DNA from: a phage
Length of the DNA: 64,000 bases
NCBI GenBank assembly: GCA_011939005.1
Contig: GCA_011939005.1_4858.1
Strand: one strand, 5' to 3'
Shown here: piece after piece, positions 1-64,000 of the stretch
How positions within the stretch are numbered: position 1 is the first letter of the stretch
How the letters are laid out: each line of letters begins with the position of its first letter
Made by a program: the position numbers and the translations under genes
The notes under the pieces: generated by a model
Database searches by the model: none
What the model was told of the DNA's origin: nothing
Seen by the model: only the letters and a program-made list of their open reading frames with translations

Positions 1-107
1 ATGTCTTTCTGCGTAACGTCCTTCGCAGTGACACGAGTAATAATGTAAGAAAGACGAACCAAAAACGCTTTCTTTGCCAACACAACGGTTTGATGTTTAA
101 AACGCAT
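1..107 (-). CDS. hypothetical protein, 5' end only (gene continues beyond window start)
   Basis: ATG at 107 preceded by the conserved leader AATCGACTATTAATCTAAAGGAGTATT; frame stays open to position 1 (MRFKHQTVVLAKKAFLV...); too short for the ORF track. Confidence 0.3.
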   Translation of the reverse strand, partial: MRFKHQTVVLAKKAFLVRLSYIITRVTAKDVTQKD

Positions 108-158
108 TAGAATACTCCTTTAGATTAATAGTCGATTAGAGAGTTTAGTAGTAACTCT

Positions 159-183
159 CACCTAAGTAATATATATCTGAAAT
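159..183 (-). promoter_or_regulatory. early-type promoter motif TTTCAGATATATATTACTTAGGTGA (copy 1)
   Basis: 25-nt motif shared with 29437-29461 and 37940-37964; contains TATATTAC; lies about 50 nt upstream of the start at 107 and just downstream of terminator 240-263. Confidence 0.5.
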
Positions 184-239
184 TTAGTGGACTGGAAGCA
201 AAAAGCATAAGACTGTTCCGATCTGTAAAAAAGACAATA

Positions 240-263
240 CCCTCTTACCCGAAGGTAAGAGGG
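240..263 (-). terminator. intrinsic terminator hairpin, UUCG loop in transcript
   Basis: perfect 10-bp stem CCTCTTACC/GGTAAGAGG with CGAA loop on + (UUCG on -); A-run on + at 226-231; follows stop of 270-893; sequence identical to hairpin at 27500-27523. Confidence 0.5.
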
Positions 264-269
264 GTACAA

Positions 270-893
270 CTAACCTGCCAGAATACGTTCAACGATACGC
301 GCGGCTTGTAACGCTATATCGTCGTCAGCCGTAACACGCATCAGCGGGAACTTATCGCCGCCATCTGTGGTGATGTGGAAAGCAAAACGGTAGTGGTCGC
401 GTAACGCGTCCCAATCAGTCTGTGAGCGCAGATACTTCGCTGTCAGTACCTCATCATCCCAGTTCTTGCCCTGGGCCTCTGCGCGCTTCTTAAAGCGTTC
501 TGTGGCGGTTTCGTAGGATACATCGGTTGCCACGTAAAGTTTCGGTGCGTTAATGTGGTCTAATACCCGTGAACGGAAAACTTCCCCTTTACCATCGACG
601 CCCTGGTAGACAATAGTCGATTGACAAAAACGGTCAAAAATAACGACATCGTGCTCTGGTACAACGAAATCCATCGTGTATTGGAAATCCAGACACATCG
701 CTTTAGCAATGCGTTCGTTAGAAGCGTGCTGGATAACCAGAGAACGTGCACTAATACCGGCTTCAGTGGTATTCGTCGGGTGATTGACGATGATGACATT
801 AACGCCAGCGGAGCGCAACATCGCTTGAATCATTTTCGCGAGTGTTGATTTGCCAGAAAAGTCCGGACCATCCAGCGCCACTGAGTTTAACAT
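270..893 (-). CDS. tmk: thymidylate kinase-like P-loop kinase
   Basis: P-loop LDGPDFSGKST, DRF and lid-like regions align by eye with bacterial Tmk; start moved to ATG 893 (GGGGAAGAA SD) because a terminator hairpin 971-990 lies inside the longer ORF-track extension. Confidence 0.6.
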   Translation of the reverse strand: MLNSVALDGPDFSGKSTLAKMIQAMLRSAGVNVIIVNHPTNTTEAGISARSLVIQHASNERIAKAMCLDFQYTMDFVVPEHDVVIFDRFCQSTIVYQGVDGKGEVFRSRVLDHINAPKLYVATDVSYETATERFKKRAEAQGKNWDDEVLTAKYLRSQTDWDALRDHYRFAFHITTDGGDKFPLMRVTADDDIALQAARIVERILAG

Positions 894-970
894 TTTATTC
901 TTCCCCAAAAGTTTAATTAATTGTAGTGGTGTCACAATATAGCGACCAAACGTAAAGAAAAAAATAAAAC

Positions 971-990
971 AGGCACCCCGAAGGATGCCT
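971..990 (-). terminator. intrinsic terminator hairpin, UUCG loop
   Basis: stem AGGCACCC/GGATGCCT (one mismatch), CGAA loop on +, preceded on + by A-run 948-968; downstream of stop of 1005-1763. Confidence 0.4.
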
Positions 991-1004
991 GACATTAGAT
1001 GTTA

Positions 1005-1763
1005 TTACTCGATAGCCTTGTGGTTCTTCATTTCTGGTGTCCAGGTGTGCTCAATCCATGCTTCGATGACCGGCTTGATGCCCGGACTTTTGAAGAATGC
1101 ATTTAATGACGGCCATTCCCCTAACGCGTACTTGTTAGTGAAATTGAGCGACATTACACTGAAGCCTTCGCGTTTGTTAAACAACGCAGAAGGGGCCAAG
1201 GAATAAGACAACATGGCCTGCGGCGTATCCGATTCGGGACGCAGCAGTGTCATGCGGCGGGTGACACGCAGTTCAATATCGTTGAAGTTAGCCCGGAGGT
1301 CTTCTTTAAATTTGACACTGCGGAAGAAACGATTTCCTGTTTCGGATGCTTTATTTACCAATCGCTCGGTTTGCATCACGTCTTTAAAATACGCATTGAT
1401 GCATTCTTCAATGAAGACATAGCGTGGTGCAGCTTCACGCAGTGCTTCTAAGTCGAACTCTTTCCATGCAGGGATGAGTTCAGGCTTACGGGCGATGTGT
1501 TTAAAGAACATCCTGGCTGAGACTTCACGCAGTGCTTTCAGCAGCCCGCGAATAACAGTTTCCCGCGTTGCGTTAGTTGCGAAGAACTCAGTCGTGCCAT
1601 GTACAACGGTACCGCCTGTTTTAGCGCTGATGAGCTTATGCTCTATCATAATCGGCATCCCGCCCTTGCCGATCATCTCTTCGTTATACAAAAACACATA
1701 ACGATATTCGCCACAGGCAGTGGGGACGGACAGGAACTTTTTCTTCGTAGTATTAACAGTCAT
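1005..1763 (-). CDS. hypothetical protein
   Basis: 252-aa ORF, SD-like AAGAGAGAAA upstream of ATG 1763. Confidence 0.5.
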   Translation of the reverse strand: MTVNTTKKKFLSVPTACGEYRYVFLYNEEMIGKGGMPIMIEHKLISAKTGGTVVHGTTEFFATNATRETVIRGLLKALREVSARMFFKHIARKPELIPAWKEFDLEALREAAPRYVFIEECINAYFKDVMQTERLVNKASETGNRFFRSVKFKEDLRANFNDIELRVTRRMTLLRPESDTPQAMLSYSLAPSALFNKREGFSVMSLNFTNKYALGEWPSLNAFFKSPGIKPVIEAWIEHTWTPEMKNHKAIE

Positions 1764-1855
1764 GGTATTTCTCTCTTAGTTTAAGTTGGTGAGTTTTAAC
1801 CGACTCACAACGGCTTCTAGCATATGCTAAGGATGAAACGTAAATTTTGTACGTC

Positions 1856-1876
1856 TCCCTAAAATAATATCTATCC
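1856..1876 (-). promoter_or_regulatory. promoter-like motif GGATAGATATTATTTTAGGGAG (class 2, copy a)
   Basis: shares GATAGATATTAT(C/T)TTAGGGAG with 22361-22384; sits between terminator 1894-1915 and the start at 1763. Confidence 0.35.
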
Positions 1877-1893
1877 GAAAAACAATAGAGTCG

Positions 1894-1915
1894 ACCCACT
1901 CCCGAAGGAGTGGGT
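1894..1915 (-). terminator. intrinsic terminator hairpin, UUCG loop
   Basis: stem ACCCACTCC/GGAGTGGGT, CGAA loop on +; minus-strand T-rich tract follows; downstream of stop of 1921-2517. Confidence 0.5.
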
Positions 1916-1920
1916 ATAAC

Positions 1921-2517
1921 TCACTGATGATCAACTTTCGGTTCAGACCACTCGGGGACTGGCGGAAGTTTAATATCAGTTGCGTATTCTGATGGCACCG
2001 CGAGTGTGGTAAAGCCACGACACGCCAAATAGTGCTGCATTCGTGCTGCCTGATTCGGTGTATCGGTGATCACCAAATGGGTCTTACGCATAAGTGCGAG
2101 TACCGCCTGTCCTTCTTGCGGCGTAGGTGTGCGTGGATGCTTACTGATAATGCTCATTAACCAGTCACGCGCAATACCACCTACATTACAACTGGCCTCA
2201 CGCAAATCAACCACGCCTTCACCTTCACCCACCACCTGTTTGGTGGAGTTAGGATAAAAGCGATACGGTGCACGACGACGCTTACGACGTACTTCCGAAA
2301 TAGCACGTCCGAGTATCATCTGTGCATGTTTAACGCTACAGCCTTCCACCGGTCTACGCATGTTCGTTACTAAACAGGCAATCTCTAGTACCTTACCGAT
2401 TTGATAACGACGCTTAAAGCCATGACGACTTATGTCTACGTATTCTGGAAGATTGCCGTTTTTATTGATGTTTGCAACCGTAATCAAAAACAGCGAATCG
2501 AGAATCATCTCAGACAT
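1921..2517 (-). CDS. hypothetical protein
   Basis: ORF with ATG at 2517 (GTG at 2520) preceded by AAGGGGAGA SD. Confidence 0.5.
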   Translation of the reverse strand: MSEMILDSLFLITVANINKNGNLPEYVDISRHGFKRRYQIGKVLEIACLVTNMRRPVEGCSVKHAQMILGRAISEVRRKRRRAPYRFYPNSTKQVVGEGEGVVDLREASCNVGGIARDWLMSIISKHPRTPTPQEGQAVLALMRKTHLVITDTPNQAARMQHYLACRGFTTLAVPSEYATDIKLPPVPEWSEPKVDHQ

Positions 2518-2529
2518 CACAGTCTCCCC

Positions 2530-2901
2530 TTAAAACCCCGCAACGACTGCAGCCATAAAGTCATGTACGACTTTACGTTGTTCTGCAAGCGGGTAGCCAA
2601 ATTTAGTAATGTCGTGCATCCACCGAACCCGGTGAGTCCGACCATCGTGACTGAATGTGGAGCGCAGTACCAGGAAATAATCCGCACTGACTCGAAAATG
2701 TAACGAGCAGCTGCCATGTTTGGCTCGCACGGTCAACTGAATACGCTTTACACCGCCGCCTAAATACTTAGCGTCGATGTCGACCTGGTCAACCTCCGAC
2801 ACAGCCCGTAAGGCTTGCGCGACGTCTTCCAGGTCCCCGTTCTTGCTCACATTAGCGCCATGGAGCGCTGCGGTACAGAGTTGAAGCTCTCGATAGAACA
2901 T
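2530..2901 (-). CDS. hypothetical protein
   Basis: 123-aa ORF; AGGAG SD 8 nt upstream of ATG 2901; start lies 55 nt inside the 3' end of the upstream ORF. Confidence 0.45.
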   Translation of the reverse strand: MFYRELQLCTAALHGANVSKNGDLEDVAQALRAVSEVDQVDIDAKYLGGGVKRIQLTVRAKHGSCSLHFRVSADYFLVLRSTFSHDGRTHRVRWMHDITKFGYPLAEQRKVVHDFMAAVVAGF

Positions 2902-3455
2902 CCTTCTAGTCTCCTGTCCCTCCCATAGTTCAAGGGATTTTTATAATACCAATCTTCATGCACAGGAGTCACGCGGATATACCGGCTGTAAAACAACAAG
3001 TATTTGTAGAAGGTATCAATACTGACGTCTTTGTCTACCGATAAAAAGTAGTTTAAAGACGGGTCGTCTGGGAACGACACAAAGATACCGGTGAAGTACG
3101 CATCGGCATAGGGGCCATTAAACGGCGTCACTTCACACTTCAGGCAAGGTAAGCCAACCTGAAACGCGTTCTGTCCTGTCCAGTAAATTCCACGTGTGGT
3201 TGCATCGCGTGTTTTCCCATCGGGACGACAAACAACCCCTGCCATAAAACTGGAGCGTTGACTTGGGTCAGCCGCGTTTAAGAACCGGGTTATTCTGTCT
3301 ACTGAAAAATATTTTAACGTGCCAGGCGGTAATTGCCAGAACTGTCCCATCGCACGTACCACCTTCCAACCAGGGCGATTTCTTGCCCCGAAACGCTTTA
3401 CACAAAAAGTATATCGCGAGCCAGTCTGATGTGGCACGCTGCGGACAGCCACCAT
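2847..3455 (-). CDS. hypothetical protein
   Basis: 202-aa ORF; ATG 3455 immediately follows stop of GNAT gene (TAAnATG). Confidence 0.45.
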   Translation of the reverse strand: MVAVRSVPHQTGSRYTFCVKRFGARNRPGWKVVRAMGQFWQLPPGTLKYFSVDRITRFLNAADPSQRSSFMAGVVCRPDGKTRDATTRGIYWTGQNAFQVGLPCLKCEVTPFNGPYADAYFTGIFVSFPDDPSLNYFLSVDKDVSIDTFYKYLLFYSRYIRVTPVHEDWYYKNPLNYGRDRRLEGCSIESFNSVPQRSMALM

Positions 3456-3456
3456 G

Positions 3457-3921
3457 TTAAAGCTCCTTTACCATATCCTGGTATTCAGTTCGGAATCCGA
3501 AACGTTCATAAAACGCAATAGCACGGTCGTTATTACCGAGCACGTTAAGCTGCATCCATGCGCAGCCTTTTGATTTGCCGTAGTTTTCTACGGCTTCGAT
3601 TAGTTCATGGCCAACGCCTTGCGAACGAACCGATTCATCTACAAAAAAGTTATATACCCAGAGGAAACGTTGTCCCTTTTTGGTGTAGCCGAAGGTGATG
3701 AAACCAACAGCCACACCACGGTCATCAACGGCGCAAGCGCATAGCGTACCTTCACCCCAAACCTCCTCCAGTTTTGAGATTTGATTAAAACCATCACGAC
3801 CGTTTAAGTCGGCGAGTTTTATTTTCTGATCGTCGTATAACTTGTTGTGTAGTCCTAACAAGTCGGCGTAGTATTTCTTTCCATACGGGGAGTTGGGCTT
3901 GGTGACAAAAACGATTTTCAT
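3457..3921 (-). CDS. GNAT family N-acetyltransferase
   Basis: acetyl-CoA binding motif RSQGVGHELIEAVENYGKSKGC and ...AIAFYERFGF; GGAGGG SD; start ATG overlaps upstream stop (ATGA). Confidence 0.6.
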   Translation of the reverse strand: MKIVFVTKPNSPYGKKYYADLLGLHNKLYDDQKIKLADLNGRDGFNQISKLEEVWGEGTLCACAVDDRGVAVGFITFGYTKKGQRFLWVYNFFVDESVRSQGVGHELIEAVENYGKSKGCAWMQLNVLGNNDRAIAFYERFGFRTEYQDMVKEL

Positions 3922-4382
3922 CACACCCTCCAATACATCTGGTAAGCACCTACCTTAAAGCCAGCTTTGTCGTAGAGCGACTTCGCGGCAGCGTTACCGG
4001 CGTTCACGGACAGGTGAACAACTGTACACCCTTTTTCCGTTGCGGATTTCTTTACCGCATCCATCAACGCGGCGCCGTAACCTTTACCACGTGCGCTGCT
4101 GCTAACGACCAGTGAGGATACCGACATCATCGTCACACCCTCTTCAGTCATCGTGCGGTATTGCGCAAAGCCATACAAGACACCGTCGTCCACGACCGCC
4201 AGTAAACGACCCCGGAAGCGCTCGGCTAACGATTTAGCCGGCGTAAAACGGACATTAATACCCGTCTCTTTTCGATAGCTTTCTATTTCGCTTTTGTCCA
4301 GCTCGTTATAAAGCGCGAGGATATCTGTGGAATATTTCCTGCCGTTAGCCGTGTCTGGCCCCACTATGGTAATAATCTTCAT
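3921..4382 (-). CDS. GNAT family N-acetyltransferase (second, tandem)
   Basis: motif ARGKGYGAALMDAVKKSATEKGC ... AAAKSLYDKAGF; GAGGTGA SD; ATGA overlap with upstream gene. Confidence 0.6.
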   Translation of the reverse strand: MKIITIVGPDTANGRKYSTDILALYNELDKSEIESYRKETGINVRFTPAKSLAERFRGRLLAVVDDGVLYGFAQYRTMTEEGVTMMSVSSLVVSSSARGKGYGAALMDAVKKSATEKGCTVVHLSVNAGNAAAKSLYDKAGFKVGAYQMYWRV

Positions 4383-5515
4383 CAGTTCACCTCGGCCAGC
4401 GATTGCTTCGTCCACTCCATTAGACCCTCCGCCACGCGTACCAGTGCCGTGGTGAAAGCGTCTTCCATCGCCATTGCATTACGGTAACGTAACGTGGCCT
4501 CCTTCAGCTCATCCCCTTCTAGGTTCTTAAGCTCGGACTTCATCGCTTCCACTTCTTCGTAAATGCCGGTGTAACCCACAACACGGTTCTTTGTTCCACG
4601 TGCAGCAATAGATTTGATAAGTGCTTCCACAGCCTCTATTGCTTTCCCACACTGATGCATATCCAGCGATTTAATGGTTTCACCATACTCACCGTCACGC
4701 GCAATTGCCCAACTGACCTTACCACTATGGTGCTCAACCACAACGATATTTCCAGGGACAGGAAAAGCTTCCACCTTTTTAAAGGGATCGATGATGCCAA
4801 GCAACCCAGCAGCACGCTTAACTGCCCAGTTCGTAGACTTGCTGATTTGTTTTAAACCTGGGCCTTCAAATGCTTTACTTTTCTTCAGGGCGGTACGTGT
4901 GTAAACTGTGTACTTTTGCACGACCCCTTCGTACGCGTTTGTCTGTTTAGAAAACTTAACACACGCTTCAAAATCTGGCCGATCTTCAAAACAAATTTTA
5001 GACGTCCAGCTACTCGTGTGAACGTCGACCGCAGCGAGTGTTTTGTGGTCATCCAATAACGACATTCGTGCTTTGAGCTTATTGAGCTTACGCTCCATGA
5101 ATGCGGCTTTCGAAGTTATTTCTTTCAAACGGTCGGCTTGTTCTTTCGCTAGCGCTTCCGCGAAATCGTAAAAGCGTAATGCGAGCTTTTTCGAAAGTTT
5201 ACCCGCGCCCTTTGCGGTTGCGCCTAGTCCAGCACCCACTAACTTTCCAGTACCTTTAACAGCTTTCGCAGTAATGCGCCCTGCTGCGCGATGGATGCCA
5301 GCCCGCGGGTCAGTATCAGTCATAAACTGAGCACGCTCCATCGCTTCGCGCGATTCACGAGCAACCAACATATCTTCACCGTCGTCGGTTAAGCACCAAC
5401 GCTGACGAATCGCGCAAACCGCAGGGAAGTCGGGCTTAACTCCCAGACCTTCGAGTGCGACCAGGCGATCGTAGTCGTCAGTCAGGACTTCTAAATCTAA
5501 ATCGAGCGTCGACAT
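4382..5515 (-). CDS. hypothetical protein, possible virion protein
   Basis: 377-aa ORF, AAGGAG SD; Ala/Gly/Lys-rich central region. Confidence 0.5.
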   Translation of the reverse strand: MSTLDLDLEVLTDDYDRLVALEGLGVKPDFPAVCAIRQRWCLTDDGEDMLVARESREAMERAQFMTDTDPRAGIHRAAGRITAKAVKGTGKLVGAGLGATAKGAGKLSKKLALRFYDFAEALAKEQADRLKEITSKAAFMERKLNKLKARMSLLDDHKTLAAVDVHTSSWTSKICFEDRPDFEACVKFSKQTNAYEGVVQKYTVYTRTALKKSKAFEGPGLKQISKSTNWAVKRAAGLLGIIDPFKKVEAFPVPGNIVVVEHHSGKVSWAIARDGEYGETIKSLDMHQCGKAIEAVEALIKSIAARGTKNRVVGYTGIYEEVEAMKSELKNLEGDELKEATLRYRNAMAMEDAFTTALVRVAEGLMEWTKQSLAEVN

Positions 5516-5525
5516 CCCCTGCTCC

Positions 5526-5798
5526 TTACATCTGCGTCAAAGTATAGTAGTAGTTGCGATGTGGCCATCGAACACACAAGGCAAATATCTCTCCCGTATC
5601 CGGCGTGGTGTAAACTGTCTGAATTGGGTCATTTTCTTGTGGTGCGACTTTCGAATCAAAACCGTGGCGTTCCAGGTAATCGAAGAACTCATCCTCGGAG
5701 CCTGGGAACAAGCGAAGGCTAGTCACCTTCTTAATCGGTTTTGACGGCGTAGGGAAGAATGCTTCCCACAAACGACGAGCTAAACTGGTAGTTTGCAT
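5526..5798 (-). CDS. hypothetical protein
   Basis: 90-aa ORF with AGAGGT SD. Confidence 0.45.
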   Translation of the reverse strand: MQTTSLARRLWEAFFPTPSKPIKKVTSLRLFPGSEDEFFDYLERHGFDSKVAPQENDPIQTVYTTPDTGEIFALCVRWPHRNYYYTLTQM

Positions 5799-5828
5799 AA
5801 TAGCGACCTCTGATTAAAGGCAACGTGG

Positions 5829-6428
5829 TCATAATAAGCACAAGCTCTCAAGCCACAGATGTCCTTCAAGCGCATGGTGGTAACAAGGAATACCACACTG
5901 CTTAGCGTATTTCACGCCCATGGCAGTACCGCCGGTCGGATTACCTTGTTTATCTAAAGGCGCAGAGTAATAAACTGCGTCTACAGGCGTTGCTAAATCA
6001 TCGCCCATAATTATATTCAGATTACGGCCATGAAGCGCCCAGGCGAACTCCTGGAGCTTTTCTGGCGCGGGATGAAGCTTACCTACTATCTCACGATAGC
6101 GGTCATCCTGAGGGATTACACGGAACTCTACGTTGGGATTCTGTTTCTTGAGCCAGAGCTTTTTCTCATCGGGTAGGTAACAAATGAACTCATCATCCCA
6201 CGCCATTTTCTTGCCGGTGTTCTGGTCTATTGTATTCGCCCACTGTCGGGCAAATCGGAATTGCAATTGGTCTGGACCACACCAGCAGCCGCCAGAAGAA
6301 AAACGAATCGTGTAATCTTTGGCGTGCAGCGCATTAAACCCACGTAACAATCGCATGTACATTTCAGACATGGTATCTTCATCAGTCTTCCGAGAACCGA
6401 TTACCGCAATTTTATAAATCTTTTTCAT
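5829..6428 (-). CDS. SLOG-superfamily Rossmann-fold protein (DprA/LOG-like), putative
   Basis: N-terminal KIAVIGSR and C-terminal PTGGTAMG resemble DprA/LOG family signatures; strong AGGAGGT SD. Confidence 0.35.
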   Translation of the reverse strand: MKKIYKIAVIGSRKTDEDTMSEMYMRLLRGFNALHAKDYTIRFSSGGCWCGPDQLQFRFARQWANTIDQNTGKKMAWDDEFICYLPDEKKLWLKKQNPNVEFRVIPQDDRYREIVGKLHPAPEKLQEFAWALHGRNLNIIMGDDLATPVDAVYYSAPLDKQGNPTGGTAMGVKYAKQCGIPCYHHALEGHLWLESLCLL

Positions 6429-6477
6429 GGACTTACCTCCTATACGGAGTGGACGATTCGTAAGAAAAAATAAATAC

Positions 6478-6504
6478 CTACCCTCGCTAAACGGGCGAGG
6501 GTAG
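6478..6504 (-). terminator. intrinsic terminator hairpin
   Basis: stem CTACCCTCGC/GCGAGGGTAG; A-run on + side 6463-6470; downstream of stop of 6509-7126. Confidence 0.45.
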
Positions 6505-6508
6505 TGTC

Positions 6509-7126
6509 TTAAACAAACTCACGATAACGAAAACCGTTAAGCTTCGTGATAGTCACTTCTTCTAACAGCTTACACCCCCAGAAACCAGCCAAGTCGTATT
6601 CCAGACCAGGCAACGTTGTCTTGGTTAAGTCTTGGCCGATATGGTACGGTAGCGTAATGCGTGTGCGCGATTCGTAAACAAATGATTCACATTCATAGAC
6701 GAGGACGTATCGATCAGTCGGGATGTCGTACTCTACGTGGCATTGCGCGGGGTTTTCCCACGCCTTACTTACAACGATGCCGCGTTCTGCACACGCCGAT
6801 TCAAAACTGACCATTGCAGGTTCAGACCATACGCGCAAATCGGCCGGTTTACCTTTCGACAAATCAAACCATGTGAGATGTTCAGGTTTCAACGTGATTA
6901 TATCATTTAGGCTCAATTTGCGGTAACGCACAACCACATAGTCATCTGGCTTACTCTTATTAGTCAGCAAAGCACTTACACGACCGTCCGGTTCCGGTGG
7001 ACCATAACTCTCCACTCGGATACGTTCTGTGGTCAGGGGCGTATAAACGGTTTCAGCATTAAAAGCATTGACTAAATCGAGCAAGGTTTGACTATGATGG
7101 TGGTTAAAGTCAATAACAAAAGACAT
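6509..7126 (-). CDS. hypothetical protein
   Basis: start placed at internal ATG 7126 with AGGAGCGAGG SD; ORF-track start at 7159 lacks an SD. Confidence 0.5.
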   Translation of the reverse strand: MSFVIDFNHHHSQTLLDLVNAFNAETVYTPLTTERIRVESYGPPEPDGRVSALLTNKSKPDDYVVVRYRKLSLNDIITLKPEHLTWFDLSKGKPADLRVWSEPAMVSFESACAERGIVVSKAWENPAQCHVEYDIPTDRYVLVYECESFVYESRTRITLPYHIGQDLTKTTLPGLEYDLAGFWGCKLLEEVTITKLNGFRYREFV

Positions 7127-7186
7127 GCCTCGCTCCTGGTATTTGATTAAGGGGGTCATAATACTTCACAGGAAAATAATAAACAG

Positions 7187-7208
7187 TATAGGGGCCGAAG
7201 CCCCTATA
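7187..7208 (-). terminator. intrinsic terminator hairpin, UUCG loop
   Basis: stem TATAGGGGC/GCCCCTATA with CGAA loop on +; A-rich on + side upstream; follows stop of 7217-7606. Confidence 0.45.
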
Positions 7209-7216
7209 CGCTGTGT

Positions 7217-7606
7217 TTAATAATCGTACAAAGGATACCGTGCGGAAATTTCTTTACCTACCCAAAAAGTTAACTGGTGGGTATTAACGCTGCGGTGTGT
7301 TCGTACTGACGGGACAATTGTCGCTTTAACTTTCGGCGAACATGTACCGGCATCTATTGGCTGGTACGTCTTGCGCTTTGTGTTAACGAGATAAAAGCCA
7401 CCGCCCGGACACAGTTCAGAACGCCCGTAGTTGACCACGGCAAACTCACCCTTCTCCACTGTCACGACTGGTTCATCTTTGTCGCTAAATTTTACAGGTG
7501 CGTCGGTTTCCCACATCGGTTTATACTGCGGGAAGTCCTGAATGGTAAAGGCGTTTACTGGCGCAGTAACGCAGAGTATAAACACAGCTAATACAGCACG
7601 CATCAT
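7217..7606 (-). CDS. secreted/periplasmic protein (signal peptide)
   Basis: N-terminus MMRAVLAVFILCVTAPVNA has n-h-c signal peptide features with AxA-like cleavage site. Confidence 0.5.
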   Translation of the reverse strand: MMRAVLAVFILCVTAPVNAFTIQDFPQYKPMWETDAPVKFSDKDEPVVTVEKGEFAVVNYGRSELCPGGGFYLVNTKRKTYQPIDAGTCSPKVKATIVPSVRTHRSVNTHQLTFWVGKEISARYPLYDY

Positions 7607-7608
7607 AT

Positions 7609-8085
7609 CTAGTCCTCTTCCAGATAGGGTAGAAGCCAGTCCATTTTCTCCAAACGGTGAATCATGTTGCGAGTGTTTGGCGATACCTGTAGGGCATCAT
7701 GGAACTGTTTTTTGAAGTGATGCCAGTGATAAGAGAAAGGTTTTGTTGGATAGCCCGCTTCCTTGAGAACTTCTTCCCACTCCAACCTCTGGATAAGGTG
7801 CTCGTCGACCAAAACCTCAACTAAAGCCTTCCAGGCACTCCGACGAAAATGCCGGGACAACCGACGTTTTAAATCGGCATAACTTTTTCTTTTACTGGAC
7901 CGTATTGCTGGTGAAGTCTTACTGTGATGAAAAGAACGTCTCGTAAGATTCAGAATCTTAACAGGAGTGCCCCTAAGCGAACTGTCTGCAATATTCAGTT
8001 CATGCTGAGGAACAAGCTCCACACGGCGGATGACGTTTATACGGGTTCCATCCGTATCTCGTGTTTCGTAAGCAACACGTATCAT
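7609..8085 (-). CDS. hypothetical basic protein
   Basis: 158-aa ORF, Arg/Lys-rich segment KRKSYADLKRRLSRHFRR. Confidence 0.45.
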   Translation of the reverse strand: MIRVAYETRDTDGTRINVIRRVELVPQHELNIADSSLRGTPVKILNLTRRSFHHSKTSPAIRSSKRKSYADLKRRLSRHFRRSAWKALVEVLVDEHLIQRLEWEEVLKEAGYPTKPFSYHWHHFKKQFHDALQVSPNTRNMIHRLEKMDWLLPYLEED

Positions 8086-8102
8086 TATACACTCTCGCTC
8101 GT

Positions 8103-8585
8103 TTAGACGAAATGACCTTCTGCCATCGAAAGAAAAATGGGAACGCTTTCGGCGTAATGTGTTAAAAGCTTTTCCTCCGGTGGCGTGTGTGACGAAATAA
8201 CATTGTAGTTCGTCATACGAAAATACCGTTGGCCGTCAGCAGCAATATACCATCGGTCAATCTGGAAGCCTTGTTGGTGAAAGAATCCTAGCGCGGGAAT
8301 GTTGGTCGGGTGAACACGACAGCTGACGTGTTTACGATCGGAGTTCTGCTGAAGATACTTAAGCATAAACCTGCCGACACCACCGCGGCGAGATTCTTCG
8401 GGTACAACCATATAGACCAAATGGCCAGGTTCCCATGCCATGATTCCCCGCACGATATCATCCTCAACAAACATCGTGAGTTTAATAGGCTCCTCGCGGA
8501 TACTGTTTAAGTCGCGCACCCATTCAACCAGTTCAGGATAAACATTCGCGGGAATCTTATCCTCGACCACATTAATAACAAGCAT
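8103..8585 (-). CDS. GNAT-like acetyltransferase (third)
   Basis: motif ESRRGGVGRFMLKYLQ ... PALGFFHQQGF; ATG at 8585 overlaps upstream stop (ATGA). Confidence 0.4.
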   Translation of the reverse strand: MLVINVVEDKIPANVYPELVEWVRDLNSIREEPIKLTMFVEDDIVRGIMAWEPGHLVYMVVPEESRRGGVGRFMLKYLQQNSDRKHVSCRVHPTNIPALGFFHQQGFQIDRWYIAADGQRYFRMTNYNVISSHTPPEEKLLTHYAESVPIFLSMAEGHFV

Positions 8586-9223
8586 CACTTCTCTCCACTA
8601 AGCAGGTATATGGCTTCTGCCAATGACAGGGACGGTTTTAACAGCATGTGTAGCGGCAGGATTGTTGAACGGTGAAACTGTGCCGGTGTTTTTGCCAGGT
8701 GTTCCAGATAGCGATTGACTGACATTTCTTGCCAATCGATAGTAGGTCGAACCCAGCTTATCTGTAACCATTTCCCCAATGAGACGTCACGCTTACCGCG
8801 TGGCATAATTATACTTAACTTGTACCCGTGGTCGAACTGACGCGGTGGATGACCTGGTTCCCAAGGAACTTCGGGACCTAACGCATCTGCAAGAAACCCT
8901 TCTTTAATTAACACATTTCTGACGGCAGCGAATATCCGTCCTCGTTGCGCGGTGATCTCTTTGACGTGTGCCATGGCATTTAGTTTACGTTTGGTAATTG
9001 CAGCGGAAAGCGCGCTGACAAACTGCCCTTCAACATACGGGGCGTTTAAGCAGCTACGAAACGGCACTACGTAAAACGCCTCCCACAATACTTCTTCGAC
9101 TGCCGCCAATAACAGCGCTTCTTTCTCAGCTGCAGTAAAATCCACAGACAGCATTTTGGTAAACGAACCTAATATAGCGCTAAACGGTAGTAGTACAGAC
9201 CGTTGACGAAATTGTAATTGCAT
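8585..9223 (-). CDS. hypothetical protein
   Basis: 212-aa ORF, AAGGAA SD upstream of ATG 9223. Confidence 0.5.
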   Translation of the reverse strand: MQLQFRQRSVLLPFSAILGSFTKMLSVDFTAAEKEALLLAAVEEVLWEAFYVVPFRSCLNAPYVEGQFVSALSAAITKRKLNAMAHVKEITAQRGRIFAAVRNVLIKEGFLADALGPEVPWEPGHPPRQFDHGYKLSIIMPRGKRDVSLGKWLQISWVRPTIDWQEMSVNRYLEHLAKTPAQFHRSTILPLHMLLKPSLSLAEAIYLLSGEK

Positions 9224-9280
9224 TTTTTATATTCCTTTTGGGTCGTGCTTACACAGTAATTTACGTAGACGTAATAAAAA

Positions 9281-9304
9281 AAATAAGAAGCCTCTTCCCC
9301 CGGA
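9281..9304 (-). terminator. intrinsic terminator hairpin
   Basis: stem CCTCTTC/GAAGAGG around a CCCCCGGAGGA loop; A-run 9266-9275 on +; follows stop of 9321-9893. Confidence 0.4.
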
Positions 9305-9320
9305 GGAGAAGAGGGCTTAA

Positions 9321-9893
9321 TTACACTTTAGGTGCGGTAGTCTGTTGCTTCGCGTTGCTCTTATTCAGCTTGTATTCAACAACTTTGGCACCAATGGCCA
9401 TCGAATTGTAAGCAAGCGTCTTAATCGGCCATGTAAAGAACACGGCCTGAGCAAACAAAGGTAAGAGCGCCACAATCAGCACATCCGTTAACTCTTCTGG
9501 ATAATGCAGGTGTGTGTCCCAGGCCATCGCGCCAGTAATCACCACAGTGGTCAGCACCAACAAAACGATAAGGACTTTCTGAGGACCTTTTAAATTCGGC
9601 CACAGGGTCAATAACGTTTCTTTGGCAAGCTTTTCATCCATACTCTCCACAGCTGCTTTCGCCTGTGATTCAAACGTCTTCGCCATATTCCCAACCTGTT
9701 CAAGAATCAGGGGGCGTAGTGACGTAAGAATCACGTTAGCAGGCTTAGTGACATCAATTACAACATCACTTCCCAAAGCGGTCTGAGCGGCTTTTTTTAG
9801 TCGGGCGCTCTCTTCCAGGCTTAATTTGTTGGTGCCCGCCTGGATAAGAACATCCAACACATCCGTCGAAGCTTCTTGCAAAGACTGCGACAT
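9321..9893 (-). CDS. integral membrane protein
   Basis: two to three hydrophobic helices (VLIVLLVLTTVVITGAMAW, VLIVALLPLFAQAVFF); GGAGGAAAT SD. Confidence 0.5.
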   Translation of the reverse strand: MSQSLQEASTDVLDVLIQAGTNKLSLEESARLKKAAQTALGSDVVIDVTKPANVILTSLRPLILEQVGNMAKTFESQAKAAVESMDEKLAKETLLTLWPNLKGPQKVLIVLLVLTTVVITGAMAWDTHLHYPEELTDVLIVALLPLFAQAVFFTWPIKTLAYNSMAIGAKVVEYKLNKSNAKQQTTAPKV

Positions 9894-9895
9894 CG

Positions 9896-10513
9896 CTATT
9901 TCCTCCGGCGTCTTCCTTTCCGCTTACCGGCCTTAGCTTTAGGAACCTTAACCTTGGGCGGAAGGAGACTATTTAGGTTTAATAAGTTGACCCTGACGAA
10001 GATATTACCCACCGCCACGGCATCGATACTGTGTTCATCCAATACCGATAAGTCGCACCGGGTATGGTTTGCGTAGAGTTTGGTCACCGCTTGCTGCATA
10101 TGCGATTTATCTGTACCCTTTGCTTCCACACCAACGTACGACTTCACAATAATAGGATTAAACCCATGGAGATATTTTTCGGGAAACACGTCCCAAAGCG
10201 TTCGCCGCAACATCAGTTGCAATTCCACCCCAGATTCGTACGCTGAGAGCTTAGCTCTTCGCATGAACGGAGTTTCGGTAGCGACAAAAGTCGGCCTTGC
10301 CAGTTTTAAAAACTCACGAAAGCGTTCTTCTAATTCTACCAAACGCGCATCGCGTTTCCCTACGCACTCACCAAAAGAGCCATTGTGCGTAGGGTCCGCA
10401 ACATGAGCCGTGCCCGCCCAGACAACTTCACCTTGAGGTTGGCCAAATTCCCAGTCGATAACCGCCATCCCAAGATGGGCAGTACCGGGGTCAACAGCCG
10501 CAATCCTCACCAT
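9896..10513 (-). CDS. RuvC-like Holliday junction resolvase
   Basis: IAAVDPGTAHLGMAVI, VATETPF, KSHMQQAV and DAVAVGN align by eye with RuvC catalytic regions; start set at MVRIAAV (ATG 10513), alternative ATG at 10546. Confidence 0.6.
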   Translation of the reverse strand: MVRIAAVDPGTAHLGMAVIDWEFGQPQGEVVWAGTAHVADPTHNGSFGECVGKRDARLVELEERFREFLKLARPTFVATETPFMRRAKLSAYESGVELQLMLRRTLWDVFPEKYLHGFNPIIVKSYVGVEAKGTDKSHMQQAVTKLYANHTRCDLSVLDEHSIDAVAVGNIFVRVNLLNLNSLLPPKVKVPKAKAGKRKGRRRRK

Positions 10514-10545
10514 ACTGTCGGGTAACCTCGGCTCAGGAATCAGCA

Positions 10546-11433
10546 TCAGTTAGCTGTCCCTAAGAACCACGGTGCCGGCTGGCCGATACGGATGGTCAGT
10601 GACAGACGATCGTTGGTCTGTGCCAGGTTAGTGAACAGGGAGATGTAGTACAACGCCTGCACACCGATAGCTTCGTCGTAGCTGAACTGTGAACCGGTAG
10701 CCGACTCACCCGTTTCAGGGGTATCAACGCCAGAGCACAGCGCAATTTCAGAGATAATCGAACTGCGTGGCGTACCACGTAGAATCGCCGTCACGTTCAT
10801 GTATTCCTGAACATCAAACTCAGTCCATGGAATCACCAGGTCTGCGCCCGATTCAACATAACGACCGTCGGGGATCTCTACAGTGCCGTCATCGTCGTAA
10901 TCGTAGTCTGGGAGTTCTTTCGGTACCGGGTTCAGTTCCGCATCGGTATAGACGAAATCTTTGACGGTTTCAACACCGTTTTCGCGAGTGATATCCAGGT
11001 CAGTGGTCTTCACTGCGCGCATGTCGATACGTTTCAGATAATACGCCCAGTAATCCCGCGCGCCGATAGTTTCACGAGTACGGAAAGCGTACTGTTTACG
11101 TTGCTCATCAGACAAGTCATTATCCAACGTACGCAGTACCAATGGAACGCGCGAGAACATCCCTGACGCAATCGGGGATTTCGCGACGGGAACAACGTCT
11201 GCCACAACATCAGACTGATCAACGATGTGACCACGGTTACCCACGCACATGTATCCTAAATGCGGACGTGTAGCGCCATCGGGAACTTTCGAGGTCATGA
11301 GTTTATAAAACTCGTTCATCGTGGATTTCTGTGGGTACTGCACGTCAGCACCTGTCAATAACGCGGTCGTAAGTCGCATCGCGTTAAGAGTCACTGTTGA
11401 CAGTTTACCATCGTAAACTTTGGTGTTAGCCAT
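10546..11433 (-). CDS. hypothetical protein, possible structural protein
   Basis: 295-aa ORF, AGGAGA SD. Confidence 0.5.
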   Translation of the reverse strand: MANTKVYDGKLSTVTLNAMRLTTALLTGADVQYPQKSTMNEFYKLMTSKVPDGATRPHLGYMCVGNRGHIVDQSDVVADVVPVAKSPIASGMFSRVPLVLRTLDNDLSDEQRKQYAFRTRETIGARDYWAYYLKRIDMRAVKTTDLDITRENGVETVKDFVYTDAELNPVPKELPDYDYDDDGTVEIPDGRYVESGADLVIPWTEFDVQEYMNVTAILRGTPRSSIISEIALCSGVDTPETGESATGSQFSYDEAIGVQALYYISLFTNLAQTNDRLSLTIRIGQPAPWFLGTAN

Positions 11434-11953
11434 TTAAAAATTCTCCTGGGCGAAACCCGTCGAGTGCCCGTTTAGTTACCAGCTGCGCCAGCTTACGGGG
11501 AGTTGGGTCAACAAAAGTAATCGCAATCGTGCCTTTGAAAGATAGATGGTGCGGGATTAAGCGCGCCTCATACGATTCCATTTCCGGGGTAATCGGTTCA
11601 ACCATGATATCATAGGTGTCAAGCTGGAGACCCAGCTCATCGACAATATACGGAACTAATTCATGGCTCCATTCCGCCGCACCCTTCGGGACTTCAACCG
11701 TTACGTCTTTAAGTAACTTGTTTAAGTCCGCGCGAGTCAGGTAAAACTCTTGGGTGCCATGTACCCCATTTACAAAGCGCGCCGCAACTTTAGACTCCAC
11801 ACCTTTAGCGCGTCGCTCTGCTTGGGTTAACGGCCACACCCCACGTGGGTTAAACTCGTAGTTATTTTCACTATACGATAACTTAAAAACGTAATTGATT
11901 CTCTCAATCAGAATCTGTTTCGGGGTTTTTGATAAATCTATACGGTATCCCAT
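11426..11953 (-). CDS. hypothetical protein
   Basis: 175-aa ORF with SD-like AAGTGAGAGA. Confidence 0.5.
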   Translation of the reverse strand: MGYRIDLSKTPKQILIERINYVFKLSYSENNYEFNPRGVWPLTQAERRAKGVESKVAARFVNGVHGTQEFYLTRADLNKLLKDVTVEVPKGAAEWSHELVPYIVDELGLQLDTYDIMVEPITPEMESYEARLIPHHLSFKGTIAITFVDPTPRKLAQLVTKRALDGFRPGEFLNG

Positions 11954-11960
11954 AAATCTC

Positions 11961-14144
11961 TCACTTTGGTAATTGGTCTAACCGGAAGCCATCCATGTCA
12001 CGGTCGGCCACGCGCTCGGCAAGCGTCAGCTCCTCAAATGACGTCCGCACACGGATAATATCAATAGGCGGCTGTACCATATCGACCACAACATCCTGCT
12101 CGACCTTCACGCGGATACCAGGGTAGACATTCATCCGCAACTTAATACGTTGCGGGATTGCCATTTCCTTTATCACGGGAGCGACAGGGATGGGCTTATC
12201 CGTCGTCATGAATGAACTACGGCTCACACGCTGCACGTCTGTCAGAGGGTAAATGATATTTGTTGTATCGGCAGCCTCTGCGAGAATATCATCCAGAATC
12301 GGGATGACTGGGTCGGTGACATCGTAGGTGTCAGAACCCATACGTGCGGCAAAATGGACAGTGTACGACGAAAGCTTCGTCATTAACCGCACCATCGCGC
12401 GTTGTATTTCAGCTTGTGAGACAGACGCACGTGTTTCCAGATTAGTGGCCACGTTTAAAGCGTCGGTGGCGATATCCTGCCAGGTTTCCGCGGAGACTAA
12501 CTCGTAATCAAAACCAAACGTTTTGAAGAACTCGTCGTAATCGCGGTAAGGTAGGTCAAGATCGCACTTATAGTCACGGTAATGATAGGTAAACAGCATT
12601 GTGCCGGCAGCACGGTCGGCTAGCTTGTGTCGATTATACGAGTAACGGTAACGACGACGCTTCTGCACCATGATTTCGCTGATTTCATCGTACAGCTCAT
12701 CTGCAGACATCAAATTACCGATAACTTCATGATGCGTGTCCGTGTAATAGTTAATCAACGCATTAAAACGACCGGGCCATGAGCTTGGCAGATGCTGCTC
12801 CATCTCATCAAAACCAACCCAGCGTTTGATTAACACACCAAACACGTTCCACACCGGGATCTTATCCAGTGCTACGCCAGAATAACCTTTGAAGCTCGCA
12901 TACAAGAACAGTGCCAGCAGCTCTTTTGAAGTGAGCTTTAGCGTATCCCCGTTCGTTGGGTTAAGAATTTCGTGGTAAATGTTGTACTGTCCACGTGCCA
13001 CGATATGCATCCACTCGTTGAACAAGCCATGCATAAATTCCCAACGTTCGATGGCCTCTGGGTCAATCGCCGTTACCTCAACTAACTTCGTTGGCAGGTT
13101 CGGATACTGCGTCAAGCTCAAACGCCGATCGAGGTCTTCCTGATAGTCAGGTTCGTGCACTGGGTTATTGTACGCCAGTTTGATTTCTTTCTGGATGATG
13201 TCAGTTGTGCTAACAATGTCCAGGTCACGGCCCGAGTCACGTTCAGTATAGTTAAGCGACGACTGGTAGCCGATCGGGAGTGGTGTCAGGTCATCGTCGC
13301 TGCCCGTCGTCGGGTCGTGAATCTGCTGGGCGACCTTATATCCAACAGCAGGCATACCCCAACCTGTCAGCAGGGTGTCAATCATCCAAGTAAAGATTTC
13401 TTCCTTACCAGAGTTACGTTCCCAGTAACGGATATTGCGATACAGTGTGAATTTCTGCTTGAGGGTCAGGTACGGCATGAACTCGTGCAGTTCTTGGTGC
13501 GAAGCCAAGAACTCGGTCACGTAGTAGGAGTGCGTTTCGGTCGTAAACTGTAATCGTTTGCGGATGTACATGATAAGCCCCGGCCACACCGGGTACTGCT
13601 GCATGTAAAAGGCCAGTACGAAACAGTCGTTGTGAACTTTCCAGCCATCGGCCATGAAACGTACATGTGCCGCACGAATAAAGTTCTCAATATGTGTAAT
13701 TAACGACGTCTCCTGCGGTTCAACTAAAGCAGGATCGTAATACAAAATTGAGCAGTCATCGACACGTATCGCGTATGCAATATCAATCGGATTGAAAGTG
13801 CCGCGAATGTATACTGCGTAGTCCGGATACTCGGCGATTAAGTCATCGATATACTCCGGGTTAGAACGATATACGTTTGAGGTCTTTTTATGACGGGAGA
13901 GGTTCTGCGTCGTTAACTCTATCTGCTCTTGCGTGTCGAGTGACGTAATGTATATCGGCTTGTCGATTGCATGTCGTTTACCTGCTAAGTGTAGGTAATA
14001 CCGCCACGTCTCACGGTTCTCGGAAACGAAACCGCCGTTTTTGGTTATTGCCAGGTTCATCTGTTGTGCGATGCTCTCTGATTTGACAATCAGGGATTTC
14101 GCTAACTGGATAGCCTGGTCACGAAAAATGTTAAATCTCTGCAT
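11961..14144 (-). CDS. hypothetical large protein (727 aa)
   Basis: long ORF; first in-frame ATG at 14144 (ORF-track start 14156 is TTG); diverges from the plus-strand gene starting at 14156. Confidence 0.5.
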   Translation of the reverse strand: MQRFNIFRDQAIQLAKSLIVKSESIAQQMNLAITKNGGFVSENRETWRYYLHLAGKRHAIDKPIYITSLDTQEQIELTTQNLSRHKKTSNVYRSNPEYIDDLIAEYPDYAVYIRGTFNPIDIAYAIRVDDCSILYYDPALVEPQETSLITHIENFIRAAHVRFMADGWKVHNDCFVLAFYMQQYPVWPGLIMYIRKRLQFTTETHSYYVTEFLASHQELHEFMPYLTLKQKFTLYRNIRYWERNSGKEEIFTWMIDTLLTGWGMPAVGYKVAQQIHDPTTGSDDDLTPLPIGYQSSLNYTERDSGRDLDIVSTTDIIQKEIKLAYNNPVHEPDYQEDLDRRLSLTQYPNLPTKLVEVTAIDPEAIERWEFMHGLFNEWMHIVARGQYNIYHEILNPTNGDTLKLTSKELLALFLYASFKGYSGVALDKIPVWNVFGVLIKRWVGFDEMEQHLPSSWPGRFNALINYYTDTHHEVIGNLMSADELYDEISEIMVQKRRRYRYSYNRHKLADRAAGTMLFTYHYRDYKCDLDLPYRDYDEFFKTFGFDYELVSAETWQDIATDALNVATNLETRASVSQAEIQRAMVRLMTKLSSYTVHFAARMGSDTYDVTDPVIPILDDILAEAADTTNIIYPLTDVQRVSRSSFMTTDKPIPVAPVIKEMAIPQRIKLRMNVYPGIRVKVEQDVVVDMVQPPIDIIRVRTSFEELTLAERVADRDMDGFRLDQLPK

Positions 14145-14155
14145 CGGAGACCCCA

Positions 14156-16900
14156 ATGGAAGATATTAGTAAATTAACGGGCGACCCCGCGGTAGCTGCC
14201 ATACTGCGTAAGTCCACGAGCCCGTCGGCTCAGCAGCAACGCGGTAAGCGTGAAGATGGCGGTGTTACACCAACCCGTACAGAACTCACGGGCATTGCGA
14301 GTAGCCGCATTCGCACCGTTAAAAATGCCGAACGTATCTTTGATGCGCTCCCTGAGTTAGAGGTCATTGTTACCATCGCGACCTCCTCACTCCTGTCCAC
14401 AAAAGATTTGATTAACACCACGCTGATTTACGACAACGTGGCTGATATCCCGATCGACCTGCGTCAGCAGTTATTGGAACCTGTGCGTGAATTCCATGAC
14501 CACACGCGCCAGTTGCCCAACAAACTGTATCAGTGGATTTACGATGCACTGAAATCCAAAGGCGCGAGCCCAGTGTTGCTGATTTCAGATACCGGATTCG
14601 ATGAACTCTTCGGCTTAAAGCCGTCTGTTGCAACCGAATCGTTGCGCCGTAGCCAATCTGACTTCTTTGAACGTCAGTTGGGTATCCTGGGCAAGATTGG
14701 CGGTGAGAACAAACCGAAGGTTGGTGTAGAAAGTATTCTGGGCCGTGCACGTGGCGCTGACAAGCCCACCAAGCCACAAACCATTAAACTTAACTTTGCA
14801 TCAGCCCCTAACAGTCCGTTTAAAGCAGACGGTATGTTAGCTTCCCTGGATATCGTTATCACCGACAACCCGCGTATTACCCTGCTACCAGAGGCTTATC
14901 GCCGTGTGGCACAGGAGAATGCTCGCACCGGCCTGTTCGGTCAGTTAGAGCAGTACGCATATGAACAACCTTCTACGCCGACAGGTGCGTCAGAGTATAA
15001 CGCTGACCAGTTCACAGACAGCGAACAAGAGAAGGCAAAACTCGGTTTAATCAACATCGGCGACCTCAACGAAGCGTACCAGAAAACGCCTGAGCAAAAG
15101 CTTTACGGCGAAGTACCGAAGATGAGTTTCTCCGATGCTAACAAAATCGAATACACGGAACGATTACTGCCAGCAGAGTCCACACTCCCGCTCGTTATCG
15201 GTGATGATGTTCGTAACCCCATAGGTTATCTGGCCATCGTTGACGAAATGGGTAACTTCATTAACTCGCGTTCCACACTTTACGGGGATGCGAACTTCAT
15301 GAACTACCTGAACAACGACGGTATGGTAGATTCGACAATCAACCGTGCGAATCTGGGGATGGGCAACACAACCAGAATCACACCAGACATTGCTAACCGC
15401 TTAACAGCGCGTTATGGTGAAATTGCTGAAGACCAGCTAACCAAAGCTCTGGGTGAGGCGTTGGGTGGTGCTGAGATTAGCATGACAGTAACCGAAACGT
15501 TCAGCCGTATCATGCTGGCGCGCCATCTGGCAAAACGCCATACGCAGGTTATTTATATTCCTGCGGAAAACCTTTGCTACTTCGCCACGGACTTTGATGA
15601 AGACGGCATCGGTGTGTCTATTACCGAACGTTCGTTCGTTATCTCTACTGTCCGTATGGCGCTGCTGTTCGCTACCATGAACTCTGCGGTGTTAAACTCT
15701 GCCCGTCACATGCAGTACGACATTGAGTTGGCGCCAGACGACATGAACGGTCAGAAAACAATTGACCAGCTGAAAACAGACATCATGAACTCCTATAACC
15801 GTCGTCAACCGATGTGGGGGGACATGAACGACACCTGGGCAATGACGACAAACGCAGGTATTGCGTTTAACGTTATTGGTAACGACTACTACGGTAGTAC
15901 CAAAGTGTCTGTGTCGGATACTACGCCGGATTATAAATACCCGGATAAGGATTTCGACGAAGGTCTGTTACGTCGCACTTGTCACATCGCAGGTGTTGAC
16001 CCTGACCTGGTAATGACCCCCGAGAACATCGAATTCGCTTCACAGATTTTCTCTAAATCGTTACTGGTCACCCAGCAGGTTGTTAAGAAGCAAGAGATTC
16101 TCTCTAAGCCACTGACACGTTACGTAGTTAATGGGATGTTGGCCTCTCCGTCGTTGCAATCAGCGATGATTAAAATCATTGCAGAGTACATCAACGCTAA
16201 CGGTAATGGGATGACTACTGACCAGATTACGAAAAAGGTCTCTGAGTACCTGGCTGCGTTTATCAACGGTATGAAAGTAACCTTACCACCGCCAGACACC
16301 TCTGCAGCAGCTTCGCAGATGGAGCTGTTCGATAAACGTACGGAGTTCTTTGAGAAGCTGGCTGATCTGGTTGTAACGGATGACATTGCTGCGCAACTCC
16401 AGCAAGAAGGCATCACGATGGACCCGAACGATCTGAAGACGATGATCAAGTCCTTCTATACGCGCAACTGGCTGCGTAAACAAGGCATTGAAACTGACTT
16501 CTTCGATCTGGTTTACGACGATAAATCTCGTCAAGACAACATCACCATGATGACTGATGAAGCGATGGCTGCTTCGAAGACGCTGATTCAGTTGGCGAAA
16601 CGTTTTACAGGTCGTCTGGAAACGTTGGCGAAAAATGCTGACCTTGACCCTAACGAATCTGCTGGCGGATTCAGCGGTGGTTTTGATGCGGGCGGTGACA
16701 CCGGTGGCGGCGAGGGAGATCTCGGTGGTGGAGGTGACGATGATTTAGACCTCGATTTCGATACGGATAACGGAACCGACGGGGATAGTACAGGGGAAAC
16801 GACTGAGTCGACCGAAACCACGGAAACAACTACCGAGGGAACGGAAGGCACAGAAGGTGGTGAAGGAACTACCGACGACAACCCAGACAACGTCCTCTAA
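14156..16900 (+). CDS. RNA polymerase beta-prime N-terminal-like subunit, variant catalytic motif DFDED
   Basis: SRIMLARHL...CYFATDFDEDGIGVS...RMALLFATMNSAVL parallels bacterial beta-prime NRAPTLHRL...NADFDGDQMAVH...ALMMSTNNIL; C-terminal Gly/Asp/Thr/Glu low-complexity tail; GGAGA SD. Confidence 0.5.
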   Translation: MEDISKLTGDPAVAAILRKSTSPSAQQQRGKREDGGVTPTRTELTGIASSRIRTVKNAERIFDALPELEVIVTIATSSLLSTKDLINTTLIYDNVADIPIDLRQQLLEPVREFHDHTRQLPNKLYQWIYDALKSKGASPVLLISDTGFDELFGLKPSVATESLRRSQSDFFERQLGILGKIGGENKPKVGVESILGRARGADKPTKPQTIKLNFASAPNSPFKADGMLASLDIVITDNPRITLLPEAYRRVAQENARTGLFGQLEQYAYEQPSTPTGASEYNADQFTDSEQEKAKLGLINIGDLNEAYQKTPEQKLYGEVPKMSFSDANKIEYTERLLPAESTLPLVIGDDVRNPIGYLAIVDEMGNFINSRSTLYGDANFMNYLNNDGMVDSTINRANLGMGNTTRITPDIANRLTARYGEIAEDQLTKALGEALGGAEISMTVTETFSRIMLARHLAKRHTQVIYIPAENLCYFATDFDEDGIGVSITERSFVISTVRMALLFATMNSAVLNSARHMQYDIELAPDDMNGQKTIDQLKTDIMNSYNRRQPMWGDMNDTWAMTTNAGIAFNVIGNDYYGSTKVSVSDTTPDYKYPDKDFDEGLLRRTCHIAGVDPDLVMTPENIEFASQIFSKSLLVTQQVVKKQEILSKPLTRYVVNGMLASPSLQSAMIKIIAEYINANGNGMTTDQITKKVSEYLAAFINGMKVTLPPPDTSAAASQMELFDKRTEFFEKLADLVVTDDIAAQLQQEGITMDPNDLKTMIKSFYTRNWLRKQGIETDFFDLVYDDKSRQDNITMMTDEAMAASKTLIQLAKRFTGRLETLAKNADLDPNESAGGFSGGFDAGGDTGGGEGDLGGGGDDDLDLDFDTDNGTDGDSTGETTESTETTETTTEGTEGTEGGEGTTDDNPDNVL

Positions 16901-16930
16901 ACAAAAAAAAAAGAAAAAGAAATAAGGTTT

Positions 16931-16952
16931 ACCTCTCCCTTCGGGGAGAGGT
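16931..16952. terminator. bidirectional intrinsic terminator between convergent genes
   Basis: stem ACCTCTCCC/GGGAGAGGT with TTCG loop; T-run on + after (16955-16967) and A-run before (16902-16920). Confidence 0.55.
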
Positions 16953-16964
16953 ACCTTTTCTTTT

Positions 16965-17267
16965 TTAATCTTCTGTAGCAGCTTTGGGTTTATTAACCAG
17001 TTCGTCGAGCATGATACCAATCGCCAGAGGGTCGTTCTGGAAAGGTTCTAGCTTTTCCAATACCTTTGTATCCTTTGCTGCTTTTAACGCCTTCAGGAGG
17101 CCTTTACGGGCGTTATAGAAGATTTGCCAGCGACGTCCATGACTGATCGCTGTTTTGGCTTTGTGGAAGTCGGCTAAGAAAGCTTCAGTCGCTTTGTTTT
17201 CAGGTAACTCAAAGCGAAAACGCACACTACGCTCAAAATCCATATTGACAACAATGAACTTTACCAT
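16965..17267 (-). CDS. hypothetical protein
   Basis: 100-aa ORF with GAGGT SD. Confidence 0.45.
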   Translation of the reverse strand: MVKFIVVNMDFERSVRFRFELPENKATEAFLADFHKAKTAISHGRRWQIFYNARKGLLKALKAAKDTKVLEKLEPFQNDPLAIGIMLDELVNKPKAATED

Positions 17268-17301
17268 GCTCGAACCTCATTATAGAGCTACTCTATAATA
17301 A

Positions 17302-17568
17302 TTACGCCAGCGTAATGTGGTACTTATCAATGTCAGGGAATCGCTCTTTGATCATCCCGCAGAACATATCCAACACCGGATCAGTTTTTGCGGCCTTCTC
17401 CATCTCAGGAAAAACACTACGCAGTGGCACGCCAGGGTTCTGCCCTGCCGTTTTCTTAAGCTCTTCTTTATACTTTGCCAACAGAGATTTAACCCCTGTT
17501 GTCTTCGGGAAGCCACACCCTGCGACCCCATCGTTTTCAAAATAGATTACTGCTTCAACACTAGACAT
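17302..17568 (-). CDS. hypothetical protein
   Basis: start at ATG 17568 with AAGGAG SD (ORF-track start 17586 is GTG). Confidence 0.45.
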   Translation of the reverse strand: MSSVEAVIYFENDGVAGCGFPKTTGVKSLLAKYKEELKKTAGQNPGVPLRSVFPEMEKAAKTDPVLDMFCGMIKERFPDIDKYHITLA

Positions 17569-17608
17569 TTTAATACTCCTTTTCACGATAAAATAAAAAA
17601 TAATAATA

Positions 17609-17626
17609 GGAGACCCGAAGGTCTCC
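17609..17626 (-). terminator. intrinsic terminator hairpin, UUCG loop
   Basis: stem GGAGACC/GGTCTCC with CGAA loop on +; A-rich tract 17591-17608 on +. Confidence 0.5.
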
Positions 17627-17633
17627 GTATTAC

Positions 17634-19304
17634 TTAGTACAACACTGGTGCAGTTTTCTCACCATTGCTCAGAAGCAGGTAGGTGCGCTGCGGCAGCTGC
17701 ATTAACACAATTGCATGTGGCACGTTTTCCTGTACTGCTTCGTAGATAGACACAACCGGGTCTGCGGTATTGCCCAGAGACGCTACCGTAACTACGTCGT
17801 GTTTATCAACAGAATGGTACATGCCTGGAATCACGATGGTGAACTGGCTCTGAATCAGGTTAACCACCTTGCCAGAATCGCTCAGCTTGATAGTCAGTTT
17901 GCGCAGAGAGTTCGCTACCATCAGGAACAGGTCACGGAACCAGTCTTCATATTCACTTACGCCGTTGTCGCCAGCGGTTGCTGTGAACAGATCTTTTACG
18001 AAGAAATCAATATCGCTGATTTTCCGTTCGAAATCGATAGCTTTGAACTTCGGCACATCTTTACCGCGCTTAGTGCCCAGCGACAGCGCGTTGTGTACCA
18101 GGAAAGTGATATTCGCCAGGTACGCATTAGCAAAGCGAGAAATCTCACTGATAACCACTTCTGCTTCACTGCTGTTCGCAATCGCATATTCGTGCAGTTC
18201 TTTCGTGTTCTTACGCAGTTCATCGATCGTACGTTTCACCTTAGCCATGATAGTTTCAACATCTTCTACCAGTGCCAGGTTGTCGAGATCGGATTTCAGT
18301 GCGTCGTGCTTAGCAACAAATTGCTTCATGCGTTCGCACATGTCAGTGTTAACACCGACCAGATACGCGCGATAGCTATCACGTGCACGCACAATCAGGT
18401 CAGCCCCGTCGTAGAAAACAACCTCTTCATTACCGTTAAAGATATCTTGCAACGGTGTAGCCCAATCACGCGTTTCCGCGTAAACAGATTGCTTAATGCG
18501 ACTGTTAGCTTCCTTCGCTGGAATCGACATTTTAAGCTCGGGGGTTTTCAGCTCGTGAAGTGCGTAGTCTTCCATCAAATCAATCTCCTGCAGAATGTTG
18601 TTAATTGGGCCATTGATAGTGTCCTTCTCGGTTTCTTCTGTTGCGCCGAGTGGGGAAAGCACTGGGTTATTAACTGTAGCATTAGACACCGGCATTGGTT
18701 GTACAGGCACCGGTGCTGGTTCAGGCCGGGGCTGTTGTGCTGGGGCTACTTGCGCCGGTTGTGGGTTCAGAATAGGATCATTGACCAGGTTAAGACCTTC
18801 ACCGCCAGCAATCACGGTTAGTGCCGCATCTGTGTTACCAATCTTAACACCACCAGATGGCGCAGAAGACATGGTCAGGCCATCAGTAACACGAACACCG
18901 CCAGAACTGTTACCGCCCAGTAACCCACCTGCGTTGCTACCACCACCTAAACCACCACTGCCACCCAAACCGCCAGACTGCTGAGAACGAATTTCGGCAA
19001 GAATCTTACCGACTTGTTCCCAAGCATTAACCAGTTTGGTGTGACGATCGTCGTTATACGCGTCGCCTGCGTTATGCACCTGCTGATAGGCAGCTGCTTT
19101 ATACGCATCGACCGCATATGCGATAACCTGTGCTTCACTACCCCCTTTGGATGCTGCCCATGCCGCAACATACGTCGCAATCTTTAACGCCTGATCTGGC
19201 GGAATGCTACGGCTGCGCATCACATTATTCAGCTGCGACAGTACCGCGTCCTGATCGAGGTGTTTAACGATGACGTTTTTGATTTGTTCAACAGTAATGC
19301 TCAT
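17634..19304 (-). CDS. hypothetical protein with Gly-rich and Pro-rich linkers
   Basis: 556-aa ORF, AAGGAG SD; GGLGGSGGLGGG and PQPAQVAPAQQPRPEPAPVPV low-complexity segments; strong codon periodicity. Confidence 0.5.
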   Translation of the reverse strand: MSITVEQIKNVIVKHLDQDAVLSQLNNVMRSRSIPPDQALKIATYVAAWAASKGGSEAQVIAYAVDAYKAAAYQQVHNAGDAYNDDRHTKLVNAWEQVGKILAEIRSQQSGGLGGSGGLGGGSNAGGLLGGNSSGGVRVTDGLTMSSAPSGGVKIGNTDAALTVIAGGEGLNLVNDPILNPQPAQVAPAQQPRPEPAPVPVQPMPVSNATVNNPVLSPLGATEETEKDTINGPINNILQEIDLMEDYALHELKTPELKMSIPAKEANSRIKQSVYAETRDWATPLQDIFNGNEEVVFYDGADLIVRARDSYRAYLVGVNTDMCERMKQFVAKHDALKSDLDNLALVEDVETIMAKVKRTIDELRKNTKELHEYAIANSSEAEVVISEISRFANAYLANITFLVHNALSLGTKRGKDVPKFKAIDFERKISDIDFFVKDLFTATAGDNGVSEYEDWFRDLFLMVANSLRKLTIKLSDSGKVVNLIQSQFTIVIPGMYHSVDKHDVVTVASLGNTADPVVSIYEAVQENVPHAIVLMQLPQRTYLLLSNGEKTAPVLY

Positions 19305-19335
19305 TGTAAATAATACTCCTTAAGAGATGTAATAA

Positions 19336-21114
19336 TTAGCGGCCGATTTTAGCAATGTCTTCTTCGGTCGGTCTGATGTACGGGTCCAGTTTAGGATTCC
19401 GCATCATTACCAAACTTGGGTTGGTCTTCATGTACGGGTTGAGGATGTTTGCCTTAAACGGTGCCGACTTAGGAATATAGTAGACGTTACCACATTCCAG
19501 ATGCGACGCAGATGCGTGCTTAGTACGGTCGTTCAAGTTAACGGTCTTGCCTCCTTTCTTCGAACGCTTAGCATCGGTTTCGGTTTGACCGATGGCGTGC
19601 GTAGACACTGCCAATACCATTGATTCTGTAGAGGCATTGAAGAAACTGATACCGCCGTTGCTCGTAATGGTGCGCATCACCAGATTGAGCACGATCTGTT
19701 TGTTCAGTGCGTCTCGAATAGACTTCGCCGCTGTCTCTGGAGTCCGATGTTCCAACTGCCCCAGCTTCCAACGTATTTTCGAGATCGTTGTGGTAAAGCC
19801 ACGTTGGCCCAACAGTAAGTAATCGGTTACCGTGAGACGTTTTCCGTACATAGACGGAATATCATCTTGTTTGGTAAGACGAGTACGCACCATCAGCTGC
19901 GTGGTGTACCAGAGGAAATCAAACATATCCAAATCATCAGGAATGGACGGATCGTTTGCCATCAGCTCACCACGGAAGGTGCTGTTGACATAGCGTTCAC
20001 ATTCCTGGAAGTGGCTGTCCATACTGCGACTCAGTTCGATATCCGAAGGCTTCAGTCCGCGAATACTACGACCCAACACTTCGCGCCAGGAGGCTGCAGA
20101 ATTGAGGTTCGCAATATCTTCGTCCATTGCCATTTCGTTAATCTGTGTAAACAGCCCCGGCAGTGTTGGTGCACGACCGTTCTTACTGTTCTGTTTACCT
20201 GCGTAGTAGTGCGCTGCTTTGAAGAATGCGGCAGTCGCTACCAGCAACAGATGTTCATTCTGATCCCAACGCCCTGCATCGGTGTTAGGCATATCTTCAC
20301 GTTTAACCAACAGTACGTACTGGATGGTCTTCGCGAGTTGTGGCTCACCGGACTGAATCACCACATACTTCGTTAAGTCCACATCACGTACTTTAATCGC
20401 TGGCCAAATCGTCACATCAACGCCCGCATAACGCTTCACGGCTTGTTTAAAGCCATAACGCCCAAAGAGCCAATACATCAGTGGCTTCTCATCGGTGTCG
20501 TGTCCAATCTGTCCAGTTGAGACAAACAGATTCGATGTACCTGGCAAGAACAGCTGCTCAGGGCGACCATTCACCAGAATCTTCGTTGGTTTCTTACAGA
20601 ACTTGATCGACACCTTGCGGGTGAAGTCAAAGTTAATAAAGATACCACCATGCTCACGACAAATACCAGGTTGGTGGATTACAGGTGCTACGTGGTACGT
20701 TGTACCGTAGTAGTTCATTAAGCCGCCACGACGAATAAATGGTAAGCTCATCGGTCGTTGCACCGGACGGGGGTCGCCTGGAACACGGAACGAGGCCATT
20801 ACCATATACGTGTCAGTGGATGAGATGTTAATAATTGACCGGCCACGATTGTTTCGTGAATTGTTATCCGACTTCGATAACTTAAAGATAAAAGCTTCAA
20901 ACGGGGACATCTGACGGCAGCCTAACACCGTTAACCCTTCTGGTAATTTCGGGTTATCGATTTCATCATACGTCAACTCACGACGTAGAATGGTTGCCAC
21001 ACGATCATGTATCCCGTCTTTAGCTTGTGTGTACCCAACTCCTTCTGCAATTGCACGATTAAAAGGCACTATTTCGCCTGCCTCTTTAATCTTCCTAATC
21101 GCATCTTTAAACAC
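19336..21114 (-). CDS. RNA polymerase beta N-terminal-like subunit, putative
   Basis: KILVNGRPEQLFLPG resembles beta FIINGTERVIVSQLHRSPG; C-terminal SHLECGNVYYIPKSAPFKANILN resembles [20 protein letters not shown]; GTG start at 21114 with GAGGGAGG SD. Confidence 0.4.
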   Translation of the reverse strand: MFKDAIRKIKEAGEIVPFNRAIAEGVGYTQAKDGIHDRVATILRRELTYDEIDNPKLPEGLTVLGCRQMSPFEAFIFKLSKSDNNSRNNRGRSIINISSTDTYMVMASFRVPGDPRPVQRPMSLPFIRRGGLMNYYGTTYHVAPVIHQPGICREHGGIFINFDFTRKVSIKFCKKPTKILVNGRPEQLFLPGTSNLFVSTGQIGHDTDEKPLMYWLFGRYGFKQAVKRYAGVDVTIWPAIKVRDVDLTKYVVIQSGEPQLAKTIQYVLLVKREDMPNTDAGRWDQNEHLLLVATAAFFKAAHYYAGKQNSKNGRAPTLPGLFTQINEMAMDEDIANLNSAASWREVLGRSIRGLKPSDIELSRSMDSHFQECERYVNSTFRGELMANDPSIPDDLDMFDFLWYTTQLMVRTRLTKQDDIPSMYGKRLTVTDYLLLGQRGFTTTISKIRWKLGQLEHRTPETAAKSIRDALNKQIVLNLVMRTITSNGGISFFNASTESMVLAVSTHAIGQTETDAKRSKKGGKTVNLNDRTKHASASHLECGNVYYIPKSAPFKANILNPYMKTNPSLVMMRNPKLDPYIRPTEEDIAKIGR

Positions 21115-21125
21115 ACCGGCCTCCC

Positions 21126-22130
21126 TCAGAGAATCATCCCAACGAGTGCTACCCCTGCAGCCAAATACGCGGGAATGGATTTCAAGAACTCCGAGCTATC
21201 TTTTCGCTGATAAGCTCGGGACTCGTATTGGTCTTTACGAACATCGGAACGCAACTTAAGCTCATTCGTCTGGATTGTGTTAAGGGTGTTAATCCTCTCC
21301 TTCTCTAGCGCCAGATTATTAAGTTGTGTACGATAATCGAGGTCTTGCCGATTCTTTTTCTCATCGAGATCTTGCAACTTGGCCTGATACGTGGCTTCCA
21401 GCTTCGCACGAACATCTCGCAACTCTGGAATGTTATCGAGCCACCGATAACGCCTCGCTTCATCTTCAGATGCAAACGCCCGGAACGGGGACATCGGGTC
21501 ATCGAAAGAGTACATTATCATTTTACCCCCTTCGACACACTCCGCACCACCGATTACCATGTAAATACCCTCGTCGTAATACTTCGATCGAATCGGTTCG
21601 ACTTCCAACATCGTTGTATAGAACCTCAGCCACTTTAAAGGTGCTGGGTCTTCGTACTTCTGCACAACTACCACGCCCAAGGCAAATTCTTTACGATCCC
21701 CTCCCGGCTTACCAATAACCTCAGAATCGAGTTTTACTGGTTGGGTAGAGAAAGCCATTCCTAGCTTCTTCAACACCACCAAGTCGCCACGCATTAACGC
21801 ACCGATATCATCAACTACATACATCAGCGTTGTTTCGCCGTTCGTAGTTAATTCCTTACATATCTGCGCATACTGCTTTGGCGAATGTGCGTCGCGCAAA
21901 CCAGATAGGTTAGCACCGTTCGCAAACACCGTATAGGTCACGTAAATAACAATCCCAAATTCCGCCGCTGTGGTGGACGACGGGGCTAAAACAAAATGCC
22001 CGCCACTGAGTTCAGTGACGTAAATGGGAAACCCGGTATTATTTTCGTACGTGATAGTCTTCGACACGGCACCACGGTGCATGGGCCGCTGGGTTAGCGT
22101 TGGCTGAACGTCTAAATCATAACGGTTCAT
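21126..22130 (-). CDS. hypothetical protein with coiled-coil region and C-terminal membrane anchor
   Basis: first in-frame ATG at 22130; C-terminal hydrophobic IPAYLAAGVALVGMIL. Confidence 0.45.
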   Translation of the reverse strand: MNRYDLDVQPTLTQRPMHRGAVSKTITYENNTGFPIYVTELSGGHFVLAPSSTTAAEFGIVIYVTYTVFANGANLSGLRDAHSPKQYAQICKELTTNGETTLMYVVDDIGALMRGDLVVLKKLGMAFSTQPVKLDSEVIGKPGGDRKEFALGVVVVQKYEDPAPLKWLRFYTTMLEVEPIRSKYYDEGIYMVIGGAECVEGGKMIMYSFDDPMSPFRAFASEDEARRYRWLDNIPELRDVRAKLEATYQAKLQDLDEKKNRQDLDYRTQLNNLALEKERINTLNTIQTNELKLRSDVRKDQYESRAYQRKDSSEFLKSIPAYLAAGVALVGMIL

Positions 22131-22166
22131 TGAACATCCCAGTAATAATACCAAAAGAATTATTCA

Positions 22167-22185
22167 CGTAGATAATATCTATCTC
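22167..22185 (-). promoter_or_regulatory. promoter-like motif GAGATAGATATTATCTACG (class 2, copy b)
   Basis: GATAGATATTATC core about 40 nt upstream of ATG 22130. Confidence 0.35.
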
Positions 22186-22243
22186 AGATTACTTTGGGCA
22201 CGGGTTCATACCCAGTGCCCTTAACGTAAAAAACTTTAGGGTA

Positions 22244-22327
22244 TCAAACGTGGTGACCGTTCGCCATAGAACCGCGCCCATCAAACATCGGTGCAACTAG
22301 TCTTGATCTCTCTAAATTGACTTCCAT
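22244..22327 (-). CDS. small ORF (27 aa), candidate
   Basis: AAGGAGA SD 7 nt upstream of ATG 22327 (MEVNLERSRLVAPMFDGRGSMANGHHV); about 40 nt downstream of class-2 motif copy c. Confidence 0.2.
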   Translation of the reverse strand: MEVNLERSRLVAPMFDGRGSMANGHHV

Positions 22328-22360
22328 TACTGTCTCCTTAAGTTAAAACCGAATGACTTT

Positions 22361-22384
22361 CTCCCTAAGATAATATCTATCTAT
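22361..22384 (-). promoter_or_regulatory. promoter-like motif ATAGATAGATATTATCTTAGGGAG (class 2, copy c)
   Basis: near-identical to copy a (1856-1876); directly downstream of terminator 22408-22431. Confidence 0.35.
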
Positions 22385-22407
22385 AAATTTTTAGAAAAAA
22401 AGAAAAA

Positions 22408-22431
22408 GCTTACTCCCCGAAGGGAGTAAGC
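22408..22431 (-). terminator. intrinsic terminator hairpin, UUCG loop
   Basis: perfect 10-bp stem GCTTACTCCC/GGGAGTAAGC, CGAA loop on +, A-run 22394-22407 on +; follows stop of 22463-24763. Confidence 0.55.
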
Positions 22432-22462
22432 TAATCTTAGGCAACGTAATCCTTACGGATTA

Positions 22463-24763
22463 TTAGCCGCCAGCGCCTTCACCGCCAGTACCTGGCTGGG
22501 TAGCGCCGCCGCCAACATCACCCGCATTACCGCCATTAGTACCGCCAGTACCGTTGGAAGTAGTAGTGACGTTGAACGCCAGTTTCTCTTCCACGAACTT
22601 GGTGATACCTTTAATCCAGATCAGACCAGTGATCGGGCAGTGGCAGATGTGCGCGTTACGAGGCTGTACTGCCAGCTCTTTGCTGGTAGCGCCGTTACGC
22701 TGGATGTTGATGTTGGTTACCATGATCGGAGACCAGAAGTGGTTACCCCAGTTCAGAACACAGTAAGAACCGTCATCAGCGGTTGGAACTTTCAGAACCC
22801 ACTGCAGGCGGCGAGTCCAGCTGCCGTCAGCTTCGTTCTTCACACGCCAGCGGTCATCGTTGGTGGTGATAACTTCGTACTCGTAGCGATCGCCCAGCAG
22901 ACGCTGGTCACCCTGAACCAGCAGCAGCATTGCAGCAGTCGGTTCGTCAGTTGCGATAACAACTTTCGGCAGTGCGTTCGGGTCCGCAGTCAGCAGGCGC
23001 AGAGCCGGCATGAAACGAGAATCCTGGATAGCACGAGTTACCTGGTCGCCGATACGCTGTACCAGACCCTGACGGGCGTTGATGAGCGCATCTTTGGTAT
23101 CCAGAGACTGGATCACTTTGTCCACTTCGTAGTCGCTTTCGCTGTACCACGGAGCAACCCAGTGACGGCCCAGGCCGCGGATAGCAGGTTTGTCCCACGG
23201 AGTGATCATGGACGCAGCTGCGTTCTTAACCGCTTCGGTGTAAGACAGAGTCTGAGTGATAGCCAGCATTTCGTTACGGATGTTAACCGCAGAAACGAGG
23301 TCGTCCAGACGTTCGGTGTCGTCGTATTCAACGCCAACCGGAGATTTGGTCATGATCGGAGAACCGTACTGCAGTTTGTAGTTCTCTTGTTCCCAAATCG
23401 GGTCGAGCAGAAGGCCCTGGGTTCTCCGGTTCTCGTTGGTACGAGTACCGTCGAAGCGCCAGCCCAGCAGCTCCAGTTTCAGGTTGTCGATGATGACTTT
23501 GCCGGTGCCGCTTTCGATATCAACAGCAGTACCAGTTGCGTCGTACAGACCTTCGATTTCCAGAGACGGTGCAGTCACGTCAACACGACCAGAGAACTGA
23601 CCGTTGGTGAACAGAGACATGCTGATGTTCATGGAATAACGAATGGTGTAATCGTTCTGTGCCAGAGCGGCCAGTGCCGGGATTTCAGCACCTTTCCAGT
23701 CCAGAGACTTGGCGTTCAGGGAGAACACAGTGCGACGGAACTGCAGGACCAGCTCACGGCCATCACCTTCAGGAGGACGCTGGAAGGTAGCGAACTGCAT
23801 GTCGCGTACGTTCAGTTTGATCAGCGCGCCATCTTTCGCTTCTTCAGTCGGCTTACGCACAGACAGCAGCAGGCTACCCAGCGCTGCACCCGGTGCGATT
23901 TCGTCGGTTTCATCGTAACCTTCCTGCACGATACCCGGATGGGCAGACAGCTGGAACAGGTTCAGACGACGTTCAGAGAAGCTCAGGTAGTTGGTCGGAT
24001 ACGCCGGCACACGACCCAGCTGAACGTTTTCGTTTTCGATGATGTCTTCGGATACGAAGAACTTCGCGTTCTCACCGGTTTCCATCACGTAAGGTACGAT
24101 ACGGATAGCATCGTCCTGCAGGACTTTGTGGTTAGACAGCGCGTTATGCAGCGGCTGACGGTTGTCTTCAACCACGTCTTTGGTCAGCAGGGCGTTCAGG
24201 ATACCACGAGTTACAGTAGTAACTTTGGTACGAACGGTGATGCCGACGTCGTTGGTGTCCACAGTGATGGTCGGGAACAGGGTTTCTGCAAACTTGGATT
24301 GAGTTTCCAGAGCACGCACGTTCAGCGTCCAGGTCAGACCCAGGTTTTTGTCCAGGTCTTTGTTGGTGTAGTATTCAGTTGCGACCAGCGGAGTTTTACC
24401 GTAGTCAGCAGCCAGAGATGCTGCACCAGAAATAGCGATCGGCATGTAGCTGGCGTATTCCGGCTTCGCGCTCTCGGCAGCAACACGGGTCATGAAGTCG
24501 TCTTCGTGACCGGCAGCAGCCAGAATCATCGCAGAAGCAACCTGAGCAGCGTGGCTCATGGTTTTGCCAGGGTTTACAGCTTCGTAGTGCTGCTGAGCAG
24601 TGTCACGCAGGTTGGTGAAGCCGGCAGCATTTTTACGTACAGATTCGCCAACGGCTACGGTTTGCCATACGTCATTAGCGGAAGAGCCTGCCTTGGCAGC
24701 AGCGACCAGAGCATTGCCCTGCTGAACCAGCTGGTCCAGACTAGCGATACGGGTATCTTTCAT
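22463..24763 (-). CDS. major virion structural protein (major capsid protein candidate)
   Basis: 766-aa ORF with AAGGTAAA SD and strong terminator; codon periodicity strong enough to leave a 715-aa antisense frame open; Gly-rich C-terminal tail. Confidence 0.4.
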   Translation of the reverse strand: MKDTRIASLDQLVQQGNALVAAAKAGSSANDVWQTVAVGESVRKNAAGFTNLRDTAQQHYEAVNPGKTMSHAAQVASAMILAAAGHEDDFMTRVAAESAKPEYASYMPIAISGAASLAADYGKTPLVATEYYTNKDLDKNLGLTWTLNVRALETQSKFAETLFPTITVDTNDVGITVRTKVTTVTRGILNALLTKDVVEDNRQPLHNALSNHKVLQDDAIRIVPYVMETGENAKFFVSEDIIENENVQLGRVPAYPTNYLSFSERRLNLFQLSAHPGIVQEGYDETDEIAPGAALGSLLLSVRKPTEEAKDGALIKLNVRDMQFATFQRPPEGDGRELVLQFRRTVFSLNAKSLDWKGAEIPALAALAQNDYTIRYSMNISMSLFTNGQFSGRVDVTAPSLEIEGLYDATGTAVDIESGTGKVIIDNLKLELLGWRFDGTRTNENRRTQGLLLDPIWEQENYKLQYGSPIMTKSPVGVEYDDTERLDDLVSAVNIRNEMLAITQTLSYTEAVKNAAASMITPWDKPAIRGLGRHWVAPWYSESDYEVDKVIQSLDTKDALINARQGLVQRIGDQVTRAIQDSRFMPALRLLTADPNALPKVVIATDEPTAAMLLLVQGDQRLLGDRYEYEVITTNDDRWRVKNEADGSWTRRLQWVLKVPTADDGSYCVLNWGNHFWSPIMVTNINIQRNGATSKELAVQPRNAHICHCPITGLIWIKGITKFVEEKLAFNVTTTSNGTGGTNGGNAGDVGGGATQPGTGGEGAGG

Positions 24764-24775
24764 TTCAAGTTTACC

Positions 24776-25300
24776 TTATTTAGATAAATGACATGCGTAC
24801 AACTGCGTCAGCACTTCGTGCGCAGCAAACTGCGTCGACGTACTGAACGTATCATCCACGACACGAGTCTTGGGACGCATATATTTAAAAAGTTCTGCGC
24901 AGAACATCTTTTTCGCAGCGTGGTCTTCACTTAAAGAAAAACCCGGTCCGGATTTAGCTTCTGCAAAAGACGCCACAACAACATCGCCACGTTGTGAGAA
25001 CACCCAACGTAAACGACCGTCGAATGATTCCCCATATAAATCAGCAAGGGTTTCATTCGTACCTTTCTCAACCAGGTTTAAGACCTGGTCATAATAAAGA
25101 GTCGGAAGTGCAGGTGGTGCCATAATCGATTTATAAATCGAAATAGGGTCACTCACTGGCAGTATGATGGAACTAAAGCCCGACGAGCAGTCATATAACC
25201 AGTTAAAGAAGCTTGCTTGGAGTTCCTCCAACTTTTTAACGCCAGCCCCTTTATCTATGTTAGATTGAACTTCCCACGGTGGACTAAAACGAATTTGCAT
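24776..25300 (-). CDS. hypothetical protein
   Basis: start at ATG 25300; diverges from plus gene starting at 25315. Confidence 0.4.
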   Translation of the reverse strand: MQIRFSPPWEVQSNIDKGAGVKKLEELQASFFNWLYDCSSGFSSIILPVSDPISIYKSIMAPPALPTLYYDQVLNLVEKGTNETLADLYGESFDGRLRWVFSQRGDVVVASFAEAKSGPGFSLSEDHAAKKMFCAELFKYMRPKTRVVDDTFSTSTQFAAHEVLTQLYACHLSK

Positions 25301-25314
25301 TTTAAGGATGCTCC

Positions 25315-26877
25315 ATGAATAGTAAAATGATGTTGATAACCGCCTTAGCCGCACTGTATACAGAATCTATGCTGACGGACCCTAGCAAGGATCATGATGT
25401 CATAAGAAAAGTTCTGATGCAGATCAAGCTTCCGGAATATGCGGAAGATGGCGAAGAGCGCTTTGCACTCATCGAGATCAAGGACATTATCACATCTATC
25501 ATAGACGGCGGCATGGAATACGACCACGCGAGCGTTATGAAGCGCTTGAAGCTGGCCACCACTCAAGTACGTCCTCTATACGATACGATTACCAAATTCC
25601 TCGAAGACGATTTGCCCGAGGAAGAAGACAAACGTACCGAGCATCTTAATCGACAACTGTCTCAATATTATTTCCAACTACGTCAATGTTTACAGAGCGT
25701 CGAACTAAAAACAAAAATGGGTCGCGCGTTTGGAGCATTGAATGGAACTGAGACACGTGTTGATCTGAACACCGCAGTGCTCGAACTCAAAGAGGCGCTA
25801 TCTACGTTCGGTGAACGCTCTCATAATAAGATTCCATCACTGGTCGGTGAGCTGGTTACAGATAATCGGGCTCCGTTTGTTAAAGTGTTCGACTCGATTA
25901 ACAAGAAAGCAGCAGGTAATGGTTTGCAGACGGGCTGGAAAGCCATTAACCAAATGCTCGGTTGTAACAAAGGGATTACCGAAGAACTGTGGCTAATGCC
26001 GGCGTTACCTTTTAACTGTAAGTCTTTGTTCAGTCTCTTACTGAGCTTATCGATTCCTATCTTCAACACGCCTGAGAAAGTAATGGCGGATGTGAAGGGC
26101 ACACTGCAACCAATTATTCTTGACTTGAGTTTAGAAAACGAACTCGACGTTAACTTAGCTTACGGCTATCAAGCACTGTACGGTCATTTTGAAGGACAAG
26201 TTCCACAGATGACCATTGCACAGGATGCAACCGCTGAAGAGAAGTTAGCACACACAACAGCAATGTCTGATTACCTCTGTGGTAAGATTCGCGCAAACGG
26301 TTGGGACTACGTTTTCCAAAAGCACACCAACTCCGATTTTAAAGTGCACTACATCAACGACCTTATTCTCGACTTACGTCGTCGCGGTTATCATGTTGTT
26401 GGCATTCGCGCAGACTACTTAGGCACAATCAGCAAAGCAGGACACGGCAACGGCATTGCCGGGAGTGATATCAAAGAAATTTATCGTATTGCTCGTAACA
26501 TCCAAGTGGTACGCAACCGTGGGTTCTTAATTGCCCCACACCAGATTTCCCCAGAAGGTAAGCGCTTAAAAGCGTTAGACCCGGTAGGTTTCTGTAAGAA
26601 CTTACCTGGTCGTGGTCTTTACGATAGTTGTTCGAGCCTTGATAACGAGGCCGATGGTGAAATGTATTTTAACAAGCGTGTGGTCAACGGCCATAGCTTC
26701 TTAGAAGTTCAACGCGGTAAACACCGCACCATTATCGATACTAAAGAATCTTATCACTACACAGTGATACCTTTCCAGGATGTTGGCATCCTACCTTGGG
26801 ATTGTGATAAAGAAGAAACCGTAACAGCGTCGTCTATCAACTTCTTCACCGGTGGAATGGGTGATGATTTGTTCTAA
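25315..26877 (+). CDS. hypothetical protein
   Basis: 520-aa ORF, AAGGA SD 8 nt upstream. Confidence 0.5.
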   Translation: MNSKMMLITALAALYTESMLTDPSKDHDVIRKVLMQIKLPEYAEDGEERFALIEIKDIITSIIDGGMEYDHASVMKRLKLATTQVRPLYDTITKFLEDDLPEEEDKRTEHLNRQLSQYYFQLRQCLQSVELKTKMGRAFGALNGTETRVDLNTAVLELKEALSTFGERSHNKIPSLVGELVTDNRAPFVKVFDSINKKAAGNGLQTGWKAINQMLGCNKGITEELWLMPALPFNCKSLFSLLLSLSIPIFNTPEKVMADVKGTLQPIILDLSLENELDVNLAYGYQALYGHFEGQVPQMTIAQDATAEEKLAHTTAMSDYLCGKIRANGWDYVFQKHTNSDFKVHYINDLILDLRRRGYHVVGIRADYLGTISKAGHGNGIAGSDIKEIYRIARNIQVVRNRGFLIAPHQISPEGKRLKALDPVGFCKNLPGRGLYDSCSSLDNEADGEMYFNKRVVNGHSFLEVQRGKHRTIIDTKESYHYTVIPFQDVGILPWDCDKEETVTASSINFFTGGMGDDLF

Positions 26878-27010
26878 CGAACACTGGGGAGCTTAGGCTC
26901 CCCTACGGGCAGTTTATGCGTCCTGCCAAGATCAAAAAAAAATACGACGAAGTATTTATATGCATGGAATTACCCGAGTGTTCCAGCACTCGGGTAAGAG
27001 TTATTTCATG

Positions 27011-27157
27011 TTAACTTTTGTTTAGTAGTATTTCACCTCCTAAACCCTTGATACGACGAACAGTGTTCTGCTTGGGCGCAGTCAACTGTTGTACACGTTG
27101 GTTGAATTGGGTTTGCTTAACGTAATAGTTAAGTATTTGCGAACGTAGTTGTTCCAT
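27011..27157 (-). CDS. small protein (48 aa), tandem paralog A
   Basis: AGGAGG SD; MEQLRSQILNYYVKQTQFNQRVQQLTAPKQNTVRRIKGLGGEILLNKS; paralogous to 27270-27416. Confidence 0.45.
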   Translation of the reverse strand: MEQLRSQILNYYVKQTQFNQRVQQLTAPKQNTVRRIKGLGGEILLNKS

Positions 27158-27173
27158 GTAGTGCCTCCTTAGG

Positions 27174-27196
27174 CAGGTTGTTAATATATCGCTGCG
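27174..27196 (-). promoter_or_regulatory. early-type promoter motif variant CAGCGATATATTAACAACCTG
   Basis: ATATATTAAC differs by 1 nt from the ATATATTACC core of the three main copies; about 20 nt upstream of the SD of 27011-27157. Confidence 0.3.
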
Positions 27197-27269
27197 CTGT
27201 GGTGGTACACAATGCACCGATATACTGTCACGGGAGTTAAAAGGGGTGCTCGAACACCCCTGGTTAGTG

Positions 27270-27416
27270 TTACTTCTTATTGAAGATGATGTCACCTCCT
27301 AGTCCTTTAATGGTACGGGTGGAAGTCTGCGGTTGGCGGCTAACCTCTTGCAGACGTTGTTGAAAAGCGACATGTTTCAGCTGTTGCTGACGCAGTTGTT
27401 GCATAAAGGTATTCAT
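27270..27416 (-). CDS. small protein (48 aa), tandem paralog B
   Basis: AGAGGT SD; MNTFMQQLRQQQLKHVAFQQRLQEVSRQPQTSTRTIKGLGGDIIFNKK. Confidence 0.45.
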   Translation of the reverse strand: MNTFMQQLRQQQLKHVAFQQRLQEVSRQPQTSTRTIKGLGGDIIFNKK

Positions 27417-27442
27417 GTTAACCTCTAAGTGGATGTGAATAA

Positions 27443-27464
27443 GCTCTCTCCTTCGGGAGAGAGC
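27443..27464 (+). terminator. plus-oriented intrinsic terminator (hairpin followed by T-run on +)
   Basis: stem GCTCTCTCC/GGAGAGAGC with TTCG loop then GCCTTTTATTTTCTTTT; nearest upstream plus-strand gene ends at 26877. Confidence 0.45.
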
Positions 27465-27499
27465 GCCTTTTATTTTCTTTTCGGAAAATAAATATAAAA

Positions 27500-27523
27500 C
27501 CCTCTTACCCGAAGGTAAGAGGG
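27500..27523 (-). terminator. intrinsic terminator hairpin, UUCG loop
   Basis: identical sequence to hairpin 240-263; follows stop of 27530-28390. Confidence 0.5.
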
Positions 27524-27529
27524 GTACTA

Positions 27530-28390
27530 CTACGGTTTATAATCAACTTCGTTGATCTTACCGCAAGCCGGACAAGTAATGTTCATTGTCTGCGAAGTGT
27601 AGCGATGGGTTCTCGGTACGGTAGCGACATGGTTGCGGTTACAGCCGGAACACGTCCAGCCAACCACTGGTGCCTTCGATTGTTTCTGGGCAGGTGTGTC
27701 TTCTTTTAACAATGCGACTACCGCGTGAAATTTACGAAGCTCTGCGTTAACATGCGCTTCCCAGTCGGCGTCCAAACGCGCCGTGAACCAACGTTGAATC
27801 TTCTGGCCAAGTCCGTCTTGATTTTCTTCTTCATGGGACATCACAAACTTGAGATTTGCGCGACCCCATTGCACGACGTTCTCTACTTTAATCCCGTCTA
27901 CGGTGTCGCTGATTGGCGTATAGTTAAAAGTTGGATAGGTGAGATAACAAGCTTCAGCTGTTGCAAAGACAGTATTGCCTTCAAACAGTGCCATGGCCTC
28001 ATCGCCCTTAGCATCCTTCTGTGCGGCTTCCAATCGTGGGCAATGGAAACCTTCAAGTTGTTGGATTTTGGTCGTTAGCGCATTGATACCCTGTAGCACG
28101 GCAATGCGCTTTTTGCTGTCTGTGATCGTCGCCATTACCTTGCACAACGCGCGCGAGATAGCGCTATACATTGACGTTTTGCGGTTTTCATCGAGGAAGC
28201 GCTCTTGCTGCTCCAGGTCGTAAGAAGACAGGCCGTAGCTCTGCCCTTCGACCAACACGACGTAAGTACGACGTTTGTCACGGTCCAGCTGGACAATGGC
28301 CGCATCGGTTAACGGATCGCTAGCCAATACTTCGTGGTCTGGAGGTAGGGGGAAATCTGAACTTTTGATAAAATCAGTAATGCTGTACAT
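27530..28390 (-). CDS. hypothetical protein with C-terminal zinc-ribbon
   Basis: start at ATG 28390 with AAGGA SD; C-terminal CSGC...CPAC (two CxxC pairs). Confidence 0.5.
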   Translation of the reverse strand: MYSITDFIKSSDFPLPPDHEVLASDPLTDAAIVQLDRDKRRTYVVLVEGQSYGLSSYDLEQQERFLDENRKTSMYSAISRALCKVMATITDSKKRIAVLQGINALTTKIQQLEGFHCPRLEAAQKDAKGDEAMALFEGNTVFATAEACYLTYPTFNYTPISDTVDGIKVENVVQWGRANLKFVMSHEEENQDGLGQKIQRWFTARLDADWEAHVNAELRKFHAVVALLKEDTPAQKQSKAPVVGWTCSGCNRNHVATVPRTHRYTSQTMNITCPACGKINEVDYKP

Positions 28391-28394
28391 TTTT

Positions 28395-28811
28395 TTAGTC
28401 CTTAAGAGAGTTAATAAAGTCATCTAAACTAATATCACGGAATGGGAAGTAAACACCTTCAAGCGGAATCGTGTAGTGTTCACTAATGGCACGTTGCCAA
28501 TCCAGAACAGTTGCGGGGTAGTTCACAACCTCAAAGTTAGGATGCGTAATTGGCGGAATTGCGTTGTAAACATAGCCGTTAATATTTTTCGATGGGAACG
28601 CTGCACGGAACTTCGGCTCCATGTAGAACATTTCCTCTTTTACTTCCTGGCCTTCCCAGAAACGATAGCCACCCTTACCGTCAGGAATATAAATCGCCTT
28701 GTCACGGGGTATAGGGGAATCCTTGGATAGCGGAACAAATCGTCCGTACTGGTCAAGGACCATCCAGTCGGTGTCATTCTTTAAATACTTTTGGAGCTTC
28801 TCATTAATCAT
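28395..28811 (-). CDS. hypothetical protein
   Basis: 138-aa ORF. Confidence 0.5.
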   Translation of the reverse strand: MINEKLQKYLKNDTDWMVLDQYGRFVPLSKDSPIPRDKAIYIPDGKGGYRFWEGQEVKEEMFYMEPKFRAAFPSKNINGYVYNAIPPITHPNFEVVNYPATVLDWQRAISEHYTIPLEGVYFPFRDISLDDFINSLKD

Positions 28812-28836
28812 TTTTCACGTTCCTTAGGCAAAAAAT

Positions 28837-28858
28837 AATACCACCCGTAGGTGGTATT
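28837..28858 (-). terminator. intrinsic terminator hairpin
   Basis: stem AATACCACC/GGTGGTATT with CGTA loop; A-run 28829-28836 on +; follows stop of 28871-29059. Confidence 0.45.
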
Positions 28859-28870
28859 AAATTAGCTATA

Positions 28871-29059
28871 CTACTTCTTCCCGAGTTCCCCACGGAACTT
28901 CGCCAGCTCTTCTTTCCAGTCCGGCTTCGGTAGTGCGCTTTTCGGCCCCACGATAAATGTGCGTTCTGAGGTTTGCGGATTCACCTCTACTGCTTCATTA
29001 TCTTCCACTTCACGAAGCACGATTCCGTTTTTACCATCGTAATTAACTAAAACACCCAT
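28871..29059 (-). CDS. hypothetical small protein
   Basis: 62-aa ORF; start overlaps upstream stop. Confidence 0.4.
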   Translation of the reverse strand: MGVLVNYDGKNGIVLREVEDNEAVEVNPQTSERTFIVGPKSALPKPDWKEELAKFRGELGKK

Positions 29060-29241
29060 TAGTAAATCTCCTGCTGCATTGGAAACACATTACCTGTCGG
29101 TGAGACGAGTAAGACTTGTGCGGTAACGTGAACGATTTCTTCTTCGTCCTGACGACGAACACTGTTAGTGAGATTATCCCACTCACGTTTAACACGCGGG
29201 TGAGATAAGAACTCGGCAAACTGCGCATCAGAAAAGTCCAT
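29059..29241 (-). CDS. hypothetical small protein
   Basis: start set at ATG 29241 (MDFSDAQ...), overlapping the upstream stop as TAATG. Confidence 0.35.
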   Translation of the reverse strand: MDFSDAQFAEFLSHPRVKREWDNLTNSVRRQDEEEIVHVTAQVLLVSPTGNVFPMQQEIY

Positions 29242-29384
29242 TAGCCGCGACCTGTACACATGGCAACAGAGTTACCGTTATCGATGCACTTGTTGTAATC
29301 TTGAGTTACAGTGATAGACAGTACCGCGAAAGCAACAACAGCAACGATGGCGAAGATGGCACGTTTATGGTTACGAGTTAACAT
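29241..29384 (-). CDS. small hydrophobic membrane peptide (47 aa)
   Basis: ATG 29384 preceded by conserved leader ...CTAAAGGAGTATTACC; single hydrophobic helix AIFAIVAVVAFAVLSITV; below ORF-track length cutoff. Confidence 0.35.
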   Translation of the reverse strand: MLTRNHKRAIFAIVAVVAFAVLSITVTQDYNKCIDNGNSVAMCTGRG

Positions 29385-29436
29385 GGTAATACTCCTTTAG
29401 ATTAATAGTCGATTGTGTTGATAGATTGTCTTCTAT

Positions 29437-29461
29437 CACCTAGGTAATATATATCTGAAAT
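29437..29461 (-). promoter_or_regulatory. early-type promoter motif TTTCAGATATATATTACCTAGGTGA (copy 2)
   Basis: 25-nt motif, identical to 37940-37964 and 1 nt different from 159-183. Confidence 0.5.
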
Positions 29462-29480
29462 TATTTTTATTCAGAGTACA

Positions 29481-29532
29481 CCCTCTATAACGCTCTCAAA
29501 CGCGTTTTGAGAGCTTTTATCACTATAGAGGG
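29481..29532 (-). other. nested palindromic stem-loop element
   Basis: outer 9-bp stem CCCTCTATA/TATAGAGGG enclosing inner 8-bp hairpin CTCTCAAA-CGCG-TTTGAGAG; lies between terminator 29597-29619 and promoter 29437-29461. Confidence 0.35.
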
Positions 29533-29596
29533 TCGTTCTACCGTTAGAGAGGCTTTAGAAGGTTGTGAGTGCGTTTAGAGGGCTAAAATAAAGAGA

Positions 29597-29619
29597 CCTG
29601 GTCTCACAAGGAGACCAGG
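29597..29619 (-). terminator. intrinsic terminator hairpin
   Basis: stem CCTGGTCTC/GAGACCAGG with ACAAG loop; A-rich 29584-29594 on +; follows stop of 29627-30424. Confidence 0.5.
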
Positions 29620-29626
29620 CACACTT

Positions 29627-30424
29627 TTACATCAAATCCAGGCTCTGTGAGACCGCAACTTCCGGTTCACTGATGCCGCTGGTCACTGACAATGTAAAGC
29701 GACGATCGTTAATCACTTCAACTGCTTCGCTCGCACGCAGTGAATACTTGTCGGCGATTGGCAGTACACTGTTATCGTTCTGTGGCGGCAGAATCTGCGC
29801 CGGGAACGGAATGTACGAGTTGAAAGTGATATACGGACCGACTTGCATCATCGGGAACACTTCGTTCACGTTATTCGACATCCCTTCATCCGAAGAGATA
29901 ACGGAGTGACGCAGACAGGCACGCAAGCCAACGGTGTACTCCGGATCGCGCGATTCGCCGATCAGTGCGAAACGGAACACATTGAAATCGTAGTCGTCTG
30001 CAGCGAAGTGTTCTGGCAGGATACGCTGTACGTATTCAGGGTAAGTGGTCACGTCACCCGGAATAACATTCACGGCGAGTTTCTGTGCCAGGAAATACGC
30101 ATTCGCGAAACCATACTGACCCGCCAGCGCGGCTGAAATCGGTGCTGTGGTTACGCAGTGCAGGAATAAGTGATAACCCAGCCCGCCTTTATCTTCGATT
30201 GCCAGGTCCTTCTTACTCTGCACACCGTCAGCAGTATAAATAACTGCTACTGTCTTATCCAACGTCGACGCCATGACAAAATCCAACTGCACCTCACCGC
30301 TCTGCGGTAGTACCTTAACCAGGCGATCCCAGAGCTTGGTCGGTTTGGTGAAGTTAGCGGCTTCATACGCGTCAATGTCGAGAACAGTTTGGCCGGTCAT
30401 GCGAAAGGTGTGAATCGCTTTCAT
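29627..30424 (-). CDS. hypothetical protein, possible structural protein
   Basis: 265-aa ORF with AAGGAAAA SD. Confidence 0.5.
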   Translation of the reverse strand: MKAIHTFRMTGQTVLDIDAYEAANFTKPTKLWDRLVKVLPQSGEVQLDFVMASTLDKTVAVIYTADGVQSKKDLAIEDKGGLGYHLFLHCVTTAPISAALAGQYGFANAYFLAQKLAVNVIPGDVTTYPEYVQRILPEHFAADDYDFNVFRFALIGESRDPEYTVGLRACLRHSVISSDEGMSNNVNEVFPMMQVGPYITFNSYIPFPAQILPPQNDNSVLPIADKYSLRASEAVEVINDRRFTLSVTSGISEPEVAVSQSLDLM

Positions 30425-30467
30425 TGCAATATTTTCCTTAAGGTTACTTACGGGTCATACTAGATGA

Positions 30468-31781
30468 CTAAGCTGTAAATTTTTCATCTTTGAGCCAAAG
30501 GCTCAGTTGTGATTGGGTGTTATAGCGTCCCGATGCCATCGTTTGACCGTCGATAGCAGACTGGAACACCTCCCCCACCAACGTGCCGTAGCGGGTATAG
30601 ACCCCATACTCGTTGGCAAAAACGTATTTTACTGGCATACCGGGATATAGGATACCGTGCGTTGAACGGTTCCAGGTTGTTTGCACAATCGTACCCAGAC
30701 TCATCTCTAGTTTAGACCGCTGTGGTTTATCGGTATCACTAAAGTGTTTATCAGGATCGATGGGTGCGTTAACTACGCCACCGGGATACGCAGCAGGGTC
30801 AGCCTGTGCCACAAATTTATCAGGTGTGGTCATACTGATGTCGCCAGGCGTAAATGAACTACTACGCCCATCCAACACACGTACAGACCCTACCCGGTAA
30901 CCCGTACCCTGGTTAAGCGCAGTCTGGTCACGGTATTCCAAACTACTGGTGTCGCCGCCACAAATCAGATAGATAACATTACCCGCGATATCGGTGGTGC
31001 GGTCAATGTGAGCAGCCTGTTCACGAGGCAAGTTATAAATGACCAGTTTAGGCTTAGTTGTGTTATTAAACTTCAACGAGTCCCAAGGTCGATACAGATA
31101 CCAACGTTGTAGGTATTGGAAGACTCCAATACCTTTGCTGTAAACACCGTAGTGGTTCTGCAGATAATCAAACACGCTTAAGAAGTCTTCGGAGTCTGGT
31201 ATAACGATGTCCCGATATGCCTGCTGTTCTTCTTCATCGTATTCAATCCCTTTCAACTGCCCCTCTGCAGCCACCCCTTCCGGCAACGTATCCGCCAATA
31301 TCGAGCGAGCCACTGTTAACCCATCTGTTTCGTGGTAGATGCCGCCCACTTGACGATTACGCAGGAACCACATCGACTCATCCATCAGCTCCAATGTTAC
31401 CAAAGCGATAGATTTCTCATCAGACTGACTCAAGAACATCGTCGGTGTTTCCGCGTTGTGGTCGCGGTTATTTATCACGATGCCGCGGTAGTTAAAGACC
31501 CCCGCGATTTTCTGTCCACGACGCAATAACAGCTTTACCTTCAAATCCCCTTCTGCGGACGACGTGATCATTCGCATGTGGCTGTAGGGGATAGCCAAGG
31601 TGAGATGTGTCAACAAACAGATATCACGCGTAAAGTGACCGGTGTGAATAATAGACAACATCTTCAACACCGTCACTGGGGCACCGTGCACCGTGAGGAA
31701 TATCCCGTAGTCGATAGCCGGTAACCCCCGAGCATTAGCGATGTGACCGTTCGCCATCTGTTGTAACCGACCAAACGACAT
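30468..31781 (-). CDS. hypothetical protein, possible structural protein
   Basis: 437-aa ORF with GAGGAGGT SD; TAATG overlap with upstream gene. Confidence 0.5.
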   Translation of the reverse strand: MSFGRLQQMANGHIANARGLPAIDYGIFLTVHGAPVTVLKMLSIIHTGHFTRDICLLTHLTLAIPYSHMRMITSSAEGDLKVKLLLRRGQKIAGVFNYRGIVINNRDHNAETPTMFLSQSDEKSIALVTLELMDESMWFLRNRQVGGIYHETDGLTVARSILADTLPEGVAAEGQLKGIEYDEEEQQAYRDIVIPDSEDFLSVFDYLQNHYGVYSKGIGVFQYLQRWYLYRPWDSLKFNNTTKPKLVIYNLPREQAAHIDRTTDIAGNVIYLICGGDTSSLEYRDQTALNQGTGYRVGSVRVLDGRSSSFTPGDISMTTPDKFVAQADPAAYPGGVVNAPIDPDKHFSDTDKPQRSKLEMSLGTIVQTTWNRSTHGILYPGMPVKYVFANEYGVYTRYGTLVGEVFQSAIDGQTMASGRYNTQSQLSLWLKDEKFTA

Positions 31782-32320
31782 TAGCGACCTCCTCGGGCTC
31801 TATAAGCGTACTCAATACGTTTCATAATCGTATCATTAAAACGGTGGAGTTTAGACTCCAGGCGGACCTGTCCAAATAACGACTGAACACAGTCCGCCAT
31901 CGTTGCGGTGGGTTTCTTGAAATACCCGTAGCGGTTAGCCACAGGAAACAGTTTCGAAGCCAGCACATTGAACTGACGCAACCCTTCGATAGGGACTTCC
32001 CGGTAAATCAGCGTCGGGTTCTCCAGATAGTTCAGCCAGTCCGCAAGGTGTTCCATAATCCACCCGTACACTTTAATCCCGTCATGCGGGTCGTGTACAT
32101 CTAACGCACCACCGGTCGCTAAATACTCAGCAGCTTCCGAGGGGTGCAGATAGATAGGCTTCATGTTCAGTAACAACGCTTGTCGTTTCTTCGGGTCTTC
32201 TGGCAAGAACAATCCGTGTTCCTGACTGGCGTAGGTTGTGATGGTTGCGTATTCCGGTACCCGGAAGAACACCCACGCTTTAAACAGCATAAATGCTGCA
32301 CTGCGCTTCTTCTCCGACAT
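31781..32320 (-). CDS. hypothetical protein
   Basis: 179-aa ORF with GAGGTAGTA SD. Confidence 0.5.
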   Translation of the reverse strand: MSEKKRSAAFMLFKAWVFFRVPEYATITTYASQEHGLFLPEDPKKRQALLLNMKPIYLHPSEAAEYLATGGALDVHDPHDGIKVYGWIMEHLADWLNYLENPTLIYREVPIEGLRQFNVLASKLFPVANRYGYFKKPTATMADCVQSLFGQVRLESKLHRFNDTIMKRIEYAYRARGGR

Positions 32321-32322
32321 TA

Positions 32323-33678
32323 CTACCTCGCGTATTTCAAAATCACGTAGACCATCGGGACGTAATAGAACTGACTGTCCTTCGGTAAAGCCAGCACCAA
32401 TTCTGCTAAACGTGCAGCCACTTCACTAGGTACTGGTTGTTTGTTCAGATACAGGTACAAACAATGCTCCAGAACCGAGCTGTACGAGCCGCTATAGAAC
32501 GTTTCGCTTAACAGGTAGGGTTTATACGTCAACGGCAGAAAAGCCACCATATCCTCGCCTGCGTTGCCCTGATACTCAGGGAACATAACCGGTTCGAATG
32601 CTTCGAACTCTGGCCACTCCCCATCGTACGTTGCCAACTGACGAATCTGTGATGTAAAGTAACGCGTCGAACTGAACTGTGACCATGCAATAGTGTTGCG
32701 GGTCTGCATCGTTCTGAATGTGCGCGGGTTAACTGCGCTGCATTCTTTCTCGACGTACGGTAGCAGTTCTGGCTGTTGATTTAACAACACCGTGAACAGT
32801 GTTTCGATATCCTGCACAGGTTTCGGCGGGTGTGGGTAAATACGGATATCTTTACCAACGGTTCGAAGACCAATAGCCTTCACAAACATCGCCAAGAAGA
32901 CGTCGTAGTAGCCACCTGCCTTTAACCCGTCGAGTTTCCAGTCGCGTGGATAAGCAAGGGTTTCTAAACTGGTATCGTAGAAACGGCGAACAAACGTCGT
33001 CTCAATGTCCTTAATGCGGTCTCCCAGCTCCAGGAACGTACGATACTCGTTGGGGGTCAGTAAGGTATCACCACCGGTCCACGCGCGCTCACGGACGTAA
33101 TGGAGCGTTCTCACAGTGCACAGACGAATCGTCTCTGCAATCTGCGGTGTAATCTCGTACAACATCGTGTAACGTATCTGGTACGTTGCAATTTTGTTGT
33201 TCGACATTCGGGTAACGGCAGTGATGTTAAACAGTCCGTGTCGATGGTCGCCTATCGGCGCAACAAAGAAGTCACCCTCGTTCGGTGTAATCGATGCTAC
33301 CAGGGTCGACGTCCCGGTCAGTTCGAAAGTCTTACGTTGTTCGTCCTGCGTACGGTCGAGCGGTGCGTTAACACGTAATGACAGATTAACAATCTTAAGC
33401 AGCTGTTGCGTAGGGCTGTCATTCTGAGTATCGAACATCGTCTTCGGATCGTTGCGACCCGACAACGCGTGATAAAAATCAACCGGCCATTCAGAACCTT
33501 CGTTGTATTGCAGGAGATACTGTTTCGGAATCCTGTCGAAGTCCGTTACCGTGGTGCGGGTTGGAATCGTTACCAAGTTGCTGGCTTCTTTTACCCCGTC
33601 CTGCGGTTTATTGATAATCGGAATCTCAGGTTCAACAGGAACGAATTTAGTATCACCCCTCTTGTTCGCCTTGAGCAT
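32323..33678 (-). CDS. hypothetical protein, possible structural protein
   Basis: 451-aa ORF with GAGGAG SD. Confidence 0.5.
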   Translation of the reverse strand: MLKANKRGDTKFVPVEPEIPIINKPQDGVKEASNLVTIPTRTTVTDFDRIPKQYLLQYNEGSEWPVDFYHALSGRNDPKTMFDTQNDSPTQQLLKIVNLSLRVNAPLDRTQDEQRKTFELTGTSTLVASITPNEGDFFVAPIGDHRHGLFNITAVTRMSNNKIATYQIRYTMLYEITPQIAETIRLCTVRTLHYVRERAWTGGDTLLTPNEYRTFLELGDRIKDIETTFVRRFYDTSLETLAYPRDWKLDGLKAGGYYDVFLAMFVKAIGLRTVGKDIRIYPHPPKPVQDIETLFTVLLNQQPELLPYVEKECSAVNPRTFRTMQTRNTIAWSQFSSTRYFTSQIRQLATYDGEWPEFEAFEPVMFPEYQGNAGEDMVAFLPLTYKPYLLSETFYSGSYSSVLEHCLYLYLNKQPVPSEVAARLAELVLALPKDSQFYYVPMVYVILKYAR

Positions 33679-35155
33679 TATCGGCTCCTCTGATGGCTAT
33701 AATCGTGGTATTAAATTGCGTCAACAGGACACGGCGATAGAACTTCGTGATTTCATCAATCACACTTGGTGGTAACACAGGTTTATCCCACCACCAATCC
33801 GGGCAATCCCAATCTGGGAATAACCACTCAATAAGCACTTTTGCCGCTTTTGGATAAAGATGCAGTGGCCATAAGTCCATATTACGCCAGTCGTGTATTG
33901 CCGACTCTGTTAAGTAGTACGCTTTCTCGACATGAACTTCACGGTTACGTAGCGAGAAGACACCGTTTTCCCAATGGTAGAAACGTGGTTCAATGATTTG
34001 ACCATTCTCGAACAATTCCATACGGATAATGCCCGTCTGACCTGTCGGGTCTATCGTGCGACAGTGCTCGATATAAGGAACCACGTCGGCATTCCAGACA
34101 TACGGTAAATCATCGATACTACAAACCTCAGGGTCGATCATGTTTTCTTCACCGAAGGCTACATCGGTGCCGAACACATGCAGAAGCTTTGCTTTTAGCG
34201 GCGAGTGTGTACGTTCGAACTGTTCTGTCGGTGACAGCAGATACGGTAGGCGTAAGAACTGGCGAGATTCATTAATCCACCAAGTGCCGTCAAGGTTCTT
34301 TTGCTGTTGGTGACGTTGCACGCCCTCTTCATTACTCACAAACGGTGGGTCTATCTCAGGCCACCATTCATCAGGCAACGGTGTCTGGTTGATAATGTAC
34401 GGGTAGGTAATCACCACCTCTTCGGGTCGCTGATACGAGAAGCGTATAACGAAGCTGGTCTCGTAATGGTTTTCGTCGTTATCCCAGGTAGGAGAGATAA
34501 CATCGTAAACCGTCTCGATACGGGTTGGTGCATAACGCACCGCTAAGACATTCTGGCCACCGGCGACATTGCCTGTGGTGAAAACGTCGGGTGTGAAATG
34601 TGCCTTTAGATAGGCTTTAAAGTCATCGTATTTCGGCACACGGGTCCCTGCGGCGATATAGCATTCGTTCAATAGCTTAAGCGCAGGTTTTGGAATCAAG
34701 TAATACGCTTCGGATTCTGTCATGGTCGAATAGCGACCCATGTCGATAAGTGAATCCAGGCGGTTCGCCCAACGTAACAATTCGTCACGCGATGGGCCGA
34801 CACGCCGTAGCGTGATAGTCACGTTATACATTACGCGGACAGGAGCGGCGCGTACTTGGTCTTCGGGGTTATGGAAGAATGGAATCTCTGCCGCTAACCC
34901 AACTTGACGGTTAATGCGTGCGCGTTCATCACGTTCTTCTTCCACTTCGACGTAGACACGGTTCGGTGCTGAATAGTCCACCGGTGTCTCATCGCCGAGC
35001 GTAGAGCCTGGCTGATGGGCGGTGTTGAAGCTATCCGTGAAAACAACACTGGCACGTTCAATACCAGATTCGTTTAGCACACGTTCTACGACGCCGTCGA
35101 CCACAGCTTTGCGCATGGTCTTGTCCAACGATGGAATTTCAAAATACTGTTGCAT
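33653..35155 (-). CDS. hypothetical protein, possible structural protein
   Basis: 500-aa ORF with GAGGGACAG SD; 26-nt overlap with downstream gene. Confidence 0.5.
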   Translation of the reverse strand: MQQYFEIPSLDKTMRKAVVDGVVERVLNESGIERASVVFTDSFNTAHQPGSTLGDETPVDYSAPNRVYVEVEEERDERARINRQVGLAAEIPFFHNPEDQVRAAPVRVMYNVTITLRRVGPSRDELLRWANRLDSLIDMGRYSTMTESEAYYLIPKPALKLLNECYIAAGTRVPKYDDFKAYLKAHFTPDVFTTGNVAGGQNVLAVRYAPTRIETVYDVISPTWDNDENHYETSFVIRFSYQRPEEVVITYPYIINQTPLPDEWWPEIDPPFVSNEEGVQRHQQQKNLDGTWWINESRQFLRLPYLLSPTEQFERTHSPLKAKLLHVFGTDVAFGEENMIDPEVCSIDDLPYVWNADVVPYIEHCRTIDPTGQTGIIRMELFENGQIIEPRFYHWENGVFSLRNREVHVEKAYYLTESAIHDWRNMDLWPLHLYPKAAKVLIEWLFPDWDCPDWWWDKPVLPPSVIDEITKFYRRVLLTQFNTTIIAIRGADNAQGEQEG

Positions 35156-35204
35156 TAGCTGTCCCTCGTTGTAGTCATATCACTGGCCTAAAACGCAAAA
35201 AAAA

Positions 35205-35227
35205 GAAAGGGAGCCGAAACTCCCTTC
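35205..35227 (-). terminator. intrinsic terminator hairpin
   Basis: stem AGGGAG/CTCCCT with CCGAAA loop; A-run 35196-35204 on +; follows stop of 35233-35562. Confidence 0.45.
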
Positions 35228-35232
35228 GTGTT

Positions 35233-35562
35233 TTAGTGGGCCAGCCAAGCCAGCTGCCACTTCTTACATTTTATTCCGCTGTGCCCAACCGGATTGCGGA
35301 TAATGTCCATCGTTTGCCCGACAACGAATTCAATCATCTTGTCTGATAGCATTTTACCCATCGCGATAGAGAGGGCCGTAATTTGATCAGGGTCATCGAT
35401 GTACGCATAGACCGGCTCATTACTGCCGAAGATAAGATAGAAGGAACCCTCGCACACCACGATTGAGGTCAGTGGCACGATACACCCGGTATACTCTCTC
35501 GCCAGTTCAGCCGCTTTTGGGGTTACTTCCATCACGTAACCCTTAACAGATTTCTTTTCCAC
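35233..35562 (-). CDS. hypothetical protein
   Basis: ORF begins with GTG at 35562 (GGAG SD) right after DHFR stop; alternative ATG at 35532 with AAGGG SD. Confidence 0.4.
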   Translation of the reverse strand: MEKKSVKGYVMEVTPKAAELAREYTGCIVPLTSIVVCEGSFYLIFGSNEPVYAYIDDPDQITALSIAMGKMLSDKMIEFVVGQTMDIIRNPVGHSGIKCKKWQLAWLAH

Positions 35563-35563
35563 T

Positions 35564-36115
35564 TTAAACTCCAGCGATACGATTTAAAATTTGATACGTC
35601 CAACGGTGCGTGTGTTTCTGGCCGTCGGGTAAATGGGTCATGGTGTAGTCGACTTGAAAAACATCTCTGTCGATTTCTGGGAAGAAAGCATCTGCACCTT
35701 CAACGGCAATGTCAATACGCGATAGATAAATACGATCCGCACGAGCGAGGGTTTGTTGATAAACTGATGCGCCACCAATAATCATCACCTCTTGCTCTTT
35801 TCCGGTATCTTTCTCGATACGTTCCAGAGCTTTGATGGCTAAATCAATACTCGTGTGAAACGTCACCAAACGCATGTCCGTGTGTTCTTCCCGGCCACTG
35901 ATATACCCTTCTGGGTTACGAGTAACAATTAAGTTGCCGCGGTTAGGCAAAGGACGACAACCTAACGATTCCCAGGTCTTACTGCCCATGATAACGTTCT
36001 TCCCTGTGGTGATTGCCTTAAAGTTAGCCAGGTCGGCAGGCAGACGCCACGGCAGTTCATTGTTTTTACCGATGGCGTTGTTGCGGTCCATCGCGACGAT
36101 AATAGAGAGTTTCAC
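35564..36115 (-). CDS. frd: dihydrofolate reductase
   Basis: IIVAMDRNNAIGKNNELPWRLPADLANFKAITTGKNVIMGSKTWESLG..RPLPNRGNLIVTR and IIGGASVY match the DHFR signature regions closely. Confidence 0.85.
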   Translation of the reverse strand: MKLSIIVAMDRNNAIGKNNELPWRLPADLANFKAITTGKNVIMGSKTWESLGCRPLPNRGNLIVTRNPEGYISGREEHTDMRLVTFHTSIDLAIKALERIEKDTGKEQEVMIIGGASVYQQTLARADRIYLSRIDIAVEGADAFFPEIDRDVFQVDYTMTHLPDGQKHTHRWTYQILNRIAGV

Positions 36116-36483
36116 GGTTTGCTCCTACGGGCTTTAGATAATTCTTTCATTGCGTGGCGTAAATGGCGACTAAATTCAAGACGGCTATACGAGAATGTCA
36201 CCGGATAGTCCAGAATCACCGACAGTGATACCGTTCTGGCATCCACATCGACCAACAGACTGTTCGTACAGCAACCTGCAAACATCCCACTACCAACCAA
36301 CGGCCTCTTAAGCCTAATAGTTAGCGTACCAAGCCATTCTCTGTCGCCGAGCAGCAACAAGGCCTCTGCCAGGTCTTCTTCAACTACCGCTAGACAGTAT
36401 TCGTCATCTCGTACACGGAGGCGAATCTGCGGTTCTACGTTTGCGGTTTCTGGCGTCATCTCAAATTTAAATTTATCGGTCAT
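36112..36483 (-). CDS. hypothetical protein
   Basis: ORF with ATG 36483 (GTG 36486); its stop overlaps the DHFR start. Confidence 0.45.
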   Translation of the reverse strand: MTDKFKFEMTPETANVEPQIRLRVRDDEYCLAVVEEDLAEALLLLGDREWLGTLTIRLKRPLVGSGMFAGCCTNSLLVDVDARTVSLSVILDYPVTFSYSRLEFSRHLRHAMKELSKARRSKP

Positions 36484-36501
36484 CACACAATCCCAAAAAA
36501 G

Positions 36502-36524
36502 AAGGTGGCATGTTAGGCCACCTT
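36502..36524 (-). terminator. intrinsic terminator hairpin
   Basis: stem AAGGTGGC/GCCACCTT; A-run 36495-36501 on +; follows stop of 36531-37076. Confidence 0.45.
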
Positions 36525-36530
36525 ATTAAA

Positions 36531-37076
36531 TCATTGAACCATACGCTGCGCGTCGTAAGACGGTGCGAGGTTCACAACACGACCATGTAGAGTTTGCTCT
36601 GCTTCGTCTAACAGGTCATCACGTACGAGTGTCTGGCGAATATAGAGTGTTGCACGCACCCCTTCTGCATTATAAGGAGCGGTGACCATTTTGGTCTGGT
36701 AACCATCAATCGTCACCGGAACACGCTCACCGTTACGACGAACAAAATGCTCCAACTTACCGTAATCGTGACTGCAGACTTTAGACATGTCAGACAATCC
36801 CGCATCGATTAAATATTTCCAAAGTGCGATGATGCCTTCTGAGCAATGTTTGTTAAGTTCGCCTTCGACGACAAACTCGTACCCACCGTACGTTAGAATG
36901 TGCGTGCCTGCTGAGCGACGGTCACATTCTAAAATAAACACACCTAGACCAATCATAACTGGACGTGGAATTGTCATGACACTGGTACTAAATTGCAGCG
37001 TAGTAACCTCATCCCAAAGGGGCGATGATTTATCGTTACTTACGCTAACAATATCTTTAAGATTGACACGTTTCAT
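36531..37076 (-). CDS. hypothetical protein
   Basis: 181-aa ORF; start preceded by conserved leader AATCGACCATTAATCTTAAGGAGTATT. Confidence 0.5.
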   Translation of the reverse strand: MKRVNLKDIVSVSNDKSSPLWDEVTTLQFSTSVMTIPRPVMIGLGVFILECDRRSAGTHILTYGGYEFVVEGELNKHCSEGIIALWKYLIDAGLSDMSKVCSHDYGKLEHFVRRNGERVPVTIDGYQTKMVTAPYNAEGVRATLYIRQTLVRDDLLDEAEQTLHGRVVNLAPSYDAQRMVQ

Positions 37077-37114
37077 TATAAATACTCCTTAAGATTAATG
37101 GTCGATTACATACG

Positions 37115-37130
37115 GTTTCGGGCTAACGTA
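37115..37130 (-). promoter_or_regulatory. possible degenerate early-type promoter (GTAAATATTACGTTAG)
   Basis: ATATTAC core followed by the conserved leader of 36531-37076; no terminator between it and the upstream gene. Confidence 0.25.
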
Positions 37131-37134
37131 ATAT

Positions 37135-37896
37135 TTACGCTGCTGGTTCTTCAGCGGTTTTCACTTCAACTGGTTTCATCAGCGAGTTCGCACAGTCGAA
37201 GATAGCATCCAGGAAACCACGGAACGGCTTCATGGCTTCACGCTGGGCGTTCTGACGTTCTTCTTCAGCTGCGACTTCTTGCGCCTGAATTTCTTCAGCA
37301 GTCAGCTCCGGGTGTTCCGTCATGCTTTCTGCCAGCGTCATCACTTTCGGCTGCGCATTCCGAATCGGAATACGGCGGATGACCTTGGTGATGTTCCCGA
37401 GCTTCATGCCACCCAGCACGGTTTCGAACAGCGTACCGAAATCCTGCAGTGGATCTTCGCTGACTTCCAGTACCGCCGGAGTCGCAACCAGACCAATGGC
37501 AATGACCAGTTCAACAACAGTGTCAGTGACGTGCACAGCGAACGGGGTGTCTTCCATCTGCAGGTAAGTGTTACCATTATAGGTCACCGGAATGAATTTG
37601 ATTTCTTCCCCTTTCTTCAGTCGCAGTGTATCGACTGCGGCTTTGTACTGAACTTCGTACAGTTCCGGTTTAACACCGTCAACGTTATCCAGTGTAAAGA
37701 GCAGGTCACCAACCGCCATACGGCGCGGCAGTTTGCGTTTGTTGATTTCGCGCAGCCAGACTTGTAAGCCTGTGAATTGAATTGGGGACAGTATAATTTT
37801 AAAGCCGTTGGTTGCTTGCAGGATAGCACCGTCGTCTTCGTTACGTTCGATAGAGCCATTAGCCAGAGTGAGCAGATTGATAGTTTTCATTTTCAT
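37135..37896 (-). CDS. hypothetical protein with acidic C-terminus
   Basis: 253-aa ORF downstream of promoter copy 3. Confidence 0.5.
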   Translation of the reverse strand: MKMKTINLLTLANGSIERNEDDGAILQATNGFKIILSPIQFTGLQVWLREINKRKLPRRMAVGDLLFTLDNVDGVKPELYEVQYKAAVDTLRLKKGEEIKFIPVTYNGNTYLQMEDTPFAVHVTDTVVELVIAIGLVATPAVLEVSEDPLQDFGTLFETVLGGMKLGNITKVIRRIPIRNAQPKVMTLAESMTEHPELTAEEIQAQEVAAEEERQNAQREAMKPFRGFLDAIFDCANSLMKPVEVKTAEEPAA

Positions 37897-37939
37897 ATTC
37901 CTTAAGTGATAGTCGGTTAAAAGATTACCAATGCAATCT

Positions 37940-37964
37940 CACCTAGGTAATATATATCTGAAAT
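37940..37964 (-). promoter_or_regulatory. early-type promoter motif TTTCAGATATATATTACCTAGGTGA (copy 3)
   Basis: 25-nt motif identical to copy 2; directly downstream of terminator 37999-38020. Confidence 0.5.
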
Positions 37965-37998
37965 CTTTTCTAATCCGAGACAAAAAAAGAAAGGGTAA

Positions 37999-38020
37999 AT
38001 CCCCCACCGAAGTGGGGGAT
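37999..38020 (-). terminator. intrinsic terminator hairpin, UUCG loop
   Basis: stem ATCCCCCAC/GTGGGGGAT with CGAA loop on +; A-run 37982-37993 on +; follows stop of 38033-39292. Confidence 0.55.
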
Positions 38021-38032
38021 TCGCCAGTCTAA

Positions 38033-39292
38033 TTACTTAGACTTTTCGTACGCACCGATACCAGCGCTGATGTAGCCGTTAACGCCGGCGATCAGGTTTT
38101 TCTGGCCGGTTGCAACGCAACGTTCGGTCCAGGAGATGTACTGGTTCGCAACGGTGATTGCACGACGTGCAACACGGACGTTGGAAGTCAGTTCTGCGTT
38201 GTCGTCGATCTTCACGCCGTCGATACGTTTCAGCAGTTTCTCAATAGCCTGCTCGTAACGCTCTTGAGCCTGGTTATTTTTGTGGTATGCTTTCACGTTC
38301 TCTTCGACTGCTTTACCCAGCTGGTTGAAGAACGCAACCAGGGAAGACAGAGTCTGAGCAGACGGAGTAGAAACAGACTGCTCTACGCTACCTTCGGCGT
38401 CGATAACAGTGAAGGAAGCTTCCAGGTCATCCCCATTCACTTTCACTTCGGCTTTACCGATCTGGTTGCCCAGCAGCTGAACTTCGCCCGCTTTACCTGC
38501 GGTTGCTTTGTTAACCGCTGCTGCAAAGCCAGAGCCCAGTTTGCCGCCTTCAACTGCGCCAACCATAGCGGTAGCGGCTGCAACAACTGCATCCTGCTCA
38601 GCGTAAATGCTGCCGATAGAAGACATAACGCCTTTCAGGGTGTTGATGTCGTCACCGACGAACTTACCACCGGTGGTCAGGTTCTTAATGAACCCACCGC
38701 TAACGGTGTCTTTCTTCTGCTTGCCCAGGCCACGCAGAGCAGCGTCATATTTCTTAGCACGCGCCTGAATGGATTTACCCTGGTTGCTGAACTTCAGCCA
38801 ACGGTCTTTAACCTTACGGCCTTGTTCTTTCAGCCAGTCGTAGATGCGCTGCAGGAACGCTTTGATGTCGTCCCACAGGCTTTCACGAGCAACCTGGCGG
38901 CGCTTACGTGCACCGTAAGATTCCTGCGCGACGCTTACGCGGTGGTCGAATGCCCAACGTTTACGGATAGATTCCTGCGCAACGTCCAGCTGCTCAGCAG
39001 CTTCGTCAGGCATATCTTCTTCCACTTCCATTGGCTCTTCGCCATCTTCACCTTCACCGTCAGCGGCAGCTTCAGCAGCATCGACTGCTTCCAGCTGCGC
39101 GTCGGTTTCGTCGCCGTCTTCTGCCAGCACATCTGCTTCAGCATCCAGCTGGTCGATCGGTTTGGTGTCGTGCTCGATGTCAGCCAGAGTACCTTCTACG
39201 GACTCAGCCGGCAGCTCGATACCGTCCGGAACGACAGTACCTGTACCTTCGACAGATTCACGCGCGAGTTTACTTTTTACAAAGTTTGCCAT
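38033..39292 (-). CDS. abundant virion-type protein, paralog 1 (acidic N-terminal region)
   Basis: 419 aa; N-terminus MANFVKSKLARESVE and C-terminus GIGAYEKSK shared with 39370-40647; strong codon periodicity; GAGGA SD. Confidence 0.5.
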   Translation of the reverse strand: MANFVKSKLARESVEGTGTVVPDGIELPAESVEGTLADIEHDTKPIDQLDAEADVLAEDGDETDAQLEAVDAAEAAADGEGEDGEEPMEVEEDMPDEAAEQLDVAQESIRKRWAFDHRVSVAQESYGARKRRQVARESLWDDIKAFLQRIYDWLKEQGRKVKDRWLKFSNQGKSIQARAKKYDAALRGLGKQKKDTVSGGFIKNLTTGGKFVGDDINTLKGVMSSIGSIYAEQDAVVAAATAMVGAVEGGKLGSGFAAAVNKATAGKAGEVQLLGNQIGKAEVKVNGDDLEASFTVIDAEGSVEQSVSTPSAQTLSSLVAFFNQLGKAVEENVKAYHKNNQAQERYEQAIEKLLKRIDGVKIDDNAELTSNVRVARRAITVANQYISWTERCVATGQKNLIAGVNGYISAGIGAYEKSK

Positions 39293-39369
39293 CTTTTTCT
39301 ATCCTCTAGGCGGTACGCCGTGTACCGCCATTAATGATTTGTCAACCGACGTTTGGTACGTAAAGCGGA

Positions 39370-40647
39370 TTAAGCTTTAGACTTTTCGTACGCGCCGATA
39401 CCAGCACCGATGTAGCCGTTCAGACCGCTGATAACAGTGTTACCAACATGCGCCACGGCACGGTTCAGAGTCTGGTAGTTACGCACAGCCTGGTCGGCTG
39501 CAGTACGTGCATTACGCAGTGCTTCCCACTCGCCTTCGTCGTTGGATTTATCCAGGGCAGCAGCAGCTTTGGCAGCAGCCTGCTCCAGTTTCTCAACTTC
39601 GGCGTCATAGGAGCGGAAGTCCTGCAGCACTTTCTCGAAACCTTTACCGATCGCATCAAGAGCGGTTGCTGCAGACGCCAGTGCGGTAATTGCCGGGGTA
39701 GCAATCTCTTTCGTGTCGGTAGAGTCGCCAGTTGACAGGAACGCCACCGCAGTGTACTCCTGGCCGCCGGCCAGAGTTTTGCTACCGATCTGCACATAGG
39801 CGTTGCCTGGCAGTGCCAGAACTTTCTGACCGCCTTCGCCATCTTCGAACTGCGGCAGGGTGCGCAGTTTCTTAGCAGCGGTACCGAACAGGGCAACATC
39901 AACAGCGCCTTTAGCAGCCGTTGCAGTACCTTCTGCAGTTTTGGTGATCGCTACGGCAGAGTCAGCCGCCTGAGAGGACAGCTTGTTGATAGCGTCTTTC
40001 GCTTTACCGCCGGTCAGCTCTTTCGCGATAGCGATGGAGTTGGCCACATCGAAGTCGCCTTCGATAGACAGTTTGCTAATAAAGCCGCCAGAGATGTTTT
40101 CTTTCTTCTGCTTACCGAGCTTACGCAGCATCTCTTGGTAAGCTTTCGCACGTTTCTGTGCAGACTTACCAACGTTGATGTATTTCAGTTTCAGCTCTTT
40201 CGCTTTCGCGATAACTGCTTTACACAGTTCAACGAAGCGCTTGAACAGATCTTTCAGGGTTTCTTTCCAGCCTTCCTGAGCTGCTTTGGTCATGCCACGG
40301 CCACGGCGATAAGATTCGCGCGCCAGTTTGGTACGATCGATAGCCCAACGCTTACGGATAGATTCCTGCGCCACTTCGGTGTGAGCGATGGCTTCTTCAG
40401 GCATCTCTTCACCGTTTTCGATTTTTTCGTCAGCAGCGTCGATAGCAGCTTCGGTACGCTCGGTATCAGCAGCCAGAGTTTCCTGGTCACCATCGAGCTG
40501 TTCCAGCTGACCGTCAATAGACGCAACTTCTGCCAGCTGAACGTCGATGTTCTCTTCTGCCGGTTCAACGTTGCTCAGACCGTCGATTACGTCGCCGGTA
40601 GCTTCAACGGACTCGCGGGCGAGTTTACTTTTTACAAAGTTTGCCAT
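39370..40647 (-). CDS. abundant virion-type protein, paralog 2
   Basis: 425 aa; same termini as paralog 1 with near-identical nucleotide sequence at both gene ends; AAGGAA SD. Confidence 0.5.
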   Translation of the reverse strand: MANFVKSKLARESVEATGDVIDGLSNVEPAEENIDVQLAEVASIDGQLEQLDGDQETLAADTERTEAAIDAADEKIENGEEMPEEAIAHTEVAQESIRKRWAIDRTKLARESYRRGRGMTKAAQEGWKETLKDLFKRFVELCKAVIAKAKELKLKYINVGKSAQKRAKAYQEMLRKLGKQKKENISGGFISKLSIEGDFDVANSIAIAKELTGGKAKDAINKLSSQAADSAVAITKTAEGTATAAKGAVDVALFGTAAKKLRTLPQFEDGEGGQKVLALPGNAYVQIGSKTLAGGQEYTAVAFLSTGDSTDTKEIATPAITALASAATALDAIGKGFEKVLQDFRSYDAEVEKLEQAAAKAAAALDKSNDEGEWEALRNARTAADQAVRNYQTLNRAVAHVGNTVISGLNGYIGAGIGAYEKSKA

Positions 40648-40703
40648 TTGTTTCGGTTCCTTTGGTTATAACCCAATTACACGCCCCTAGATAAGGGGCC
40701 CCC

Positions 40704-41261
40704 TTAGGGACGTGCGATTTTTAAAAACACTGCTAACGACGAGATCATATCGGATAACCCGTTCGGACGTGTCAACCAACGTGCCAGCAGTTCGTGGTCT
40801 GCATAAGATAATAGACGCCGGTCAGGCGTGTACGTCTGATGCGCAGTTCCCATACGGCGAACTTGCCCACTACGACCGTAAGCCGCAGCAAGAAGTCGTG
40901 AGCCCAGGGAACCGGTTCGCTCTACTTGCTTAGTAGAGTGGATATCGTTCATGTACGATACCAGAAGAACGGACCACTGTCCTGTTGACACTGTACGGCG
41001 TTTACCGTCAAGTATGAACGATGCAGATTCGTTATAAAACGTATTAAACGTAAAACCGACCTGCGGATATTCGTCATATAATACTTGTTGGACAGAGTCA
41101 GCGCCCATCATGCGGAAATACGGCAGCACGACGGCTGCAGCTTCCAGGGTTTCATGTATCAGTTCGTCGTCATGAACCAGCACGGGGTTTTGGGTCAGTT
41201 TCGCCATGTAGTTTTTAATCAACTTCTCGGCGAGGTTAAAATTCTGGTCATTGTCAAACAT
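40704..41261 (-). CDS. hypothetical protein
   Basis: 185-aa ORF with AGGAGAG SD. Confidence 0.5.
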   Translation of the reverse strand: MFDNDQNFNLAEKLIKNYMAKLTQNPVLVHDDELIHETLEAAAVVLPYFRMMGADSVQQVLYDEYPQVGFTFNTFYNESASFILDGKRRTVSTGQWSVLLVSYMNDIHSTKQVERTGSLGSRLLAAAYGRSGQVRRMGTAHQTYTPDRRLLSYADHELLARWLTRPNGLSDMISSLAVFLKIARP

Positions 41262-41284
41262 GAGACTCTCCTGATAATACGGTC

Positions 41285-42217
41285 TTAGACCAGACCGTAT
41301 TTTTTCTCCAGACGTTCACGTTTGTACTTGAGTTCCATCAAGCGCTTTTCGTGCGCTTCGATGAGTTTCTCAATGTGCACGTCCCCTTCACCGGCAGCCA
41401 GTTGTTTCTTGTACAACAGAATACGCAGCTCAGTCGCTTTCGCGGCTTCCACGCACTCGTCATAACGATCCATTTGCCATTCTGCAATATTCAGACGCAC
41501 GCGGTAGACGATCGACAGCGGGAACGGAACGGAGGACATACCCAGTGGATCAGTGGTGTTCGAACCGAACTGCTGAACCAATTGGCTATATGTCTCTTCG
41601 TCAAACACCGCTTCGGGTATCTCAGCGTAGTCTGCTTTCAGTTTGGTAATGGGGGTTGCCAGGACGCGCACCGCAATACAGAAAGACGTCTTACGAGTTT
41701 GCAGATACTGAAGGTCTTTCGGACCGATTCCCTTCACTGCAATGTTCGAGTCTTGTACAGCGGCAATCTCTTCGGCCGTGATGTAGTTAATCAGGGTGCT
41801 AGCGTAACCGACGAAGAACTCGATCATATCCAGCAACTGCAACACGGTTTGTTTGTTGAACGTTAGAGATGACGTCACCAACGTCTTCCCGATATCGCGG
41901 TCGATACACTGCTCCAGGAAAGGTCGCAGCGCCTGTACGTTCTGCATAGACGCGATGACGTACTCCAGCATACTTGCGTTACGTAACCCTTTAACTTCCA
42001 AACCGGAGCTATGCAGGTACTTAACGATTTCAGTAGAAAGGTCTGCAACAGGCTTCGCTTTAAATGGCTTACCCTGGACACTTCCCACCAGTTCCTGGAG
42101 GTTCTGGAACTGTGGCTCTAATGCAGCAATCGAGTCGCAGTTAGATGACAGTTGGTTTTTTAAGTTCGTGGCTTCGAAGCTCGGCAGCAACATCGCCAAC
42201 ATATTCGGAATCGGCAT
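41285..42217 (-). CDS. hypothetical protein
   Basis: start at ATG 42217 with AAGGGGAAAAGA SD (ORF-track start 42262 overlaps upstream gene). Confidence 0.5.
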   Translation of the reverse strand: MPIPNMLAMLLPSFEATNLKNQLSSNCDSIAALEPQFQNLQELVGSVQGKPFKAKPVADLSTEIVKYLHSSGLEVKGLRNASMLEYVIASMQNVQALRPFLEQCIDRDIGKTLVTSSLTFNKQTVLQLLDMIEFFVGYASTLINYITAEEIAAVQDSNIAVKGIGPKDLQYLQTRKTSFCIAVRVLATPITKLKADYAEIPEAVFDEETYSQLVQQFGSNTTDPLGMSSVPFPLSIVYRVRLNIAEWQMDRYDECVEAAKATELRILLYKKQLAAGEGDVHIEKLIEAHEKRLMELKYKRERLEKKYGLV

Positions 42218-42227
42218 TCTTTTCCCC

Positions 42228-43346
42228 TTACAGTACCGGATTCGCGCCGACGCGATAGGCATCGATGATTTTGTTTACATCGCCGCTACCGGACTTCGCC
42301 TTGCTAAAGTCTGATTTGTCGAGTTCTTGAGACCCGGTCTGGCCACGCGTATAAATGGTTACACGGTTCCAGGTCTGGTCGACAACCACGTAGTAAACAG
42401 TCAGGGTGTCTTTGAACACACGCTGGCGGATATTGTAATCATCGAAGTCACCGCCCAGCTGAGCAGTCAGATCGTCGATAGTTTCTTGAGAAACCACCAT
42501 AACCGAAGACGCGTTGTTGATGGATGGGCTCAGCGTCAGTAGGCCAGACAGCCAGTTGGCGTTTTTCTTTTCCATCATCTTGCGGTAATAACCGGACTTA
42601 TCACGGAAGCGGTTCTTACGGTATTCTTCGATAAGGTCATTACACAGCGCGATATCTTTCGCGTAGCTGAGAGAACCGACCTTCGCACGCAGCACGCGTT
42701 CCCAGAAGGTTTTAGTCTGATCGCTGAACGCAATCAGTGTTTTCATTTCGTCGGTTGGCAGAGACTTCACATCAAGACGCAGACGCATCGGCAGCTCAAC
42801 TTTATTACCGTCACGTTCGAAGGTAACAGAGAACACTTTACCGTTGGACAGTCCTTCTTGATCATGCAGGAGCTTCAGTGTGTTGTTCGGCAGCACAGAA
42901 CCTGCGGATGATTCAGTCGCTACTTTGTTATCGGATTTCTGGCGACGGGATTCACCGACCGCAAGCCCGATTTTATCGTATGACGGCAGCGCGTGACGGG
43001 AGGACTCGCCGATTGCGAAAGACGCTAAGCGAGAACCCGAACGTGCAGCCGCGTCGAGGGCATTACGACGGGTGCTAACCTGGTCAAGCGTACCAAGGAT
43101 ATCAACCTCAGGAACACCTACCAGAATTGAGATGGCGGTAAGTTGGTTGCCCGCGAGCAGGATTTGGATTTTCTCCAGAATACCTGGCAGGTAATCTAAG
43201 CCCAACAGACTTTGTTCAACCAGCGTGGTGTGCTCGTTGTACAGCACAGAGTTGAATTCTTCCGTCGATTCCGCCCGCTGGCGAAGCAGCATGGGAAACT
43301 TAGAAAGAAAGGAGACGAGCGATGTCTCAAATGTTTTTTCTGCCAT
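42228..43346 (-). CDS. hypothetical protein
   Basis: 372-aa ORF; diverges from plus gene at 43369. Confidence 0.5.
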   Translation of the reverse strand: MAEKTFETSLVSFLSKFPMLLRQRAESTEEFNSVLYNEHTTLVEQSLLGLDYLPGILEKIQILLAGNQLTAISILVGVPEVDILGTLDQVSTRRNALDAAARSGSRLASFAIGESSRHALPSYDKIGLAVGESRRQKSDNKVATESSAGSVLPNNTLKLLHDQEGLSNGKVFSVTFERDGNKVELPMRLRLDVKSLPTDEMKTLIAFSDQTKTFWERVLRAKVGSLSYAKDIALCNDLIEEYRKNRFRDKSGYYRKMMEKKNANWLSGLLTLSPSINNASSVMVVSQETIDDLTAQLGGDFDDYNIRQRVFKDTLTVYYVVVDQTWNRVTIYTRGQTGSQELDKSDFSKAKSGSGDVNKIIDAYRVGANPVL

Positions 43347-43368
43347 TTTTAACTAAACTCCGGAGTTA

Positions 43369-44631
43369 ATGATGAGTAACGAGACCGATAAGAACGATCC
43401 GGGGTATGACCCGAATACCGACTACGACAATTCGTATCAAAACCCGAATAATATCGATGCAGTACCATCGGTCGCCGACTACTTTGACCGTCGACTGTCC
43501 GATGCGAAACCCACCACGGCGTACAACGTTAATGATGAGTTATCGGGTTGGAATGACCGTATCCGTCTTACGTTAGGTTTGGGTCTGGCTGCGCAGCGTG
43601 TGACCAACCCCTACATGGGGTTCAACCATATGATGGCGTCGAACCCGACGCCTGTTAACCGTGAGTACGGTGGCCTAACCTTCATTACCCGCCCTGACTT
43701 CAACTTGTGCTTTGACAACATTGCCAACTCGCGCAAGATGTCGAACATGGCTTCTCAGCCGAAATCGTCACTCGACTATTCCATTCTGGCAGCGTTAGAC
43801 CCAGATTTTGAATTGGGGTTCTCTGATTCACCGATGGAAGATGGGCGAAGAAAGAACCGTTTGGGCACGCCATTCATGAAGGACATTATGTTTGACAATC
43901 TTCAGGCATTCATACCATTGCTGAGTACACAGATGCTGAGCCTCTCGGGGATGCCTGACCAGTCTGTCGATAACTGGATGTCTGAAGAAGGTTTAATGCG
44001 CGAACAGTGGGGTATGGTTGACTCCACACATGAAATCAATAACCAGTACAGTATGTCGATGTCGCTGAACAACCCATACGGCAACCCAATCATGCGAATG
44101 ATGGGCGTGTGGCTGGAGTATATGTCCGGCATTAAGATGGGTAAGTTCAAACCGAAGATGCGTAATTCCATCCAGCGTCGCATTGACTACCAATCGAGGA
44201 TGTACGGGTTTAAATACGACGCGCTCGGAAACATCACTCGTTTCTGGACAGCGTGTGTTTGTTGGCCGATGAACGATAACGCCGGTCAAATGGCGAATGT
44301 CGATAACACCAAGCCTCAATTAAATGACGACACCACAATTAACCTCAACTGGCAATGCATCGGGGCGCGCTTCGATGACCCATTGTACATGGAGATGTTC
44401 AACTTGACGGTGTCTATGTTTAACCCGGATATGATGCCGCAACCAGGGAGCGTTGCAGCGGGCAACTTTATCCCGATTGCTGAAGACCAGCTTGTGCCGA
44501 TTGCACCACAGCTACTACCGCTGTTCAACTACTACGGCTATCCGCACATCGACTCCCTGCGTCGTAAACTGACCTGGTATGTTTATCAGGCAGATTACCA
44601 ATTCATCCTTAAACGAGCGGGCTTACTGTAA
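43369..44631 (+). CDS. hypothetical protein, possible structural protein
   Basis: 420-aa ORF, GGAG SD; stop overlaps next start (TAATG). Confidence 0.5.
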   Translation: MMSNETDKNDPGYDPNTDYDNSYQNPNNIDAVPSVADYFDRRLSDAKPTTAYNVNDELSGWNDRIRLTLGLGLAAQRVTNPYMGFNHMMASNPTPVNREYGGLTFITRPDFNLCFDNIANSRKMSNMASQPKSSLDYSILAALDPDFELGFSDSPMEDGRRKNRLGTPFMKDIMFDNLQAFIPLLSTQMLSLSGMPDQSVDNWMSEEGLMREQWGMVDSTHEINNQYSMSMSLNNPYGNPIMRMMGVWLEYMSGIKMGKFKPKMRNSIQRRIDYQSRMYGFKYDALGNITRFWTACVCWPMNDNAGQMANVDNTKPQLNDDTTINLNWQCIGARFDDPLYMEMFNLTVSMFNPDMMPQPGSVAAGNFIPIAEDQLVPIAPQLLPLFNYYGYPHIDSLRRKLTWYVYQADYQFILKRAGLL

Positions 44632-47591
44632 TGACTACGAAAACGTACGACGCATTATCGAAAGACTTGCTGCTGATGGCACATAACCCATCGGCAATGC
44701 AGTCATTAATGCTGAACCAGCTCCAAGACGTGCAGGACGCCGACGGGCAAATCCTGCTACGTGACCCGACCGACCCGGTGGTCTACATGACCGAGGTCGG
44801 AATTACGATGGGCCACACGATTATCCAGGGCGATCGGGACACCATTCCGAAAATGTTCCCCTCTATGGCACAAACTCACGACGATCTGTTCCGCCACATG
44901 TCTGACGTGGATTATGTCGATGTTTTTGCCCAGCCATCACAAGCGACCTTACTGCTGCTTCTAGATGTCGACTCTCTATTAGCGAAGGCGATGCCGTTAA
45001 ACGTGGCAGGTATTCGTAAAGTCGTGATTCCACGGGATACCGTCTTTACTGTTTCAGGTTACAACTTTGCCATCCAGTATCCTATCGAAATTCGAGTGCT
45101 GCCGTATGGTACCGTTGATAATCCAGCCTTCCAGGTCTTGTGGATTACCGAAACCCAGTCACCGATATCGCCCGTAACCACTAACGCGTTGGACTGGGAG
45201 TTGACAAGTGTTCCTAGCACACCGTCGCAGATACTGGCCATCCGTATTCCGGTGATGCAGTACAGTGTAAAGGACGAGAACGATACGTTGTTGGGGCAGA
45301 ACACGTTTGTGATGACGCGCACGTTCACCAACAAGTTCTTCTACGCACGGGTGTGGAATAAACCGTCCAATTCAAACACCTGGACAGAAATCCATCACAC
45401 GCACAGTCGTGACGTTTACGATCCAAACACACCTACGGCGCTGATTCAAGTCGTTAACCAGTCCATTCGCTGTACGATACCGTCTATCTACATGGCGAAG
45501 AACCTGGTAAGTGGTGAAATCCGCATGGACGTATATACGACCATCGGGCCACTCGACCTCGACGTTTCTGCATTTCCGGCGGACGAGTACACCTTCTCAT
45601 TGCGCGACTTGAACGGTGAATACGATGCGGGATACATCAACCCGTTGAAATCATTCTCCATCAAAATGCTGGTTGCGGAAGAAGGCAGTTACGCCACTGG
45701 GGGGCGTACACAACTTTCGTTTGATGAGTTGCGTGACCGTGTGGTAAACAATGCAGTGGGGATTCGCAAACTGCCAGTAACAGAGAAGCAGTTAGAAGCC
45801 ACGGTATCGGATTACGGCCTGACCTTGTCCAAGCCGAACGATTACGTAACTGGGCGTACTTACTTCCTGACTGCGCCGATGCCGGAGTCCACGTTATCTA
45901 AAGTGAGTTCCCCTATCGGGACCATCACCGCCCCGCTGTACTTTAGCTGGGATGAACTGGTGAAACTGCCGACGGTCCGTATTAACGGCAACCGTTTGAC
46001 GATTGAGCCAGATACACTGTATCGCTTTACGGATACCAGTCTGCAAATCGATGCGGAGATGACCATCCTTGCGAAGACCATGCGTAAAGAAGATTTGGTT
46101 AACGCGGGTAACACTAACCGTTACCTGTTCACGCCGTTCCATTACGTGGTGGACATTAACAACAAATCTTGCGATGTTCGTATTTACCAACTCGATAAAC
46201 CGCAGCTAAACTCAAAACGTTTCGTTAGCACCAACGTGACAACGGAGCTGAGTGTTGTCACTGCAGATTATCAGATTGAGAAAACGGCCGAAGGTTATAT
46301 CCTGCGCACTGTGACTAAATCAGAACCGCCATACCAGGCGTTAAGTGATGACCAGGTCTTTGCGCAGATTTCCTTCTCGCCACGCAACGCAGACGGTAAG
46401 TTGGCGTACATCAACGGCACCTTAGTGGGTCGTCAAGGTTCGGAGCGTGTATGGGAATTCTTGTTGAAAACCAATCTCGATGTTGACCGTAACGATGAGT
46501 TGATTATCAACAACACCCGAATCACCACCGAAGTGGATGTGGACACACCTGCACCGTTGTTAACCGAGTATAACGTGTTCTACGGCTGTACGGGTTACTA
46601 CCCCGGTAATTACGAACGCGCTGAAATGGATACAATGATTGTACCGCCTGCGCGCGATGGTATTGGGATTACTCATGAGATTTTCAAAATCGAGCTGGGT
46701 AAAGCCATGTCCTATTACTGGCGAAAAGCACGTGCAGTAACGGACAGCATCAACTACGAATACTACCAGAAGGATGTTCTGGCGTATTGGGAAAAGGATG
46801 TTATTAAAACCAAAGACGACGGTGTAACGCCTGAGTATACGTACGACCCTAATGCTGTTCCACCGTTGCAAATCACGTACCTGCATCGTAAAGGCGATCC
46901 GAAAATAGACCCGGCCACCGGTGAACAAGAAATCGCACACCACGTTGGGGAGCAAATCTTCGACGGGAACGGTCAGCCTATTATTGCGAAACCGCGCAGT
47001 ATTAAGTTCCGTAGTGAAATGGCTGTCTTCGATGCCCGTTATAAGTTCGCAACCTCGAAAGCGGTTAAAGCGTACCTTGATAGCGTAATTGACAACATCA
47101 TCAACTATGTTACGGTGGTACTGCCTAATTTGAAACCACTGCTGTTGGAGCAAACTGAAGGCTTCTTTGTTCCTATCACCACGATGGGTTATATCGACGT
47201 ACGTACCGAAGACGGGGTTGTGTCACCACTGCCTGCTGAAAACCAGTTCACTGTCAAATATTACCTCACGGCAGCGAACCGCGCAAACAGCGAGCTTCTG
47301 GCACAAATCCGGAAACGGACTTCGCAAGTCATTAACGATTATCTGTCAACACATCTGACCGTTTCAGCAACCGAGATTGGTAATGCGCTACGCACCACGC
47401 TTAACGATGCCATTATCGGTGTTGAACTCGACGACATGGGGCCAGATAAAGACCTGCGACTGTTCACTGTCATTACCGAAGCGGCACGTGCCACGATTGG
47501 TAAGAAGCTCGATATCGAAGCCAACGGCGACATCGGTTTGAAAGATGACATCGTACTGTCGTACAACCGTCACGATACCGAAAAAGAATAA
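44631..47591 (+). CDS. hypothetical large protein (986 aa), possible structural protein
   Basis: long ORF translationally coupled to 43369-44631; followed by bidirectional terminator. Confidence 0.5.
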   Translation: MTTKTYDALSKDLLLMAHNPSAMQSLMLNQLQDVQDADGQILLRDPTDPVVYMTEVGITMGHTIIQGDRDTIPKMFPSMAQTHDDLFRHMSDVDYVDVFAQPSQATLLLLLDVDSLLAKAMPLNVAGIRKVVIPRDTVFTVSGYNFAIQYPIEIRVLPYGTVDNPAFQVLWITETQSPISPVTTNALDWELTSVPSTPSQILAIRIPVMQYSVKDENDTLLGQNTFVMTRTFTNKFFYARVWNKPSNSNTWTEIHHTHSRDVYDPNTPTALIQVVNQSIRCTIPSIYMAKNLVSGEIRMDVYTTIGPLDLDVSAFPADEYTFSLRDLNGEYDAGYINPLKSFSIKMLVAEEGSYATGGRTQLSFDELRDRVVNNAVGIRKLPVTEKQLEATVSDYGLTLSKPNDYVTGRTYFLTAPMPESTLSKVSSPIGTITAPLYFSWDELVKLPTVRINGNRLTIEPDTLYRFTDTSLQIDAEMTILAKTMRKEDLVNAGNTNRYLFTPFHYVVDINNKSCDVRIYQLDKPQLNSKRFVSTNVTTELSVVTADYQIEKTAEGYILRTVTKSEPPYQALSDDQVFAQISFSPRNADGKLAYINGTLVGRQGSERVWEFLLKTNLDVDRNDELIINNTRITTEVDVDTPAPLLTEYNVFYGCTGYYPGNYERAEMDTMIVPPARDGIGITHEIFKIELGKAMSYYWRKARAVTDSINYEYYQKDVLAYWEKDVIKTKDDGVTPEYTYDPNAVPPLQITYLHRKGDPKIDPATGEQEIAHHVGEQIFDGNGQPIIAKPRSIKFRSEMAVFDARYKFATSKAVKAYLDSVIDNIINYVTVVLPNLKPLLLEQTEGFFVPITTMGYIDVRTEDGVVSPLPAENQFTVKYYLTAANRANSELLAQIRKRTSQVINDYLSTHLTVSATEIGNALRTTLNDAIIGVELDDMGPDKDLRLFTVITEAARATIGKKLDIEANGDIGLKDDIVLSYNRHDTEKE

Positions 47592-47597
47592 AAAGCA

Positions 47598-47623
47598 CTA
47601 CCCTCTCCCGAAGGAGAGGGTAG
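47598..47623. terminator. bidirectional intrinsic terminator between convergent genes
   Basis: 11-bp stem CTACCCTCTCC/GGAGAGGGTAG with CGAA loop; T-run on + after, A-run before. Confidence 0.6.
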
Positions 47624-47632
47624 CCTTTTATT

Positions 47633-49366
47633 TTATTCGCCGTCAAGCATGTTTTTGCGATTATTGCCTTTCACCAACGGGTTACGTTTGGCCAGGTTCA
47701 GTATCGTCTGCAATGTAGCGGCAGCACTGCAACAACGACGCACCAACGACAGGTTACGACGCAAGCCGACGAAGAGGTCTTCGTCACCGTCTGGGGAGAA
47801 TAACACCATCGAGAGTTCACGACCGTCGGTACGCAGGCCAGAAGGCTGATTAAGCTCATTCATGATGACTTCGCTAATCAGGTTAACGTATTCAACGTTA
47901 TCCTTGGTTGCTTTCTGGAACTGCTCCAACACTTTAATCGTGTTGTTAACCGCCTTATCCAGTGCACTGTAACGATTCAGGTTAGTCGCAGCGGTGTCGT
48001 TGGTAAAGCCTTGTTTACCTAACGTTACCACTACAGCCAGCAACTCACGTTCGTCACCAACCGATAACGTGCCTGCCTGGCGCATTTGCTCTAAGCACTC
48101 GCGTCCCAAGAACGCAGATGCTTGTGCGTTGACCAATACCTTACCAGGCACGAAGTCCACACCATCGTCATGACCCACTAAACCACGAACTTTGTTTTCT
48201 GGGATAACGACCAAAGGTGCAGTAGCGTATTCGAATCCTTTGCGGGAAACGTCGCTGATGATGAAGTTCATCGTGGTGTTCAGCTGCGCTAACGCCTGAC
48301 CGAAAATAAGCGCGGTGTCGTGTGCTGCTTTGTTAACTTGCTTACCGTTGTGCGTGGTGGTTGAACCTTGCTGATTCTTAAAACCTTCGGCGACGCTTGG
48401 GTCAATCATCGCTTTAAAGGCACTCTGGAGCGAGCCAAAGTAACCGATAAGTTCGCTGGCAACATTCGACATCTGATGGAAGTTCAACAGGTTCGGAATA
48501 CGCACACCGGCTTCGCGAGCAGACTTCGGTAACGCCTGCCAGGCTTTCTTACCCACTTCAATCGGGTAGATACCGTACGTCACGTTGTGTTGTAACAGGG
48601 TGTCTAACAGATCGTGAATAACCTGCTGGCTTGACTGACGTTTCTTAGTGTAGCCTTTGAACAACTCAGTGAACGGCGAACGACCCAGCGCGCTACTCAA
48701 GTCGTTCAGATACTCTTCCGCGTTCATGTTCGTAAACACTTCGTCGGCCATCGCGATAGCCAAGTTCAGGTTTTCCAGGTCACGACCTTTCAGACCCTTA
48801 GAGGCTTCGATGTATGCATCTTTCACTGCGCTGATTTTCAGCTGACCAATGATAGTATTTTCGGTCTGGGAGAAACTCTCTGCTTTTTCGCCGACTTTCT
48901 CAGCGTAACCTTCGCCGTCAAATTCGCCATTACCAGCAAACCCGTTACCGTTGCTGATAATCCAACCGATGATTTTGATAATCGCGGTCATGATCAACAC
49001 AACCAATCCCACTTTACCTGCATTTGCCCAGGATTCGAGCGCAACAATAGTCTCTTTCTGGTGCGTGCGGGTATAGTTCGAGGTCAGGATTTTGCGAACG
49101 GCTTCGGGAATTGTACCTGGGCGAGAAGATTCAACAGCGACAGCGACATCTTTCGACAGACCTGCGCGACGCACTTCGTCAAGAATCGCGTCAATTTGCA
49201 GAATCAGTCGAGAGCCGTAGATTAAGTCAGCTTCGTTGCGTTGCATGTACAGATTGAGCTGGTTGACAGAATCAATACGCTCGGCCATACGTGAACGCAG
49301 GACTTCACCGATCTCCCCCAAACGCCATTTGGGGTGGGTGGCGTTACCTGTCATTTCCATGCTCAT
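47633..49366 (-). CDS. hypothetical membrane-anchored protein
   Basis: 577-aa ORF; hydrophobic segment VGLVVLIMTAIIKIIGWII; stop of upstream gene overlaps start. Confidence 0.5.
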   Translation of the reverse strand: MSMEMTGNATHPKWRLGEIGEVLRSRMAERIDSVNQLNLYMQRNEADLIYGSRLILQIDAILDEVRRAGLSKDVAVAVESSRPGTIPEAVRKILTSNYTRTHQKETIVALESWANAGKVGLVVLIMTAIIKIIGWIISNGNGFAGNGEFDGEGYAEKVGEKAESFSQTENTIIGQLKISAVKDAYIEASKGLKGRDLENLNLAIAMADEVFTNMNAEEYLNDLSSALGRSPFTELFKGYTKKRQSSQQVIHDLLDTLLQHNVTYGIYPIEVGKKAWQALPKSAREAGVRIPNLLNFHQMSNVASELIGYFGSLQSAFKAMIDPSVAEGFKNQQGSTTTHNGKQVNKAAHDTALIFGQALAQLNTTMNFIISDVSRKGFEYATAPLVVIPENKVRGLVGHDDGVDFVPGKVLVNAQASAFLGRECLEQMRQAGTLSVGDERELLAVVVTLGKQGFTNDTAATNLNRYSALDKAVNNTIKVLEQFQKATKDNVEYVNLISEVIMNELNQPSGLRTDGRELSMVLFSPDGDEDLFVGLRRNLSLVRRCCSAAATLQTILNLAKRNPLVKGNNRKNMLDGE

Positions 49367-49806
49367 GAAATTTGCCCTTTCAGTTCTGCCATGTAGAAAC
49401 CAACCACTTCCATAAAGCGGCTAATCCACAGACCGACGGTTTCCCAGATATCTTCCCCGAGTGCCTGGTTGAAAATCTCACGAACAGAGAAACTTTCCAG
49501 GGCTTTAGCGCCGCCATACACGTTGCAGTAACGATTGCAGTACAGACCCACGGTCATGTCCTCAATCACGCCCAAATCAACACAGTACAGCTCGTTAACG
49601 TCAGAGACGATATTACGCATTACCGGACGTAAAAACGTCCCAGCGGCCTCTGCAGCGCCATATTGGCCATTATCAGCCAGTACCGCGTTATACGCCAGTG
49701 AGAAAGCAACCAGGCCGGTCAAAGCACGCTGGGCGTGTACGCCTTTCCCTTCGTTGGTACGTTTGAAATCCAGTACCAGGTTATTTAAAGAAACTTTATG
49801 CGTCAT
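49363..49806 (-). CDS. hypothetical protein
   Basis: 147-aa ORF with AAGGGTA SD. Confidence 0.45.
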   Translation of the reverse strand: MTHKVSLNNLVLDFKRTNEGKGVHAQRALTGLVAFSLAYNAVLADNGQYGAAEAAGTFLRPVMRNIVSDVNELYCVDLGVIEDMTVGLYCNRYCNVYGGAKALESFSVREIFNQALGEDIWETVGLWISRFMEVVGFYMAELKGQIS

Positions 49807-49821
49807 GTTAAGTACCCTTAC

Positions 49822-51174
49822 TTAGGAAGAAGTCGCCTGACTAAGCTTCGCAGAAGCCACACGCAGGTCATTAGAAAGATAGCGCTCCATCGTACGCTGA
49901 TAATCCACCCCAGCACGTTCACGGCGACCGCCAGGGGTCAGCGTTTTCATGATGAAGCTAAAGACGTTGTCTTTGTCTTTCACGGTTTTCAGTAGTTCGT
50001 CGATAGACGCAATGCCCTGCAGAATACGTTTACGATGTTCGTTCGCTTCTTTCGTGGTACTGCCTTTTAAGGTGTTCAGCTCTTCCACTAAGTTACGACG
50101 CATCGTCTCAAAACGTTCCTGCGGCGGATCGTAGATGGTGTTGCGTGGGTCGTTCACAATCAGGCCGAACGCGACTGAGATAGTCGTGAAGAACAGGCCA
50201 ACTGGATTAGTCGAAGCCACAATCAGCAGCGAAACGTTAAGCATCTCCAGCATCAGATGCACGCCGTAGTTCATGTACGACGCGTTCCGGCAGAGATAGA
50301 ATTGAGACGTTTCGATTTTGTACAGGGCTGACGCCAGGTACGGGGCTGCACCAAAGCGAGCTGCGAAGTCATCTGCAGCACGTTCCCAGGTACGGTTAGC
50401 GAACCCTTCCGAACCGGTAACAAACGGACGCTCAAGCAGAATGTCTGTCACTAGATGCATGTAGATGTTCTCTTTAGACATCTCTTTGCAGATAGTTTCC
50501 GGCTGATTCACTTTGGTGTTCAGCATACGTTCAACGTCTTTTACGACTTTTAAACGCACGGTCGGGTCTTCTGTTTGCATCATGCGGTTCGCTGCAGCAT
50601 CCGCAATCAGGTTCGTTACTACCGTACGCATCAAGGTACGGAAATAGTAATAGATGTGGCCGACTTCATGTAGAATAATCGCCGCGACTTCTAAATCCGT
50701 TAACTCGATACCGGTCAGTAGTTTCGGGGTCAGCCAAAGTGGGGACGGCACCTTGCTGAGTTCGCCTGAAAGCTTCGCATTTTTATCGTCGAACTCGCCG
50801 TTCAGCTCGTTCTCTTTTAAGAACTTACTGTAGACATCCAGGTCGATGTTACCCTGCACCATCTTGCGTTGCAGGTCGGCGATGATTGGGTTGTTCGCGT
50901 CGAGCTTCGGTGGCTCCACACCCGCAAACACAACGTCCGCCACACCTAAGTCGGACCCGTTACGAGGCAGGACTGTAATACCGTTGTTGTCAAAGACCCA
51001 GGCAGCAATACCAGAACTCTGATAACCCGCTGGCGAGAAGTCGCCCGCATCACGGAACTTACGTACCACTTCCGCCAAAGAGGCGAGTTTCTTTTTATCT
51101 TGGAATCCGATGGATTCCGAGGCCACGGCTTTCGCGTCGGCCAACGAGGTTATGTGCTTTTGCCAGTGTCCCAT
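49822..51174 (-). CDS. HExxH zinc metallopeptidase-like membrane protein, putative
   Basis: AIILHEVGHIYYY contains HExxH; C-terminal hydrophobic helices (VSLLIVASTNPVGLFFTTISVAFGLIV); AAAGGAACG SD. Confidence 0.4.
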   Translation of the reverse strand: MGHWQKHITSLADAKAVASESIGFQDKKKLASLAEVVRKFRDAGDFSPAGYQSSGIAAWVFDNNGITVLPRNGSDLGVADVVFAGVEPPKLDANNPIIADLQRKMVQGNIDLDVYSKFLKENELNGEFDDKNAKLSGELSKVPSPLWLTPKLLTGIELTDLEVAAIILHEVGHIYYYFRTLMRTVVTNLIADAAANRMMQTEDPTVRLKVVKDVERMLNTKVNQPETICKEMSKENIYMHLVTDILLERPFVTGSEGFANRTWERAADDFAARFGAAPYLASALYKIETSQFYLCRNASYMNYGVHLMLEMLNVSLLIVASTNPVGLFFTTISVAFGLIVNDPRNTIYDPPQERFETMRRNLVEELNTLKGSTTKEANEHRKRILQGIASIDELLKTVKDKDNVFSFIMKTLTPGGRRERAGVDYQRTMERYLSNDLRVASAKLSQATSS

Positions 51175-51244
51175 TTAGACGTTCCTTTTAGAAAATACGT
51201 TACCCACAAATCAGTATAGCAGACACCATATTTGAGAGTAGACC

Positions 51245-53029
51245 ATGGAAATCAATACCTATTACGCACCCGAGGATGTCATCGCTAAAGAGTGCAAGCA
51301 CGTCGCTTATGCGACGGACGAAGAAAAAGAAAATGACTTTGTCCTCATCAAAGAGGTCATCCATACTAAGGATGGCAGGCTTATCCCGCGCTTGGTAATG
51401 CGTGAGAATTTAAAGCGTCCGGTGTACGTTACCCGTGAAGAATATCGTAACCACCAGGAGAAAAAAGAGTTCGAAGAAAAAGGAAAATGTCAAGAACTCT
51501 GGACTACTGATGCGCAGATGGCGAAGACGTTGCAGATGGGTTTAGGTGCACGTTTCCCTGACCCGAAAAAGAACCTGCGCCGAGTCTGTACTAGCCCGTA
51601 CGTTTATTGGGCCGACTTACCGATTACCAGCTGGATTAAACAGAAATACTTAAAGCGCTGGCCGAACAATATCAGTCCTAACCGTCTTTGCGTATACGAC
51701 GTGGAGACTAACGAAATGGACGGCACGAAGGAACCGTGGATCGTGTCATTTATCTTAGACGATGAAATCCATTTCTTTGGTGCTAAGAACTACATGGACC
51801 GCATCGGTAAAAACGCGGAAGAAGTCATTCTCAAAAAAGCGCAGGAACTCTTAAGCAAAATCGAATTCGATGAGAAAGACAAAAAGACTGGCGAAAAGGT
51901 GACAAAGACCAAAGACATTATCAGCGGTTATAAAATATTCACCTATACCTGCGCTACGGCAGGGCAGTGCATCGTCAGGATGTTCGAAGAAATTCATCCA
52001 CGTCTTCCTGATTTGCTGGTCGCATGGAACCACCAGTTCGATATTTCACGCATGTTGGAAACCTTGCAGAAAGAAGGTATCGATCCACTGGGCGTCTTTA
52101 ACCATCCGGATGTTCCGGAGAAATACCGTCGTCTATGGTTTAAAGAAGACCAGGCGAACAAAAAGACAGAATCCAAGTCACTCACCAAAGCACCGTCACA
52201 ACAGTGGCACGTACTCTACTGTACTGCGTCTTTCTACTGTGTGGATGCCATGGTGCTGTTTCGTTCGTTGCGTGTCCACGAAGGGCAACGTCCTTCGTAC
52301 AAGTTATCTGCCATACTGTACACCGAACTCGGTTTACACAAACTCGACATTCCTGGACTGCCGTATGAAGATAACCTGCAATGGCACATAAAAGCACAAC
52401 GGGACTACCCTGCCGAATATGCCGTATACAACATGATGGATAACTTGTTAATCGTGTTGCTGGATAAGAAGACGAACGACCTGTCTTCAGCAATATCCAT
52501 TCTGGCAGGTTTCTCAATGTACGATATCTTCCCGTCGCTACCAAAACGTATCTGCGTGGCCTTTACCTATTATCTGTATGACAAAGGATACGTCATCGGT
52601 TCCGTAGGGTCTGCAATGCGTAACGATTACGATGAAGAGGTTATCGGTACAGACGGTTGGATTGTTACCCTGACAGCATGTATGAATGCTGAGAACGGTC
52701 TGAATAACATTCTGGAGGAGATTGACGAATATTACTCTGCGTTCCGTGGACAAACTGCGGATGCGGACTTAACCCAGGCTTACCCATCGGCCACAAACAT
52801 GATGAACCAGTCTCGTGAGACCACACTCATTGAGCTGCTATCCATCAATGGGGTTAGTGAAGAGATTCGACGTCGCACGGGCGTCAACTTAACTGCTGGG
52901 CGAGTTAATGCCATGGAAATAGCGACAGACTTCTTCTGCTTACCGGACAAAGACACTGTCCTGTCTACGTTCTTACGTAAGCAAGGGGAAGTAGTGACAG
53001 AGCCTATGGAGTACATCTGCGGGTTCTAA
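51245..53029 (+). CDS. DEDDy-type 3'-5' exonuclease domain protein
   Basis: Exo I VYDVETNE, Exo II NHQFDISRM, Exo III YNMMD at family-B-polymerase-like spacing; no polymerase motif A (DxxSLYPS) or C (DTD) seen. Confidence 0.45.
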   Translation: MEINTYYAPEDVIAKECKHVAYATDEEKENDFVLIKEVIHTKDGRLIPRLVMRENLKRPVYVTREEYRNHQEKKEFEEKGKCQELWTTDAQMAKTLQMGLGARFPDPKKNLRRVCTSPYVYWADLPITSWIKQKYLKRWPNNISPNRLCVYDVETNEMDGTKEPWIVSFILDDEIHFFGAKNYMDRIGKNAEEVILKKAQELLSKIEFDEKDKKTGEKVTKTKDIISGYKIFTYTCATAGQCIVRMFEEIHPRLPDLLVAWNHQFDISRMLETLQKEGIDPLGVFNHPDVPEKYRRLWFKEDQANKKTESKSLTKAPSQQWHVLYCTASFYCVDAMVLFRSLRVHEGQRPSYKLSAILYTELGLHKLDIPGLPYEDNLQWHIKAQRDYPAEYAVYNMMDNLLIVLLDKKTNDLSSAISILAGFSMYDIFPSLPKRICVAFTYYLYDKGYVIGSVGSAMRNDYDEEVIGTDGWIVTLTACMNAENGLNNILEEIDEYYSAFRGQTADADLTQAYPSATNMMNQSRETTLIELLSINGVSEEIRRRTGVNLTAGRVNAMEIATDFFCLPDKDTVLSTFLRKQGEVVTEPMEYICGF

Positions 53030-53045
53030 AACAAAAAAAGAAAGG

Positions 53046-53069
53046 CCTCTCTACCCTAGGGTAGAGAGG
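53046..53069. terminator. bidirectional intrinsic terminator between convergent genes
   Basis: stem CCTCTCTAC/GTAGAGAGG; T-run on + after (53072-53080) and A-run before (53030-53045). Confidence 0.55.
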
Positions 53070-53078
53070 TACTTTTAT

Positions 53079-53579
53079 TTAACCGCCAAAGGCGTGCATA
53101 ACCAGCGAACGCAGGTCCGGGTCGTTCAGGCGACGGGCCAGGCGGTCAACATCGTTGGTATCACGAAAACGGCCTTTATCGGCGCAACGTGCGTAACGAA
53201 TCAGCATGTTAATAAAGATAACGAAGACTTCACGCTCGTCACGATTCGGGAAGTTCTCACTGATACGGTTATTAGCAGCCGGTGCGTAGAAAATACCGTT
53301 ACGGTGCTTATTAGCCGCTTCTACAAAGGCGTAGAAACCGTCCAGGAAGGCCTGACCGCGCAGTTTAAACAGCTCACGGAAAGAGTGATGCAGCTTATTA
53401 TACGCATCTTTCTCAGCCTGGGTACCAGATGCTTTGCGTGGACCGGCATTGTTACCTGCTTCATCGAGCATCGTGGTGATCAGTTTAACACGATATTGGT
53501 CGTCGTTGCTGTAAGAAGCGCTATCACGGACCACGCCTTCTGTACGCGGGTCAAGGGTAGTAGTGTCTTTCTTAGTCAT
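53079..53579 (-). CDS. hypothetical protein
   Basis: start at ATG 53579 with AAGGA SD. Confidence 0.45.
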   Translation of the reverse strand: MTKKDTTTLDPRTEGVVRDSASYSNDDQYRVKLITTMLDEAGNNAGPRKASGTQAEKDAYNKLHHSFRELFKLRGQAFLDGFYAFVEAANKHRNGIFYAPAANNRISENFPNRDEREVFVIFINMLIRYARCADKGRFRDTNDVDRLARRLNDPDLRSLVMHAFGG

Positions 53580-53592
53580 GAGGAAACAATCC

Positions 53593-54891
53593 TTAGGTGA
53601 TGTGGAATTTAGGGATGTACTCTTTAACCACGGTTTCACGACCGTGCATCGCACCCATTGCAGTGGTCATAACGTTCGAGAAGCCGGAAGAGATATCCGC
53701 AGCGATTGCCCGTGGCTCTTCTGCTTTGTGTGCAGAGGAGCACGCCGCACAACAGTCTACGTGACCTTGCTGACATAAGATGGGTCGGCGGAGTCGAACA
53801 ACTTTACCAAATTGAGTTTTCAAATACTCTTCGGTGAGTTGGGTAACTTTACCGTTAACCATCGCGTTCATGCCAACATAACGCTTGTAGTTATACTGGT
53901 TAATTACAACTGCATGTGTCAGTTTTGTCCCGCAATCACCAGGTACGATTTTGTGGTTCTGGAAGATCATCTGGATGATACGTACTTGCTCACCACCCTT
54001 AGCGGTTTCTGCACCACGCATGAAGGAACCTTCACGAGTGTCATTGAACTTCTCTACCAGGTACTTCATCCCGGTCTGATCAACTTCCATCAGACTCGTT
54101 GGGATTAAGGTAAAATCTGCACCTTCTTTAAAAGCGGTCTGAATACCATACATCAGCATCAGCTTACGGCGACGCATACGCGCTTTAGGCGAGCTGTAGA
54201 ACTCAACGGACTGGTCGCCACTCAACCACTCTTTATCAAGTTCGTCGAGAGCTTTTTCAATCATAACGATAACCGCAGGGTTATCCAGTTCGTCTTTGTG
54301 CTTCAACAGCAACGCATCACGTACCTTATACGCGTCAGGATGCGTTGTAAGGCTTCTAATTGTTCCTGTTGGGACAATCCCACGACACAACGGAGCAAGC
54401 TCGTGTAGACCCCCTACAAAGCGTCCTATCATGTACGGTCGAATCGCGTCTTCGTTGTCTGGATCGGTGTCATCATATTCCACACAACGCTCATACATCT
54501 CTTTACGGTAGGCTAGTGGGTCACGAGACTCTGCCAGATACGGGAGACGGGTACCGAAAGCGTAATAGATAGCAATCCAGTTAAAGACATAGCGACCCAC
54601 GGTAGTCGGAATGGGACCAGCTAAACCTGGGTACATCTCAGGACGCAATTCAAACTGCTCTTCCGGCACGAACAGCCCTTCATCTTTTTTGCACCCTTCA
54701 ATCGGCACCCATTTAATTTCTTCGTTTTCCCAGTAGTGGGGCAAGCCGTCAATGTAGTTCAGGTCGTATTGCTCAGGTGGCTCACCTTTTTCATTAAAGA
54801 TAGCCACGTTGAAAACCGCAATACGCCACACCAGTCTACGCCAAGCTTCTGCTTTACACGCAGCGACCAGATAATCAATCTTGTTCATCAT
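53593..54891 (-). CDS. RNA polymerase beta-prime C-terminal-like subunit (paralog 1)
   Basis: GDCGTKLTH and RLRRPILCQQGHVDCCAACSS parallel beta-prime DDCGTHEG and VRSVVSCDTDFGVCAHCYG; GGAGGTAG SD. Confidence 0.45.
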   Translation of the reverse strand: MMNKIDYLVAACKAEAWRRLVWRIAVFNVAIFNEKGEPPEQYDLNYIDGLPHYWENEEIKWVPIEGCKKDEGLFVPEEQFELRPEMYPGLAGPIPTTVGRYVFNWIAIYYAFGTRLPYLAESRDPLAYRKEMYERCVEYDDTDPDNEDAIRPYMIGRFVGGLHELAPLCRGIVPTGTIRSLTTHPDAYKVRDALLLKHKDELDNPAVIVMIEKALDELDKEWLSGDQSVEFYSSPKARMRRRKLMLMYGIQTAFKEGADFTLIPTSLMEVDQTGMKYLVEKFNDTREGSFMRGAETAKGGEQVRIIQMIFQNHKIVPGDCGTKLTHAVVINQYNYKRYVGMNAMVNGKVTQLTEEYLKTQFGKVVRLRRPILCQQGHVDCCAACSSAHKAEEPRAIAADISSGFSNVMTTAMGAMHGRETVVKEYIPKFHIT

Positions 54892-55759
54892 CTACCTCCG
54901 CGTCCCCACTAGCGTATATGACTTTCAACGCTTCCAATCCTTTCCGCAAGATTTCTCCAGGCGGGACGTTGTCGACGTTCAACAGGGCAAGGTTCTTTTC
55001 TAAGTCACCGTAAGCCCCATCAAACTCCGCATGAGGAATAATCGATAAGCCCACCGCATACATCGTCAGCAAATCAATTTCGCTAACATCTTCTACGCGA
55101 AACTCTAACGACTGCTGCACCACCGTTAAGTCTGGCTCAGCAGGCAGATTCATAAAGACAAACGCTGACGGGTTCTCAGGGAACAACCGCAAGTAAGCGA
55201 CGATACGCTGTTGACGCTCGTCGTCGCCGTTTCGTTTCTGGCTTTCCAACGACTCTGCTGCTAAGAAGTTCTCCATCACGGTAAGCACGCGTGGGCTGAC
55301 AACAGTAATCAGGTCTTCGAAGTGCAGGTTTTCGTCACCGTAAACATAACGACACATGTTCTCCAGGATATACTCTGGTGTCTCACCAGAGGAGACAATC
55401 CCGTAAAGGGCATCACTGTCTTCGAACTCTTCGAAGGCTTCCAACACACCGTGAAGGATACGTACGGTTTCTTTCGGTTTCTGGAAGACGATTTGTGGAT
55501 TAAGTCCGATACCGAGGCGGTTGCCTAATCCAACCGCTACCTTCACGATAATGGATTCCAGACGGACAGTTTCGTCCGCGGGGTCAGACAACGGGTTGCT
55601 ATAAACATCGGATAACGCCACATCGTAACCGTAATCCATACCGAGCGTCACTAAATCTAGCATCGGTGCTGCACGACCTTCGTGACGGTTGACTGTCAAT
55701 ACAGCCGCATAGTCGGTATAAATATCAATCATGGCTCTGTTCCATAGTGAAAAGGGCAT
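54875..55759 (-). CDS. hypothetical protein
   Basis: 294-aa ORF; start uncertain (ATG 55759 or 55732). Confidence 0.4.
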   Translation of the reverse strand: MPFSLWNRAMIDIYTDYAAVLTVNRHEGRAAPMLDLVTLGMDYGYDVALSDVYSNPLSDPADETVRLESIIVKVAVGLGNRLGIGLNPQIVFQKPKETVRILHGVLEAFEEFEDSDALYGIVSSGETPEYILENMCRYVYGDENLHFEDLITVVSPRVLTVMENFLAAESLESQKRNGDDERQQRIVAYLRLFPENPSAFVFMNLPAEPDLTVVQQSLEFRVEDVSEIDLLTMYAVGLSIIPHAEFDGAYGDLEKNLALLNVDNVPPGEILRKGLEALKVIYASGDAEVDDEQD

Positions 55760-55788
55760 TCATACCAAGGCGAATAAAAAAAAGAAAA

Positions 55789-55804
55789 CGGGGCCGAAGC
55801 CCCG
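55789..55804 (-). terminator. intrinsic terminator hairpin, UUCG loop
   Basis: stem CGGGGC/GCCCCG with CGAA loop on +; A-run 55775-55788 on +; follows stop of 55813-56184. Confidence 0.5.
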
Positions 55805-55812
55805 AATTTCTA

Positions 55813-56184
55813 TTAATGTCCCGTCAGATCTTTCTCCAGCTCTTTTAGCGCACGTTCACCTGCCACCTGCTCGCCGGCTTTGGCGATAATCGCTTTGCGA
55901 CGACGGATATTGTCGAGCATCAGCAGTATCTGCCAGCGGGGGCGGTCGAGGAACTCGTCTATCGACATCCGGTAGTTTTCACCGACCTCTTCACGTAAGT
56001 AAGTGGCGTACCAGATATCGTAAAGACTACCGTATACCGGGTTTTCAAAATCCGACAACCCTACCTGATGGTCGCCGGTATTAAGAGCCAGTGTACGGTC
56101 ATACGCTTCCAGAAGCTCGTTATGGGCTTCCTGATACGTAATAGGACGTGTGCTACGCTGCTTGAAGAGAGAGGTGGTATCCAT
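55813..56184 (-). CDS. hypothetical protein
   Basis: 123-aa ORF; no clear SD. Confidence 0.4.
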   Translation of the reverse strand: MDTTSLFKQRSTRPITYQEAHNELLEAYDRTLALNTGDHQVGLSDFENPVYGSLYDIWYATYLREEVGENYRMSIDEFLDRPRWQILLMLDNIRRRKAIIAKAGEQVAGERALKELEKDLTGH

Positions 56185-56228
56185 CTTGAGCGTTGTAATG
56201 ATTTGCTCGGACGGAACGTCTTCCTGGT

Positions 56229-58199
56229 CTAGCCAATATCGGCGTATTGATCCAGCAAGAATTTCTGAATCTCGGACACCACTCGAGAGAGCACGAAAAA
56301 AACCCTGTCCGGTGAGATGGTAACAATACCACGATACAGACCGTCTTTCTCGCCGTGTGTTTTACCGCACGCCGGGCAGCGTTTACCCATGTAACCGAAT
56401 ACCGCTAAACGTGTACGTTCGTTGTATTCAGCAATTGCGTTTTCAAACTGACCAACGTAGATACGGTCGGAAGACAGCTCTTCCAGCATCTCAACGATTT
56501 TCGCTGTGTCGGTTTCAGTTTGTGGGATAACCTGCATTTCACCGTTTACTTCACGTTGCTCATTAACAGTGATAGATTTCACCATGTGAGCGTAGCGCGT
56601 TAAGCGACGGGCTTCCGCAGTTAAACGCATATGGGATTCACGTTCACGCTCGGTAGCAAATTCAGACAGCGCTGCCGTAGTTGACGCGTTAACGTCTTCA
56701 ATCCACTTCTCGGTGGAGTCAAAGAAGCTACCCAGGGTAGAACGGCCAAATTCAACACGCACGTCGTGGTATTCAAATACCGAGGATGGGTCAACCTGAT
56801 GCGCCGCGATATATTCGCGCTGTTCAGCAATAGAAATCACTGGACGCTCAGTACCGCGTTGACGTGCCCACAGTTGTTTCTGCAGGTCGCTAAACAGACC
56901 GGAACCGAAACGGATACAGCGTGCGATATTCAGCTTCACATCTTCCTGCTGGTTGCAGCCGTCTTCGCCACACATCAGCGTCCATGGAATACCAGACGGC
57001 CACTTCGCCTGCAACGGACCCAGAATAACCAGCCAGTAGTCAGCCAGATCAATGGTATCCAACAGCACAGTACGCAGATCGTTACCCGCACAATCGATGG
57101 TTGCTTCGGTAACAAACTGAAGTGCGAATTCAACCATGTGGCGCATGTACACGCCAGAAGACGACGACAGCATCAATCCGTAGGTCTGCATACCGATGGT
57201 CGCAGTTTCCAGCGTTAGACGCATGTCGAAGTCACAAAGGTCACGTTCATGCGGTGCGCGGAAGCCCACGTAGATACCTGTGGCCGGCAACCAAACCATG
57301 TTCGGAATACCCGACTTACGTACACGACGCAAAGCAGCCAGCGCGCCAGTGTGCATATTGTCACGCGGTGCAATAGCACCAGATGCCTTGCCGTCCGGCA
57401 ACATCACGCGCTGTTCCCAAGCGGTGTCACCACGGTCCAGTGCACCAGCGAATGCCGGTACGCCGTCCTGTAGACGTGGCGGTGTCATGTTCAAAGCGCG
57501 ATAGATGTCGTCGTAAACCTGTTGCTGTTCAGGGCTTTCGAATAGCAGCCGGCCGTCTTTCGGTGAACGTTTAATATTACCGAGGAACTTTTGCAGGGAG
57601 TCTGCAATGATGTTAGGGTCTTGTTTCAGACCAATCAACATCTTCGACTGTGTCAGAATACGATCGGCTTCATCTTCACCCATTTCGGCGGTTTCAGCTA
57701 AATGGGTATTACCGAAGTCAATCTCACGCATCTGTTGTTGTTCCGGAACCTTCGGTGCTGCATCTTCCATTTCTTTTACAGCCGGCTGTGCCGGTGCAAC
57801 CGCTTCCGGAGCTTTTGGCTGCGGAGCAGGTTCTACCGTAGGCGCTTTCTCTACTACCGGTTCCGGGGCACGATGTAGGTGCTCCTGCACCTGTTCAGCA
57901 AAAGTCTGAGGTGCCGGTGGTACAGGCGCAGCAGGTTCAGGCAACGCCTCTTCTACAAACGTCGGACGCTCAAGCTTAGGCTCCGGACGATGATAGTGTT
58001 GGTGATAAACTTCTTCTGCACGGGCAAAAGAAAAATCGGGGTTGGCTTGTTTAATAGCCATGATGATTGCATCCGAGGTCGCGTCATCAGGCACGGTCGG
58101 AAGAATCATCTCTTGTTGGGTAGCAGCCGCCACAGGGGCTGGCTGGTCGGGATTAGGGCGACGGGCATTACCCGGACGCTGATCTTGGATCTCAGACAT
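56229..58199 (-). CDS. hypothetical protein with Pro/Ala-rich N-terminal region
   Basis: 656-aa ORF with GAGGAAG SD; low-complexity PAPxP repeats near N-terminus; CPACGK near C-terminus. Confidence 0.5.
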   Translation of the reverse strand: MSEIQDQRPGNARRPNPDQPAPVAAATQQEMILPTVPDDATSDAIIMAIKQANPDFSFARAEEVYHQHYHRPEPKLERPTFVEEALPEPAAPVPPAPQTFAEQVQEHLHRAPEPVVEKAPTVEPAPQPKAPEAVAPAQPAVKEMEDAAPKVPEQQQMREIDFGNTHLAETAEMGEDEADRILTQSKMLIGLKQDPNIIADSLQKFLGNIKRSPKDGRLLFESPEQQQVYDDIYRALNMTPPRLQDGVPAFAGALDRGDTAWEQRVMLPDGKASGAIAPRDNMHTGALAALRRVRKSGIPNMVWLPATGIYVGFRAPHERDLCDFDMRLTLETATIGMQTYGLMLSSSSGVYMRHMVEFALQFVTEATIDCAGNDLRTVLLDTIDLADYWLVILGPLQAKWPSGIPWTLMCGEDGCNQQEDVKLNIARCIRFGSGLFSDLQKQLWARQRGTERPVISIAEQREYIAAHQVDPSSVFEYHDVRVEFGRSTLGSFFDSTEKWIEDVNASTTAALSEFATERERESHMRLTAEARRLTRYAHMVKSITVNEQREVNGEMQVIPQTETDTAKIVEMLEELSSDRIYVGQFENAIAEYNERTRLAVFGYMGKRCPACGKTHGEKDGLYRGIVTISPDRVFFVLSRVVSEIQKFLLDQYADIG

Positions 58200-58812
58200 T
58201 AGCCGCTTCCTCGGTTTCTACTACAACGTCGTTGTGATCGACGATGGCGTTTTTAGGGAGTTCTTTCGAATTATTAGCCAGAGCTTCAGCCAACAGAACC
58301 TCGGCTTGTTCCACGGTATGACCGTTATTCAGCGCCTGCTTCACGAACTTCACTTTCGCGTTATACGTGGAGAAGATTTCGATACTGGTGCCCTGAATAT
58401 CCATCGCAAGCATGTTTGCCCGCTGGTCAATCAGGGACAGTTCGGTGTGGTCGACGTGGAACTGGTCTTTGATTTCTTTCCACGTTTTGCTGTTATCGTT
58501 CAGCATGTCAAACACCGGCACAGCCTTAGCATCTGCCTCAACAATCAGTTTACCGAACAGCTCTTTGCCTTGCTGACACATGCCAAGGAAAGCCGCCTGT
58601 GCTTCATCCAGCGCTTTCAACGTAAAGGCTTTCAGCTCTTCGTGCGTAATGGCTTCAGTTACTTCACGCTCCCGATCAATTCTGCCTGACAGGAATTCGG
58701 TACTTTCGATAAACACAGCTTGTTTTTTCAACACAGACTGCATCATCGCCTTGACGAAATCGCGGGCGTCTTTACGTGGGTTATAAGCGGGTTTCTTTTT
58801 GCGACGACTCAT
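58192..58812 (-). CDS. hypothetical protein
   Basis: start at ATG 58812 with AAAGGA SD (MSRRKKKPAYNP...). Confidence 0.45.
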   Translation of the reverse strand: MSRRKKKPAYNPRKDARDFVKAMMQSVLKKQAVFIESTEFLSGRIDREREVTEAITHEELKAFTLKALDEAQAAFLGMCQQGKELFGKLIVEADAKAVPVFDMLNDNSKTWKEIKDQFHVDHTELSLIDQRANMLAMDIQGTSIEIFSTYNAKVKFVKQALNNGHTVEQAEVLLAEALANNSKELPKNAIVDHNDVVVETEEAANV

Positions 58813-58872
58813 CGTAATAATCCTTTTGAAATTAGGGGTTGGGTGTATACACAATATACACCCAAAACGTGA

Positions 58873-59256
58873 TTAACTTGCATCGTGTGGAACAGTCACC
58901 CAATCGTGCCATTTTTCAGAGTAAAGACGATAAGCCATCTTTGGATTCTGATCGACACTACCGGCCGGGTTCTCATTCCACAACACGTACGTATATAACT
59001 CGTACGACGAAATGTTACGGATACTTGACGTGCGGGTGACGTAATACGTCAACCCGCGTTGGTTAAGGAACAGGCCGCTGTAATGTTCAGTGACCATGTA
59101 GTAATGAAACGCCTGGTTGATAGTGGCGTCGGTACAGAGTTTCTTAGCGACGTCTTCTACGCCGGGATACGCCTTTAGAATGTTTTCGAGAAAACTTGCT
59201 AAAGTCATTCCGATGTAGGGTGGCAGCGGCTCTGCTGGACGCGGCGGAGTGAGCAT
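58873..59256 (-). CDS. hypothetical protein
   Basis: 127-aa ORF whose 5' part overlaps the 3' end of the helicase gene; start uncertain. Confidence 0.35.
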   Translation of the reverse strand: MLTPPRPAEPLPPYIGMTLASFLENILKAYPGVEDVAKKLCTDATINQAFHYYMVTEHYSGLFLNQRGLTYYVTRTSSIRNISSYELYTYVLWNENPAGSVDQNPKMAYRLYSEKWHDWVTVPHDAS

Positions 59257-60850
59257 GTGATTTCCTTACAACGTAGGGGGATGTCGCGATACGGAACGAC
59301 AATACGACATCCTTGAGTGATTTCTGGCGGGCATTCAAGTAATTGCAATGCTTCGGTACGTTATACGCATGGAATAACCACACCGTTGGGTCTATTTCAC
59401 CCCACTCGTTGTGGAGAATCTTACGTGGACGACCAGCCATCTGTTCGTTCAGTTGCTGGTCTTCTACCGGGGTTGAGATGTACATGTGCACCAACCCAGG
59501 TTTATCGACCGCAGTCCCCGCTTTCCCCGGTGTGGAGATAGAGAAGTCTGCTTGGATAAAGTCGTCATACGAATCACCTGCATTATATTTCGACACCATT
59601 AAGGCGTGGAATATAGGGTCACGCGACAACTTATCTTTCACATACTCGGTAAAGAACTCACACATTGCAACGGTTGCAAAGAGTATCAAACATTTCTGAC
59701 CCGGCTGGTACCGCTTAAGAAACGATTTCTCAACCACATCCCAAATCATGTTTGCGTATTCTAAGTGTAAGTTCTCTTTAATCAGTTTCCCTTCGAAGAG
59801 TTTGTGGTTATACGGCGTCATCTTCGACGCCCACCACGCAAACTTCTTATCATCTAAACGGTAGTACAACGCTTTCACGTCGACTACCGGAACGATAGGG
59901 ATACTGATACGGCACTCCATTGGGAAACGCTCCATGTACCGTTCAGCGATAAACGCTTTACTGGAACCAGGAGTTAGCGTTGCAGACATTTCAATACTTG
60001 GTGGCGGGTTAAGCATTACGCCTGCCATGTAGACCAGGTGGAAATGCTCATGTACCTCATCCATTCCCAACAACCCGATACCCAGTACGTCGTAAAACGT
60101 ATCCAAGTCTACAGGGTTTGTTGCGGCTGTGTTAATGTACTCCTTCAGGAAACGCTGTAGCGTCACCGTAGGGAGGATTATCAGCTTAATCCCACGTCTA
60201 TCCAGCTCACCCGATTTACCCATCTCCAGGGCCTCGTAGATGGCCTGCACGCCGGTACAAACCAGCACGCCATCGCGAGATTCCCTTAAGCCCGTCGGGT
60301 CGTCAGTGGTATCGAATATCCACTTCGGAACATAGGTCGGTCGAATGATAAGACCTGTCCTAACGCCCTTCTTAACAACCACTTTCATGAAGCTTTTAGA
60401 TTTCCCGGCTCCGGTCTGGATGGCAAATATCGTCTGCTGTCGACCTGGGGTCATCGCCGCTTCGCTAACTTCGTTCTGATAATAGAAACGTGAGTTAGGA
60501 TCGGTGACCTCGAGATCGAATCCGTAATTATCAAACGTGCACTTATAAGGTTCTGCACGTTCGGGATGGTGCTCTGTCAGCTTGTACTGAAAAGCATATT
60601 CAATTGCTGCCCGTTGGAGGATATGTTTAATCTTCTCAGCGAACACTTTATGGAAAATGAATGTCCTTAAAGACGGAATGTGGGCGTAGTACGCGTCACC
60701 GCGTTCCGTAGTTATTCGTCCATGTTGCTTGCCCATCTTTGGGGCGTGCATATTCTCTTCGGCCCACGCGAGTATGGCCCTTTCAGCCTGGCGGATGGGG
60801 ACTTCAACCCGTACCCCCATACTCGTGTAAGTCATTTGAATTTCTACCAT
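59144..60850 (-). CDS. SF2 DExH-box helicase
   Basis: motif I IQTGAGKSKS, motif II GMDEVHE, motif III SAT; start at ATG 60850 just downstream of terminator 60875-60893; Arg-rich C-terminal tail. Confidence 0.55.
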   Translation of the reverse strand: MVEIQMTYTSMGVRVEVPIRQAERAILAWAEENMHAPKMGKQHGRITTERGDAYYAHIPSLRTFIFHKVFAEKIKHILQRAAIEYAFQYKLTEHHPERAEPYKCTFDNYGFDLEVTDPNSRFYYQNEVSEAAMTPGRQQTIFAIQTGAGKSKSFMKVVVKKGVRTGLIIRPTYVPKWIFDTTDDPTGLRESRDGVLVCTGVQAIYEALEMGKSGELDRRGIKLIILPTVTLQRFLKEYINTAATNPVDLDTFYDVLGIGLLGMDEVHEHFHLVYMAGVMLNPPPSIEMSATLTPGSSKAFIAERYMERFPMECRISIPIVPVVDVKALYYRLDDKKFAWWASKMTPYNHKLFEGKLIKENLHLEYANMIWDVVEKSFLKRYQPGQKCLILFATVAMCEFFTEYVKDKLSRDPIFHALMVSKYNAGDSYDDFIQADFSISTPGKAGTAVDKPGLVHMYISTPVEDQQLNEQMAGRPRKILHNEWGEIDPTVWLFHAYNVPKHCNYLNARQKSLKDVVLSFRIATSPYVVRKSHAHSAASSRAAATLHRNDFSKFSRKHSKGVSRRRRRR

Positions 60851-60874
60851 GCTGCCCCTCTTCGCACAAAAAAA

Positions 60875-60893
60875 GAGGGGCGCAAGGCCCCTC
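60875..60893 (-). terminator. intrinsic terminator hairpin
   Basis: stem GAGGGGC/GCCCCTC with GCAAG loop; A-run 60867-60874 on +; follows stop of 60897-63002. Confidence 0.5.
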
Positions 60894-60896
60894 GGT

Positions 60897-63002
60897 TTAC
60901 AACTCAATTACCACAGCGGCTCCTAGGTCATCGTACAACGATGCCGGGATTTTGTACTCGGTATAAAAACCAACGCGATCGATATTCCCCTGCTGTCCTT
61001 CAAACAACAACATCGGAATTGCTGAGCGCAAACTAATGAGCGTGTTGTGATCGACAAACCGTTTCCCGGTGGCATTAGTAGAATCCTCACTGTCAAATCC
61101 TACTGCCGGGAACGGATTGGTTGGCGACTCTACACGAGATATCGCCAACATAATCGCAATATGCGTCATCGGTATACCACTCAGCTTACGCTGGATATAC
61201 TTAAACGTGTCCATCAACGCATAAGTACACTGTTTCTCTGTAGCACCACCCATCTCAACCAACGTCACTGGTTTCACACGACCTTGTTTCTTGTTCAGCT
61301 TCACAGTCGATGCTGTGTTGATGATTTCCACAATGTCTTCGTTCTTATCAGCTGCAATCGAACGGAGCTTGGTTTCTAAGCCGGCTACGAACTCCGCCAT
61401 CGATTCAGAACGGTTGGTGTAGACCAGGACCGGGTGTTTCGGGTTCCATCCTTTCAAAGGAATCTGAACCGTCTTCTTCTCGATACGAATGTTCGCACGT
61501 TGTTTCAAGAAGTAATGCAAGAACGGTTTAGAGAAGTTCCCACAAACACCCATTCGCACATCGATAGAATCCGCAGCGATTATCTGCCCATCTTCTAAAC
61601 GACGTTGGAAAGTTAAGTCGGTGATTTCTGGTAATGCCGTTTCATCAATTGCATCGAGATCTTCATGATACGCAATCTGGCTCAGCTCCGAATAAACTTT
61701 GTCGGTAACAACCAACTCGTATTCTGACCAATTCCCACGCTGTGGTTTTGGCAGCAAGCACAACCCTTTCAGAGAGTTATGTTTGTATTCGGTCATATAC
61801 TCACGCATACGTGGGGTGAGTACCAGGTTGAGCAGATAACGCAAGAAGTCAAGGTGCTTGGTAGAGAGAATTCCCTGTGTACCCTTTTCCGAGATGGACG
61901 TGGATGCCAGATGACCTGGTGACGTACCTTCAGAGAGGTTATAAATCAAATCCCCCATACAGGTCGCACAGATGGACTGATTCGCCATCTCTTTACAGGT
62001 CATGGCACTACGGAAGACCAGCGGTTTGCCAACCAGGTCTGCGTATCCGCCTTTCTCAAATCTCAACCACGGACCATTATCGCCTTCTAAACGATAACGC
62101 ATCCCCACCATCGCTTTATAGGCACGCTCATCCAGCTGCGTATCCTTAAACGTGTAGCGGTGTGCGTGAGTTGTACCGCAGTCGTCGTACGTGAAATACA
62201 TCAGTACGTTTGCTGCCAACTGCAGTTTACGTGAGGCGTATTCTGCTTCGGCAATCTTGTCAGTGTTGTACAAGTGGGAACGTGAAGTTGCACCGGATTC
62301 TTTCAAACGCGAAATAACCGAATGCATTCCGGTAAAGAAGCCTTCCCACACCTGATTGGTGTATACACGTGAGTCAATTTCTGATGTTTTACCACGCACG
62401 AAGGCTTGCAATACCTGGTTCATCTTCACAGTACCGTCCAGTACCGACATCACGACCGGGTTATACCGTAGCGCAGGGTCTTTGAAGATTTTCTCGATAA
62501 GCTTGTACGCTTCTTCAACCATATCCCGACCATCTTCATCGTAGCCAGTAGGATATTGCACTTCCCACTGACGGATGAGTTCGAAGTTCGGATGGTCGTA
62601 GATCTCCATCATCGTATCAAAGTCGATTGTCGTGCAATAGGACAGCAGGTTCTTCACTGTCATGTTGAACGCATCGGCGTAGACATGTTGACTCAGGATA
62701 TAACGCGTTTCAGCAAGGTCGACACCTGCTTTACGGGCCAGTACCGCTGCTTCCGACATAAAGTCCAGATGCAGGTCATCTGTTGCTACCTGACCTGGAC
62801 GATACGCCATGGTCGATGGAGTGGGCACCTGCGGATACAGACGCGACACACCCCAATACGGCCAGCTGAGTTTGATGTGGCGACTAGACATTTCCAACGA
62901 CTTACCATCGTCGAAAGTCACGTAATAACGCCCGCGTAGTTTCCACACCTGATCAGAGTTAAGCATACGCAAATCACGCACGTGTACAGAACGACCCGCC
63001 AT
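60897..63002 (-). CDS. RNA polymerase beta-prime C-terminal-like subunit (paralog 2, trigger-loop region)
   Basis: YDDCGTTHA, RSAMTCKEMANQSICATCMG and SISEKGTQGILSTKH parallel beta-prime DDCGTHEG, RSVVSCDTDFGVCAHCYG and SIGEPGTQLTMRTFH. Confidence 0.5.
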   Translation of the reverse strand: MAGRSVHVRDLRMLNSDQVWKLRGRYYVTFDDGKSLEMSSRHIKLSWPYWGVSRLYPQVPTPSTMAYRPGQVATDDLHLDFMSEAAVLARKAGVDLAETRYILSQHVYADAFNMTVKNLLSYCTTIDFDTMMEIYDHPNFELIRQWEVQYPTGYDEDGRDMVEEAYKLIEKIFKDPALRYNPVVMSVLDGTVKMNQVLQAFVRGKTSEIDSRVYTNQVWEGFFTGMHSVISRLKESGATSRSHLYNTDKIAEAEYASRKLQLAANVLMYFTYDDCGTTHAHRYTFKDTQLDERAYKAMVGMRYRLEGDNGPWLRFEKGGYADLVGKPLVFRSAMTCKEMANQSICATCMGDLIYNLSEGTSPGHLASTSISEKGTQGILSTKHLDFLRYLLNLVLTPRMREYMTEYKHNSLKGLCLLPKPQRGNWSEYELVVTDKVYSELSQIAYHEDLDAIDETALPEITDLTFQRRLEDGQIIAADSIDVRMGVCGNFSKPFLHYFLKQRANIRIEKKTVQIPLKGWNPKHPVLVYTNRSESMAEFVAGLETKLRSIAADKNEDIVEIINTASTVKLNKKQGRVKPVTLVEMGGATEKQCTYALMDTFKYIQRKLSGIPMTHIAIMLAISRVESPTNPFPAVGFDSEDSTNATGKRFVDHNTLISLRSAIPMLLFEGQQGNIDRVGFYTEYKIPASLYDDLGAAVVIEL

Positions 63003-64000
63003 TATTTATCCTCCCGAATTGGACGCACTAATTCAAAACCTTCACAGCGATGGATGTTACGTATCATCCTGTCAATCTGCGAATCACCCATTGGTAGTTT
63101 CTTACGATCGACCAGCACCCCTGGATTGGTTGGTGTTGGCGAGTTATACAGCCCCGTTACGATCGCACGGTGTACCGCAGGGTTATTAGCGCGGTCATGA
63201 GTTTCGGGGAAGTTGCCCGGACCAAAGCCGTCGGTAAGACGCTGCTCGGAAGGACCACCCCACTTCAACCCTTTCAGGTTAATCGGATATGAACCACGTC
63301 CTTGGTTGGATGCATCAATACAACCCAAATAGTTCGTGTACATCGACGAGATACTGGAGAACTCACGACCGGTTTTATCCAGGCGCAGAGTCTCTACCAT
63401 GCCGACGTAGAACTGGTTCTTCGTCCACTCTTTCTCACCCTGATAGTTAGTAATCAGTAGCTTAGACTTGCGTGGTGCATACTCGCCTAGAGCACGGCAG
63501 ATTTCTACCTGGGTAGCATTCAATTCGTGGGGAAGCCAGATACGAATCGTGAAGTCGTAAATCTCTTTAAAGAGTTCCAGACGTGACCCAGTATCCGGGT
63601 GACTGGAATTGAGATAGAATGTCCAGCGTGGGTTATAGCGATCGATATAGTCCATCAGGATTTCCCAGGCTTCGTCAACCTGGTTGGCGGCAAGTAATGG
63701 TTTCAACCGCATCTTCAACTGCTCGGATGCAGCAGACCAATACATGTGGAACAGCGCAGCATAAGTCGAACGACGAATTACGGCGTTCATGGAACGAATG
63801 ACATGCACACGTTCTCCGAACTCGTTAATCGGCATTTCTTCATCAGGCCGCACTGCGCCCACGATACCTTTTGTACCTGAACGGTCGGTGATTTTCGATG
63901 AGACGGTAACTGGGATTGGATAACGTACCACGATGCGTATCGTGTAGCTACCAATTGGGTCCCAGAGACCACGCTGAACCGGCTGCGCCAGTTTGTTCAA
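63002..64000 (-). CDS. RNA polymerase beta C-terminal-like subunit, 5'-truncated by window edge
   Basis: SSKITDRSGTKGIVGAVRPDEEMPINEFGERVHVIRSMNAV parallels beta [46 protein letters not shown]; ORF open to window end. Confidence 0.45.
   Translation of the reverse strand: MNKLAQPVQRGLWDPIGSYTIRIVVRYPIPVTVSSKITDRSGTKGIVGAVRPDEEMPINEFGERVHVIRSMNAVIRRSTYAALFHMYWSAASEQLKMRLKPLLAANQVDEAWEILMDYIDRYNPRWTFYLNSSHPDTGSRLELFKEIYDFTIRIWLPHELNATQVEICRALGEYAPRKSKLLITNYQGEKEWTKNQFYVGMVETLRLDKTGREFSSISSMYTNYLGCIDASNQGRGSYPINLKGLKWGGPSEQRLTDGFGPGNFPETHDRANNPAVHRAIVTGLYNSPTPTNPGVLVDRKKLPMGDSQIDRMIRNIHRCEGFELVRPIREDK

Follow-up and report, generated by a model that had tools for sequence, protein, structure and literature searches.

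A head-gene block with two paralogous GNAT acetyltransferases in a Seoulvirus jumbo phage

Described head genes and acetyltransferases of related phages

The SPN3US-like phages of the genus Seoulvirus are nucleus-forming jumbo phages. The closest described counterpart of the locus studied here is the gp94–gp97 region of SPN3US (YP_009153388-391), in which gp94, gp95 and gp97 were found as head proteins in purified virions and in tailless heads (PMC10052503 supplement). By mass spectrometry, gp94 is a low-copy head protein that may undergo cleavage, at ALE-22, ARE-51 or AME-60 (PMC5694885, PMC10052503). The acetyltransferase gp95 sits in the capsid uncleaved and with its N-terminus intact (PMC10052503); virions yielded 123 of its spectra and heads 97, which comes to a ratio of 1.1 after normalisation (PMC10052503 supplement), and the 2017 data, expressed as spectral counts per unit mass, put gp95 at 0.85, gp94 at 0.84 and the 12-copy portal at 0.93 (PMC5694885 Table S1). 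gp96 is absent from the SPN3US virion protein tables (PMC5694885 Table S1; PMC10052503 supplement), and gp98, in the virion list of 2017 (PMC5694885), was moved to the non-virion proteins in 2023 (PMC10052503).

Related enzymes have been assayed in E. coli without speG, where phiEaH2 YP_007237670 and Caitlin YP_009292176 make N-acetylspermidine and SPN3US gp95 gave none above background (PMC9992855). A further parallel is T4 Alt: like gp95, it is a low-copy enzyme within the capsid of a large myovirus and is encoded among head genes. Alt is an ADP-ribosyltransferase that loses a targeting propeptide by cleavage and is ejected, whereas gp95 is an uncleaved GNAT whose ejection we infer.

The DNA analysed here is a single stretch of 64,000 nucleotides (the window). 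Its source phage is an SPN3US-like Seoulvirus, with nucleotide identities of 98.1% to vB_EcoM_Lh1B and 95.6% to SPN3US. The order, orientation and TGATG junction style of gp94–gp97 are the same in SPN3US as in the window, but the window has a 461-bp acetyltransferase gene between gp94 and gp95 that SPN3US lacks. We refer to the product of this accessory gene as GNAT1 and to the gp95 orthologue as GNAT2.

The gene block and its boundaries

The initial annotation described a translationally coupled operon of four genes, and all four open reading frames were confirmed on the minus strand: gene 1 (4382..5515), GNAT1 (3921..4382), GNAT2 (3457..3921) and gene 4 (2847..3455). They had been said to be joined by ATGA or TAAnATG; this is correct for the third junction (TAAcATG), while the first two are TGATG, with a 1-nt overlap. 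The genes are co-directional and tightly abutted, as described, and stop and start codons overlap or abut without an intervening terminator, as would be expected of a translationally coupled operon. However, a Shine-Dalgarno sequence can be read 5–7 nt upstream of each gene, so coupling is possible yet not required. Tight junctions are also the norm here: with open reading frames as a rough proxy for genes, 52 junctions between same-strand neighbours were counted across the window, and 19 of them overlap or leave at most 2 nt.

The limits of the proposed operon did not hold up. The four genes belong to a minus-strand array of gp92–gp98 homologues, running from about 6428 to 1921, in which gene 1 starts 10 nt past the end of the upstream gene and gene 4 overlaps the next downstream gene by 55 nt. 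Because this tight array extends on both sides and two strong hairpins bracket eight genes, the four-gene boundary is arbitrary. The upstream hairpin (6478..6504, minus strand) is terminator-like, with a ten-pair stem found by pattern scan and a T-run (RNA fold −19.8 kcal/mol, z=−5.0, a stability that none of 200 shuffles reached), and is likely the end of the preceding transcript. The downstream one (1893..1912, minus strand), a terminator-like hairpin with a UUCG loop, lies directly past the gp98 stop codon (RNA fold −22.7 kcal/mol, z=−4.9, again unmatched by any of 200 shuffles). With z of about −5 each, these two are the sole strong hairpins on the minus strand. No significant hairpin was found within the block. 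One at 4210-4185 in GNAT1 was considered, as this site holds both the recombination breakpoint of a related locus (L005) and the left end of a deletion in another (L009), but it gave z=−0.47 and was set aside. No Rfam structured RNA was found in positions 1-10000, and a sigma-70 promoter scan returned fewer matches than in shuffled sequence; the sigma-70 model is unsuited to this phage, which uses its own RNA polymerases.

The block opens with a DprA-like homologue of SPN3US gp92 (5829..6428, minus strand; phrog_768, E=2.8e-47; RefSeq SPN3US annotation), followed by a 90-aa gp93 homologue (5526..5798, minus strand; phrog_8146, E=3.8e-37; 96.7% identity to SPN3US gp93). Gene 1 encodes the gp94 homologue, of 377 aa and 98.4% identical to SPN3US gp94. 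It matches phrog_2497, 'internal head protein' (E=2.1e-88), and, weakly, the phiKZ-type internal head proteins of PF12699 (17.5 bits, cut-off 27), and its N-terminal ALE-22, ARE-54 and AME-60 fit the prohead-protease motif. Past the two acetyltransferases, gene 4 encodes a basic gp96 homologue of 202 aa (phrog_9255, E=4.8e-96; 98.0% identity to SPN3US gp96), which has no Pfam, NCBIfam or PDB match and is also present, unannotated, in phiEaH2. The last two genes on the minus strand encode homologues of the small capsid protein gp97 (2530..2901, 123 aa; phrog_8535, E=9.6e-55; 100% identity to SPN3US gp97) and of gp98 (1921..2517, 198 aa; phrog_8075, E=3.8e-95). All genes are under purifying selection (dN/dS 0.01-0.16), the gp96 homologue at 0.09-0.16. 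Since the SPN3US counterparts of gene 1 and GNAT2 are both found in the capsid, the block is most likely a head-gene module and not an early host-takeover operon.

Two acetyltransferases of one family

That the two middle genes are distinct GNATs was borne out by profile searches. Against PF00583 (cut-off 20.7), GNAT1 (153 aa) scored 61.9 bits (E=8.7e-17) and GNAT2 (154 aa) 64.9 bits (E=1e-17). Both belong to the jumbo-phage family phrog_3810, of which the phiEaH2 and Caitlin enzymes are also members and which GNAT1 matches at positions 1-149 (E=3.8e-24) and GNAT2 at positions 1-154 (E=2.6e-59) of the 155-position profile. The two proteins are only 34% identical over their full length and are thus not recent duplicates, as the initial annotation had also held. 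Both have the features of the GNAT superfamily, namely a Q/R-x-x-G-x-G/A motif A, the alpha/beta fold and a motif-B Tyr. The acetyl-CoA motif, on whose survival under alignment the initial annotation had staked the assignment, is intact in both (motif A R98-G-K-G-Y-G103 in GNAT1, R99-S-Q-G-V-G104 in GNAT2); 12-sequence alignments show no variation in either clade at its R, G and G or at the motif-B Tyr, the general acid. The AF2 models were of high confidence, with mean pLDDT values of 88 for GNAT1, which has a GNAT fold, and 93 for GNAT2.

GNAT2 is identical to SPN3US gp95 (YP_009153389) at 153 of 154 residues (99.4%), the sole difference being D43E. It is 72% identical to the verified phiEaH2 enzyme and 54% to that of Caitlin, falls with both in a clade of 100% bootstrap support in a neighbour-joining tree, and has motif A, the conserved Tyr and a C-terminal MVKEL in common with them. 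The phiEaH2 and Caitlin genes lie directly after a head-protein gene and are positional orthologues of GNAT2. The initial annotation had called the substrates of both GNATs unknown; this no longer applies in full to GNAT2, as these orthologues acetylate spermidine; SPN3US gp95 was negative. The verified enzymes have Asp in the VL[D/G]NN segment, whereas Seoulvirus GNAT2 has Gly, and this residue may mark a change of substrate. The isoelectric points of the GNAT2 clade are mostly 5.6-6.7; those of two members are higher (7.8 and 8.7).

Profiles assigned no substrate to either protein, since none of their 33 and 27 weak matches to NCBIfam families comes up to its own cut-off. For the bacterial spermidine acetyltransferases SpeG, PaiA and BltD, NCBIfam gave a single match, that of GNAT2 to PaiA (NF053587; 23.6 bits, cut-off 250), and SpeG gave none. 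The best NCBIfam scores for aminoglycoside, streptothricin and phosphinothricin resistance GNATs were 18-36 bits (cut-offs 140-420). Spermidine/spermine acetyltransferase (SSAT) and 1,3-diaminopropane acetyltransferase were among the closest folds to the GNATs, and NatD, Ard1 and RimI were also in the top group; the structural ranking does not separate GNAT families. Eukaryotic SSAT1/SSAT2 and bacterial polyamine GNATs such as the diaminopropane enzyme Dpa (PDB 8a9n) have the GNAT fold in common with the two proteins, which are 19-25% identical to SSAT. They are among the top neighbours in both structure and sequence, yet no closer than many other GNAT families, and HMMs gave no match at family level.

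These results bear on the possibility that at least one of the GNATs is a Rac-like or RimI/Nat-like protein N-acetyltransferase rather than a polyamine enzyme. It would then modify a host protein, for example RNA polymerase or a component of the ribosome, or else a head protein of the phage. A review predicts that jumbo-phage GNATs resemble phiKMV Rac in action (PMC7824862), SPN3US gp95 was spermidine-negative, and the basic charge of GNAT1 disfavours binding of a polycation. RimI (TIGR01575) is the best or second-best NCBIfam match of both proteins, and the NatD, Ard1 and RimI structures are in the top folds. However, the RimI scores of 46.9 and 43.1 bits fall far below the cut-off of 86.4, the fold ranking that brings up these structures does not tell families apart, and two GNAT2 orthologues demonstrably acetylate spermidine. 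We consider protein acetylation unlikely.

The capsid location of gp95 could also be read as a non-catalytic role for the GNATs, which might be structural parts or chaperones of the capsid and might, for instance, pair with gp94. Such a role would have an analogue in chimallin, which puts an inactive GNAT-like domain to structural use (PMC9365700). It would be in keeping with the abundance of gp95 in the head, close to that of gp94 after normalisation, with the overlap of the gp94 stop codon and the gp95 start codon in SPN3US, and with the spermidine-negative assay. We nevertheless regard it as very improbable: the acetyl-CoA motif and catalytic Tyr are invariant in both clades, the orthologues are active enzymes, and the homologous GNAT of more distant jumbo phages has no head-protein gene beside it. 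The idea that GNAT and head-protein gene are tied together by a deep functional link was itself considered and is unsupported, the homologous GNAT lying elsewhere in Maaswegvirus and Moabitevirus.

The initial annotation had further raised the idea of TacT/AtaT-type toxins, and the comparison that it proposed, carried out with the AF2 models and a fold search, showed no specific likeness. Like those toxins, the two proteins are small single-domain GNATs, and GNAT1 is basic, as tRNA-binding GNAT toxins are; AtaT does occur among the Foldseek matches of GNAT1, at rank 46 (TM 0.53, 14% identity). Neither TacT nor AtaT is among the PDB sequence matches at E<=0.01, and PADLOC gave nothing significant. 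The toxins have an antitoxin partner. Here gp93, gp96 and gp97 have no Pfam match at E<=0.1, hence no DUF1778/RHH antitoxin was found among the neighbours, and the genes sit in the head block of a strictly lytic phage, with one product packaged in the capsid. That the GNATs are toxins of this type, or belong to a toxin-antitoxin or abortive-infection system, is therefore hardly credible.

GNAT1 and a reading of the block

GNAT1 falls outside the GNAT2 clade, in a clade of its own with four members and 100% bootstrap support (neighbour-joining tree), and is only about 30% identical to the verified Erwinia phage enzymes. Its pI is 9.4, and that of its clade 9.2-9.6. A HMMER scan of 1.84 billion representatives gave three GNAT1 matches at E<=1e-30, followed by GNATs of phage type, matched over their full length with E around 1e-12; recent horizontal acquisition from bacteria was rejected, as the matches form a narrow clade of its own and then pass to phage-type GNATs.

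The gene is present at >=99% in only 4 of 38 matching phage records, the minority form being that of Lh1B, EC001, JN03 and phage 1252; SPN3US and most relatives lack it. Wherever it occurs (in L005-L009 and L013), GNAT1 lies between gp94 and gp95. It holds this position in four diverged lineages, at 47-85% identity to the window copy, and is therefore ancient. Its presence or absence is a clean 461-bp difference between repeated TGATGAA junctions. Comparison of the window with L005 showed purifying selection (dN 0.116, dS 0.97). L005 carries a recombinant allele with reading frame and motifs kept, and in L009 a 186-bp in-frame deletion has removed motif A.

This record might suggest that GNAT1 is a tandem duplicate that is redundant, has no function of its own and is in the course of being lost: all but 4 of the 38 records are without it, the repeated junctions leave a clean difference, and the L009 deletion takes out motif A. 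Against this, four lineages, the most distant at 47% identity, have kept the gene whole, with dS saturated and dN/dS about 0.12; motif A and the catalytic Tyr are conserved; the clade is consistently basic, unlike GNAT2; and the L005 recombinant preserves frame and motifs. We therefore judge redundancy to be quite improbable. Given the consistent basic charge of its clade and the divergence of the segments on its substrate side, GNAT1 probably acts on a different acceptor than GNAT2.

The reading that we somewhat favour is that the block is a head-gene module with a packaged, probably ejected amine acetyltransferase, GNAT2, and an accessory paralog, GNAT1. The gp92–gp98 block would mainly supply the contents of the capsid. 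GNAT2, small and, judging by its motifs, catalytically intact, would be built into the capsid uncleaved, at a normalised count about that of gp94, and would locally lower the free polyamine pool. GNAT1 is a tandem paralog of long standing within this family, and purifying selection has kept it in a minority of lineages. Several observations count against this reading: the spermidine-negative SPN3US gp95, the Gly in VL[D/G]NN and the NCBIfam equivalog cut-offs, none of which is reached; and, for GNAT1, its dispensability in most relatives and the deleted motif A of one contig.

Anti-defence or host-takeover roles, which the initial annotation had named for phage GNATs, are possible. One form of this, which we put forward tentatively and hold to be doubtful, is that both GNATs are capsid-delivered effectors and a counterpart of T4 Alt, with GNAT1 likewise packaged and ejected and acting on a different host target at DNA entry. 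Its target might be a defence factor, or the polyamine pool needed by restriction or CRISPR enzymes. If so, the patchy distribution of GNAT1 and the recombinant allele of L005 would reflect host-specific selection.

In other respects the locus is ordinary, being already annotated and belonging to a phage genus that has been well studied. Two published results appear not to have been linked in the literature searched: that gp95 is located in the capsid, and that its family of phage GNATs has members shown to acetylate spermidine. Near-identical phages with the GNAT1 gene (Lh1B, EC001, JN03 and 1252) and without it (SPN3US) make up a natural presence/absence series. If a jumbo phage injects an acetyltransferase for polyamines or another amine with its DNA, this would be a new kind of host manipulation at time zero, and would give a concrete test of the idea that transient polyamine depletion blunts restriction and CRISPR.

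Gene order and limits of the block

The region shares 98.1% identity with Escherichia phage vB_EcoM_Lh1B and 95.6% with Salmonella phage SPN3US (Seoulvirus). In SPN3US numbering, its genes are gp92 (DprA-like protein), gp93 (90 aa, no assigned function), gp94 (gene 1, a head protein), GNAT1 (without an SPN3US counterpart), gp95 (GNAT2), gp96 (gene 4, no assigned function), gp97 (123 aa, a head protein) and gp98 (198 aa). Gene 1 matched PHROG 2497, ‘internal head protein’ (E = 2e-88), and weakly Pfam phiKZ_IP (17.5 bits, cut-off 27).

Gene 1 (5515..4382, 377 aa), GNAT1 (4382..3921, 153 aa), GNAT2 (3921..3457, 154 aa) and gene 4 (3455..2847, 202 aa) were all present on the minus strand, as the initial annotation had placed them. 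It also described ATGA or TAAnATG junctions; the third fits (TAAcATG), but the first two are TGATG, in which stop and start share one base. A GAGG or AAGGAG box, read from the sequence, lies 5–7 nt 5′ of every one of the four start codons, so that reinitiation is possible but not needed. These tight junctions are ordinary for this genome: among 52 same-strand junctions in the window, counted with a simple ORF proxy, 19 are overlaps or gaps of at most 2 nt, and the SPN3US annotation has likewise tight junctions.

The proposed four-gene operon does not have natural boundaries. The gp93 gene stops 10 nt before gene 1, the gp97 gene shares 55 nt with gene 4, and the gp98 gene follows 12 nt further on. 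The sole strong hairpins on the minus strand, at 6504..6478 (−19.8 kcal/mol) and 1912..1893 (−22.7 kcal/mol; z about −5 for each), enclose eight genes from 6428 to 1921. A hairpin at 4210–4185 within GNAT1 was not significant (z = −0.47), and an Rfam search of positions 1–10000 gave no match.

The gp96/gp97 frame overlap (2847–2901, minus strand) is kept in SPN3US, Lh1B, Caitlin, phiEaH2 and three loci of relatives with GNAT1 (L005, L008 and L009). The mass of gp97 is given as 11.9 kDa in a 2017 table (PMC5694885) and 13.8 kDa in a 2023 table (PMC10052503), and the position of its start codon may need another look. In phiEaH2, a 202-aa gp96-homologous ORF missing from the RefSeq annotation (NC_019929 18083–18691; L003, the phiEaH2 locus, 3966–4574) begins 1 nt past the acetyltransferase stop codon, extending the gp94–GNAT–gp96–gp97–gp98 order across genera. 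In two diverged relatives, the gp94-type gene is closely preceded by a small gene with a BubE domain (PF20137; L008 2535–2858; L013 1279–1632), which has no counterpart in the window; in L008 a further head-protein-sized gene (328 aa) lies upstream of it.

A capsid protein of a spermidine-acetylating family

GNAT2 is identical to SPN3US gp95 (YP_009153389) at 153 of 154 positions. SPN3US virions contain gp95 (17.6 kDa, 8 unique peptides, 56% coverage), with a spectral count per unit mass of 0.85, the values of gp94 and the 12-copy portal being 0.84 and 0.93 (PMC5694885 Table S1). Comparison of virions with tailless heads, in triplicate, identified gp94, gp95 and gp97 as head proteins, with gp95 uncleaved and its N-terminus intact (PMC10052503 supplement).

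In a survey of viral polyamine enzymes, in which candidate spermidine N-acetyltransferases were expressed in E. coli without speG, the proteins of Erwinia phages phiEaH2 (YP_007237670) and Caitlin (YP_009292176) made N-acetylspermidine, and SPN3US YP_009153389 yielded none in the same assay (PMC9992855). Both active enzymes are positional orthologues of GNAT2, encoded directly 3′ of the head-protein gene, and share 72% (phiEaH2) and 54% (Caitlin) identity with GNAT2 in a single clade (100% bootstrap). The initial annotation, which regarded the substrates as unknown and a toxin as possible, was thus right only in part, and toxicity is the reading with the least support. In the motif VL[D/G]NN (3533–3547, GNAT2 residues about 126–130), Gly is present in Seoulvirus GNAT2 and the proteins closest to it, Asp in the two active Erwinia enzymes and the majority of the clade, and Ala in GNAT1. 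This difference from the active enzymes might, by inference only, explain why SPN3US gp95 scored negative.

Rival readings are a structural role in the head and a role as a protein acetyltransferase. The catalytic motifs of gp95 are kept, which, together with its capsid location, makes ejection followed by amine acetylation the most likely mechanism: gp95/GNAT2 would leave the capsid with the DNA and, at the onset of infection, N-acetylate a polyamine-like amine using acetyl-CoA. Both the ejection step and the Seoulvirus substrate are inferred, and the single direct test, with spermidine, was negative.

History of GNAT1

Only four phage records contain GNAT1 at ≥99% identity (Lh1B, EC001, JN03 and phage 1252). 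Apart from fragmentary assemblies, the remaining matching records, including SPN3US, lack exactly 461 bp, the end-points of which cannot be placed because TGATGAA is common to both gene starts. Several SPFM Salmonella phage records (LR535903, LR535913 and others) matched the region only in about 40 short stretches, from which truncated or frameshifted GNAT pieces (P0014–P0018) result; this looks like poor sequence quality in those records rather than biology.

GNAT1 was compared with 5.8 billion proteins by word index and with 1.84 billion representatives in a full HMMER scan; the searches yielded only a narrow clade, with members 99%, 85%, 76% and 50% identical to GNAT1, followed by full-length phage-type GNATs at E about 1e-12. 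All clade members have the head-protein gene on one side and a GNAT2-type gene on the other, including the one from a contig with a GNAT2 that shares 85% identity with the Caitlin enzyme. The trees of the two genes broadly agree. The duplication thus seems to be older than the separation of these genera, with repeated loss of GNAT1. That a GNAT gene adjoins the head-protein gene is lineage-specific, homologous GNATs being located elsewhere in Maaswegvirus and Moabitevirus.

GNAT1 might instead be redundant and decaying. In L009 (4001–4276), an in-frame deletion of 186 bp, flanked by CGTG microhomologies, leaves a 91-aa remnant without β-strands 3–5 and motif A, probably an inactivated copy; in the block, all genes are under purifying selection (dN/dS 0.01–0.16). 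In L005 (4001–4462, against 4382–3921 here), the flanking genes are 97–100% identical in protein and 96–100% in nucleotide sequence. At the nucleotide level, GNAT1 codons 1–63 are 99.5% identical (first 188 nt identical) and codons 64–153 (last 270 nt) only 64.8%, with dS saturated and dN 0.21. This pattern points to recombination with a diverged GNAT1 allele, with the breakpoint near 4194; the mosaic preserves the protein.

In Lh1B (L002, 4422–4916) and EC001, GenBank begins GNAT1 at a GTG lying 33 nt further upstream, so that the protein has 164 aa and its gene overlaps gp94. The likely true start is the ATG that gives 153 aa, because in L008 it is immediately preceded by a TAG and the N-terminus lines up with that of GNAT2, which begins MKI.

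Two acetyltransferases in a probable head-gene module

GNAT1 proteins are uniformly basic (pI 9.2–9.6, net charge +5 to +8), whereas GNAT2 proteins mostly have a pI of 5.6–6.7 (two members, 7.8 and 8.7). The clades also differ in the α1–α2 region, the β4 strand and the C-terminus, and these differences suggest that GNAT1 acts on another acceptor. A third, unrelated GNAT, the gp88 homologue (8103–8588, minus strand; PF00583, 25.9 bits), lies 4 kb upstream and gave no BLASTP alignment with GNAT2; SPN3US encodes a 333-aa GNAT (95846–96844; L001, the SPN3US locus, 1073–2071) just past the left window end. Seoulviruses thus have three or four GNAT genes in about 15 kb.

The evidence best supports a module of head genes that comprises gp94 (internal-head-type), a capsid-packaged GNAT (gp95/GNAT2) and gp97, with GNAT1 in this phage an additional ancient paralogue situated between gp94 and gp95. 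The initial annotation was correct in substance, with minor errors, and its operon framing held only partly. ‘Acetyltransferase’ was not found in the main texts of PMC5694885 and PMC10052503 or in the 2023 supplement, nor the capsid location of gp95 in the passages of PMC9992855 examined, so within the searched literature the two facts seem not to have been connected. The locus is already annotated, in a phage genus that has been studied well, and the advance is modest: the GNAT1 clade is defined and its history traced, and packaging in the capsid is linked to a family of spermidine acetyltransferases.

What the first reader, a model, noticed from the sequence alone, without database searches (positions are those of the whole stretch)
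5829..6428. SLOG-type Rossmann protein (DprA/LOG-like) in a phage early region
KIAVIGSR near the N-terminus and PTGGTAMG near the C-terminus match signatures of the SLOG superfamily (DprA, LOG, YpsA-like). Such domains bind nucleotides or their derivatives and appear in conflict systems. The gene has a strong AGGAGGT SD.
Basis: inference. Interest (0 to 1): 0.45.

Follow-up and report, generated by a model that had tools for sequence, protein, structure and literature searches.

The report
Phage stand-alone DprA-like SLOG protein
This is a real gene of an SPN3US-type jumbo phage that encodes a small DprA-like (SLOG-fold) protein, probably a single-stranded-DNA binder; public phage databases already annotate it this way, so it is ordinary, although nobody has tested its function.

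Summary
A 199-aa ORF lies at 5829..6428 on the minus strand. It carries KIAVIGSR (aa 6-13) and PTGGTAMG (aa 164-171), and AGGAGGT sits 6 nt before the ATG.

The window is a Seoulvirus (SPN3US-like, ~240 kb). The gene is the SPN3US gp92 orthologue.

- **Family:** it belongs to PHROG 768, "DprA-like DNA recombination-mediator protein" (E 2.8e-47). Close relatives carry that name in GenBank.
- **Motifs:** both published DprA-domain motifs are present and family-invariant: G-S-R (11-13) and L-x-x-R-N (132-136). The LOG motif PGGxGTxxE is absent.
- **Differences from DprA:** it is a bare Rossmann core without SAM or winged-helix domains. It falls below Pfam thresholds and has its own conserved histidines (H119, H133).
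- **Relatives:** they are widespread in lytic phages. In mobile-element polyvalent proteins the domain is fused to SF1 helicases, NADAR, Macro and AlkB-like domains.

Most likely it binds ssDNA during phage recombination or repair. A role in sensing or processing ADP-ribose derivatives is the main rival. The "early region" label is unverified. Verdict: already known, low interest.

The parts
5829..6428 (-). CDS, 199 aa: stand-alone DprA-type SLOG domain protein, orthologue of SPN3US_0092 (gp92), member of PHROG 768
6435..6441 (-). Shine-Dalgarno AGGAGGT, 6 nt before the ATG
   Evidence: Read directly from the sequence (reverse complement of 6429-6441 = AGGAGGTAAGTCC, then ATG)
6478..6504 (-). 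Terminator-like G+C-rich hairpin followed by a T-run, between the upstream gene (6509..7159) and this gene. It may mark a transcript boundary, in which case this gene begins a new unit.
   Evidence: Consensus scan, (10-bp stem, 7 GC pairs). This is a pattern match only.
6390..6398 (-). [quoted passage not shown] R13 is the equivalent of HpDprA R52 and ShosA R139.
   Evidence: G11 and R13 in 48/48 and S12 in 47/48 family members; aligned to GSR of DprA chains by hmmsearch and hhalign; motif definition and mutagenesis in PMC3950713 and PMC12961424
6270..6296 (-). Codons for S45-G46-G47-C-W-C-G51-P-D53 = the SGGxxGxD loop and helix N-terminus after strand 2, shared with DprA (SGxAxGID)
   Evidence: G46, G51 and D53 invariant, S45 in 44/48; aligned to DprA SGLAxGID
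6069..6074 (-). Codons for H119-P120: a family-specific conserved His-Pro not explained by the DprA model
   Evidence: H in 46/48, P in 44/48
6021..6035 (-). Codons for L132-H133-G134-R135-N136 = DprA motif 2 (F/L/Y-x-x-R-N/D), in helix 127-141. R135/N136 are the equivalents of HpDprA R143/N144. H133 is family-specific.
   Evidence: R135 48/48, N136 47/48, L132 41/48, H133 45/48; helix assignment; relaxed hhalign pairs LHGRN with E. coli Smf FPRRN; only one match to the motif in the protein
5925..5933 (-). Codons for G166-G167-T168 at the N-terminus of helix 167-177.
   Evidence: Invariant 48/48; aligned to DprA SGS/GSM; role of G164 from PMC3950713

Best explanation
The gene encodes the SPN3US-gp92-type protein, a minimal single-domain DprA-type SLOG (Rossmannoid) protein.

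Most likely it binds single-stranded nucleic acid, chiefly ssDNA, the way the DprA domain does. In that mode a small basic pocket at the C-terminal edge of the sheet accepts one flipped-in base. Here the pocket would be built from R13 (GSR loop), L132/R135/N136 (L-x-x-R-N helix) and G167 (GGT loop).

In the infected cell it would act on replication, recombination or repair intermediates. It could coat or protect ssDNA and assist the phage's own UvsX-like recombinase, which in this phage group has no annotated UvsY-type mediator.

What is shown: the gene is real, it has the SLOG fold, its closest affinity is DprA, both DprA ssDNA-binding motifs are retained, and the domain is fused to ssDNA-acting enzymes in relatives. 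What is inferred: ssDNA binding itself, any recombinase partnership, and timing.
For: 2. Sequence.
   - The family profile A2 hits five DprA PDB sequences at 1e-4 to 4e-4 and nothing else significant.
   - 26/48 members hit Pfam DNA_processg_A (best 3e-8), against 10 for LDcluster4 and 5 for YAcAr.
   - hhalign against Smf gives prob 85%, E 6.5e-6.
   - All four motifs line up in order in a relaxed alignment.
3. Motifs. Both motifs proposed to define the DprA domain (G-S/T/A-R and F/L/Y-x-x-R-N/D; PMC3950713) are present and essentially invariant. The arginines in these two motifs are the ones whose mutation abolishes ssDNA binding in HpDprA (R52E, R143E; PMC3950713) and in ShosA (R139, R234; PMC12961424).
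4. No LOG-type catalytic signature and no conserved acidic residue after strand 3.
5. Fusions in relatives are to enzymes that work on ssDNA or DNA lesions. These are RecD/Pif1/TraI-type SF1 helicases (P0072, P0079, P0089, P0143), an AlkB-like dioxygenase (P0081), and NADAR and Macro domains (P0065, P0081, P0106, P0133).
6. Gene neighbours in other phages are nucleic-acid enzymes: NAD-dependent DNA ligase in T5-like My1, DNA polymerase in Rhizobium phage IC12, RNA ligase in T4-like phages.
7. The close relative SPLA3 encodes a UvsX-like recombinase, SbcCD and a RuvC-like resolvase, but no annotated UvsY- or gp32-type protein. Iyer et al. 2021 made the same suggestion for jumbo-phage DprA/Smf (PMC7824862).
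Against: - No experiment exists for any member of this phage family that I could find.
- The window protein itself has no Pfam, NCBIfam or PDB sequence hit. Profile similarity to DprA is significant only over the first ~55 residues.
- It lacks the SAM and winged-helix domains. Nothing shows that the dimer and RecA-binding surfaces needed for DprA's mediator function are present.
- The family also occurs in T4-like phages, which have UvsY (my own knowledge of T4-like phages; not checked with the tools here), and in T5-like phages. A general role as a 'UvsY substitute' is therefore unlikely.
- Two nearly invariant histidines (H119, H133) have no counterpart in DprA and hint at a different ligand or chemistry.
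- Family pI values range from 4.4 to 10.4 (median 7.8; window protein 8.2). The family is not uniformly basic.
- NADAR and Macro fusions fit an ADP-ribose-centred role equally well (PMC9503650).
Confidence: 0.5

Rival explanations
1. It senses, sequesters or hydrolyses a small nucleotide-derived molecule (NAD+, ADP-ribose, cyclic ADPR isomers or similar). In that role it would be a counter-defence factor that blunts host NAD+/ADPr-based immunity such as Thoeris. This is the role Iyer et al. 2022 predicted for most viral SLOG domains.
For: - Relatives are fused to NADAR and Macro domains, exactly the architecture cited in PMC9503650.
- Conserved Gly-rich loops and two family-specific histidines could form a ligand or active site.
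- In T5-like My1 the gene overlaps an NAD-dependent ligase gene. A macro-domain gene lies 3 kb away in Pseudomonas phage Y1-MI.
Against: - The nearest relatives by sequence and structure are DprA and ShosA, both shown to bind ssDNA, not ThsA or LOG.
- The LOG catalytic motif PGGxGTxxE is absent, and no acidic residue is conserved after strand 3.
- NADAR and Macro enzymes also remove ADP-ribose from ssDNA bases (DarT-type modification; my own knowledge). SF1 helicase and AlkB fusions point to DNA.
- No NADAR or Macro gene is annotated in the SPN3US-like relative.
Confidence: 0.25
2. It is an ssDNA-lesion-targeting module. It uses the DprA-type base pocket to recognise a modified or damaged base (for example ADP-ribosylated or alkylated) in phage ssDNA. 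It then recruits or assists repair enzymes or ligases, countering DNA-modifying defences such as DarTG.
For: - Fusion of the domain with an AlkB-like dioxygenase plus NADAR (P0081), and with NADAR plus Macro (P0106).
- Adjacency to DNA or RNA ligase genes in two unrelated phage groups.
- The base-in-pocket binding mode of DprA (PMC3950713).
Against: This is purely contextual. The stand-alone SPN3US-type protein has no such partner next to it; its neighbours are unknowns and GNATs. No annotated NADAR, Macro or AlkB gene occurs in the genome.
Confidence: 0.12
3. It is a phage mimic of the DprA-like antitoxin ShosA and neutralises ShosT-type toxins of the ShosTA defence system.
Against: ShosA needs its SAM domain, dimerisation and direct RecA binding (PMC12961424). 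None of these is evident in this 199-aa core. The family has no PADLOC hit, and its wide distribution is not tied to ShosTA hosts.
Confidence: 0.03
4. It is a LOG-type phosphoribohydrolase or nucleoside-processing enzyme involved in nucleotide metabolism.
Against: The LOG signature PGGxGTxxE is absent. There is no Pfam Lysine_decarbox hit for any of the 48 family members. LOG ranks below DprA, YpsA and MCP in both fold searches.
Confidence: 0.03

Closest known systems
DprA/Smf, DNA-processing protein A (Pfam PF02481), Rossmann-fold 'DprA domain'
   Same: - Same order of motifs: G-S-R after strand 1, SGxxxGxD after strand 2, (F/L/Y)-x-x-R-N helix, and a small-residue G loop before the last helix pair.
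- The arginines required for ssDNA binding are conserved (PMC3950713).
   Different: - It is only the Rossmann core: no SAM domain and no C-terminal winged helix (the E. coli Smf relatives carry PF17782 and PF25317).
- The window protein does not reach the Pfam threshold.
- Identity to DprA structures is 14-18%.
- It has extra conserved H119-P120 and H133.
- Dimer and RecA-binding surfaces are not demonstrable.
- It is encoded by lytic phages and mobile elements, not by a competence regulon.
PHROG 768 / phi92 gp047-like phage proteins annotated 'DprA-like DNA recombination-mediator protein'
   Same: This is the family the protein belongs to (E 2.8e-47, near full length). BFVD structural matches reach TM 0.6-0.75. 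SPLA3, Erwinia phages and others carry the same annotation.
   Different: Nothing substantive. The SPN3US/Erwinia jumbo-phage branch has Cys/Trp in the second loop (SGGCWxGPD) where most members have SGGAxGAD.
ShosA, the DprA-like antitoxin of the ShosTA anti-phage system (PDB 8zva, 9vzo)
   Same: DprA-type SLOG domain with the two key arginines conserved; it is shown to bind ssDNA (PMC12961424).
   Different: ShosA has a SAM domain, an extra C-terminal helix, an obligate dimer and a RecA interface. It is host-encoded and paired with a PRTase toxin.
YAcAr/DUF2493 (PF10686) and YpsA (DUF1273) SLOG families, the 'YpsA-like clade' to which Iyer et al. 2022 assign most viral SLOG domains
   Different: YAcAr-type viral proteins form only a second structural tier (TM 0.4-0.5 against 0.6-0.75). 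Pfam hits favour DprA 26 to 5.
LOG / 'lysine decarboxylase-like' cytokinin phosphoribohydrolases (PF03641)
   Different: The catalytic PGGxGTxxE motif is absent, and no member hits the Pfam model.

Membership tests
SLOG superfamily (SMF/DprA-LOG Rossmannoid fold) | Three-layer alpha/beta Rossmannoid fold with a parallel sheet and ligand-binding loops after strands 1, 2 and the penultimate strand | tested here: met
   [not shown]
DprA domain (PF02481) | Motif 1, G-S/T/A-R in the loop after the first core strand (PMC3950713) | tested here: met
   G11-S12-R13 directly after strand 3-11. Invariant or near-invariant in 48 family members. Aligned to the DprA GSR/GTR motif.
DprA domain (PF02481) | Motif 2, F/L/Y-x-x-R-N/D in a helix lining the base pocket (PMC3950713) | tested here: met
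   L132-H-G-R135-N136 within helix 127-141. R 48/48, N 47/48, L 41/48. Single occurrence in the protein. Paired with Smf FPRRN in the relaxed hhalign, a low-confidence part of that alignment.
DprA domain (PF02481) | Match to the curated Pfam model at its gathering score | tested here: not met
   The window protein has no Pfam hit even at E<=10. 26/48 relatives hit PF02481 at E<=1 (best 3e-8). P0052 scored 21.6 bits against a cut-off of 29.6.
DprA domain (PF02481) | DprA is the closest solved structure, clearly ahead of other SLOG families | tested here: inconclusive
   [not shown]
Canonical bacterial DprA/Smf protein | Accessory domains: N-terminal SAM and/or C-terminal winged helix | tested here: not met
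   The 199 aa are entirely taken up by the Rossmann core. E. coli-type Smf proteins carry PF17782 and PF25317 in addition.
Canonical bacterial DprA/Smf protein | ssDNA binding, dimerisation, and RecA binding and loading | not testable with these tools
   Requires biochemistry, or multimer or nucleic-acid structure prediction, neither available here.
LOG family (PF03641) | Catalytic motif PGGxGTxxE | tested here: not met
   Regex search finds no match; the corresponding segment is PTGGTAMGV. No family member hits the Pfam LOG model.
YAcAr / YpsA-like clade (PF10686, PF06908) | Profile match to these models, and closest structural tier among viral proteins | tested here: not met
   0 hits for the window protein. 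5/48 relatives weakly hit YAcAr and 1 hits cpYpsA. BFVD YspA/DUF2493 proteins have TM 0.4-0.5 against 0.6-0.75 for the DprA-like tier. No full clade phylogeny was done.
PHROG 768 (phage 'DprA-like DNA recombination-mediator protein') | Significant near-full-length match to the PHROG profile | tested here: met
   E=2.8e-47, 161.8 bits, aa 4-189 on profile positions 3-170 of 191.
Known anti-phage defence proteins (PADLOC) | Match to any defence-system model, including ShosA and ThsA | tested here: not met
   No PADLOC hit at E<=10.

The most novel reading that the evidence does not exclude
The PHROG-768 family may not be a recombination mediator at all. It may be a base-flipping ssDNA reader, or a histidine-dependent enzyme, that phages and conjugative elements use against DNA-modifying or ADP-ribose-based host immunity. 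It would recognise or remove ADP-ribosylated or otherwise modified bases, or related soluble ADPr signals. Two observations fit this reading: the recurrent fusion to NADAR, Macro, AlkB-like and SF1-helicase domains, and the two family-specific invariant histidines next to the DprA-type pocket.
Probability: 0.15. Interest if true: 0.65.

Novelty: already known. Interest (0 to 1): 0.22.

Why it matters
As it stands the finding adds little. The gene is an orthologue of SPN3US gp92. It belongs to a catalogued phage family (PHROG 768), is already labelled DprA-like in GenBank records, and DprA/Smf genes in jumbo phages were discussed in the literature in 2021.

Two points remain of interest:
- The family is large: 1890 representatives at 50% identity, and hits in 633 of about 50,700 phage records. 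It has no Pfam model and no experimental characterisation.
- Two published predictions about viral SLOG proteins disagree, ssDNA binding against ADP-ribose signalling.

A simple binding experiment on this small, well-folded protein would settle which prediction is right. It would also show whether nucleus-forming jumbo phages use the protein as the missing mediator for their UvsX-like recombinase.

Tried and rejected
- **Direct library scans.** Pfam, NCBIfam and PADLOC scans and a PDB phmmer search of the window protein gave nothing. A profile of close homologues (A1) against the PDB gave only noise. The link to DprA appeared only with the broader 48-sequence profile A2.
- **hhalign against Smf.** With one E. 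coli Smf sequence or a low-diversity enterobacterial alignment it reached only 70-85% probability, over the first ~55 residues. The second database search with Smf returned only close relatives (>=68% identity), so the DprA profile stayed shallow.
- **Neighbouring genes in the window.** They are uninformative: unknown PHROGs, two GNATs and an internal-head-protein paralogue.
- **Timing.** I looked for transcription or proteome timing for SPN3US gp92 and found none. The only 'gp92' paper concerns phiKZ gp92, an unrelated injected protein. The sigma-70-type promoter scan is not meaningful for a phage that uses its own RNA polymerases.
- **Other failures.** One DOI guessed from memory was the wrong paper.
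- **Readings rejected.** LOG-type enzyme: motif absent. Host-type defence protein: no PADLOC hit, lytic-phage context. ShosA mimic: required domains are missing.

Full report
**1. What is in the sequence**

The finding's coordinates correspond exactly to one ORF, 5829..6428 on the minus strand. It has an ATG start and encodes 199 aa.
- KIAVIGSR is at residues 6-13 and PTGGTAMG at 164-171.
- On the coding strand the start is preceded by AGGAGGT (6441..6435) and a 6-nt spacer (sequence).
- A terminator-like hairpin with a T-run (6504..6478, same strand) lies between the upstream gene and this one.

The window is a Seoulvirus, a jumbo phage of the SPN3US group. The 2.5 kb around the gene is 97.9% identical to Escherichia phage vB_EcoM_Lh1B and the SPFM phages, and 95-99% identical in 33 records. 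The gene is the orthologue of SPN3US_0092. In Salmonella phage SPLA3 its orthologue is annotated "DprA-like DNA recombination-mediator protein".

**2. Is it real and non-random?**

Yes.
- It matches PHROG 768 at E=2.8e-47 over nearly its full length.
- It has full-length homologues down to 42% identity in other ~240-kb phage contigs.
- tblastn detects relatives in 633 phage records. These include T4-like, phi92-like, PVP-SE1-like, T5-like and PB1/PAK_P-like phages.
- An exhaustive HMM search finds 1890 cluster representatives at E<=1e-3.

The short peptide motifs would not be significant alone. Their invariance across the family is what counts.

**3. Fold**

An AlphaFold2 model built on 19 homologues is confident (pLDDT 93.7, pTM 0.90). 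It shows a Rossmannoid alternation of strands and helices.
- **Foldseek:** it ranks H. pylori DprA and ShosA first (E 2e-4 to 4e-3, TM ~0.5), then YpsA.
- **Predicted viral structures:** the best tier (TM 0.6-0.75) is phi92 gp047-like or "DprA-like" proteins. The YspA/DUF2493 proteins form a weaker second tier.

**4. Which SLOG branch?**

The window protein alone has no Pfam, NCBIfam, PADLOC or PDB sequence hit. I built a 48-sequence family alignment (A2) from the exhaustive search.
- Its profile reaches five DprA PDB sequences at 1e-4 to 4e-4 and nothing else of significance.
- 26 of the 48 members individually touch Pfam DNA_processg_A (best 3e-8). That compares with 10 for SLOG cluster 4 and 5 for YAcAr.
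- hhalign against an enterobacterial Smf alignment gives 85% probability, E 6.5e-6, over the first ~55 residues.
- A relaxed alignment lines up all four conserved segments in order: GSR/GSR, SGGxxGPD/SGLAxGID, LHGRN/FPRRN and GGT/SGS.

Wang et al. proposed two motifs as diagnostic of the DprA domain, G-S/T/A-R and F/L/Y-x-x-R-N/D. They contrasted these with the LOG signature PGGxGTxxE (PMC3950713). Here both DprA motifs are present: G11-S-R13, and L132-H-G-R135-N136 in helix 127-141. Both are essentially invariant in the family. The LOG motif is absent.

In HpDprA, R52E and R143E reduce ssDNA affinity by 315-fold and 173-fold, and the double mutant does not bind. N144 and G164 hold the inserted base. 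The equivalent ShosA arginines R139 and R234 are required for ssDNA binding and antitoxin function. Their equivalents here are R13, R135, N136 and G167, all invariant or nearly so.

**5. How it differs from canonical DprA**
- It is a bare Rossmann core with no SAM or winged-helix domain (compare).
- It is 14-18% identical to DprA structures and falls below the Pfam threshold.
- It has two nearly invariant histidines (H119-P120 and H133) with no DprA counterpart.
- No acidic residue is conserved after strand 3. That argues against LOG/TIR-type glycosidase chemistry, although the histidines remain unexplained.

**6. Context**

In this phage the neighbours are unknown proteins, two GNAT acetyltransferases and a phiKZ-type internal-head-protein paralogue. 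The wider same-strand block mixes virion genes, a RuvC-like resolvase, thymidylate kinase and a DNA methylase. Nothing shows that this is an "early region", and I found no timing data.

The close relative SPLA3 encodes a UvsX-like recombinase, SbcCD and RuvC. It has no annotated UvsY- or gp32-type protein and no annotated NADAR or Macro.

In other phages the homologue sits next to nucleic-acid enzymes:
- directly after RNA ligase in T4-like phages;
- overlapping the NAD-dependent DNA ligase gene in T5-like My1;
- directly before DNA polymerase in Rhizobium phage IC12.

About 40% of the best 146 representatives are longer than 260 aa. Of the 23 multidomain or distant relatives I scanned, four carried SF1 helicase domains, four NADAR, one Macro and one an AlkB-like dioxygenase. 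DUF7831 also occurs.

**7. Mechanism**

The best-supported reading (about 0.5) is DprA-like binding of single-stranded DNA. One base enters the conserved pocket. The protein would serve phage recombination or repair, and in this phage possibly assist the UvsX-like recombinase. Iyer et al. 2021 suggested the same for jumbo-phage DprA/Smf.

The main rival (about 0.25) is the later prediction from the same group. It holds that viral SLOG domains fused to Macro, NADAR or SF1 helicases sense or degrade ADP-ribose-derived immune signals.

A hybrid reading reconciles the fusions (about 0.12): an ssDNA-lesion reader that counters DNA ADP-ribosylation or alkylation. ShosA mimicry and LOG-type catalysis are unlikely.

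Against a universal "UvsY substitute" role, the family also occurs in T4-like and T5-like phages.

**8. Novelty and score**

The protein, its family and its DprA/SLOG nature are already in public annotation and in the literature, so this is "already known". The function is untested, and the two published predictions conflict, which gives a modest residual interest. Overall interest is 0.22.

Noticed in passing
window 6478-6504 (-) and 7186-7209 (both strands): Two strong terminator-like hairpins with T-runs. One lies just upstream of the DprA-like gene. The other is a perfect palindromic hairpin between ORFs 6509..7159 and 7217..7606. They suggest short transcription units inside a long same-strand gene block.
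   Followed up: partly
window 7217-7606 (-): A 129-aa ORF (PHROG 5248, unknown function) begins with a signal-peptide-like hydrophobic segment (MMRAVLAVFILCVTAPVNAF). It may be a secreted or membrane protein inside a DNA-metabolism/virion gene block.
   Followed up: no
window 4382-5515 (-), 3921-4415 (-), 8103-8588 (-): A phiKZ-type internal head protein paralogue (PHROG 2497, E 2e-88; PF12699 weak) is flanked by GNAT acetyltransferase genes. The 3921..4415 GNAT ORF overlaps the end of the head-protein ORF by 34 nt. Several GNAT paralogues occur in this part of SPN3US-like genomes.
   Followed up: partly
proteins P0026-P0032 (SPFM phage records; orthologous locus of window 5829-6428): Several deposited SPFM phage genomes encode this gene as odd 140-240-aa products. 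These match the family HMM in 6-9 short separate stretches, which looks like frameshift-ridden sequence or annotation rather than biology. In those records the locus is labelled Phi92_gp047.
   Followed up: no
proteins P0070, P0104, P0107, P0110, P0112, P0138, P0145, P0166: Giant 4000-5200-aa proteins carry the C-terminal half of this DprA-like domain at their extreme C-terminus. The only one scanned, P0070 (4146 aa), has no Pfam hit at E<=1e-4. These are presumably polyvalent proteins of mobile elements with uncharted domains.
   Followed up: partly
L005 3000-4555, L011 2383-3932 (T4-like phages); L006 4046-5522 (T5-like My1): Homologues of the gene are directly coupled to ligase genes in unrelated phage groups. 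In T4-like phages the partner is RNA ligase rnlB. In My1 it is the NAD-dependent DNA ligase, with overlapping stop and start. This recurrent ligase association has not been explained.
   Followed up: partly
SPLA3 record OR413581.1 (L001, L004, L013-L016): This close relative of the window's phage has a UvsX-like recombinase, SbcC/SbcD, a RuvC-like resolvase and an exonuclease, but no annotated recombination mediator or SSB. It also carries two adjacent radical-SAM genes (150.9-153.2 kb) of unknown role.
   Followed up: no

Follow-up and report, generated by a model that had tools for sequence, protein, structure and literature searches.

Tight divergent gene junctions in an SPN3US-like jumbo phage: ribosome-binding sites in the spacers and candidate promoters in the partner genes

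Genes and start codons at the junctions

The window, by which we mean the whole stretch of 64,000 nucleotides that was analysed, comes from a jumbo phage of the SPN3US type, a Seoulvirus related to phiKZ, and is 97-98% identical to SPN3US and its relatives. The host is Salmonella, and the three junctions described here belong to the phiKZ-like (Chimalliviridae) jumbo phages. By annotation only, the phage encodes split multisubunit RNA polymerases: the RefSeq annotation of SPN3US carries several genes for an RNA polymerase beta subunit, among them the homologues of positions 60897-64000 of the window, and the vRNAP subunits are named in PMC5694885. An Rfam scan of the whole window matched no family.

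The first junction lies between gp82 (11961..14144, minus strand), which is virion structural protein 9 and opens a long cluster of minus-strand genes, and gp81 (14156..16900, plus strand), named as the portal protein in PMC5694885. These are homologues of phiKZ gp128 (for gp82, blastp E=4e-90, aligned from residue 4, with PHROG 3222 covering residues 1-725) and gp129. A terminator-like, bidirectional hairpin with a 10-bp stem and a TTCG loop (16930..16953) separates the portal stop from the upstream minus-strand genes. At the second junction gp74 (24776..25300, minus strand; 174 aa, PHROG 8266 over residues 1-174) heads the major-capsid operon, with the major capsid protein gp75 (22463..24763, minus strand) downstream in the same direction. 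Its partner is the DnaB-like replicative helicase gp73 (25315..26877, plus strand; Pfam PF20307 E=1e-124, PHROG 3213 over residues 1-520), a homologue of phiKZ gp118 (blastp E=2e-45). The third junction joins the head protein gp50 (42228..43346, minus strand), a homologue of phiKZ gp89 (blastp E=2e-34) with a propeptide of 127 residues (PMC5694885), to the virion protein gp49 (43372..44631, plus strand), a phiKZ gp88 homologue (E=1e-30) of the putative tail-tube family PF23971 in Pfam. The next gene after gp49 is gp48. The counterparts in phiKZ are syntenic (gp128/129, gp118/119 and gp88/89, with spacers of 35, 211 and 39 nt), and blastp homology to phiKZ was found for five of the six flanking genes. 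The sixth, gp74, gave no significant blastp match to phiKZ gp119, which is its positional counterpart only.

The open reading frames that meet at the junctions encode 727/914, 174/520 and 372/419-420 aa. On the minus strand the ATG (CAT on the plus strand) is found at 14142-14144, 25298-25300 and 43344-43346, and on the plus strand at 14156, 25315 and 43369/43372. The original prediction gave the paired starts as 14144/14156, 25300/25315 and 43346/43369. The pairs are real, but the third has to be corrected to 43346/43372, as gp49 aligns to the second ATG and not to 43369 in all relatives. The spacers are 11 nt (pair 1), 14 nt (pair 2) and 25 nt (pair 3, not 22 nt).

For conservation we used 8 genomes from 5 genera (Seoulvirus, Erskinevirus, Machinavirus, Wellingtonvirus and Derbicusvirus). 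These were GenBank phage records, since a search of IMG/VR with the portal protein gave 4 loci, too few for footprinting. Both ATGs of all three pairs are conserved in 8/8 genomes, with spacers of 11-15, 11-14 and 21-29 nt, and identical starts are annotated in GenBank or RefSeq for SPN3US, EC001, STsAS, Asesino, Huxley, ChrisDB, Kwan, pEa_SNUABM_11 and CR5. Past the ATGs the alignment of relatives has substitutions chiefly at third positions and indels in multiples of 3. The tblastn matches of the portal protein begin at residue 1 even in genomes at 53% identity, and the PHROG profiles match gp82, gp74, the helicase and gp50 from residue 1-2. True starts further apart were not seen in the homologs, and judging from these alignments all six start codons have been assigned correctly and are conserved.

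In the SPN3US genome as a whole, credible divergent spacers number 17; they measure 11, 14, 22 and 29 nt and then 57-280 nt, and three of the four tightest fall in the window. Such tight junctions exceed chance. The arrangement had been called unusual even for compact phages, a judgement to be tempered: the short spacers are a conserved trait of the family, and most of the other divergent spacers in SPN3US are likewise short, at 57-76 nt.

Contents of the spacers

Each spacer consists of two Shine-Dalgarno sequences (SDs), either back to back or sharing one palindrome. The spacer of pair 1, CGGAGACCCCA (14145..14155, 11 nt), is nearly invariant in the 8 genomes. It contains the SD of the portal gene (GGAG, 14146-14149), 6 nt before the ATG, whereas the ATG of gp82 is preceded on the minus strand by a weak GGGG only. 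In CR5 this spacer reads GGAG...CTCC, which is an SD on both strands. The spacer of pair 2, TTTAAGGATGCTCC (25301..25314, 14 nt), is invariant at AAGG.TGCTCC in the 8 genomes and holds the helicase SD (AAGGA, 25304-25308), 6 nt before the ATG, and the gp74 SD (GGAG, complement CTCC at 25311-25314), 10 nt before the gp74 ATG. The spacer of pair 3 (43347..43371, 25 nt) is built around the invariant palindrome CTCCGGAG (43358-43365), which lies within a 12-nt palindrome (43356-43367) and puts a GGAG on each strand, 6 nt before the ATG at 43372 and 11 nt before that of gp50. SDs of 4 nt or more, spaced 3-13 nt from the start codon, were found for 47 of the 61 genes in the window and for 5 of the 6 junction genes. 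The junction SDs lie inside the spacers and are GGAG or (T)AAGGA, 6-11 nt before the ATG, with gp82 (GGGG) as the exception.

Given that the 11-25 nt are filled by two SDs, these spacers have room neither for a promoter nor for a transcription start site (TSS) that would give a leadered mRNA. This bears out the view that there is no room for conventional intergenic promoters, as do the sigma-70-like sites, which are not enriched: a scan of 12-28 kb found 12 against 18 expected in shuffles. The spacers are touched by a single sigma-70 match, a minimal one (9 of 12) on the minus strand at 25326-25299, which runs over spacer 2 and both start codons. Host-type sigma-70 promoters were rejected on these two counts, and a conventional sigma-70 divergent promoter region was set aside in view of the SDs that occupy the spacers.

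Antisense TATG in the partner genes

In phiKZ the nvRNAP uses the late consensus 5'-T(-3)ATG(+1)-3' and transcribes from the G (Ceyssens 2014; Yakunina 2015, PMC4666361). The TATG is necessary for initiation in vitro, yet not sufficient alone (PMC4666361). We took TATG from this late-promoter core as an a priori candidate; it is not a motif discovered here. A promoter of this kind, with a 4-base initiator core over the start site and no -35/-10 elements, can be written into a reading frame. This is what is seen in the TSSs of phiKZ mapped by ONT-cappable-seq (Putzeys et al., bioRxiv 10.1101/2023.10.13.562163, Tables S3/S5). P070 at 130258, which leads TU100 (portal), lies 70 nt inside the gp128 coding sequence (CDS; 128154-130328), and P046 at 88779, which leads TU072 (gp89-90), lies 175 nt inside that of gp88 (87905-88954), so that the portal and gp89 leaders measure 106 and 215 nt. 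In the same data P062 (117303) is inside gp118 and P064-P067 are inside gp119. The arrangement is already known in kind, from relatives like phiKZ with starts inside the neighbouring CDS.

The P070 and P046 junctions resemble ours in that they are homologous head-to-head pairs with short spacers (35 and 39 nt), where the phiKZ TSS sits in the neighbouring CDS and ends TATG(A). They differ in that the spacers in the window are shorter still (11-25 nt) and contain SDs only, and in that the sites here are predicted whereas the phiKZ ends are mapped. The gp118/119 spacer of phiKZ is 211 nt with a classical promoter, P119L, while its counterpart here is 14 nt. The window has no TATG at the codon positions homologous to P070 and P046; the position equivalent to P070 reads GATTTGACAATCA, which lacks it. 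Promoter positions have evidently turned over between phiKZ and the SPN3US clade. A literature search found no transcriptome or TSS map for SPN3US or a close relative.

Pair 2 has the candidates closest to the start codons. The block TTATCTATGT (25251..25260, plus strand), antisense in gp74, is invariant in 8/8 genomes and includes TATG at 25256-25259, by which the helicase transcript would start at G 25259, 56 nt ahead of the helicase ATG. In the helicase gene the invariant block GTCATAAGAA (25399..25408), which reads TTCTTATGAC on the antisense (minus) strand, gives a candidate TSS for gp74 and the capsid operon at 25401, 101 nt ahead of the ATG of gp74; the helicase codons at this block, GTC ATA AGA, are frozen across the 8 genomes. 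The helicase gene has one more invariant antisense block (25821..25835; minus strand GGAATCTTATTATGA), with a candidate upstream TSS at 25822. On the sense strand of gp74 we also found the invariant block GATTTATATGGG (25031..25042, minus strand), 270 nt upstream of the capsid ATG, which together with a TATG at 25090-25093 may represent candidate internal capsid promoters, comparable to those in phiKZ gp119. As a counterpoint, the helicase is expected to be a middle gene and TATG is a late motif in phiKZ.

At pair 3 the invariant block TATCGTATGACGGCA (42974..42988, plus strand), antisense in gp50, offers G 42982, 390 nt before the ATG, as a candidate TSS for gp49. In gp49 an antisense TATG present in 8/8 genomes (43627..43630, minus strand) offers a candidate gp50 TSS at 43627, 281 nt upstream, for which P046 is the phiKZ analogue, and a second antisense TATG (43911-43914, minus strand) lies within an 11-nt invariant block. 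The candidates at pair 1 are weak. The core proposed for the portal gene (13889..13892, plus strand, in the context cttttTATGAC) is antisense in gp82, 264 nt before the portal ATG, and although it is found in 8/8 genomes, a conserved His-Lys accounts for most of its invariant run, which is just 5 nt long. The core proposed for gp82 (TATG, CATA on the plus strand, 14958..14961, minus strand) is antisense in the portal gene, 814 nt before the gp82 ATG, and is present in 8/8 genomes of the codon alignment, again with an invariant run of 5 nt. No conserved antisense TATG was found closer to gp82 than this. All six junction genes have 1-2 antisense TATGs that are invariant in 8/8 genomes and aimed at the start of the partner, 56-814 nt off. 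Several of the candidates have a T-rich tract upstream, as in phiKZ P070, and TATG is absent from all three spacers.

The conservation of these copies is well above the background. When the six junction genes are aligned by codon, 8 of 18 antisense TATG copies are invariant, against a background of 3.2% (P=3.6e-8). All 8 invariant copies fall in the first 900 nt, and antisense TATG ranks first of 253 4-mers for invariance. In ten control genes none of the 8 antisense copies is invariant. An independent map based on blastn gave invariance for 7/12 proximal and 0/14 distal copies (Fisher P=0.0012), and in this map all 7 invariant copies are proximal (P=1e-5). Looked at from the side of the conserved blocks, invariant runs of at least 10 nt outside the capsid gene hold TATG in the productive orientation in 8 of 18 cases, and the top non-capsid runs of invariant degenerate codons do so in 5 of 8.

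TATG is also avoided elsewhere. Outside the junction genes there are 31 antisense copies against 75.7 in synonymous-codon shuffles (ratio 0.41), the strongest depletion of all 256 4-mers, and 137 sense copies against 206 (ratio 0.67); these depletion figures include any k-mer bias derived from the host. Within the first 900 nt of the junction genes antisense TATG is instead enriched (14 vs 8.6, P=0.008). In the phiKZ sample, which served as a positive control, depletion of TATG/CATA is mild (ratio 0.85), in the right direction but much weaker than in the window phage. By count, co-directional intergenic DNA has no evident excess of sense TATG; the strand bias there is about 6 to 1. The hexamer TATGAC was rejected as a consensus, as it had been chosen post hoc and its 24 copies against about 32 expected give no overall enrichment. 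Taken together, conserved TATGs and avoidance of the motif match the selection signature that a functional signal would leave.

Proposed embedded promoters and alternative explanations

We think it probable that these are three ancient and conserved junctions of phiKZ type, which in the SPN3US clade have been compressed to two ribosome-binding sites, with the promoters embedded in the CDS of the partner. The clearest conserved TATGs sit in blocks with frozen synonymous sites. For each gene, the multisubunit RNA polymerase of the phage itself would start at a minimal initiator of phiKZ type, located antisense within the 5' portion of the partner; often a T-rich tract precedes the TATG, whose G would be +1. 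Within a pair the two promoters would then face each other and give overlapping divergent transcripts, with an overlap of about 143 nt at pair 2 (25259 to 25401), about 650 nt at pair 3 (42982 to 43627) and, at pair 1, perhaps some 1 kb. Because any candidate TSS, if real, lies inside the divergent partner, the leaders would be mutually antisense, as in excludon geometry, and the 5' leader of every mRNA would be complementary to its partner's ribosome-binding site and initial codons. The cost to the coding sequence would be the frozen synonymous sites at the promoter cores. The suggestion that phage RNA polymerase promoters are embedded in coding DNA thus receives indirect support, from the phiKZ TSSs, the antisense TATGs kept in 8/8 genomes, the frozen blocks and the avoidance of TATG; the SPN3US-clade TSSs at TATG are predictions. 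Pair 1 is the weakest case and the gp82 promoter is poorly defined, since the TATGs are 264 and 814 nt off and their 5-nt invariant runs are largely explained by amino acid conservation.

An alternative for at least one of the six, with gp82 and its downstream cluster foremost, is transcription from a distant promoter by read-through along the antisense strand of the neighbour, which we regard as unlikely but worth keeping in mind. It would fit with gp82 having no well-supported promoter candidate within 800 nt, and with the phiKZ data, which contain no TSS or transcription unit for the gp82 homologue gp128 (bioRxiv 10.1101/2023.10.13.562163). However, such transcripts would have to cross terminator-like hairpins at the convergent ends (16930-16953, 26886-26903 and 26970-26997), although the minus-strand tail of the first is only moderately T-rich. 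In phiKZ the upstream unit TU103 (gp130) stops at T059, before the portal gene (bioRxiv 10.1101/2023.10.13.562163), and in the window the nearest upstream intergenic spacer of usual size from which the portal gene could be reached is 97 nt (9224-9320) and 4.8 kb off. Read-through also leaves the conserved and correctly oriented antisense TATGs without explanation.

It is improbable, in our estimation, that the antisense TATG blocks are some other signal (RNA processing, protein binding or codon pairs) and that the real promoters in the coding DNA have a different, unrecognised sequence. The promoter-specificity subunit (phiKZ gp68 family) does diverge fast among phiKZ-like phages (PMC4666361), late promoter motifs are unlike between phiKZ and AR9, and the depletion of TATG in phiKZ is mild. 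On the other hand TATG was chosen a priori and came first both for antisense conservation and for antisense avoidance, and every conserved copy is aimed at a co-oriented gene start 56-814 nt away. For embedded promoters as such there is a precedent in AR9, a Bacillus jumbo phage with 13 late promoters inside ORFs, some of which drive antisense transcription (Lavysh et al. 2017, PMC5312081). It is similar in having promoters of a phage multisubunit RNA polymerase within ORFs, and differs in that its motif, AACA-N6-TW, is uracil-dependent and read from the template strand, with no reported link to minimal divergent junctions.

Misannotated start codons, with true starts further downstream and real intergenic regions between them, are very improbable. 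In-frame Met codons also occur at positions 5 and 6 of the helicase, gp49 begins with a choice of two neighbouring ATGs and the SD of gp82 is weak, but the helicase Met5/6 would extend the spacer to only 26-29 nt, the next in-frame ATG of gp82 is codon 29, past conserved residues, and the invariant ATGs with SDs at proper spacing, the third-position substitutions in the N-terminal codons and the protein matches from residue 1-2 all speak for the annotated starts. Weakest of all, and to be given almost no credence, is a bidirectional initiator in the spacer that yields leaderless or near-leaderless mRNAs for both genes: the spacers and the pair 3 palindrome are extremely conserved, but what is conserved are canonical SDs at canonical spacing, relevant only on leadered mRNAs, there is no TATG in the spacers, and the phiKZ TSSs at the homologous junctions lie 106 and 215 nt before the ATGs. 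Leaderless mRNAs as such were rejected on the same SDs and phiKZ leaders.

Returning to embedded promoters, a 2020 review held that the middle and late promoters of these phages are not predictable by bioinformatics (PMC7598289), so that the transcription map of jumbo phages with their own RNA polymerases depends on experiment. Two comparative signals, avoidance relative to synonymous shuffles and cross-genus invariance at synonymous sites, now single out TATG in the SPN3US clade and give concrete candidate promoter positions for the portal gene, the capsid operon, the helicase and two virion genes. A divergent control region could be compressed to two shared ribosome-binding sites when the polymerase needs only a 4-base initiator. 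In phage engineering, deleting the 5' part of any of these genes, or recoding it synonymously, would likely kill expression of the neighbour.

Divergent 5' UTRs that overlap are known from the excludons of Listeria, and in coliphage 186 the face-to-face promoters pR and pL lead to reciprocal expression through transcriptional interference. The predicted promoters here would likewise face each other, with each leader antisense to the 5' region of the partner, but the known cases use the host sigma-70 RNA polymerase and have real intergenic regions. It is speculative that face-to-face promoters cause transcriptional or antisense interference here, for example by shutting off the helicase when the capsid operon fires. 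That the junctions are regulatory devices and not the outcome of compaction alone, an excludon-like temporal switch operated by the phage RNA polymerase in the phage nucleus with mutually interfering partners, seems to us rather unlikely. In such a switch, polymerase collision and duplexes between leaders, or between a leader and a ribosome-binding site, would allow strong late gp74/capsid promoters to silence the helicase, and gp50 would be balanced against gp49 in the same way. The invariant palindromic spacer AACTCCGGAGTT might double as the binding site of a dimeric regulator.

Start codons and spacers of the three divergent pairs

The window is 97-98% identical around its three head-to-head gene pairs to Salmonella phage SPN3US, a 240-kb jumbo phage of the genus Seoulvirus related to phiKZ, and to about 30 close relatives; the SPN3US record runs in the opposite orientation. 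We use the gp numbers of the literature, which equal 266 minus the RefSeq locus-tag number and run in the opposite direction (conversion anchors: portal gp81 is ACQ60_gp185 and capsid gp75 is gp191). Pair 1 sets gp82, a virion protein of 727 aa (11961-14144, minus), against portal gp81 (14156-16900, plus). Pair 2 consists of gp74 (174 aa; 24776-25300, minus), immediately upstream of the major capsid gene gp75 (22463-24763), and the DnaB-like helicase gp73 (25315-26877, plus; Pfam PF20307). In pair 3 the head protein gene gp50 (42228-43346, minus) is divergent from gp49 (43372-44631, plus), which encodes a virion protein that Pfam assigns to a putative tail-tube family.

The minus-strand ATGs end at 14144, 25300 and 43346 and the plus-strand ATGs begin at 14156, 25315 and 43369/43372, with identical starts called in independent annotations of nine related genomes. 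The junctions were compared in eight genomes of five genera (the window, STsAS, Asesino, Huxley, ChrisDB, Kwan, pEa_SNUABM_11 and CR5), among which portal identity falls to 53%. Both start codons are invariant in all three pairs, the spacers between them span 11-15, 11-14 and 21-29 nt for pairs 1, 2 and 3, and true starts further apart were not seen in the homologues. Alignments 3' of each ATG are coding-like, the changes being mostly third-position and the indels 3, 6 or 9 nt, with one two-step synonymous Arg change in gp82. The portal tblastn alignment begins at residue 1, and PHROG profile matches of gp82, gp74, the helicase and gp50 begin at residue 1-2. The three tight pairs of the original prediction are thus real, except that the plus start of pair 3 is 43372 and not 43369, which makes its spacer 25 nt. 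Two ATGs adjoin there (43369-43374); the first is used by the original prediction, some annotations and the ORF list, while the second is matched by all seven relatives and also gives the canonical 6-nt spacing to a Shine-Dalgarno sequence (SD).

The whole SPN3US record holds 17 credible divergent spacers, besides one dubious 43-aa overlapping ORF. The shortest are 11, 14, 22 and 29 nt and the others 57, 63, 66, 67, 70, 72, 76, 98, 124, 163, 180, 206 and 280 nt, so the three pairs form the tight end of the distribution, but the word unusual needs qualifying, as short divergent spacers are the rule in SPN3US. The 29-nt junction lies outside the window (NC_027402 212327/212357), between a tail-fibre gene (minus) and an RNA polymerase beta-subunit gene (plus), and its spacer, too, has a GGAG ahead of a GTG start.

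Spacer 1 (CGGAGACCCCA) carries GGAG 6 nt upstream of the portal ATG and only GGGG on the gp82 side; in CR5 (GGAGacaaCTCC) there is one SD per strand. Spacer 2 (TTTAAGGATGCTCC) has AAGGA 6 nt upstream of the helicase ATG; CTCC, directly adjoining that start codon, is the complement of a GGAG at a distance of 10 nt from the gp74 ATG. In spacer 3 an invariant palindrome, CTCCGGAG, provides GGAG to both mRNAs. A comparable SD is present in 47 of the 61 window genes. The spacers are two ribosome-binding sites with no further content, and the claim that they leave no room for conventional promoters holds: sigma-70-like sites are not enriched (12 found, 18 expected), and the only one to touch a spacer is a minimal 9-of-12 match (25326-25299). 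Since the start of a leadered mRNA must precede its SD, it falls within the partner's reading frame.

Mapped starts at the phiKZ counterparts

The closest known case is phiKZ, at homologous genes. By blastp gp82 matches gp128 (E=4e-90), the portal gp129, the helicase gp118, gp50 gp89 and gp49 gp88; gp74 and phiKZ gp119 are counterparts by position only. The phiKZ spacers are 35 nt for gp128(-)/gp129 portal(+), 211 nt for gp118 helicase-like(-)/gp119(+) and 39 nt for gp88(-)/gp89(+). In phiKZ the gp128 CDS is 128154-130328 and the portal CDS starts at 130364, which places the late transcription start P070 70 nt inside gp128; P070 (130258, plus, ending ...AAATTTTATGA) was mapped by ONT-cappable-seq and heads the portal unit TU100 (bioRxiv 10.1101/2023.10.13.562163). 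In the same study P046 (88779, plus) heads TU072 (gp89-gp90) from 175 nt inside gp88, P062 (117303) falls within gp118, and P064-P067 fall within gp119, upstream of the capsid gene; the published list has no transcription unit for gp128, and the upstream unit TU103 ends short of the portal gene. Phage AR9 has 13 late promoters within ORFs (PMC5312081). The window differs from phiKZ in that its spacers are cut to shared ribosome-binding sites, the same solution taken further, with 14 nt at pair 2 against the 211-nt P119L region. We found no published description of such junctions in SPN3US-like phages.

Conservation and avoidance of TATG

The phiKZ late promoter is a four-base initiator, T(-3)ATG(+1), which in vitro is needed yet insufficient alone (PMC4666361; PMC7598289). 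TATG was therefore an a priori candidate. The six junction genes hold 18 antisense TATGs (opposite the gene that contains them and pointing towards its partner), and codon-aware alignment shows 8 of these to be invariant in the eight genomes, against an antisense 4-mer background of 3.2% (binomial P=3.6e-8). No other of the 253 4-mers ranks higher; next come CCCA and CCAT, which complement words containing Trp or Met codons. All eight fall within 900 nt of the gene start, with at least one per junction gene, whereas none of eight antisense TATGs is invariant in the ten co-directional genes used as controls (14.6 kb). An independent blastn-based map finds invariance in 7 of 12 junction-proximal and 0 of 14 distal copies (Fisher P=0.0012), TATG again ranking first for proximal enrichment (P=1e-5).

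Only 17% of degenerate codons with an invariant amino acid are codon-invariant. Outside the capsid gene, a productively oriented TATG occurs in five of the eight longest invariant-codon runs and in 8 of the 18 stretches of at least 10 invariant nt. Such blocks are found, for instance, in gp74 (TTATCTATGT), in gp50 (TATCGTATGACGGCA) and in the helicase gene, where GTCATAAGAA reads TTCTTATGAC on the antisense strand and the rare codons ATA and AGA are frozen.

In the 47 kb of non-junction genes, shuffling of synonymous codons shows antisense TATG to be the most depleted of 256 4-mers (31 against 75.7 expected, ratio 0.41), with sense TATG at 137 against 206; TA-containing 4-mers show no general depletion (median ratio 0.98). 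Over the 5' 900 nt of the junction genes, antisense TATG shows an excess (14 vs 8.6, P=0.008). The phiKZ positive control shows weak depletion in the same direction (ratio 0.85, z=-5.2 and -3.0). Such shuffles of the window coding regions also show GATC with the strongest depletion of any 4-mer by z-score (95 vs 207), which suggests Dam/MutH or restriction-system pressure; AATT is strongly depleted too (109 vs 204), and the SD-like words GAGG, AGGA and GGAG are avoided within genes.

Late promoters have been called bioinformatically unpredictable (2020 review, PMC7598289). This work is of value mainly for showing that comparative signals can pick out their cores and for the testable promoter predictions that it offers.

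Predicted promoter layout and other features

We infer that the SPN3US-clade polymerase would initiate at the conserved TATGs and that the divergent transcripts of each pair would overlap. For pair 2 the candidate starts are 25259 (plus), 56 nt before the helicase ATG, and 25401 (minus), 101 nt before the gp74 ATG, with a second minus-strand candidate at 25822; these putative promoters would face each other and yield mutually complementary leaders overlapping by a predicted 143 nt. For pair 3 they are 42982 (plus), 390 nt before the gp49 ATG, and 43627 or 43911 (minus), 281 or 565 nt before the gp50 ATG, with a predicted overlap of at least 646 nt. The face-to-face layout could, speculatively, be regulatory, like excludons or transcriptional interference. 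Two sense-strand copies of TATG within gp74, at 25033 and 25090, are possible capsid-gene promoters, in parallel with phiKZ gp119.

Pair 1 is the weak case. Its candidates, 13892 (plus), 264 nt before the portal ATG, and 14958 (minus), 814 nt before the gp82 ATG, predict an overlap of about 1 kb; both TATGs are kept in 8/8 genomes, only within 5-nt invariant runs that amino-acid conservation could explain. Here gp82 could instead be transcribed by read-through, although a bidirectional hairpin at 16930-16953 lies in its path.

The window has a fourth divergent junction (51175-51244, 70 nt) between virion protein gp45 (minus) and DNA polymerase gp44 (plus). TATG occurs on both strands at this junction: the minus-strand copy, with its G at 51227, is in the spacer, 53 nt upstream of the gp45 start, and the plus-strand copy, with its G at 51154, is 20 nt within gp45 and 91 nt upstream of the polymerase start codon.

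Leaving the capsid gene aside, the longest invariant block is ATTTAAAAAGTTCTGCGCAGAAC (24883-24905, inside gp74), which lacks TATG. Placed some 120-140 nt upstream of the capsid start codon (24763), it spans seven consecutive invariant degenerate codons in the eight genomes and includes the palindrome GTTCTGCGCAGAAC, followed by TTTTT on the minus strand; it could be an attenuator, processing site or protein-binding site ahead of the capsid gene. A 715-aa open frame (22640-24787, plus) antisense to nearly the entire capsid gene probably reflects strong codon bias rather than a gene. Terminator-like hairpins are twice as frequent at 12000-28000 as in shuffles (31 vs 14.9), for example at 16930-16953, 17609-17626, 22407-22432, 26970-26997, 27443-27464 and 27500-27523; in many the loop is the tetraloop TTCG or its complement CGAA, and two of the hairpins have the symmetry to work on either strand. 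At 40679-40718 three invariant GC-rich blocks, ACACGCCCCT, GGGGCCCCCT and AGGGACGTGCGAT, cover the end of the gene at 40704-41261 together with the spacer leading into the internal head protein gene (39370-40647), and may be a conserved hairpin or terminator plus ribosome-binding region.
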